The position numbers and the translations under genes were made by a program. 24,000 nucleotides of DNA from contig NZ_VIVQ01000004.1 of NCBI RefSeq assembly GCF_007829035.1, positions 116,214 to 140,213 on the forward strand. The letters run 5' to 3'. Under the pieces are notes generated by a model. That model saw nothing but the letters and a program-made list of their open reading frames with translations. It searched no databases and was not told where the DNA came from. Below are positions 1-24,000 of the stretch, in pieces (positions within the stretch are counted from its first letter, which is position 1; every line of letters starts with the position of its first letter). This DNA is from Rudaeicoccus suwonensis (lineage in GTDB: Bacteria > Actinomycetota > Actinomycetes > Actinomycetales > Dermatophilaceae).

Positions 1-1
1 G

Positions 2-466
2 GAGTCCGCGGGAGCATCCTTCCTGCGCAAGGACGGCACCGTGTGGACCACTGACAAGGACGGCATCGTGCTCGCGCTGCTCGCGTCCGAGATCCTGGCC
101 ACAACCGATCGTTCACCGAGCGAGCACTACGCCGATCTCGTTCAGCAGCATGGAGACCCGGCATACGCACGCATCGACGCAGCGGCCACCCGAGAGGAGA
201 AGGCCAAGCTCGCGGCGCTGTCTCCGGACGATGTCAGCTCGACCACTCTCGCCGGCGAGGCGATCACCGCGAAGCTGACAGCCGCGCCGGGCAATGACGC
301 GCCCGTCGGCGGGCTCAAGGTGACCACCCAGAGCGCATGGTTCGCGGCCCGACCGTCGGGCACCGAGGATGTCTACAAGATCTACGCAGAATCCTTCCAC
401 GGCCCGGACCATCTGTCACAGGTGCAGCAGGAGGCCAAAGAGATCGTCGCTGCTGCACTGCGCTGA
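2..466 (+). CDS. pgm: Phosphoglucomutase, C-terminal fragment (5' end outside the window)
   Basis: The frame is open from the window edge. The translation [32 protein letters not shown]...[10 protein letters not shown] matches the conserved C-terminal region of alpha-D-glucose-phosphate-specific PGM. Third codon positions are G/C-rich. Stop TGA at 464-466. Confidence 0.9.
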
Positions 467-549
467 CAGTTTGCTGACATGCCACGTGCCGCAATCTCCG
501 CAACGGCCAGGAGCGCGGCACGGCCGTGGTCGTCGGATAGCGTGGACCG

Positions 550-1152
550 GTGAGCAACTCGAGTGAAACACAGGCGCTGGGCAGGCTTTTCGTCATCTCC
601 GGTGCCCAGGCTGCTGGCAAGTCGACCGTCGGGCAGGCCCTCGCGGCCGGTCTGACCAGGGCCGTCTTCATCGACGGCGACACCGTCGACGGTGTGGTGG
701 TGTCCGGCAGTGAACCGATGACCGAGCCCGCGACCGTGGGCGCGGTCGAGCAGTTGTTTCTTCGGTATGCCGGGGCTCTCACCCTCGCCGACGTCTACCG
801 CTCGGCCGGCTTCGACGCAGTGATCGCCGACAACATCTTCGGCGACTTTCTCGACGACTTCCTCGTGCTCGCCGCACCAGAACCGCTGCACTTCGTGATG
901 CTCACTCCTAGCATCGATGCGATCTACGAGCGCGAGGAAGCCCGCCGCAAGAACGCCTACCGCGACGGCATCACCGTTGAAGGTCTGGTCGACACCATCG
1001 AGCGCGACACCGACCGCGTCGGGCTCTGGCTCGACAACACCGACCTGTCGGTGGCCCAGACGATCACCACGATCCTGCAGCGCCAGGACGAAGCACTCGT
1101 CGACACTGCGGAGTTCGAGCCCGAGTCGGCAGAGGCTGATCCAGTGCGGTGA
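550..1152 (+). CDS. P-loop NTPase / small-molecule kinase-like protein (chloramphenicol-phosphotransferase-like AAA fold)
   Basis: GTG start. Walker A motif GAQAAGKST, followed by IDGD and AVIADNIF segments laid out as in CPT-like kinases. High GC3. The stop overlaps the next gene's start (GTGA at 1149-1152). Confidence 0.7.
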   Translation: MSNSSETQALGRLFVISGAQAAGKSTVGQALAAGLTRAVFIDGDTVDGVVVSGSEPMTEPATVGAVEQLFLRYAGALTLADVYRSAGFDAVIADNIFGDFLDDFLVLAAPEPLHFVMLTPSIDAIYEREEARRKNAYRDGITVEGLVDTIERDTDRVGLWLDNTDLSVAQTITTILQRQDEALVDTAEFEPESAEADPVR

Positions 1153-1673
1153 CACAGTCCACCGGATCCGCCACCACGCATCTTGTCGTCATCCGAGGCA
1201 ACTCCCGGACCGGCAAGAGCACGCTGTCGATGGCACTTCGGGAGCGACCGATGTCGGTCGTCGGACAAGACCATGTGCGACGCATTGTCCTGAAGGAATC
1301 GCTCTCCGGAGAACATCTCGACACGGTCGAACTGCTTGACCTGATGGTGCGATTCTGCCTCGACTCGGGTCGCGACGTCGTCCTGGAGGGCATCCTCTAC
1401 GCGGATTTGTACGGAACGATGCTCACCCGGCTGCTGGCCGACCATGTCGGCCACAATCACGTCTACTACCTGTCGGCGCCCTTCGAGGAGACAGTGCGAC
1501 GGCACCGACTCAGCCCGGATACTGCCAATTGGACGTCCGACGACATGCGTCAGTGGTGGCATGACGAGGACCTGCTGGGGTTACCTGACGAGATCGTGCT
1601 TGATGCCGATGCGCCTGCAGCACAAGCGCTTTCGCGTATCACCGCAGATCTCGATGCTGAGGGCTCACGGTGA
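1149..1673 (+). CDS. P-loop kinase-like protein, distant paralogue of the upstream gene
   Basis: GTG start in a GTGA overlap with the upstream stop. Walker A motif GNSRTGKST. The motif order matches the neighbour (VVLEGILY, VYYLSAPFEETVRRHR). High GC3. Confidence 0.7.
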   Translation: MTQSTGSATTHLVVIRGNSRTGKSTLSMALRERPMSVVGQDHVRRIVLKESLSGEHLDTVELLDLMVRFCLDSGRDVVLEGILYADLYGTMLTRLLADHVGHNHVYYLSAPFEETVRRHRLSPDTANWTSDDMRQWWHDEDLLGLPDEIVLDADAPAAQALSRITADLDAEGSR

Positions 1674-2100
1674 CGTCGCGAGCGTATCGACGGTTCGGGC
1701 GCGACGCCGTGCTGAGTACAGACCCGACGAATCCGATCACCAGAGCCACAAGCACGCCGAGACCTGCACCAGCCCAACTGCCGGTCGCGTCACCCAGGCC
1801 GACCGGCCTGAGCAGAAAACCCTGCCACTGCAACCAACTGGTGCCTGTGGACTTGGTCACCAACTCCCATCCGACGGCTGTGCCGATCACGAGACGCGCC
1901 AACGGAATGGGCCGGATCGAGCCATAGCGACCACGCGCGTCATACAGATCGGCATCGGCATACGTGCGCCGCCGGACCAGATCGCCCAGGAAGACTCCGC
2001 ACCATGCGCGATCGGCACGCCGACCGTCGTCAGGAATCCTTCGAACGGCCCGAGGAAGTCGCTGGCGAAGAAGACAACGACGATCCGTCGTGTCGGTCAT
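1639..2100 (-). CDS. Hypothetical small protein with a C-terminal transmembrane segment; gene model uncertain
   Basis: Only long minus-strand ORF here, starting 16 nt after the ATP-grasp stop. The C-terminal hydrophobic stretch WAGAGLGVLVALVIGFVGSVL looks like a TM helix. The first ~30 codons have poor GC3 in this frame, while the neighbouring frame has good GC3 over roughly 2096-1960. The 3' end overlaps the convergent kinase gene. Confidence 0.35.
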   Translation of the reverse strand: MTDTTDRRCLLRQRLPRAVRRIPDDGRRADRAWCGVFLGDLVRRRTYADADLYDARGRYGSIRPIPLARLVIGTAVGWELVTKSTGTSWLQWQGFLLRPVGLGDATGSWAGAGLGVLVALVIGFVGSVLSTASRPNRRYARDVTVSPQHRDLR

Positions 2101-2116
2101 CAGCGCAGCACTTCGG

Positions 2117-3355
2117 TCATCCCAGGAGCTTTTCCTCGTCCTTGGCCCACAGCCCGGTCAGCCCGCGGAAGTGCGCGAGGAAACGCTCGTGCTCGTGCGC
2201 CGGATAGGTCGATCGCACCGTCTCGACCAGCAGTCGGTCGAACTCGTCCGACAGCACCCAGTCCAGCACGAGTTCGTCGACATGCCCGAGCGATGTCTCG
2301 ACGAACTCCCGGTAGTTCTCGACTTCGAAGTATTCGTCCGAAAGACGCTGGTAAGCATGCAGTTTCGCTGCATAGTCATCGCCACGATCGGCCACTGCGA
2401 ACCACGGGTCGGTGTCGACCTGCGTGCGACAACGACGGTCGGTCACGGTGCAAAAGATCGACCATTTCAACAGCGACTTGATCGCCCAGGGGAAGTAGTA
2501 GTGCAGCGAGGTGATCGCGACATCCGGGCAGGCATTGGCGTAGTCGATCGGATAGACCACACCGTCCTTCACCAGCATCTCGCAGCTGTTGAACTCCCAC
2601 CGGAAGAACGCGTTCACCGTCTGGGCGATCGTGCGCGTCTCCGCACCCACCTCGGGGGTGAGGAAGTCGTAGGCAACCTCGTAGCGATCGTGCATCGGCT
2701 CGTCGGGGCGGAACTTCATCACCATCGTCTCCGGCCCGATGGTGAGCGCCCTTGCAAACACTTCGAATCCGTCGACTGCCTTCTGCAGGTGCATCAGCAT
2801 CTCGCCGGAATCGTCATACGCCGCGTGCAGCGCCTGCTCGTCCTTGATCATCGACACGCCCCGCCACGCGCCACCGTCGAAGGGCTTCATGAACATCGGA
2901 TACCCGAGTTCGGCAGCGATGGCATCCAGGTCGAACGAGCGGTTGTACTTCGAAGACGTGTATGCCCAGCGAACGTTGTCGAGCGGGTTCTTGTAGGGCA
3001 CCAACACCGTCTCGGGCACGTGCATCCCGAGCCGCATCAGCGCGCAGTATGCCGAGTGCTTCTCCATCGACTGAAAGGTGAACGGGGAGTTCAGCAGATA
3101 GACGTCGTCCATCAGCGCGACCTTCTTCAGCCACTCGCGCGGGTGGTAGTACCAGTGCGCCAGGCGGTCGATGACCAAGTCGGTGCGCGGCCGGTCACGC
3201 AGGTTGAACGGCTCGATGCTCAACCGCTCGGTGCGTATGTCGTGGGTCGTGCCGTCCGGCGCGGTGACCGGACCCACCCGCCGTGTGAGCTCCTCGAACG
3301 CTCGCGGCCAGTCCTCCTCTGCGCCGAGCAGCAAGCCGATCAGGTGCTCCGTCAT
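2117..3355 (-). CDS. ATP-grasp fold ligase (RimK/glutathione-synthetase-like), substrate unknown
   Basis: 412-aa ORF with high GC3. The central region LGYPMFMKPFDGGAWRGVSMIKDEQALHAAYDDSGEMLMHLQ is typical of ATP-grasp nucleotide-binding cores. A strong SD (GAGGAGAGG) lies upstream of the ATG at 3355. Confidence 0.85.
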   Translation of the reverse strand: MTEHLIGLLLGAEEDWPRAFEELTRRVGPVTAPDGTTHDIRTERLSIEPFNLRDRPRTDLVIDRLAHWYYHPREWLKKVALMDDVYLLNSPFTFQSMEKHSAYCALMRLGMHVPETVLVPYKNPLDNVRWAYTSSKYNRSFDLDAIAAELGYPMFMKPFDGGAWRGVSMIKDEQALHAAYDDSGEMLMHLQKAVDGFEVFARALTIGPETMVMKFRPDEPMHDRYEVAYDFLTPEVGAETRTIAQTVNAFFRWEFNSCEMLVKDGVVYPIDYANACPDVAITSLHYYFPWAIKSLLKWSIFCTVTDRRCRTQVDTDPWFAVADRGDDYAAKLHAYQRLSDEYFEVENYREFVETSLGHVDELVLDWVLSDEFDRLLVETVRSTYPAHEHERFLAHFRGLTGLWAKDEEKLLG

Positions 3356-3388
3356 ACCGACAACCTCTCCTCGTGAACGATCACTGGG

Positions 3389-4144
3389 TCAGCAGAACCG
3401 TGGCAGGTGGTGCGCCAACTGCCGCTGCCACCACGGCCAGTCGTGCGCACTGTCGTGGCCCCACACGTCGATCTCGTGGGGAATTCCCTTGTCCGACAAT
3501 ACTTTTGCGAAGTCGATGGTCGACTGCAGCGACCTCGTCGGATGCGTCTCGAATGGCCCCTGACCCACCACCAGCAGGATGCTGGCGTTTGCGCGCACCC
3601 AGTCCAGGTGGTCGCCGGACATCCCGGACACGTAGTCCATCGGGTTGGCGAAATAGGTGGCGTCGCCGTGTTCGCCGTGACCGTTCCAGGTCTTGACGTC
3701 GTAGTTGCCGGACATGCCGATCGCGAGCGGTGCCAGATGCGCATGAGTGAGCGTGAAGTGGACCGCGTGATAGGCGCCCATCGAGACACCGGTCGTGATG
3801 AGCGGCGCGGATCCGCCGAGTTGCTCGTGCACCCATGGAACGACGGATTCCTCAAGCCAGCGCGTGTACAGCTGGTGGCCTTTGGCGCGCTCCTCGGTCG
3901 TCTGGGCATTGTCCGACCACGTCCACCTGTCAGCGGAATCCACGCAGAAGAAGCTGACCCGACCGGCATCGACCAACGATCGCACCGCGTCCACCATGCC
4001 ATTGCCCGCGAAGTCCTCGGCCCGCCCGGCCTCGCTGGGAAACACCAGCACCGGTCGACCGTAGTGCCCGTGCCGAATGACGCCGAGGGTCGCGTCCGTT
4101 CCGGGCACAGGCAGTTCAACTCGTTCGTGGCTCACGTCACTCAT
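3389..4144 (-). CDS. Esterase family protein (alpha/beta hydrolase, esterase-D / putative esterase type)
   Basis: Translation from MSDVSHERVELPV. Nucleophile elbow GVSMGA and a C-terminal VWGHDSAHDWPWW motif. The ATG at 4144 overlaps the upstream stop (ATGA, 4141-4144), so the longer track ORF (to 4402) is rejected. Confidence 0.85.
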   Translation of the reverse strand: MSDVSHERVELPVPGTDATLGVIRHGHYGRPVLVFPSEAGRAEDFAGNGMVDAVRSLVDAGRVSFFCVDSADRWTWSDNAQTTEERAKGHQLYTRWLEESVVPWVHEQLGGSAPLITTGVSMGAYHAVHFTLTHAHLAPLAIGMSGNYDVKTWNGHGEHGDATYFANPMDYVSGMSGDHLDWVRANASILLVVGQGPFETHPTRSLQSTIDFAKVLSDKGIPHEIDVWGHDSAHDWPWWQRQLAHHLPRFC

Positions 4145-5148
4145 CCTTGCGCACACCAGCTGTCCCGCAACAGCTTCGGCAGAATCGGATCCAGCCCGTC
4201 CCGCCAGTCGGTCATCGTGTGCTGGCCCGGTAGCTCGGCGGCGCGCACGTCCCAACCGTGCCGGGTCAGGGCGGCAGCCATCCGCTCGTTGTTGCCGCGG
4301 TTGCCCTCGGCTGCTCCCCAGGTCAGTGCGACCGACAACGTATGCCGCGGCGGTGGTGCCGACTTCAGTTGTCGCACAAGGGAACTGATCCGCGGATACC
4401 ACCGGAAACCGGCATCTGAACGACCGCGCGGACCCGGTTCGAAGAACGACCCGGACTGACTCAGCACAGCACCGATCCGCGGGTCACCGGCCGACAGCAG
4501 CAGCGACGTGAGACCACCGAGACTGGAGCCCAAGACACCGACCGGGCCGCGCACGGCATACCGATCGGAGAGGGCGGTCAGCGCATCACGTGCCGACCGC
4601 AGATACGCGGCGGAGCCGGAATACCACGACATCCGCTGCCGGGCATCGGCGAGCACCAGCCGGAACGGCGGCAGATCGCCGGCGGCGATGTGCGCACCCG
4701 CCCACTGTGTGATGTCAGCGCCGTCGAGGTAGCCGCTGCCGTCGTGGCACCACAGCAGCGGAGCCGGGTCCGCGGCGCGCAAGCCGACCGGAATCCACAC
4801 CCGTGCGGGGATTCCGCCGGCGAGCGTCGACGGAAAGACCGTCGTGGTCATCCGGCCCCTGACAGCGTCGGCGGAGAGCCATTGCGGTTCGCGATAGCCC
4901 CGGGCACGCCATTCGGACTTGTCACCGAAGCCGGTGCGAACGACGTTGCGGCACAACGGATCAAGCATCGAACTGCGCTGACCATCGTGGGTCGTCACCC
5001 AGAACTTGTACTCCAGGCGACGCACGCCCGCGGTCTCGACGCTGCGCGTCCACCAACCGTCGCGCCAACGACACGGACCGCCATACAGCGCGGCGTCGAG
5101 GGCGACCGCGGACCATCGCCGACTTTCGTCGCGCAGCCGCAGTTCCAT
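4141..5148 (-). CDS. Esterase family protein with an N-terminal beta-sandwich-like extension (enterochelin-esterase-like architecture)
   Basis: 335-aa ORF with high GC3. Carries a GSSLGG serine-hydrolase motif. The N-terminal ~100 aa (LEYKFWVTTHDGQRS...) resemble the E-set domain found on Fes-type esterases. It starts 9 nt after the upstream gene's stop. Confidence 0.8.
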   Translation of the reverse strand: MELRLRDESRRWSAVALDAALYGGPCRWRDGWWTRSVETAGVRRLEYKFWVTTHDGQRSSMLDPLCRNVVRTGFGDKSEWRARGYREPQWLSADAVRGRMTTTVFPSTLAGGIPARVWIPVGLRAADPAPLLWCHDGSGYLDGADITQWAGAHIAAGDLPPFRLVLADARQRMSWYSGSAAYLRSARDALTALSDRYAVRGPVGVLGSSLGGLTSLLLSAGDPRIGAVLSQSGSFFEPGPRGRSDAGFRWYPRISSLVRQLKSAPPPRHTLSVALTWGAAEGNRGNNERMAAALTRHGWDVRAAELPGQHTMTDWRDGLDPILPKLLRDSWCAQG

Positions 5149-5157
5149 CGCCTTGCG

Positions 5158-6105
5158 TCAGTACAACGCCGACATCAGCGCCGTGCGCGCCTTCTTGACG
5201 CGAGGGTCGGCAGGCCCGACGACCTCGAAGAGTTCGAGCAGATGCTGCCGCGCGGCATTGCGTTCGTCGCCGGTGGTCGCACGCACCAGGTCCACCAGCC
5301 GGGCGAAGGCATCCTCGACGTGGCCACCGAGCAGGTCGAGATCGGCCACGACGGTCTGCTTGTCGACATCGGTCGGTGCCTCGGCAGCGGCCTGTCGAGC
5401 CTGGGCGAGGTCGACACCGTCGGTGCGCTGCAGCAGCTTGACCTGGCCCAGGCCGAGCTTGGCGTCTTCGTCCTGCGGGTCTGCCTTGAGCGCTTCCTCG
5501 TAGGCCGCGACCGCAGCGGCGTAGTCGCCCCGCTCGATCGCGTCGAACGCACGCTGGTGGGTCTCCGGCAGCTCCGGCTCGGCGGGCTGATCGTCGTCGG
5601 CGGCGCCTTCGCCCGACACCTCGACACGGCCGGTGACTCCGTTGGCCGCCGCGGCCTCGAGGACCTTGTCCAGCACTTGCCGGATCGCGTCGTCGGGCTG
5701 GTCACCGACATACAGCGGCACCGGCTGACCCTTGAGTATGCCGAGCACCATGGGCACCTGCTGCACCTGCAGCGCCGAACGGATCTGCATCGCGACGTCG
5801 ATGTCAGCGGTCGCCAGGATCAGCCGGCCGGCATACGAACGCACAAGTGCCGCAAGGGAATCCACATGGTCACGGCTCTGTTGCCTGCTGCCGGAGTAGA
5901 CCGCCAGGATGACAGGAACCTGCACCGAGGACTCCACGACGTCGCCGAAGCTCGCGTCGTCGACCTCGATCACGACATTGTCGGCCGTTGCGCCACCGGG
6001 CTGAGCGCCGGCGCCGGACTGGGCACGGGAGGCTGCCGGCCGCGCGAGGCTCGACAGATCGACAGCGCCACGCAGCGACGCAGGAGTGATCGGCTTGTCA
6101 GTCAT
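5158..6105 (-). CDS. Thioredoxin-fold / TPR co-chaperone-like protein (YbbN/CnoX-like), lacking a CxxC site
   Basis: The N-terminal thioredoxin-like region (VPVILAVYSGSRQQS...VPMVLGI) has no cysteines where WCGPC would sit. The C-terminal half is TPR-like (AFDAIERGDYAAAVAAYEEALKADP...). High GC3. Confidence 0.8.
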   Translation of the reverse strand: MTDKPITPASLRGAVDLSSLARPAASRAQSGAGAQPGGATADNVVIEVDDASFGDVVESSVQVPVILAVYSGSRQQSRDHVDSLAALVRSYAGRLILATADIDVAMQIRSALQVQQVPMVLGILKGQPVPLYVGDQPDDAIRQVLDKVLEAAAANGVTGRVEVSGEGAADDDQPAEPELPETHQRAFDAIERGDYAAAVAAYEEALKADPQDEDAKLGLGQVKLLQRTDGVDLAQARQAAAEAPTDVDKQTVVADLDLLGGHVEDAFARLVDLVRATTGDERNAARQHLLELFEVVGPADPRVKKARTALMSALY

Positions 6106-6132
6106 GTCCCTATTGTCTGCGTCGGCGGTTGC

Positions 6133-7845
6133 TCAGAAACGAGCGGGTTCGCGGTAGACGCCCCACACATCGCGCAGCGCGTTGCAGATCTCGCCCATCG
6201 TGGCCTCGACGCGGACCGCCGCCAGCATCGGTTCGATGAGATTGCCGTCGCCGCGAGCGACCTGCACCATCGTCGCGAGCGCCTGCTCGACGGCAGCGTT
6301 GTCGCGAGCAGCCTTGCGCTCGCTGAGCATTCGCACCTGCTCGCGCTCGACCTCGTGCGACACACGCAAGATCTCCAAGTCACCGGCGAGCGATTCGGTG
6401 TGCACATTGACCCCGACAACCTTCTTGTCGCCCTTCTCGAGTGCGACTTGGTACTGGAACGCAGCCTCGGCGATCTCGGACATGAACCAGCCGTCCTCGA
6501 TGCCACGCAGCAGACCCGAGGTGATCGGACCGATCTCGTGCTGCACCTCGCCCTCCGCAGTGCGGGCACGGTCGAGCTCGCCCATCGCGCGGATCTTGTC
6601 GAAGATCGCCTCAGCCTCCGCCTCGATCTTGTCGGTCAGCGCTTCGATGTACCACGAACCACCAAGCGGGTCAGCGACATTCGTGATGCCGGTTTCGTCC
6701 ATCAGCACCTGCTGCGTGCGAAGCGCAACCTCGGCCGACTGGTCGCTCGGCAGTGCAAGCGTCTCGTCGAGTGCGTTGGTGTGCAAGGAGTTGGTGCCCC
6801 CGAGGACGGCCGCGAGCGCCTCGACCGCGGTGCGGACGACGTTGTTCATCGGCTGCTGGGCGGTCAGCGAGACGCCTGCGGTCTGGGTGTGGAAACGCAG
6901 CCACTGGGCTTTGGCGGTCTTGGCGCCATACTCGTCGCGCATCCAGCGAGCCCAGATCCGGCGAGCCGCGCGGAACTTGGCGATCTCCTCGAAGAAGTCG
7001 ATGTGGCTGTCGAAGAAGAACGACAGGCCGGGCGCGAAGACGTCGACATCGAGGCCGCGGGACAGGCCGAGTTCGACGTAACCGAAGCCGTCGGCGAGGG
7101 TGTAGGCGAGCTCCTGCGCGGCAGTCGAGCCGGCCTCACGGATGTGATAACCCGACACCGAAAGCGGTTTGTACGCAGGGATTTTCGCGGAGGTGTACTC
7201 CATCAGGTCACCGATCAGACGCAGATGCGGCTCGGGGGCGAAGAGCCACTCCTTCTGAGCGATGTATTCCTTGAAGATGTCGGTCTGCAGGGTGCCGTTG
7301 AGCACGGAGGTGTCGACGCCCTGGCGCTCCGCCGCGACGATGTACATGCAGAAGGCCGGCACCGCCGGGCCGCTGATCGTCATCGACGTGGTGACATCGC
7401 CGAGCGGGATGTCCTTGAACAAGACCTCCATGTCGGCGGCCGAGTCGATCGCGACACCGCAGTGCCCCACCTCGCCGAGACTCAAGGCGTCATCGGAGTC
7501 GCGGCCCATGAGGGTCGGCATGTCGAAGGCGACGGACAAGCCGCCACCACCGCGCTGCAGGATCAGCTTGTAGCGCTCGTTGGTCTGCACCGCGTTGCCG
7601 AAGCCCGCGAACTGCCGGATGGTCCATGGTCGCCCGCGGTAACCAGTCGGGTAAAGCCCTCGGGTGTAAGGGAATTCGCCGGGCCAACCGATCGATTCAG
7701 GCACCTCGTCCGGCCCGTATGCCGGGTCGACCTCCATGCCGGAAAGAGTTGTGAAATCCGCATCGCGGACCTGACCCTTCGCCTCAGCCGCGTCGTATGC
7801 GGCCTGCCAGCGCTGCCTACCGGTCTGCCCGTCGTGTTCGCCCAT
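6133..7845 (-). CDS. icmA: Isobutyryl-CoA mutase large subunit (acyl-CoA mutase substrate-binding subunit, no fused B12 domain)
   Basis: 570 aa and collinear with methylmalonyl-CoA-mutase-family TIM-barrel subunits. It has TIRQFAGFG (Phe where MCM has Tyr) and KEYIAQKEW (Gln where MCM has Arg), the substitutions described for ICM. It ends before any B12-binding domain. Confidence 0.85.
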   Translation of the reverse strand: MGEHDGQTGRQRWQAAYDAAEAKGQVRDADFTTLSGMEVDPAYGPDEVPESIGWPGEFPYTRGLYPTGYRGRPWTIRQFAGFGNAVQTNERYKLILQRGGGGLSVAFDMPTLMGRDSDDALSLGEVGHCGVAIDSAADMEVLFKDIPLGDVTTSMTISGPAVPAFCMYIVAAERQGVDTSVLNGTLQTDIFKEYIAQKEWLFAPEPHLRLIGDLMEYTSAKIPAYKPLSVSGYHIREAGSTAAQELAYTLADGFGYVELGLSRGLDVDVFAPGLSFFFDSHIDFFEEIAKFRAARRIWARWMRDEYGAKTAKAQWLRFHTQTAGVSLTAQQPMNNVVRTAVEALAAVLGGTNSLHTNALDETLALPSDQSAEVALRTQQVLMDETGITNVADPLGGSWYIEALTDKIEAEAEAIFDKIRAMGELDRARTAEGEVQHEIGPITSGLLRGIEDGWFMSEIAEAAFQYQVALEKGDKKVVGVNVHTESLAGDLEILRVSHEVEREQVRMLSERKAARDNAAVEQALATMVQVARGDGNLIEPMLAAVRVEATMGEICNALRDVWGVYREPARF

Positions 7846-7852
7846 GTCCCCA

Positions 7853-7876
7853 AAATACTAGGACTTCCTAGTATTT
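7853..7876. promoter_or_regulatory. Perfect 11-bp inverted repeat (AAATACTAGGA-ct-TCCTAGTATTT), candidate operator just upstream of icmA
   Basis: Read directly from the sequence. It is an AT-rich island in GC-rich DNA and ends 7 nt before the icmA ATG (7845). On the coding strand it contains TAGTAT, a TAnnnT -10-like hexamer. Confidence 0.5.
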
Positions 7877-7920
7877 GTCGCATCGGCCACAGCGGTCGAC
7901 GGGCACCGGCAGGACCGTCG

Positions 7921-8460
7921 TCAGTCGCCGCTGGGAGAACTCTCGTCGGTCGCCGCCGGAAGGTCACCGGCATCGACACGTATGACGCGCAGCGTCTCCT
8001 GCAAGCGCCCATGTTGCCGATCATCAAGCGCGCTGAGACCGAACTCGATCTCGTGCAGTGCGGCCGTCGCCTGCTCCATGACCTGCCTGCCCGCGTCGGT
8101 GAGCCTGGCCAGCGTCCCGCGGCCGTCGCGCGGATTCGGCACTCGGTCGACCAGTCCGTCGGCCGCCAGTCGCTGGACGATGTTGGTGGCGCTCGTCGGA
8201 TGAATCATCAGGCGCTCGCCGACCTTGCTCATCGGCAGTTCGCCGCGGCTCGAGAACGCCAGAAGGACGAGTGCCTCGTAGCGCGCGAAGGTCAGGCCGT
8301 ATGCCGCGACGGTCGCGTCGAGTTCGGCCAGCAGCAGTTGCTGCACCCGCATGATCGAGGTCGCCGTGGCCATCGCCTGCACGGGCGAGGCTGCGCCCCA
8401 CCGCTCCCGCCACAACTCGGCGGCCCGCTCGATCGGGTCGAAGGGCAGCCTCGGCGTCAT
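7921..8460 (-). CDS. MarR family transcriptional regulator
   Basis: The translation MTPRLPFDPIERAAELWRERWG...LTFARYEALVLLAFSSRGELPMSKVGERLMIHPTSATNIVQRLAADGLVDRVPNPRDGRGTLARLT is a typical MarR winged-helix protein. An alternative ATG lies at 8481. The track ORF extension to 8802 runs through the repeats with poor GC3. Confidence 0.85.
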   Translation of the reverse strand: MTPRLPFDPIERAAELWRERWGAASPVQAMATATSIMRVQQLLLAELDATVAAYGLTFARYEALVLLAFSSRGELPMSKVGERLMIHPTSATNIVQRLAADGLVDRVPNPRDGRGTLARLTDAGRQVMEQATAALHEIEFGLSALDDRQHGRLQETLRVIRVDAGDLPAATDESSPSGD

Positions 8461-8546
8461 TGCACCGAATGTAGTTGCCATTCCCGAGACGCCCAGGCGG
8501 CGTCCCATTCGTCGGCTACCCGCGTGGTGGCGTCGGCCGACTCGAC

Positions 8547-8710
8547 CCCCGCGAGGTGTCGACATCTGCCGGTTGCCCCAGCGACCACCTCCACGAGATG
8601 TCAACATTCGCCGGTCTCCCCAGCAACCACCTCCACGAGATGTCAACATTCGCCGGTCTCCCCAGCAACCACCTCCACGAGATGTCAGCATCTGCCGGTT
8701 TCTCCAGCAG
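8547..8710. repeat. 42-bp tandem repeat array (about 0.7 + 3 + 0.2 copies), each unit carrying a degenerate palindrome
   Basis: Full units lie at 8576-8617, 8618-8659 (1 mismatch to the first) and 8660-8701 (4 mismatches to the second). A partial unit lies at 8547-8575. The best palindrome is AGGTGTCGACATCT at 8554-8567. CGAGATG recurs at 8594, 8636 and 8678. Confidence 0.9.
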
Positions 8711-8728
8711 TGATCCGACGTATAGCGA

Positions 8729-8875
8729 CATCTCGTCGCATGGCCCAGGTCGTCGCGGGACACACCTGGCTCGCGTACGACGTGGCCACCATCTCGCCCC
8801 ACGGCTCAGGTCGTCGCGGGACACACCTGGCTCGCGCACGGCGTGGGCCACCATCTCGTGGGCCGTCATCTCGTG
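8729..8875. repeat. 61/62-bp tandem repeat (about 2.3 copies), each unit beginning with CATCTCG
   Basis: Units lie at 8729-8789 and 8790-8851, with a partial unit from 8852. They share the core GGTCGTCGCGGGACACACCTGGCTCGCG. CATCTCG occurs at 8729, 8790, 8852 and 8867. The period is not a multiple of 3. Confidence 0.8.
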
Positions 8876-8965
8876 AAGCCACGTATCGCGTGGCAGGACG
8901 CGACGGCATCGTCTTCCCTCTCCCACGCCGTTGCCGTCGTCCCACCAGACCCGCTTGAGTCCGAT

Positions 8966-8993
8966 TTGTTTGTTACTTGTCCGTTTCTATTGT
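8966..8993 (+). promoter_or_regulatory. Candidate promoter of the fru-PTS operon in an AT-rich tract
   Basis: TTGTTT (8966-8971), a 16-nt spacer, then TATTGT (8988-8993, TAnnnT type). The tract is about 30 nt upstream of the fruR GTG and is flanked by TCCGAT direct repeats at 8960 and 9000. Pattern-based only. Confidence 0.3.
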
Positions 8994-9024
8994 TTTTGAT
9001 CCGATCGCCAGGTACAACTGTCGT

Positions 9025-9825
9025 GTGCCAGATCACACTTCGACCACCAAGGGCTCCGGATCGCTCTATGCGCAGGAGCGCCAGTCGCGCATCCTGCAGA
9101 TCGCCGCAACTGACGGCCGCGTCGAGGTCGCCGGTGCCGCCGAGCACCTCGGCGTCACCCCGGAGACCGTCCGTCGTGATCTCAAAGCGCTGGAGAGCAG
9201 TGGCCGGCTGCACCGGGTGCACGGTGGCGCGATCCCCGTCGAGAAGCTGGATTTCGAGCCCACCCTCGCCATACGTACCCAGGCACAGGCCGACGAGAAG
9301 GCACGCATCGCCGCGGCCGCCCTCCAACTGCTGCCCGAGGAGGGCACGGTCATCGTCGACGGCGGTTCGACCACCGCACTGCTGGCCGAAGGCTTTCCGC
9401 GCGATCGCAAGCTGACTGTCGTCACGGCATCCCTGCCACTGGCATCCGCCCTGCTGCCCCTGAGCAACGTCAGCCTGCATCTGCTCGGCGGATACGTGCG
9501 AGCACGCACCCAGACAGCCGTCGGCGACTGGGCTACCGCCGCCCTCGGCGAGCTGTATGCCGATCTGGCGATCCTGGGCACCAACGGTCTGTCCGTGGAA
9601 CACGGCCTGACGACCCCCGACCAGCGCGAGGCCAGCGTCAAGCGCGCGATCATGACCGCCAGCCGCCGCCGTGTCGTGCTCGTCGACAGCACCAAGATCG
9701 GCGTCGACCACTTCACCCGGTTCGCGACGCTGGAACAGATCGACACCGTCGTCACCGATAGCGCTGCCGCCGCCAAGACCTGCAACGCCATCACCGCGGC
9801 GGGTCCGGAGGTGATCTGCGCGTGA
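9025..9825 (+). CDS. fruR: DeoR family transcriptional regulator (fructose operon repressor type)
   Basis: N-terminal HTH ERQSRILQIAATDGRVEVAGAAEHLGVTPETVRRDLKALE plus a DeoR C-terminal sugar-phosphate-sensor-like domain. GTG at 9025 is preferred over TTG at 8977, which lies in AT-rich, low-GC3 sequence. The stop overlaps the fruK start (GTGA, 9822-9825). Confidence 0.85.
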   Translation: MPDHTSTTKGSGSLYAQERQSRILQIAATDGRVEVAGAAEHLGVTPETVRRDLKALESSGRLHRVHGGAIPVEKLDFEPTLAIRTQAQADEKARIAAAALQLLPEEGTVIVDGGSTTALLAEGFPRDRKLTVVTASLPLASALLPLSNVSLHLLGGYVRARTQTAVGDWATAALGELYADLAILGTNGLSVEHGLTTPDQREASVKRAIMTASRRRVVLVDSTKIGVDHFTRFATLEQIDTVVTDSAAAAKTCNAITAAGPEVICA

Positions 9826-10769
9826 TCATCACCCTGACCCCGAACCCGTCGCTCGACCGCACGCTCAGCGTCGGCGACCTGGTGCGCGGCGAGGTCAACC
9901 GGGCCGTCGCCAGCACGCTCGAACCGGGCGGCAAAGGCGTCAACGTCACCCGTGCCTTGCTGGCCAACGGCTCCGACAGCGTCGCGGTCTTTCCGTGTGG
10001 CGGCAACAACGGCCGCCTGATGGAACTGCTCATCAGCGAGGAGCACGTCGCCACCCGCATCGTGCCGGTCGCCTCCGCGATCCGCGTCAACACCGCCATC
10101 ATCGAGCCCGACGGCACGACCACCAAGGTCAACGAAGCCGGCCCGCACCTGAGCCCCGCAGAGGTCGCGTGCCTGCTCGACACCACCGAAGAACTGATCA
10201 CCGGCGCCGGCTGGCTGGCGCTGTGCGGCGCTCTCCCGCCAGGCCTGCCCGACGACTTCACCACCCAGGTCGTGCGTCGGGCCCGAGCCGCGGGAGCGTC
10301 GGTGGCCATCGACGCTTCGGGCGCCGCACTGCGCGCGGGCGTCGATGCGTGCCCGCAGCTGATCAAGCCCAATCGCACCGAGTTGGCCGAACTTGTGGGC
10401 CGCGACCTCGAAACGGTCGATCAGGTCTGCTCGGCCGCTCGTGATGTCATCCGAGAAGGCGTCACCACCGTGATCGTCAGCCTCGGCAAGGACGGCGCTC
10501 TCGCCGTCGGCGAAAGGTGCGCCATACATGCGCACGCCGTCGCCCCGAAGCCGAAATCGACTGTCGGAGCTGGTGATTCGCTGCTCGCCGGCGTGCTGTC
10601 AGCGCTCGACAGCGGCCACGATCTGGCCGAATCCCTGCGCACGGGCGTGGTCTGGGGCACCGCCGCAGTCCAACTGCCCGGCTCCCGTATGCCGACCCCG
10701 GCTGACCTGGCCGGAGTGCACGCCACGATCACCACCGACCTCGACGGATCCCGTCGGCTCACCGACTGA
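9822..10769 (+). CDS. fruK: 1-phosphofructokinase (PfkB family)
   Basis: MIITLTPNPSLDRT N-terminus, GGKGVNV, and the C-terminal VGAGDSLLAG ribokinase-family motif. It sits between fruR and the PTS fructose genes. Confidence 0.9.
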   Translation: MIITLTPNPSLDRTLSVGDLVRGEVNRAVASTLEPGGKGVNVTRALLANGSDSVAVFPCGGNNGRLMELLISEEHVATRIVPVASAIRVNTAIIEPDGTTTKVNEAGPHLSPAEVACLLDTTEELITGAGWLALCGALPPGLPDDFTTQVVRRARAAGASVAIDASGAALRAGVDACPQLIKPNRTELAELVGRDLETVDQVCSAARDVIREGVTTVIVSLGKDGALAVGERCAIHAHAVAPKPKSTVGAGDSLLAGVLSALDSGHDLAESLRTGVVWGTAAVQLPGSRMPTPADLAGVHATITTDLDGSRRLTD

Positions 10770-10798
10770 AGCAACCGGATTTCACCACCAGAAAAGGA

Positions 10799-11254
10799 AT
10801 GACCATGTCCATCATCACCCGCGACCAGGTGCTGCTCGACCTGCACGCTGCCGACCGGCACGATGCCACCCGGCAGATGGCGCAGACCCTCGCCGACGCC
10901 GGGCGTGTCACCGATCTCGACTCCTTCCTTGCCGACGTGCGCGCCCGCGAGGAGCAGATGGCCACCGGGCTGCCGGGAGGTATCGGCATACCCCACGCCC
11001 GCAGCAGCGCCGTCTCCGAACCGTCGCTCGTCTTCGCGCGCAGCGCCGGCGGCATCGACTGGGGCGCCGAAGACGGCCCCGCCACTCTCGTCTTCCTGAT
11101 CGCCGCGCCCGAAGGCGGCGGTGACGAGCACCTGAAGATCCTCGCCGCGCTCGCGCGCAAGCTGATGCGTGCGGACTTTCGCACGTCACTGGCCGAGGCC
11201 GCAGACGCCGATGCAGTCGTCGAGATCGTGACCACGCAGGTGGTGGCGGCATGA
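10799..11254 (+). CDS. PTS fructose/mannitol-family EIIA component (stand-alone)
   Basis: GLPGGIGIPHARS contains the phosphorylatable His of PTS EIIA type 2. AAAGG SD upstream, with an alternative ATG at 10805. The stop overlaps the next start (ATGA, 11251-11254). Confidence 0.85.
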   Translation: MTMSIITRDQVLLDLHAADRHDATRQMAQTLADAGRVTDLDSFLADVRAREEQMATGLPGGIGIPHARSSAVSEPSLVFARSAGGIDWGAEDGPATLVFLIAAPEGGGDEHLKILAALARKLMRADFRTSLAEAADADAVVEIVTTQVVAA

Positions 11255-12795
11255 AACTCGTCGGAGTCACCTCATGCCCCACGGGCATCGCGCACACCTA
11301 CATGGCTGCCGAAGCACTCGAGCAGGCAGCCAAGGATGCCGGCCACGAGATGCAGGTCGAGACCCAGGGCTCTGCGGGGTCCACCCCGCTGTCCCCGGAG
11401 GTCATTGCCGCGGCCGACGCCGTCGTCTTCGCGCACGACCTCGAGGTCAAGGACCGTGGCCGGTTCGCCGGCAAGCCGACGGTCGACGTCGGCGTCAAGA
11501 AGGCCATCTCCGATGCAGCCGGTCTGATCGAGCAGGCCGTCGGCCTGGCCGAACGCGGTGAACTCGGTGCCGCATCGGCCGCGGCTCCCACCGGCGGTGG
11601 TCTGGTGACCAAGGTCGAGGAGGGCGCCTCCGTCGGCACCCGGATCCGGCAGTGGCTGATGACCGGTGTGAGCTACATGATCCCGTTCGTCGCTGCGGGC
11701 GGCATCCTGATCGCGTTGTCCTTCATGCTCGCGCAGGTCGCCGGCGGCAAGCGCGGCGCCATCGACGTGACCAACTACAGCCTCACGACACCGACCGGCC
11801 TGTCCGCGAGCTACAACCTGGTCACACACTTCAACGCCGGATCCGGGATGCACTGGGCCGGCCTGCTGTTCGTGATCGGTGCTGCATCGTTCAGCTTCCT
11901 GGTGCCGATCCTGTCCGGCTTCATCGCCTTCGGGATCGCCGACCGTCCAGGCATCACGCCCGGTATCGTCGGCGGCTTCATCGCCGCAACGATGGGCACC
12001 GGATTCCTCGGCGGTATCGCGACCGGATTCATCGGCGGCTTCCTTGCCTTGTGGATCAGCCGCTGGAAGGTGCCCAAGGGCGTGCGCGGCGTGATGCCCG
12101 TCGTCGTCATACCGCTGCTGTCGACGGTCATCACCGGCGCCGCGATGATCATCGTGCTCGGCCGTCCGCTGAAGTGGCTCACCGACGCGCTCACCCACGG
12201 CCTGGACGACCTGTCCAAGGGCAGCGGGATCGTGCTCCTGGGAATGGTCCTCGGCGCGATGATGGCCTTCGATCTCGGTGGCCCGGTCAACAAGGTGGCG
12301 TACACCTTCGCGACCACCGGTCTGGCCGCCGTCGGCACCGCCACCGACGCCCCTCAACTGCGGGTGATGGCTGCGGTGATGGCCGCCGGCATGGTTCCCC
12401 CGCTCGGTATGGCGCTGGCCACCGTCGTGCGCAAGCAGTTGTTCACCGAACCAGAGCGTGAGAACGGCCGAGCGGCCTGGTTGCTCGGGGCCTCCTTCAT
12501 CACCGAGGGTGCCATCCCGTTCGCCGCAGCGGACCCATGGCGTGTCATCGTCTCCTCGATGGTCGGATCGTGCGCCACCGGCGGTCTGGTGATGGTCTTC
12601 AACTGCACGCTGCGCGCACCCCACGGCGGCATCTGGGTGGCTCCGCTGATCGGCAACGCACTGCTGTTCGTCCTGGCTGTCGTGATCGGGGCCGTCGTCA
12701 CCGCGTTCGTGGTAATCCTGTTGAAGGCGCAGCGCGCCAAGGCGATCACCGCCGGCGCGCAGACTGTGGCCGAACCGGCCGCAGCGACAGTCTGA
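11251..12795 (+). CDS. fruA: PTS fructose-specific EIIBC component
   Basis: The N-terminus MKLVGVTSCPTGIAHTYMAAEALE is an EIIB domain with its active Cys. It is followed by a long polytopic hydrophobic EIIC domain (514 aa total). Confidence 0.9.
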   Translation: MKLVGVTSCPTGIAHTYMAAEALEQAAKDAGHEMQVETQGSAGSTPLSPEVIAAADAVVFAHDLEVKDRGRFAGKPTVDVGVKKAISDAAGLIEQAVGLAERGELGAASAAAPTGGGLVTKVEEGASVGTRIRQWLMTGVSYMIPFVAAGGILIALSFMLAQVAGGKRGAIDVTNYSLTTPTGLSASYNLVTHFNAGSGMHWAGLLFVIGAASFSFLVPILSGFIAFGIADRPGITPGIVGGFIAATMGTGFLGGIATGFIGGFLALWISRWKVPKGVRGVMPVVVIPLLSTVITGAAMIIVLGRPLKWLTDALTHGLDDLSKGSGIVLLGMVLGAMMAFDLGGPVNKVAYTFATTGLAAVGTATDAPQLRVMAAVMAAGMVPPLGMALATVVRKQLFTEPERENGRAAWLLGASFITEGAIPFAAADPWRVIVSSMVGSCATGGLVMVFNCTLRAPHGGIWVAPLIGNALLFVLAVVIGAVVTAFVVILLKAQRAKAITAGAQTVAEPAAATV

Positions 12796-12831
12796 AGCCC
12801 GAACTGCCCTGAGAAGAAAGTGAATCCGAAC

Positions 12832-13110
12832 ATGACTGCTGTCACGCGCACCGTTGAGATCGCGTCCGCCGTCGGCTTGCACGCGCGCCCCGCGGCGTTG
12901 TTCGTGCAGGCTGCCGGCGGCACCGGCCTCGACGTCACGATCGGTCGGCCCGGCGACGAGGCCGTCGACGCGACGAGCATCCTGGCCGTCATGGCCCTGG
13001 GTGCCCGGCATGGTGAGACCGTCGAACTCAGCGCGACCGGCGACGGCGCCGAGGGTGCTCTCGACGACCTGGTCACGTTGCTGTCGACCGATCTCGACGC
13101 CAAGGAGTGA
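12832..13110 (+). CDS. ptsH: Phosphocarrier protein HPr
   Basis: MTAVTRTVEIASAVGLHARPAALFV carries the active-site His motif GLHARPA, and the size is typical of HPr. The track ORF starts at GTG 12820; ATG 12832 gives the more typical N-terminus. Confidence 0.9.
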   Translation: MTAVTRTVEIASAVGLHARPAALFVQAAGGTGLDVTIGRPGDEAVDATSILAVMALGARHGETVELSATGDGAEGALDDLVTLLSTDLDAKE

Positions 13111-13117
13111 CTCGTCG

Positions 13118-14794
13118 ATGAGTGCACATCTGCAGGGGGTCGCCGTCAGCCCCGGGTCCGCGATCGCTCCGGTGGTGCTGGTGGGATCCGCCCCCGCCAT
13201 ACCGATGGACGAACCGCGCACCACTGACGTGGCGGCGACCCAGGAACGTGTTGCGCAGGCCTTCGACTCGGTGGCCGAAAGCCTCGAACGCCGGGCAGAG
13301 TCGGCGACCGACACCGCGCGCGAGATCCTGCAGATGACGGCACTCATGGCCCGCGACAAGACGCTGCGCAAGGCGGTCGACGAGCGGATCGCCGCCGGCT
13401 CCGGCCCACTGACCGCGGTCAGTGCCGGAGTCGGGCAGATCTGCGACTCGTTCCTGGCCCTCGGCGACTACTTCGCCGAGCGCGCCACCGACGTGCGGGA
13501 TGTCGGCAATCGGGTCGTGGCGCGGCTGAGCGGCAGCGCGGATCCCGGCATCCCGCTGCTGGAATCGCAGTGCGTGCTGGTCGCTGAGGACCTCGCGCCC
13601 GCCGAGACCGCGACCCTCGACCCGGCGCTCGTGCTGGGCATCGTCACCGAGGCGGGCGGGCGCAACGGTCACACGGCGATCCTCGCAGCACAGCTCGGGA
13701 TTCCGGCGGTCGTGCAGGTCGCCGGAGCCACCGAGCTGGCCGAAGGCACCCTCGTCGCCGTCGACGGCGACACCGGTCAGGTCACCGTCGATCCGGACGG
13801 CGACCTGCGAGATGCCTTGCAGCACAAGGTGACTGCGCGCAACAACGCGATCGGTCGACACCACGGCGCCGGCCGCACCAAGGACGGTCACCCGGTCGCA
13901 CTGCTGGCCAACATCGGCACCGCGAAGGATGCCGAGGCCGCCGCTACCCAGGACGTCGAGGGCGTCGGACTGTTCCGCACCGAGGTGCTCTTCCTCGGCC
14001 AGCAGAGTGCGCCAACCGTCGAGGAGCAGACGGCGATCTACAGTCGTGTCTTCGCGGCCTTCGGCAGCAGGCGCGTCGTGGTACGCACGCTCGACGCCGG
14101 CGCCGACAAGCCGCTGTCGTTCGCCGATCTCGGCGCCGAGGACAATCCGGCGCTCGGCGTCCGCGGACTGCGGATGAGCCAGGCCTGTCCCGACCTGCTC
14201 GACAACCAGTTGGCGGCCCTCGCCGCGGCAGCGAAGGACACCGATGCCGCAGTCAAGGTGATGGCGCCGATGGTGGCCACCGTCGACGAAGCGCGCTGGT
14301 TCGCGCAGCGCGTGCACGAGCACGGACTGCCCGAGTCCGGCGTCATGATCGAGGTGCCGGCGGCCGCGTTGCGCGCCGAAACCGTGCTGGCACAGGTCGA
14401 GTTCGGCTCCTTGGGCACCAACGACCTGGCGCAGTACACCATGGCCGCCGACCGCACCCACAGTGCGTTCTCCGACCTGCTGGACCCGTGGCAGCCGGCC
14501 GTGCTCGATGTCATCGCCGCGGCGTCGGCCGGAGCATCCTCCGCCGGGCGGCCACTCGGCGTCTGCGGCGAGTCCGCCGGTGACCCGTTGATGGCCTGCG
14601 TCCTGGCCGGGCTCGGCGTCACCAGCCTGTCGATGGCCCCGGCCAAACTCGGCCTGGTCCGTTTCGCGCTCGCCACGCACTCCCTCGACACCTGCGCCCA
14701 GATGGCCGACGCGGCACGGTCCGCGACGTCACCGGCTGAGGCGCTCGAAGCCGCTGCCGCGCTGGCCGACGCGGGTCTGCGGGACCTGCTGTGA
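13118..14794 (+). CDS. ptsI: PTS Enzyme I (phosphoenolpyruvate-protein phosphotransferase)
   Basis: The ATG at 13118 is preceded by AAGGAG (13102-13107). MSAHLQGVAVSPGSAIAP N-terminus, phospho-His motif GGRNGHTAILAAQLGIPAV, and a PEP-utilising C-terminal domain (GTNDLAQYT). Confidence 0.9.
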   Translation: MSAHLQGVAVSPGSAIAPVVLVGSAPAIPMDEPRTTDVAATQERVAQAFDSVAESLERRAESATDTAREILQMTALMARDKTLRKAVDERIAAGSGPLTAVSAGVGQICDSFLALGDYFAERATDVRDVGNRVVARLSGSADPGIPLLESQCVLVAEDLAPAETATLDPALVLGIVTEAGGRNGHTAILAAQLGIPAVVQVAGATELAEGTLVAVDGDTGQVTVDPDGDLRDALQHKVTARNNAIGRHHGAGRTKDGHPVALLANIGTAKDAEAAATQDVEGVGLFRTEVLFLGQQSAPTVEEQTAIYSRVFAAFGSRRVVVRTLDAGADKPLSFADLGAEDNPALGVRGLRMSQACPDLLDNQLAALAAAAKDTDAAVKVMAPMVATVDEARWFAQRVHEHGLPESGVMIEVPAAALRAETVLAQVEFGSLGTNDLAQYTMAADRTHSAFSDLLDPWQPAVLDVIAAASAGASSAGRPLGVCGESAGDPLMACVLAGLGVTSLSMAPAKLGLVRFALATHSLDTCAQMADAARSATSPAEALEAAAALADAGLRDLL

Positions 14795-14798
14795 CGGG

Positions 14799-14828
14799 TA
14801 CCGGCGCACCGGATGGGGTGCGCCGGTA
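14799..14828 (+). terminator. GC-rich stem-loop after ptsI (intrinsic-terminator candidate, no U-tract)
   Basis: tACCGGCGCACC-ggatgg-GGTGCGCCGGTa forms an 11-12 bp perfect stem with a 6-nt loop. It starts 5 nt after the ptsI stop. Confidence 0.6.
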
Positions 14829-14867
14829 TCGCCATACAGCCCGGTCGCCCGCTTAGTATCGGCCTGC

Positions 14868-15656
14868 GTGAAGGACAAACAGACCCGCCGCGCACGTTCG
14901 GATCATCGCTGGAATCTGAGGTCCTGCGCGCGGCACGGACACCTGACGTATGCCGTCACCGAGCCCGACCTGCGGGAGCGGCTGCGTGCCGACACCACCC
15001 AGGGCGAAGCCTGGCGCTGCCTGCGTTGCGGCAGCTACGCGCTGGGGCCGACGCACGGCGAAGGCCCCGCCGACCAGGCGCCCACTCCCCTGCGCGGACG
15101 CGCACTGCGCGATGCCTTCGTGATGCGACTGCTGGCGATCGAGCGTTTCGTGCGCGGCATCTTCCTGCTGATCTTCGCCTACGCGGTGTACAAATTCGAC
15201 GGCGCGAAGAACTCCATCCACCGAGTCTTCGACGAAGACTTCCCGGCCGTGCAGCAGTTCGCGAACAAGTTCAACATCGACATCACCGACGCCGCCCCGA
15301 CCCGCTGGGTCAACAAAGCATTCGACGCACATCACACGACGCTGGTGCTCATCGCCGGCGGTCTGCTCGCCTACGGCCTGCTGGAGATGCTCGAAGGCGT
15401 CGGCCTCTGGGTCATGCAGCGCTGGGGTGAGTATGTCGCCGTCGTGGGCACGTCGATCTTCCTGCCCTACGAGATCTACGAGATGAGCGACAAGTTCAGC
15501 GCATTCAAGCTCGTGCTCTTCCTGGTCAACGTGGCGGCCGTGGTCTGGCTGATCTGGACGAAGCGGTTGTTCGGCGCGCGCGGTGGTGCTGTGGCATACG
15601 AGAAGCAGCGCGAGTCGGAGTCGCTCATCGACGTCGAGCGTGCCGCGGCTGCCTGA
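14868..15656 (+). CDS. DUF2127-like membrane protein with an N-terminal Cys/His cluster
   Basis: GTG start. The C-terminal part (LLAIERFVRGIFLLIFAYAVY...LLEMLEGVGLWVMQRWGEYVAVVGTSIFLPYEIYE...LVNVAAVVWLIW) matches the DUF2127 pattern of four hydrophobic helices. The N-terminus has SCARHGH...CLRCGSY. Confidence 0.75.
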   Translation: MKDKQTRRARSDHRWNLRSCARHGHLTYAVTEPDLRERLRADTTQGEAWRCLRCGSYALGPTHGEGPADQAPTPLRGRALRDAFVMRLLAIERFVRGIFLLIFAYAVYKFDGAKNSIHRVFDEDFPAVQQFANKFNIDITDAAPTRWVNKAFDAHHTTLVLIAGGLLAYGLLEMLEGVGLWVMQRWGEYVAVVGTSIFLPYEIYEMSDKFSAFKLVLFLVNVAAVVWLIWTKRLFGARGGAVAYEKQRESESLIDVERAAAA

Positions 15657-15659
15657 CGG

Positions 15660-16187
15660 TCACCGGGCGGTGGCGCGCAGCATTCGGATCTCGTCGCACT
15701 CCAACTCCTCGTCGCGCTTGGTCGCTCCGTCGACGACGAATCCGAGTTTGCGATAGAACGCCTGGGCGCGGGTGTTCTCCCGCACGACCCAGAGGTATGC
15801 CGCAGCTCCTCCCAGCGTCTGCTCGACGAGTTGCTGCGCGACTCCTGTGCCGTGGAACTGCGCCAGGACGTTGAGCGCCATCAACTCCTGCTCGACCGGC
15901 CTTTCGTCGTCACGGCCCCCGCCCACCGAGCAGAAGCCGGCGAAACGGCCGGTCGGGGCGTGCACTGCCAGCCGCGCACGCCGCACGGTGCCATCCGGGG
16001 CGACGGCGTCGGCTCCGGCTGCGATGCGCGCCTCCCAGCCGGCTATGCGCGGCTGCAGTTGCATGGCATCGAGGTAGTCCTGGCTGCACATGCCGGCATA
16101 CGTGTCGCGCCATACCTGCAGATGCAGCGCGGCCACCTCGGCCGCGTCACCCACGCGGAACGGCCGGATCACGAACTGCGCAGTCAC
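15660..16187 (-). CDS. GNAT family N-acetyltransferase
   Basis: GTG start in a GTGA overlap (16184-16187) with the upstream gene. The acetyl-CoA-binding region LNVLAQFHGTGVAQQLVEQ and the C-terminal AFYRKLGF motif are typical of GNAT proteins. Confidence 0.8.
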   Translation of the reverse strand: MTAQFVIRPFRVGDAAEVAALHLQVWRDTYAGMCSQDYLDAMQLQPRIAGWEARIAAGADAVAPDGTVRRARLAVHAPTGRFAGFCSVGGGRDDERPVEQELMALNVLAQFHGTGVAQQLVEQTLGGAAAYLWVVRENTRAQAFYRKLGFVVDGATKRDEELECDEIRMLRATAR

Positions 16188-16495
16188 TCCTGCGCCCGCG
16201 ACAGCTGTTCTTCGAGACGTTCGACCTTGGCAGTGAGCTGACCCGAAAAGCCTTCGCGCATGTCGGCTTTGAGCACCAGACCGACCCGCGGGCTGTATGC
16301 CGCACACGCCTCGCACGCAGCCTTGATCACGGTCATGCACTCGTCCCAGCCGCCCTCGATGGTCGTGAACATCGAACTGGTCTCGTTGGGTAGGCCTGAG
16401 TCGCGCACCACCTTCACAGCGGCGGCGACCGCCTTGCTCACCGACCCGTCGGGGTCGTCGGTGGTCGAGGGTGCGATGGAGAACGCGAACAACAT
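16184..16495 (-). CDS. MTH1187/YkoF family (DUF77) thiamine-binding-like protein
   Basis: From the ATG at 16495: MLFAFSIAPSTTDDPDGSVSKAVAAAVKVVRDSGLPNETSSMFTTIEGGWDECM. This is the characteristic DUF77 layout at about 100 aa. Confidence 0.75.
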   Translation of the reverse strand: MLFAFSIAPSTTDDPDGSVSKAVAAAVKVVRDSGLPNETSSMFTTIEGGWDECMTVIKAACEACAAYSPRVGLVLKADMREGFSGQLTAKVERLEEQLSRAQE

Positions 16496-16574
16496 GGGAC
16501 CCAGCCTACGAGGATGCGTGCCGTGCCGGAGAAAGCCCAAGTTCCTGGCGCCGTGTGAGGCGCAGGACCGGTTG

Positions 16575-17972
16575 TCAGCTCCAGATGTTCAGCGGTGTCA
16601 GGCCCCACCGCTCACACTCGAGCAGCACCAGTCTTGCGAGACTCCCGTTGTCACCGATGAGATCCGGCTGCAGGCTCTCGACCGTGAGCGTCATCCGGTC
16701 ACCGAACTCCTGCAACCAGGTCGTCACGCCCCCTCCTGCCGACTGCATCAGCTCCTGCGTCACATTGCGGTGCACGCCGCGGCACATCATCGAACGCGCC
16801 GGAGGGCCGCCGAGCCCGGTCAGCGGTGGCTTCATCCGGCCGACGTTGGAGCAGGTCACCAGTGCCGCCGGCATCCGTTCGGCCACCCGCTTGAGCAACC
16901 AGTGCGGCAGCACCCGCAGCAGTGGCTCGAGTTGCTGGCCCACGTCGGCGCGCTGCGGGTCGGCCGCGCGCGTGAACTCGGCCTTCGATGCTGCGCGCAC
17001 CGGGCCGAGATCGGCATACATCTTGTCGGTGCAGTGGACCGGAACCGAAGCACTGCCAAGCACATTCGAGCGCCAGTCGTCCGGTCCGCGACGTGTCGTA
17101 GGCAGCACTACCGAGACCGTCGAACCACTGGGGACACGGCCGCTCGCGACCATCAACCCCGCGCTGAATGCCATCAGCAGACTGTTGGCGGTGCCCCCGC
17201 GCGTGGCAGCCGCTTGCTGCCAGTCGGCGACCGACAGGTCGACGACACAGAACGGTGGAATGTAGTCAGAGCCCGGAATCCCTCGCATCGGCAACGTCGG
17301 CTTGCTTCGCAGCGGCGTCTGCACCGCCTCGTGCGCAGGAGCCTCCGGTGCGGCAATCCGTGCCTTGCGCTGCGCACGTGCCGTGCGCACCGCTCGACCG
17401 ATCGCCCGGCCGGCTGCGGCCAACTGGCGACGGGCGTCGCCCAGGTCATCGCGGGTACGCACCGCGTGCGCACCGGCCGTGTCGTCAGGCAGACAGGGCA
17501 CCGCTGCGCCGGTGACCGCGGCCTCGATCGACCGGACGATGAGCGAGCCGTCGCCGATGCAGTGCCGGGTGGTGAACGACACCAGTTGGCTCCCGTCCGA
17601 CACCGGCGCGGCAGCCAACCGCCACCCTGGTCCGCGCACCGGGTCCAGGTGATCGCGCAGCCGATCGTCGAACCACCGCATCACGTAACGGGTTTGGACC
17701 ACGTCGGTGTCGACTCGCAGGTGATCGACGACGGGCGCCGGCACCCACCGCGACCGTGCCTGCGGCACCGTCGCCGGGGCGACCAGTCGGCTCATCGGCC
17801 CGGCCAGCATCCGGTCGTGCATCAACCCGAGCTGTGCGGCTGACAGTGGCTCGTCCAGCCACCAGGTGTGCTGTGAGGTCAACGGCACGCCCAACACCTG
17901 CTCGCCTAGGAAGTATGCGTCGTCGCCGAAAGTCATCCGGTTGTCGATCACGTCTGACACGGGTGTCCTCAC
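16575..17972 (-). CDS. WS/DGAT-like (condensation/CAT superfamily) O-acyltransferase, paralogue 2
   Basis: Active-site-like RHCIGDG (xHxxxDG) preceded by LDPVRGPGWRL. C-terminal CSNVGRMKPPLTGLGG resembles the WS/DGAT SNVPGPxxPLYxxGA motif. High GC3 on this strand. GTG 17972 overlaps the upstream stop (GTGA); alternative starts are GTG 17996 and ATG 17936. Confidence 0.7.
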   Translation of the reverse strand: MRTPVSDVIDNRMTFGDDAYFLGEQVLGVPLTSQHTWWLDEPLSAAQLGLMHDRMLAGPMSRLVAPATVPQARSRWVPAPVVDHLRVDTDVVQTRYVMRWFDDRLRDHLDPVRGPGWRLAAAPVSDGSQLVSFTTRHCIGDGSLIVRSIEAAVTGAAVPCLPDDTAGAHAVRTRDDLGDARRQLAAAGRAIGRAVRTARAQRKARIAAPEAPAHEAVQTPLRSKPTLPMRGIPGSDYIPPFCVVDLSVADWQQAAATRGGTANSLLMAFSAGLMVASGRVPSGSTVSVVLPTTRRGPDDWRSNVLGSASVPVHCTDKMYADLGPVRAASKAEFTRAADPQRADVGQQLEPLLRVLPHWLLKRVAERMPAALVTCSNVGRMKPPLTGLGGPPARSMMCRGVHRNVTQELMQSAGGGVTTWLQEFGDRMTLTVESLQPDLIGDNGSLARLVLLECERWGLTPLNIWS

Positions 17973-19339
17973 CAGAATCGGGGTTGCAGCGACCACTTGG
18001 CCGCCTCGTCGATGACCGCCTGCTGGAGAGAGTCCGTGTCAGGCAGTCGGTCCGGATCCATGCTCAACACGCTGAGTGTCGCGGCTCCGTCCGACGTCGT
18101 CAGCCAGGCGGTGATGCCCCCACGGGCAGTCCGCAGCTGCTGCACATCTGCACCTCGCACAAGCATCCGGGCTGTCGTTCGTGCGGCGACATCGCCGCCC
18201 AATGTGGATACCTCAGAGGGCAATTCGCCGACGTTCGAGCAGGTGCACACGGATACCGGTTGCGAGAGAGCGATGCGCCGCAGCAGTGCGTGCGGCAGCA
18301 GCCGGATGGTCGGGGTCAGCATGCGCAGTATGTCGGTGTGGTCGCGCTCGGGGTCGGTCGCGCGTGTCAGGGCATCTCGCACCGCGACCCGGATCGGCTG
18401 CAGATCGGTCGGACGGTCGGCCGCGACAGGCACAGCCACCGTGGCACCGATCGTGGCGATGGCCCGCCGATCGCCGGGTGCGCGCTCTGCCACCGGCATC
18501 GACACCGGGATCGTCGTGCCCGCTGTGATGCGCCCCACCGACTCGAGCAGCCCCACAGACAACGCAATCAGCAGCGAATTAGAGCTTCCACCGAAGGTTT
18601 TCGCGGCGTTCACCCACCGTTCTTCGTCGAACTCGGCGACGACCCACGCCCCGGCAACTGCACGCGCTGTGGGTGCGATCTGCGCCGCAGGCTCGGGCTG
18701 CGGCATACGTTCGCCCGAGCTCCGCGCATCAGGCGAGCGGCGACTGCGCCATACGGTCCGGATCGCAGCGACCAACCCGCGAACGGCCGACACGATCTGC
18801 AGCACTGCGTCGCGGGCATCCGCCCACTTCGACACACGTGCAGCGGTAGGCGAATCATCGGGCAGACGACCCGTGGCCGCTCCGGTCACCGCCGTGATCA
18901 CCGCCGCGTAGAAGCCGCTCCCGTCGACTACCGCGTGCGACGCAACCAGGCTCACCACGTGCCCGCCGTCACGCAGCGGAGCAGCGGAAATGCGCCACGC
19001 ACAACCGGATTCGAAATCGAGCGGGGCGTCGATGCAGCGTTGCGCCCACTGCAAGATGTCAGAGCCGTCGATCGGCTCACCGAAGGACACCAGCGGCCGC
19101 GGCGGCTCGGCGGCCATCCACCGGTCCCGCGCGAACGGGACCTTCGCCCGCGACAACCGTCGGGTCAACGGACCCTCGCCGAGTGCGCGCGCCACTGTCT
19201 CGAGCCGCGCCCGGTCCAGCGGCGAGTCGAAGCGCCACAGCATCTGATTGTCGATCGGCATCCCGAGTGCCCGATCGGCGAGGACGAAGGTCTCCTCGGC
19301 GGCGGTGAGCCTGTTCAGATCCGGCGGCATGGGCGACAT
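17969..19339 (-). CDS. WS/DGAT-like (condensation/CAT superfamily) O-acyltransferase, paralogue 1
   Basis: SHAVVDG (xHxxxDG) preceded by LDFESGCAWRI. C-terminal CSNVGELPSEVSTLGG. It aligns by eye with the downstream paralogue from LTAAEETFVLADRALGMP onward. The ATG at 19339 (MSPMPPDLNRL) is preferred over the track start at 19429. Confidence 0.7.
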   Translation of the reverse strand: MSPMPPDLNRLTAAEETFVLADRALGMPIDNQMLWRFDSPLDRARLETVARALGEGPLTRRLSRAKVPFARDRWMAAEPPRPLVSFGEPIDGSDILQWAQRCIDAPLDFESGCAWRISAAPLRDGGHVVSLVASHAVVDGSGFYAAVITAVTGAATGRLPDDSPTAARVSKWADARDAVLQIVSAVRGLVAAIRTVWRSRRSPDARSSGERMPQPEPAAQIAPTARAVAGAWVVAEFDEERWVNAAKTFGGSSNSLLIALSVGLLESVGRITAGTTIPVSMPVAERAPGDRRAIATIGATVAVPVAADRPTDLQPIRVAVRDALTRATDPERDHTDILRMLTPTIRLLPHALLRRIALSQPVSVCTCSNVGELPSEVSTLGGDVAARTTARMLVRGADVQQLRTARGGITAWLTTSDGAATLSVLSMDPDRLPDTDSLQQAVIDEAAKWSLQPRFW

Positions 19340-19395
19340 GATGCCGCAATCGGCTGCTCTGCTGCGCACTGGCGAGTGTCCAAATATGCTGCCAC

Positions 19396-19428
19396 TGCTC
19401 ATGCTTCGACCGATAGAGCGCATGAGCA
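19396..19428. promoter_or_regulatory. Inverted repeat TGCTCATGC-N15-GCATGAGCA in the divergent acyltransferase/GT2 promoter region
   Basis: 9-bp perfect arms read directly, lying between the divergent starts at 19339 (-) and 19485 (+). An AT-richer CAAATATG segment at 19381-19388 is adjacent. Confidence 0.3.
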
Positions 19429-19484
19429 TGCCGCGATCGTGTGGCCTGTCTCACACCGCCGGCGCCACGTGCGAAGCCTTTAGG

Positions 19485-20336
19485 ATGACCGCCATGTCTC
19501 AGCCGACTGTCTCGGTCGTGATTCCGACTCTCGATGAGCAGGACTCCATCCGCAGGTGCCTCGACCGCCTGCTTCCGCAAGCCGATACCGACACCGACAT
19601 CGTCATCGTCGACAACGGCTCAACCGATGACACCGTCGCCATCGTCGAGTCGTATGCCGCAAACGACTCGCGGGTTCGGCTGATCCACGAGAGTGCTCGC
19701 GGTGTGGCACAGGCGCGCACCGCCGGATTCGAAGCCGCCACAGGCGAATTGCTCGCTCGTATCGACGCCGACACGCTCGTTCCGCCGGGTTGGCTCAGGG
19801 GTTACCGCGCGTTCTTCACCGCCGACCACGATCACGCGTGGGCCTGCGCGATCGGTCGGGGCACGCCCTACGGCGTGCCTCTGTCGAGATTCCGCCCGGA
19901 TGCACCGGTGTCGTGGGGCACGGTCAAACCCTGCCGCGTGACCTTCGGAGCGAACATGATGCTGCGCCGTTCGGCCTGGGATCAGGTCAAAGCGGATCTC
20001 CTGACACGTCAAGGCATCTACGAAGATGTCGACCTCGGTCTGTGTCTGCGCGCTGCGGGTCTGCAGACCGCATTGCTGACAGGTATGACGGTCGGCGTCT
20101 CGCCACGGCGGTGGTTTGACAATCCGATCGACTCGTGGCGCTACCTCAGTGGTTGCCCGCGCACGTTCTACGCACATGGTCAGCCGGTCCTGGCCTCCGC
20201 GATCTACGCGGCATTGGTACCGGTCAACGCGATTCACACCCTGCGTTGGATCGTGCTGAGCGCGTATGACGAGAAGGCACAACGCTTTTCGTACCGCCAA
20301 CTGCGCACGCGCCGGGTTCCTCGCGTTCTGCCCTGA
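19485..20336 (+). CDS. Family 2 glycosyltransferase (GT-A fold)
   Basis: TVSVVIPTLDEQDSIRRCLDRL...IVIVDNGSTDDT...RIDADT (DxD) is the canonical GT2 N-terminal domain. ATG at 19485, or ATG at 19494, which has AGGA 8 nt upstream. Confidence 0.85.
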   Translation: MTAMSQPTVSVVIPTLDEQDSIRRCLDRLLPQADTDTDIVIVDNGSTDDTVAIVESYAANDSRVRLIHESARGVAQARTAGFEAATGELLARIDADTLVPPGWLRGYRAFFTADHDHAWACAIGRGTPYGVPLSRFRPDAPVSWGTVKPCRVTFGANMMLRRSAWDQVKADLLTRQGIYEDVDLGLCLRAAGLQTALLTGMTVGVSPRRWFDNPIDSWRYLSGCPRTFYAHGQPVLASAIYAALVPVNAIHTLRWIVLSAYDEKAQRFSYRQLRTRRVPRVLP

Positions 20337-20395
20337 GACTGGCTACGCCGAGCAACTCTGTCGGACGCGGCCGTTGTACGCCGATGCACGAGAGG

Positions 20396-21217
20396 TCATC
20401 CCTTGCGAATGAACGCCCGCACGGTGACCGGCGCCATGACAGCCATGATGACCACCACACCGAGCGTCGACCACACGATGTCGATGCCGGCATGACCGTG
20501 ATTCGCGAGCTCTCGCGTCGCCGTGACCAGATGCGACACCGGGTTGATCTCGGCGAGCCACTTGATCCACCCGGGCATATTCGTCGTAGGCACAAGGGCA
20601 TTCGAGATGAACGTCATCGGCATGAGCACGAACATCGAGGCGCCCTGCACCGCTGCCGGGCTGCTCATACGCACTCCGAGGTAGGCGAAGACCCAACTGA
20701 GCGCGAACGAGGTGAACACCACCAGGGCGCAGCCGACGAGAAGTCCGGGCCAACTGTGCGGGCGATAGCCCATCGCCAGCCCGACCGACACCGCCATCAC
20801 GGTCGCGACCACATACCGCACGATGTCTGCGGTGAGCGCACCGATCAGCGGCGCGACGCGTGCGATCGGCAACGACCTGAAGCGATCGAAGACGCCTTTG
20901 TCGATGTCCTCGCACAACTGCACTCCTGTGCCGACGGCCGCAGTCACTGCGATCTGCACAAGCACGCCCGGAATCAGTTGGGGCAGATAGCTGCTCACAC
21001 TTCCGGCGATCGCGCCGCCGAAGATCCCGGCGAACATGGCGGTTGACACCACCGGCAGGGCGATGACGTCGAAGAGCCGGGCCGGGTTGTGCCGGATCTT
21101 CAGCAGACCCCGTCCGGCGAGAGTCATCGAAGCACCGAACGTGGCCCGAACTCCCGGATGCGCACCCGTCGTCGCCACCGCGCGTCGACTGCGACGCGTT
21201 TGGACAACCGTGGTCAT
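20396..21217 (-). CDS. ABC-2 type transporter permease (DrrB-like)
   Basis: 273 aa with about six hydrophobic segments. The start overlaps the ATPase stop (ATGA, 21214-21217). This is the typical ABC-2 exporter pairing. Confidence 0.85.
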   Translation of the reverse strand: MTTVVQTRRSRRAVATTGAHPGVRATFGASMTLAGRGLLKIRHNPARLFDVIALPVVSTAMFAGIFGGAIAGSVSSYLPQLIPGVLVQIAVTAAVGTGVQLCEDIDKGVFDRFRSLPIARVAPLIGALTADIVRYVVATVMAVSVGLAMGYRPHSWPGLLVGCALVVFTSFALSWVFAYLGVRMSSPAAVQGASMFVLMPMTFISNALVPTTNMPGWIKWLAEINPVSHLVTATRELANHGHAGIDIVWSTLGVVVIMAVMAPVTVRAFIRKG

Positions 21218-22239
21218 GCGCCGACCTCCTGCTCAATGACGGCCGCGCCACTGTCATCGGTGTCGGAGCTCGATCCGCCGGTGAGACTCAGGAAGACCTC
21301 ATCCAGCGTGGGTTTGTGCACTCCCACCTCCTCGATGTGAACTCCCCTGTCTTGCAACAGGATCAGCGCCTCTGTAACCAACGCGGTGTCTTCGACGGGC
21401 ACGGCGACCTCTCGGTTGTCCTGGGTTTGCGGCTCGTGACCGGTCAGCTGGTGCAGCACCTGGCGCACGACAGGCATGTCGTCGTGGTCCGTAGGGACCA
21501 CACGCAGCGTTGCCGGCGCGAGTGAACTCTTCAACTCGTCGGCCGTGCCCTGCGCCACGATGCGGCCACGGTCGATGACCACGATGTTGTCGGCCAACTG
21601 GTCGGCCTCTTCGAGGTACTGCGTGGTCAGCACGAGGGTCGATCCGGCCGCAACCAGCCGTCGGGCGGTGTCCCACATCTGTTGCCGGGTGCGCGGATCA
21701 AGTCCGGTGGTCGGCTCGTCGAGGAAGATGAGGGGCGGCTCGGCGATCAGGCTGGCGGCGAGGTCGAGACGACGGCGCATGCCTCCCGAGAACGCCCTGA
21801 CCGGCCGGTCCGCCGCCTCGCCCAGAGCGAACTCGTCGAGCAGTTCCACGCCACGTCGCCGGGCCGCCGCGCGCGAGTGCCCCTGCAGCCGACCGAAGAT
21901 CATCAGATTCTCCCGGGCCGTCAATTCCTCGTCGACAGAGGCATATTGGCCGGTCAGTCCGATCAACGAACGCACCCGGTGAGACTGCTGCACCACGTCG
22001 TGCCCGAACACCCGCGCGGTGCCGCCGGAAGGTTTCAGCAAGGTGGCCAAAACACGAACGGTGGTGGTCTTTCCGGCACCGTTCGGTCCGAGCAGGCCCA
22101 GCACCGAACCCGCCGGGACGTCGAGGTCGATGCCGTCGACAGCCACGAAATCACCGAAACGACAGGTGAGTTGTCGCACCTCCACGGCCTTGTCGCCCAG
22201 GGACTGCAGAGGTCTCGGGTTGTCCGTCATGACCGACAT
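21214..22239 (-). CDS. ABC transporter ATP-binding protein (DrrA/daunorubicin-resistance-type)
   Basis: Walker A GPNGAGKTT, signature FSGGMRRRL, Walker B LIFLDEPTTGLD. The C-terminal domain ends in LDEVFLSLTG plus an acidic tail. The start is ambiguous: ATG 22239, ATG 22230 or GTG 22263. Confidence 0.9.
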   Translation of the reverse strand: MSVMTDNPRPLQSLGDKAVEVRQLTCRFGDFVAVDGIDLDVPAGSVLGLLGPNGAGKTTTVRVLATLLKPSGGTARVFGHDVVQQSHRVRSLIGLTGQYASVDEELTARENLMIFGRLQGHSRAAARRRGVELLDEFALGEAADRPVRAFSGGMRRRLDLAASLIAEPPLIFLDEPTTGLDPRTRQQMWDTARRLVAAGSTLVLTTQYLEEADQLADNIVVIDRGRIVAQGTADELKSSLAPATLRVVPTDHDDMPVVRQVLHQLTGHEPQTQDNREVAVPVEDTALVTEALILLQDRGVHIEEVGVHKPTLDEVFLSLTGGSSSDTDDSGAAVIEQEVGA

Positions 22240-22296
22240 GGTGCCGTATGACGAAGCCAACACCCGAAGTGATTCTTGTCATGGAACTCTTGGCGC

Positions 22297-23604
22297 ATGC
22301 AGATTCTCATGCCGTTCCTCGGCAGTCGCGGCGACGTTTCACCCGGTGTGGCTCTCGCGATCGAGCTTCAGCGACGCGATCACGACGTGGTGCTCGGGGT
22401 CCCGGCGAACCTCCTGCAACTGGCCCGTGACTCCGGCGTCGACGCGGTCGAGATGGGGCCGGACTCGCGTGAGTTGCTTCGCTCGGATCTCGTGCAGCGA
22501 CGCATCAAGTCGGCCAATCCGGTCCGAAAATGGCGTGCCCTTTCAGAACTCGGCTGTTTCGGGTGGGGCGAACTCGCACCTCAACTGGCGAGGTACGCCG
22601 CCACGACGGACGTGATCGTCTCGTGTCTGCTCGGTGAGGAGGTGGCCAGGGCGATCGCCGAGAGGTATGCCGTCGCCCAGGTCGCCCTGCACTACTATCC
22701 GATCCGGCGGTCCGAGTCGACGTCGGTGGTTCCTCCCGCGCCTGTCGCGCCACGTTTGCTGCAGCATGTCGCCGATGCTGCGCTGGAACGCTCCTGGCGG
22801 TTGATGACCCGCAGCGGCGAGGATGCCGTCCGGTCGTCGCTGCACCTGCCACCGTCACGAACGCCCCTTCCGGCGCGAATGATCGGATCCGGGTCGCTGG
22901 AGATCCAGGCTGTCGACCCGCTGCTGTTTCCCGGACTCGCCGAGGAGTGGGGCAGCCGGCGACCGCTGGTGGGCTTCCTCGATCTCGACGACGCGACACA
23001 TGAACGCGTCGATCGTCCAACCGCAACGCACGACACCGGCCTCGGTAGCTGGTTGAGTGACGGAAAGCCCTGCGTCTATTGGGGTTTCGGCAGTATGCCG
23101 GTAAAGGACCCTCGCGCTACAGTCGCTCTGATCCGTGAAGTCTCGACGCACCTCGGCGTCAGGGCGCTCGTCGCAGCCGGGTGGTCAGATCTGGCTGATG
23201 CAACCGAGGCCGATGTGCGGATCGTGGATGCCGTCGACCACCGCACCGTGTTCCCGCGGTGCGCTGCTGCTGTCCACCACGGCGGTGCTGGCACGACAGC
23301 CGCAACGCTGCGGGCCGGGATCCCGTCGTTTGTGGCGTGGTTCAGCGCCGACCAACCGCTGTGGGGACGCCGCCTCGCCGCCTGCGGCGTGGGCGCATCG
23401 GCGCCTTTCCGCACGCTCACCGCAGCGAAAGCGATCGAAATCCTGCGACCACTGCTCCAGCCCGCCAGCCGCGCTCGGGCAGCAGAGGTCGCCGAATCGC
23501 TGATACCGGCCGAGCGTGCCGTCGCGGCGACGGCCGACCTGGTGGAACTAGCGGGAGCCCGGCACTCGTCTACATCGCAAGGAGCGATATTCGCCACACC
23601 CTGA
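22297..23604 (+). CDS. Family 1 glycosyltransferase (MGT / UDP-glycosyltransferase type)
   Basis: N-terminus MQILMPFLGSRGDVSPGVALAIELQRRDHDV and C-terminal nucleotide-sugar motif HHGGAGTTAATLRAGIPSFVAWFSADQPLWG. ATG 22297 is preferred over TTG 22276. Confidence 0.85.
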   Translation: MQILMPFLGSRGDVSPGVALAIELQRRDHDVVLGVPANLLQLARDSGVDAVEMGPDSRELLRSDLVQRRIKSANPVRKWRALSELGCFGWGELAPQLARYAATTDVIVSCLLGEEVARAIAERYAVAQVALHYYPIRRSESTSVVPPAPVAPRLLQHVADAALERSWRLMTRSGEDAVRSSLHLPPSRTPLPARMIGSGSLEIQAVDPLLFPGLAEEWGSRRPLVGFLDLDDATHERVDRPTATHDTGLGSWLSDGKPCVYWGFGSMPVKDPRATVALIREVSTHLGVRALVAAGWSDLADATEADVRIVDAVDHRTVFPRCAAAVHHGGAGTTAATLRAGIPSFVAWFSADQPLWGRRLAACGVGASAPFRTLTAAKAIEILRPLLQPASRARAAEVAESLIPAERAVAATADLVELAGARHSSTSQGAIFATP

Positions 23605-23611
23605 AGTGCAC

Positions 23612-23640
23612 TTGACAGTCGTACTGTCCAGTAACATTTT
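23612..23640 (+). promoter_or_regulatory. AT-richer segment with TTGACA, inverted repeat GACAGT-cgt-ACTGTC and TAACAT
   Basis: TTGACA at 23612-23617, the inverted repeat at 23614-23628, and TAACAT at 23632-23637. The hexamer spacing is only 14 nt, so this is not a canonical sigma-70 arrangement. It lies about 65 nt upstream of the next gene. Confidence 0.25.
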
Positions 23641-23703
23641 CCACGCGCTCGAAATCGACACGCCTTGGCCGCAGTTGACCATCCCCCTGGAGGGCCGACG
23701 CTC

Positions 23704-24000
23704 GTGGAATACACCGAACTCGCCGACTATTCGGTCTTCGCCGGTGACGTGACCCTGTGGTCCGCTTCAGCCGACACCGCGCTCGCCGCAGTCGACCAGC
23801 GTCCCGTCTCGCCGCAGCACGAGACCCACGTCACCGCTCGCAACGACGGCGATCCGGACTGGATCGGCACGGTCTTCGAGATCCGACTGCCCTTCGACGC
23901 AGATGTCCTGCGGGCGACGCTCGAGGCCTGGCACAGCCGGCACGAGTCCTTCCGCACAACTGTCCGGATCACTCCTAACGGCCTGCAACGACTGACCTTT
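23704..24000 (+). CDS. Hypothetical protein, N-terminal fragment; possibly a PapA-like/condensation-domain acyltransferase (3' end outside the window)
   Basis: GTG at 23704 with GGAGGG 9 nt upstream. The frame is open to the window end with high GC3. VEYTELADYS...RPVSPQHETHV...ATLEAWHSRHESFRTTV resembles, from memory, the N-terminal region of mycobacterial PapA proteins (..AHLRRHDTYRSWF..). This has not been verified. Confidence 0.5.
   Translation, partial: MEYTELADYSVFAGDVTLWSASADTALAAVDQRPVSPQHETHVTARNDGDPDWIGTVFEIRLPFDADVLRATLEAWHSRHESFRTTVRITPNGLQRLTF

Follow-up and report, generated by a model that had tools for sequence, protein, structure and literature searches.

Gene organization of the locus

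Positions 16575 to 24000 of the window, which is the whole 24,000-nucleotide stretch of Rudaeicoccus suwonensis DNA that was analyzed, carry seven genes. All seven were found about where an earlier note on this DNA had placed them, and their starts were refined with homolog N-termini and public gene calls. The features are as follows:

16575-17960, minus strand: gene A, WS/DGAT-related acyltransferase, 461 aa from the GTG at 17960
17972 and 17996, minus strand: alternative GTG starts of gene A
17547-17564, minus strand: predicted catalytic motif HCIGDG of gene A
17969-19330, minus strand: gene B, paralog of gene A, 453 aa
18920-18937, minus strand: predicted catalytic motif HAVVDG of gene B
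19331-19493: divergent spacer between gene B and the GT2 gene, 163 bp
19494-20336, plus strand: GT2-family glycosyltransferase, 280 aa, Pfam Glycos_transf_2
20396-21217, minus strand: DrrB-type ABC-2 permease, 273 aa, Pfam ABC2_membrane
21214-22239, minus strand: DrrA-type ABC ATPase, 341 aa, TIGR01188 drrA
22240-22296: divergent spacer between the DrrA and GT1 genes, 57 bp
22297-23604, plus strand: GT1 (GT-B) glycosyltransferase, 435 aa, natural-product or lipid-aglycone type
23704-24000, plus strand: N-terminus of a PapA-like acyltransferase, orthogroup c1, 99 codons; the gene exits the window

The start of gene A was chosen by alignment to the homolog N-termini (MSDV.DNR) and lies 8 nt from the stop of gene B, which overlaps an alternative A start in the sequence GTGA. 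The GT2 gene is divergent from the A/B pair, as the earlier note had stated; the 163-bp spacer is presumed to be the promoter region for both B-A and GT2, and no match to a sigma-70-type consensus was found within it. The GT2 and DrrB genes converge with a gap of 59 bp. The translational coupling described previously for the exporter was confirmed: at 21214-21217 the stop codon of DrrA overlaps the start codon of DrrB in the sequence ATGA, and a GGAGG lies upstream. The GT1 gene diverges from the exporter across 57 bp (given as about 60 bp before) and is followed, 99 bp downstream, by the co-directional PapA-like gene.

Genes A and B belong to a family remotely related to WS/DGAT

Genes A and B are tandem paralogs with 34% identity. 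B is 100% identical to a 453-aa NCBI protein of Rudaeicoccus suwonensis, and A, with a GC3 of 0.80, is 51 to 55% identical to its Flexivirga homologs. Neither protein matched a family in Pfam or NCBIfam, and the Pfam WS/DGAT and Condensation models gave no match to them even at an E value of 10. A family profile of 45 members, which are just 25 to 53% identical to B, matched A at 3.9e-193. The nearest solved relative of this profile was the Marinobacter WS/DGAT (6chj; E value of 1.9e-8 over 354 profile positions), with the HHxxxDG, NS/ND, PVSxR, and SNxG motifs all aligned and the A/B motif lying on the catalytic HHSLVDG of 6chj. H132 and D136 were invariant among the 45 members, and the motif glycine was nearly invariant. 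A lone HxxxDG string is weak evidence, with an estimated 0.05 or so chance occurrences per 460-aa protein.

The AlphaFold model of B (pLDDT, 86; pTM, 0.87) was compared with solved structures by Foldseek, which returned NRPS C domains, PKS terminal C domains, WS/DGAT 6chj, and 8s6l at E values of 1e-15 to 1e-19. The entry 8s6l is the AzeD dehydratase, whose chain bears a PapA5-type molecule name. This confident model predicts a condensation-superfamily fold for B. In the model, HAVVDG comes after strand 123-130 and opens helix 136-148, which we take to be the position of the motif in condensation domains. The A/B profile also aligned across the motif with the neighboring PapA-like proteins (hhalign probability, 82%; E value, 1e-5).

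These results support the placement of A and B in the condensation/WS-DGAT acyltransferase superfamily, within which the term "WS/DGAT-like" denotes a remote relationship and not family membership. The earlier description of tandem WS/DGAT-like genes with xHxxxDG motifs therefore held for the genes, the motifs, and the relatedness but not at the Pfam level, the resemblance being seen only by family profile and fold. Like WS/DGAT (Marinobacter Ma2, PDB 6chj; Pfam PF03007 plus PF06974), A and B are soluble proteins of about 450 aa with a predicted two-lobed CAT-like fold and aligned His-x3-Asp-Gly, PVSxR, and SNxG motifs. In contrast to WS/DGAT, they fall below the Pfam models, have a single His in the motif (xHxxxDG), and are encoded within a glycolipid-type cassette that includes an exporter, whereas WS/DGAT genes are scattered storage-lipid genes. 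A further difference is fusion to PKS carrier proteins: in some type I PKSs, a member of the A/B family makes up the last domain, immediately past the ACP. Some members are annotated as "diacylglycerol O-acyltransferase" in IMG and UniRef. The family comprises 688 clusters at 50% identity in actinobacteria and was not previously described.

PapA-like genes and conservation of the cassette

The N-terminus of the last open reading frame (VEYTELADY...) shares 56 to 61% identity, across some 100 aa, with the Flexivirga gene that adjoins GT1, and this c1 signature also occurs in Aeromicrobium, Saccharopolyspora, and Rhodococcus. The Flexivirga gene, likewise adjacent to and co-directional with GT1, matches Pfam Condensation. 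The open reading frame itself scored an E value of 0.13 against that model; because merely 99 codons lie in the window, the PapA/condensation-type identity proposed in the earlier note was upheld by orthology and not by its own HMM score. The three Flexivirga PapA-like genes matched the Mycobacterium tuberculosis trehalose-2-sulfate acyltransferase PapA2 at 5.5e-41 (full length), 3.2e-15 (the gene adjoining GT1), and 2.1e-8. PapA5, whose solved structure is presumably PDB 1q9j, was not among the matches of these genes to solved structures. PapA5 acylates phthiocerol, a diol, and PapA-family enzymes are not all sugar specific.

The expected continuation of the locus past 24000 was seen in Flexivirga, where it goes on with three PapA-like genes and LmeA; the full triad was read in relatives, the source genome contributing just the start of its first gene. 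In each of Flexivirga, Williamsia, Rhodococcus, Aeromicrobium, and Saccharopolyspora, the three PapA-like orthogroups lie next to two or more genes of the A/B family. This cassette, of which the window is the left half, was found in five genera, in four further actinobacterial orders in addition to Dermacoccaceae (Flexivirga), the family of the window. The genes of the window are co-conserved in Flexivirga, and much of the set is co-conserved in the other four genera. An orthologous GT1 lies inside the cassette in Flexivirga, Williamsia, and Rhodococcus, and DrrAB does so in Flexivirga, Williamsia, and Aeromicrobium. A GT2 gene is present in the Williamsia cassette and absent from that of Flexivirga, and the Aeromicrobium and Saccharopolyspora cassettes have no glycosyltransferase. 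The conserved core is therefore the five acyltransferases, with GT1, GT2, and DrrAB as variable accessories; because each accessory is absent from the cassette of at least one lineage, glycosylation and export are not obligatory. As the earlier note had said of the window, no PKS, FadD, or MmpL gene was found in it; six related genomes likewise lacked them within 10 kb, and no gene was recognized as Chp.

Free-standing condensation-type proteins could instead form amide bonds, as NRPS C domains do, and yield a lipo-amino acid or an acylated amino sugar. Many NRPS C domains ranked level with WS/DGAT in Foldseek, and for one PapA-like orthogroup the Txo1 C domain scored slightly above PapA2. We regard this as the least probable of the readings considered, since no cassette contains an adenylation domain, carrier protein, or thioesterase and, by sequence, O-acyltransferases are the best relatives both for A/B and for two PapA-like orthogroups.

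Glycosyltransferases and exporter

The GT2, GT1, DrrA, and ABC-2 permease proteins all exceeded curated HMM cut-offs. GT2 matched Pfam Glycos_transf_2 at 8.6e-31, its start agreed with the public gene call, and it showed 39% identity with the GT2 of the Williamsia cassette. GT1 passed the cut-offs of both EryCIII-like_C and Glyco_transf_28 in Pfam; its nearest solved relatives were vancomycin GtfA/GtfB/GtfD and sterol 3-beta-glucosyltransferase, and it was 59 to 62%, 40%, and 44% identical to the cassette GT1s of Flexivirga, Williamsia, and Rhodococcus, respectively. Its best NCBIfam matches, far under their cut-offs, were antibiotic-modifying glycosyltransferases (rifamycin-inactivating Rgt and macrolide enzymes). 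These matches, the origin of the DrrAB name in daunorubicin resistance, and the short divergent spacer, which suggests that GT1 and the pump are co-regulated, would fit an antibiotic self-protection unit for drug glycosylation and efflux that merely adjoins unrelated acyltransferase genes. This is very unlikely, because GT1 scored 91.7 bits against an Rgt cut-off of 800, GT1 and DrrAB remain inside the acyltransferase cassette across orders, and the PapA-like gene follows GT1 closely in the same direction here and in Flexivirga.

The permease matched ABC2_membrane at 7.5e-25, and its best NCBIfam match was the DrrB family, under the cut-off of that model. It is 73 to 78% identical to its Flexivirga counterparts and 53% identical to that of Williamsia. 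It is polytopic, with several hydrophobic segments, and no other protein of the locus has transmembrane segments. The ATPase scored 357.7 bits against TIGR01188 drrA (cut-off, 312.45), and the only Pfam domains detected in it were ABC_tran and the DrrA-type C-terminal domain. Pairs of an ABC-2 permease and an ATPase serve in the export of O-antigens, teichoic acids, and galactan as well, and the NCBIfam search gave a weak match to galactan Wzm (E value, 0.0066). GT1, GT2, and the transporter might accordingly be read as an ABC-transporter-dependent pathway for a cell-wall glycopolymer that the acyltransferases O-acylate, polysaccharide synthesis being typical of GT2 enzymes. In Flexivirga, the cassette adjoins the gene for the cell-envelope protein LmeA (Pfam PF11209), which has been linked to the elongation of lipomannan in mycobacteria. 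However, a priming phosphoglycosyltransferase, a polymerase, and a polyprenyl-linked step are all missing from the cassettes, the ATPase scores above the DrrA cut-off with no extra domain detected, and two lineages keep the core without any glycosyltransferase. The condensation-superfamily enzymes of the locus are, moreover, soluble and cytosolic, with small acceptors for known members of the superfamily, and we consider the glycopolymer pathway quite unlikely.

A polyacylated sugar lipid as the proposed product

With a probability of about 0.6, the cassette builds, glycosylates, and exports a polyacylated sugar lipid by means of soluble O-acyltransferases, glycosyltransferases, and an ABC-2 pump. 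On the best reading, the product would be a PKS-independent, cytosol-made polyacylated trehalose-type (oligo)saccharide lipid. The earlier proposal that the locus makes, decorates, and exports an acylated sugar lipid is supported by family placement and co-conservation, from which we infer the product; the gene content, family and fold assignments, conserved catalytic residues, and co-conservation themselves are shown by the data.

The five soluble condensation-superfamily O-acyltransferases (A, B, and the three PapA-like enzymes) would each use the His/Asp site of an HxxxD motif to acylate a sugar hydroxyl at the expense of a thioester donor, possibly with one position per enzyme. Thioester donors are supported by the A/B-family members that end type I PKSs right after the ACP, and the link to sugar or trehalose is supported by the PapA2 matches of the Flexivirga genes. 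The donor would most likely be acyl-CoA out of primary metabolism and the acceptor trehalose or an acyl-trehalose intermediate; both are guesses, because no gene for trehalose or NDP-sugar synthesis or fatty acid activation was found in the window or in the cassettes of relatives. In Rudaeicoccus, GT1 and GT2 would put on further sugar(s) from NDP-sugars. Assembly would take place in the cytosol, and the DrrA/DrrB-type exporter would then carry the finished amphiphile over the membrane, the order of steps, direction of transport, and cargo all being putative.

Further points against the sugar-lipid reading are that no curated acyltransferase HMM matches A or B and that the best curated matches of GT1 are antibiotic-modifying enzymes.

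The acyltransferases may instead esterify a non-sugar acceptor (a polyol, long-chain alcohol or diol, hydroxy-fatty acid, or small secondary metabolite) to give a wax-ester/TAG-like or estolide-type lipid, with glycosylation as a lineage-specific decoration. Among solved proteins, a wax ester synthase/DGAT is nearest to A/B in sequence, some family members carry the diacylglycerol O-acyltransferase label, the Aeromicrobium and Saccharopolyspora cassettes do without a glycosyltransferase, and the substrate of PapA5 is a diol. Nevertheless, the trehalose-acylating PapA2 is much nearer to the PapA-like genes than other solved enzymes are, and three families retain in the cassette a GT1 ortholog of the lipid/natural-product type. 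Three lineages have an ABC-2 exporter within the cassette, and storage lipids are not known to be exported; true Pfam WS/DGAT genes also stand apart in actinobacterial genomes (e.g., locus L011). A non-sugar acceptor is therefore unlikely, although it is the strongest of the alternatives.

The chemistry of a polyacylated sugar lipid would fit the trehalose tetraesters described in Micrococcus and Arthrobacter. It would also fit the succinoyl and oligosaccharide polyesters reported in Rhodococcus, Nocardia, and Tsukamurella (PMC4365757).

Comparison with known glycolipid loci

As in the PDIM/PGL genes (DrrABC), a DrrA-type ATPase and an ABC-2 permease lie beside GT1, GT2, and a PapA-type acyltransferase; we take the PDIM/PGL counterparts to be Rv2962c/Rv2958c (GT1) and Rv2957 (GT2). 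In contrast to PDIM/PGL, the window has one permease gene and not two (no DrrC) and no phthiocerol or mycocerosate PKS genes, and the cassette PapA-like genes resemble PapA2 and not PapA5.

In M. tuberculosis, the sulfolipid-1 locus contains PapA1/PapA2, Pks2, FadD23, and MmpL8, and the DAT/PAT locus contains PapA3, Pks3/4, FadD21, MmpL10, and Chp2. Like these acyltrehalose loci, the cassette groups free-standing condensation-domain acyltransferases of the PapA type with an exporter, and one of its orthogroups matches PapA2 over the full length (5.5e-41). It differs in having no Mas-like PKS, FadD, or MmpL (window plus 10 kb in six related genomes), in encoding an ABC-2 pump in place of the RND-type MmpL, and in carrying five dedicated acyltransferases where M. 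tuberculosis has one or two PapA proteins and a periplasmic transesterase. The A/B family, two of the five cassette acyltransferases, is absent from the M. tuberculosis loci, and the hosts of the cassette include actinobacteria beyond the mycolate order Mycobacteriales. DAT synthesis is cytosolic (PMC4183827), and the cassette lipid would likewise be put together in the cytosol prior to export. PAT is a penta-acylated trehalose (PMC2676004), and the cassette encodes five acyltransferases.

In Rhodococcus sp. I2R, clustered papA genes were proposed as acyltransferases of succinoyl glycolipids, which are PKS-independent trehalose lipids, by BLAST similarity only (about 30%) to TlsA, the Rhodococcus acyltransferase of succinoyl trehalose lipids; that paper passes over the A/B-family genes and the GT1 lying between (PMC8396431). 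The I2R layout of three tandem papA-like genes, a gap of about 1.5 kb, and a fourth gene is the same as that of the cassette-bearing Rhodococcus locus L012.

Gene organization and borders of the locus

The region from 16575 to 24000, described in the earlier note as a candidate locus for biosynthesis and export of an acylated glycolipid, was mapped from codon-position GC and from public gene predictions for short Logan contigs that overlap the window. The DNA is high in GC (about 66%). The translation of gene B shares 100% identity with an NCBI protein of Rudaeicoccus suwonensis (Dermacoccaceae). The genes of the locus and its left neighbors are as follows.

Genes assigned in and beside the locus (window positions)
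8977-14794, plus strand: fructose-type PTS operon (DeoR regulator, PfkB 1-phosphofructokinase-like kinase, EIIA, EIIB-EIIC, HPr, enzyme I)
15660-16187, minus strand: GNAT acetyltransferase, downstream of A on the same strand
16184-16540, minus strand: small Thiamine_BP-like gene (Pfam, PF01910), directly downstream of A on the same strand
16575-17960, minus strand: A, acyltransferase-like gene
17969-19330, minus strand: B, acyltransferase-like gene in tandem with A
19494-20336, plus strand: GT2 glycosyltransferase
20396-21217, minus strand: ABC-2 permease
21214-22239, minus strand: DrrA-type ATPase
22297-23604, plus strand: GT1 glycosyltransferase
23704-24000, plus strand: truncated ORF of 99 residues, the probable start of a PapA-like gene (orthogroup c1)

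All items that the earlier note listed in this region were recovered. GT2 is divergent from the A/B pair across a 163-bp spacer, and GT1, placed about 60 bp from the exporter by the earlier note, is divergent from the DrrA gene at 57 bp. The noted translational coupling of DrrA and DrrB is seen as an ATGA overlap of the ATPase stop and the permease start, with GGAGG upstream. Between B and A lie 8 nt; with an alternative start for A, the two genes instead share a GTGA overlap. A promoter and terminator scan returned nothing above shuffles.

Beyond the Thiamine_BP-like and GNAT genes, the window holds a gene for a DUF2127 protein and the complete fructose PTS operon. Because none of these genes accompanies the locus in relatives, the left border was placed at about 16575. 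The GNAT and Thiamine_BP-like genes were rejected as locus parts, being absent beside the cassette (the acyltransferase locus with or without GT1, GT2 and DrrAB) in Flexivirga, Williamsia, Aeromicrobium, Saccharopolyspora, and Rhodococcus; co-transcription of the two with A is possible. The PTS operon was likewise rejected as unrelated, since it is unlinked to the cassette in relatives. In the public Logan assembly of SRR9002436 (L008 96-1493), gene A has a different C-terminus (...GSLADWCCSSVSGGA), apparently through a 1-nt indel. The window copy looks intact because it retains the family-conserved C-terminal W..L.P...W, and the SRR9002436 version seems to reflect either an assembly error or a variant.

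Glycosyltransferases and exporter

Both glycosyltransferase calls held in HMM searches. GT2 matched Glycos_transf_2 (PF00535) with 107.6 bits against a cut-off of 23.3 and reached no equivalog-level NCBIfam model. In GT1, an N-terminal Glyco_transf_28 domain and a C-terminal EryCIII-like/UDPGT domain both exceeded their Pfam cut-offs, giving both halves of a GT-B enzyme. Its nearest solved relatives were vancomycin GtfA/B/D and a sterol 3-beta-glucosyltransferase, with GtfB and GtfD aligning over the full length; these enzymes glycosylate small lipophilic acceptors. GT1 and DrrAB might be read as a drug glycosylation and efflux unit beside unrelated genes. GT1 did not reach the equivalog or subfamily cut-offs of NCBIfam Rgt, MGT, and Mgt, the antibiotic-inactivating Rgt and Mgt models falling far below cut-off, and we regard this reading as very improbable.

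In the DrrA/DrrB-type exporter proposed earlier, the ATPase passed the DrrA model TIGR01188 (357.7 bits against a cut-off of 312.45), with Pfam DrrA1-3_C slightly under cut-off, and the permease passed Pfam ABC2_membrane (88.1 against 26.9). However, the permease stayed under the DrrB-subfamily cut-offs (80.7 against 146.9 for TIGR00025 and 62.7 against 223 for TIGR01247). No DrrC, the second permease, was found; the window and the related cassettes have a single ABC-2 permease gene. Because the permease alone has transmembrane segments, all chemistry is predicted to be cytosolic. The locus could also serve the acylation and export of a wall glycopolymer, which we consider quite improbable.

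Family assignment of A and B

A and B are paralogs with 34% identity over 460 residues (E 4e-76). Scanned directly with HMMs, neither protein matched a Pfam family (E up to 10) or an NCBIfam model (E up to 1), and neither had a meaningful hit when searched singly against PDB sequences. Among 45 relatives of the A/B family, only 2 matched WS_DGAT_cat (Pfam PF03007), weakly (best E, 2.3e-5). A carries the motif RHCIGDG and B carries SHAVVDG, both missing the first His of the WS/DGAT motif HHxxxDG. The 45 aligned members share only 25-53% identity with B; all of them keep the Asp of the motif and the His that corresponds to the second His of HHxxxDG, and both the Gly and an SNxG motif are nearly invariant.

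A profile of 45 members found the Marinobacter WS/DGAT structure 6chj as its best solved relative (E 1.9e-8; profile positions 10-363, 354 positions), followed by NRPS C domains (E 2e-7). The profile alignment placed the A/B motif on HHSLVDG of 6chj, and the paired motifs (6chj/family) were HHxxxDG/xHxxxDG, GTTVND/GGTxNS, PVSLR/PVxxR, and SNVPG/SNxG. In sequence searches, the relationship to WS/DGAT became visible only with the 45-sequence profile; a 17-sequence profile was marginal, with 8s6l at E 0.03. This last structure is the AzeD dehydratase, whose chain bears a PapA5-type molecule name. In addition, an AlphaFold model of B built from 17 homologs (pLDDT, 86; pTM, 0.87) gave 251 PDB matches at E ≤ 0.001 in Foldseek, and the best 50 of the 251 were almost all condensation-superfamily domains, with TM scores of about 0.45-0.63. 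Matches at E 1e-15 to 1e-19 included NRPS C domains, PKS terminal C domains, 8s6l, and 6chj. By these matches, the modeled B has the two-lobed fold of condensation domains, in which the His motif lies where the lobes meet. Finally, when hhalign was used to compare the A/B profile with the PapA-like proteins of the cassette, which are putative condensation-domain acyltransferases, the alignment spanned the motif with 305 columns (probability, 82%; E 1e-5).

The profiles and the predicted fold support the assignment of A and B to the condensation/CAT-like acyltransferase superfamily, in which, as judged from the HMM scans, they are a family of their own outside the curated WS/DGAT family (PF03007 and PF06974). 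Thus, the earlier call of two WS/DGAT-like genes with xHxxxDG motifs is right as to a remote relationship, and A and B probably work like WS/DGAT, yet they are not members of the curated family. The likeness to WS/DGAT is compatible with a cassette that makes a non-sugar ester lipid, which we think unlikely beside the PapA2 matches and GT1. Given the NRPS matches, the enzymes could be free-standing C domains that form amides; this is the least probable alternative in our view.

Size of the A/B family and PKS-fused members

A word-indexed protein search found 9 relatives for A and 8 for B, suggesting an extremely rare family. This was rejected after an exhaustive HMMER profile scan of 1.84 billion cluster representatives (clusters at 50% identity), which found 688 clusters at E ≤ 1e-3 and 237 at E ≤ 1e-30; the word-indexed search alone badly understates the abundance of this fast-diverging family. 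Where members are named, they are without exception "hypothetical proteins" of actinobacteria (Saccharopolyspora, Rhodococcus, Aeromicrobium, Williamsia, and Mycobacterium). A and B represent an unannotated family of putative acyltransferases without a Pfam or NCBIfam model.

Several members form the C-terminal domain (X) of a type I PKS and directly follow its carrier protein (ACP), for example in the architectures FAAL-ACP-KS-AT-ACP-X and AT-DH-ER-KR-ACP-X (proteins P0114, P0128, P0109, and P0138; locus L011 37-6063). This position after the ACP argues that the A/B domain takes thioester-linked acyl groups and would hand them to an acceptor. The first architecture parallels Pks13, with the thioesterase replaced by the A/B-family domain; in Pks13, the thioesterase is the releasing part for trehalose mycolates, a role to which that of the A/B end domain may be likened. 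Its occurrence at the ends of polyketide synthases makes the family interesting with regard to how natural products are off-loaded. In the Mycobacterium PKS-fused example, cutinase, esterase, and true WS/DGAT genes lie nearby.

PapA-like genes and conservation of the cassette

The truncated ORF starts VEYTELADYSVFAGDVTLW... and matched Pfam Condensation (PF00668) only at E 0.13 on its 99 residues; the catalytic motif would fall past the window. The fragment had no homolog in the word-indexed search. Its identity to the N-terminal part of the gene after GT1 is 56-61% over four genomes of Flexivirga, and its identity to the Williamsia counterpart is 40%. Because the full-length Flexivirga ortholog (59-61% identity), which retains DHSVMD, matches PF00668 and M. 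tuberculosis PapA2 (3.2e-15), the PapA/condensation-type N-terminus reported for this ORF is supported by orthology.

Composition of related cassettes
Flexivirga (family of the source), in order: LmeA, three PapA-like genes, GT1, then divergently DrrA, DrrB, B-like, A-like
Williamsia: three PapA-like genes, DrrAB, GT2, GT1, four A/B paralogs
Rhodococcus: three PapA-like genes, A/B, GT1, A/B; a fourth PapA-like gene nearby
Aeromicrobium: three PapA-like genes, A/B, DrrAB, A/B; no glycosyltransferase
Saccharopolyspora: three PapA-like genes and two A/B genes only

The Flexivirga proteins are 52-78% identical to their window counterparts. In these closest available relatives, the cassette genes are co-conserved and the locus continues as the earlier note expected past 24000, and much of the set recurs in the four other genera. 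All-against-all BLAST of the cassettes compared divided the PapA-like genes into three orthogroups, each conserved across orders and all retaining the DHxxxD motif. Since three PapA-like genes and A/B genes recur in every genus compared, the invariant unit is five condensation-superfamily acyltransferases; the accessories are GT1 (orthologous, 40-62% identical), GT2 (39%), DrrAB, and LmeA. The absence of PKS, FadD, and MmpL genes noted for the window was borne out over the 24 kb and extends to within 10 kb of the cassettes in all five genera.

The Williamsia (L007 11377-17800) and Rhodococcus (L012 11991-15509) cassettes adjoin Maf, AccE-like, acyl-CoA carboxylase carboxyltransferase, and BirA genes, and the latter also adjoins rhodanese and SufE genes. 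We take this neighborhood to resemble the Rv3279c-Rv3284 region of M. tuberculosis. If the likeness holds, the cassette would occupy a fixed chromosomal site in Mycobacteriales and be absent there in M. tuberculosis.

Comparison with known systems and proposed pathway

In mycobacterial acyltrehalose loci, PapA enzymes act in assembly in the cytosol before export (PMC2676004, PMC4183827), and the cassette is predicted to work in the same way. However, without PKS (Mas-like), FadD, MmpL, or recognizable Chp genes, the locus does not belong with the SL-1/PAT/LOS loci. The exporter and the GT1/GT2 pair recall the PDIM/PGL region, whose DrrC and PKSs are missing in the cassette. The PapA-like orthogroups matched PapA2, a trehalose-2-sulfate acyltransferase, at 5.5e-41 over the full length, 3e-15, and 2e-8; PapA5, whose structure we take to be PDB 1q9j, was not among their matches in the search of solved structures.

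Taken together, the PapA2 matches, the lipid-type GT1, and the ABC-2 exporter indicate, with a probability of about 0.6, a locus for a cytosolic, multi-acylated trehalose-type sugar lipid that is sugar-extended here and then exported. We infer the product, acceptor, and donors as follows. In the cytosol, acyl-CoA donors would supply several acyl groups to a trehalose-type sugar, one or two sugars would be added in Rudaeicoccus suwonensis, and the ABC-2 exporter would export the finished lipid. The five conserved enzymes, catalytically intact by motif, suggest one position per acyltransferase.

Known products of this type include the trehalose tetraesters of Micrococcus and Arthrobacter as well as the succinoyl and oligosaccharide polyesters of Rhodococcus, Nocardia, and Tsukamurella (PMC4365757). 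In the literature searched, the biosynthetic genes of trehalose polyesters and oligosaccharide lipids are essentially unassigned beyond the acyltransferase TlsA, so that these well-known biosurfactants are genetically orphan. A cluster of papA genes in Rhodococcus sp. I2R, laid out like the Rhodococcus cassette, was proposed to encode succinoyl-glycolipid acyltransferases by BLAST to TlsA alone (PMC8396431). A search of the same literature found no characterized cassette of like composition, only annotation-level papA mentions in Rhodococcus. A locus of this type is a familiar idea; neither the five-enzyme PKS-independent architecture nor the A/B family is described there.

This orphan chemistry gains a concrete candidate in the compact five-acyltransferase cassette, whose conservation spans Dermacoccaceae, Rhodococcus, and Saccharopolyspora. 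Tentatively, and with considerable doubt, the pentad (three PapA-like and at least two A/B-family genes) could be the long-missing PKS-independent machinery for trehalose tetra- and penta-esters and for succinoyl and oligosaccharide lipid biosurfactants of Actinomycetota. Each enzyme would then acylate one defined hydroxyl, the presence or absence of GT1/GT2 would set trehalose esters versus tri- and tetra-saccharide lipids, and in other settings, at the end of type I PKSs, the A/B domain would release the chain and esterify an acceptor with it. PapA acyltransferases are usually viewed as a mycobacterial virulence-lipid speciality tied to PKSs. The cassette hosts extend beyond mycolate bacteria, and PapA-type enzymes appear to form an older, PKS-independent module there.

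Other genes in the window

A gene resembling the methylmalonyl-CoA mutase large subunit lies at 6133-7845 (E 1e-205) within the minus-strand region 5158-8802, flanked by genes for a TPR protein and a MarR-type regulator; no mutase small subunit or MeaB was recognized nearby. The mutase interconverts succinyl-CoA and methylmalonyl-CoA. These are conceivable as acyl donors, but the gene is not conserved beside the cassette. A 412-amino-acid ORF at 2117-3355 (minus strand) has a strong coding-type GC3 of 0.84; neither it nor the overlapping ORF at 1444-2481 (plus strand) had a Pfam match. At 3389-5148 (minus strand), two adjacent ORFs both match the Pfam "Putative esterase" family (PF00756); as listed, they overlap by about 260 nt, and their starts need trimming. 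We take PF00756 to include the Ag85 trehalose mycolyltransferases. Some 12 kb separate the two ORFs from the acyltransferase locus, the host belongs outside the mycolate order, and a link to lipid remodeling is possible.
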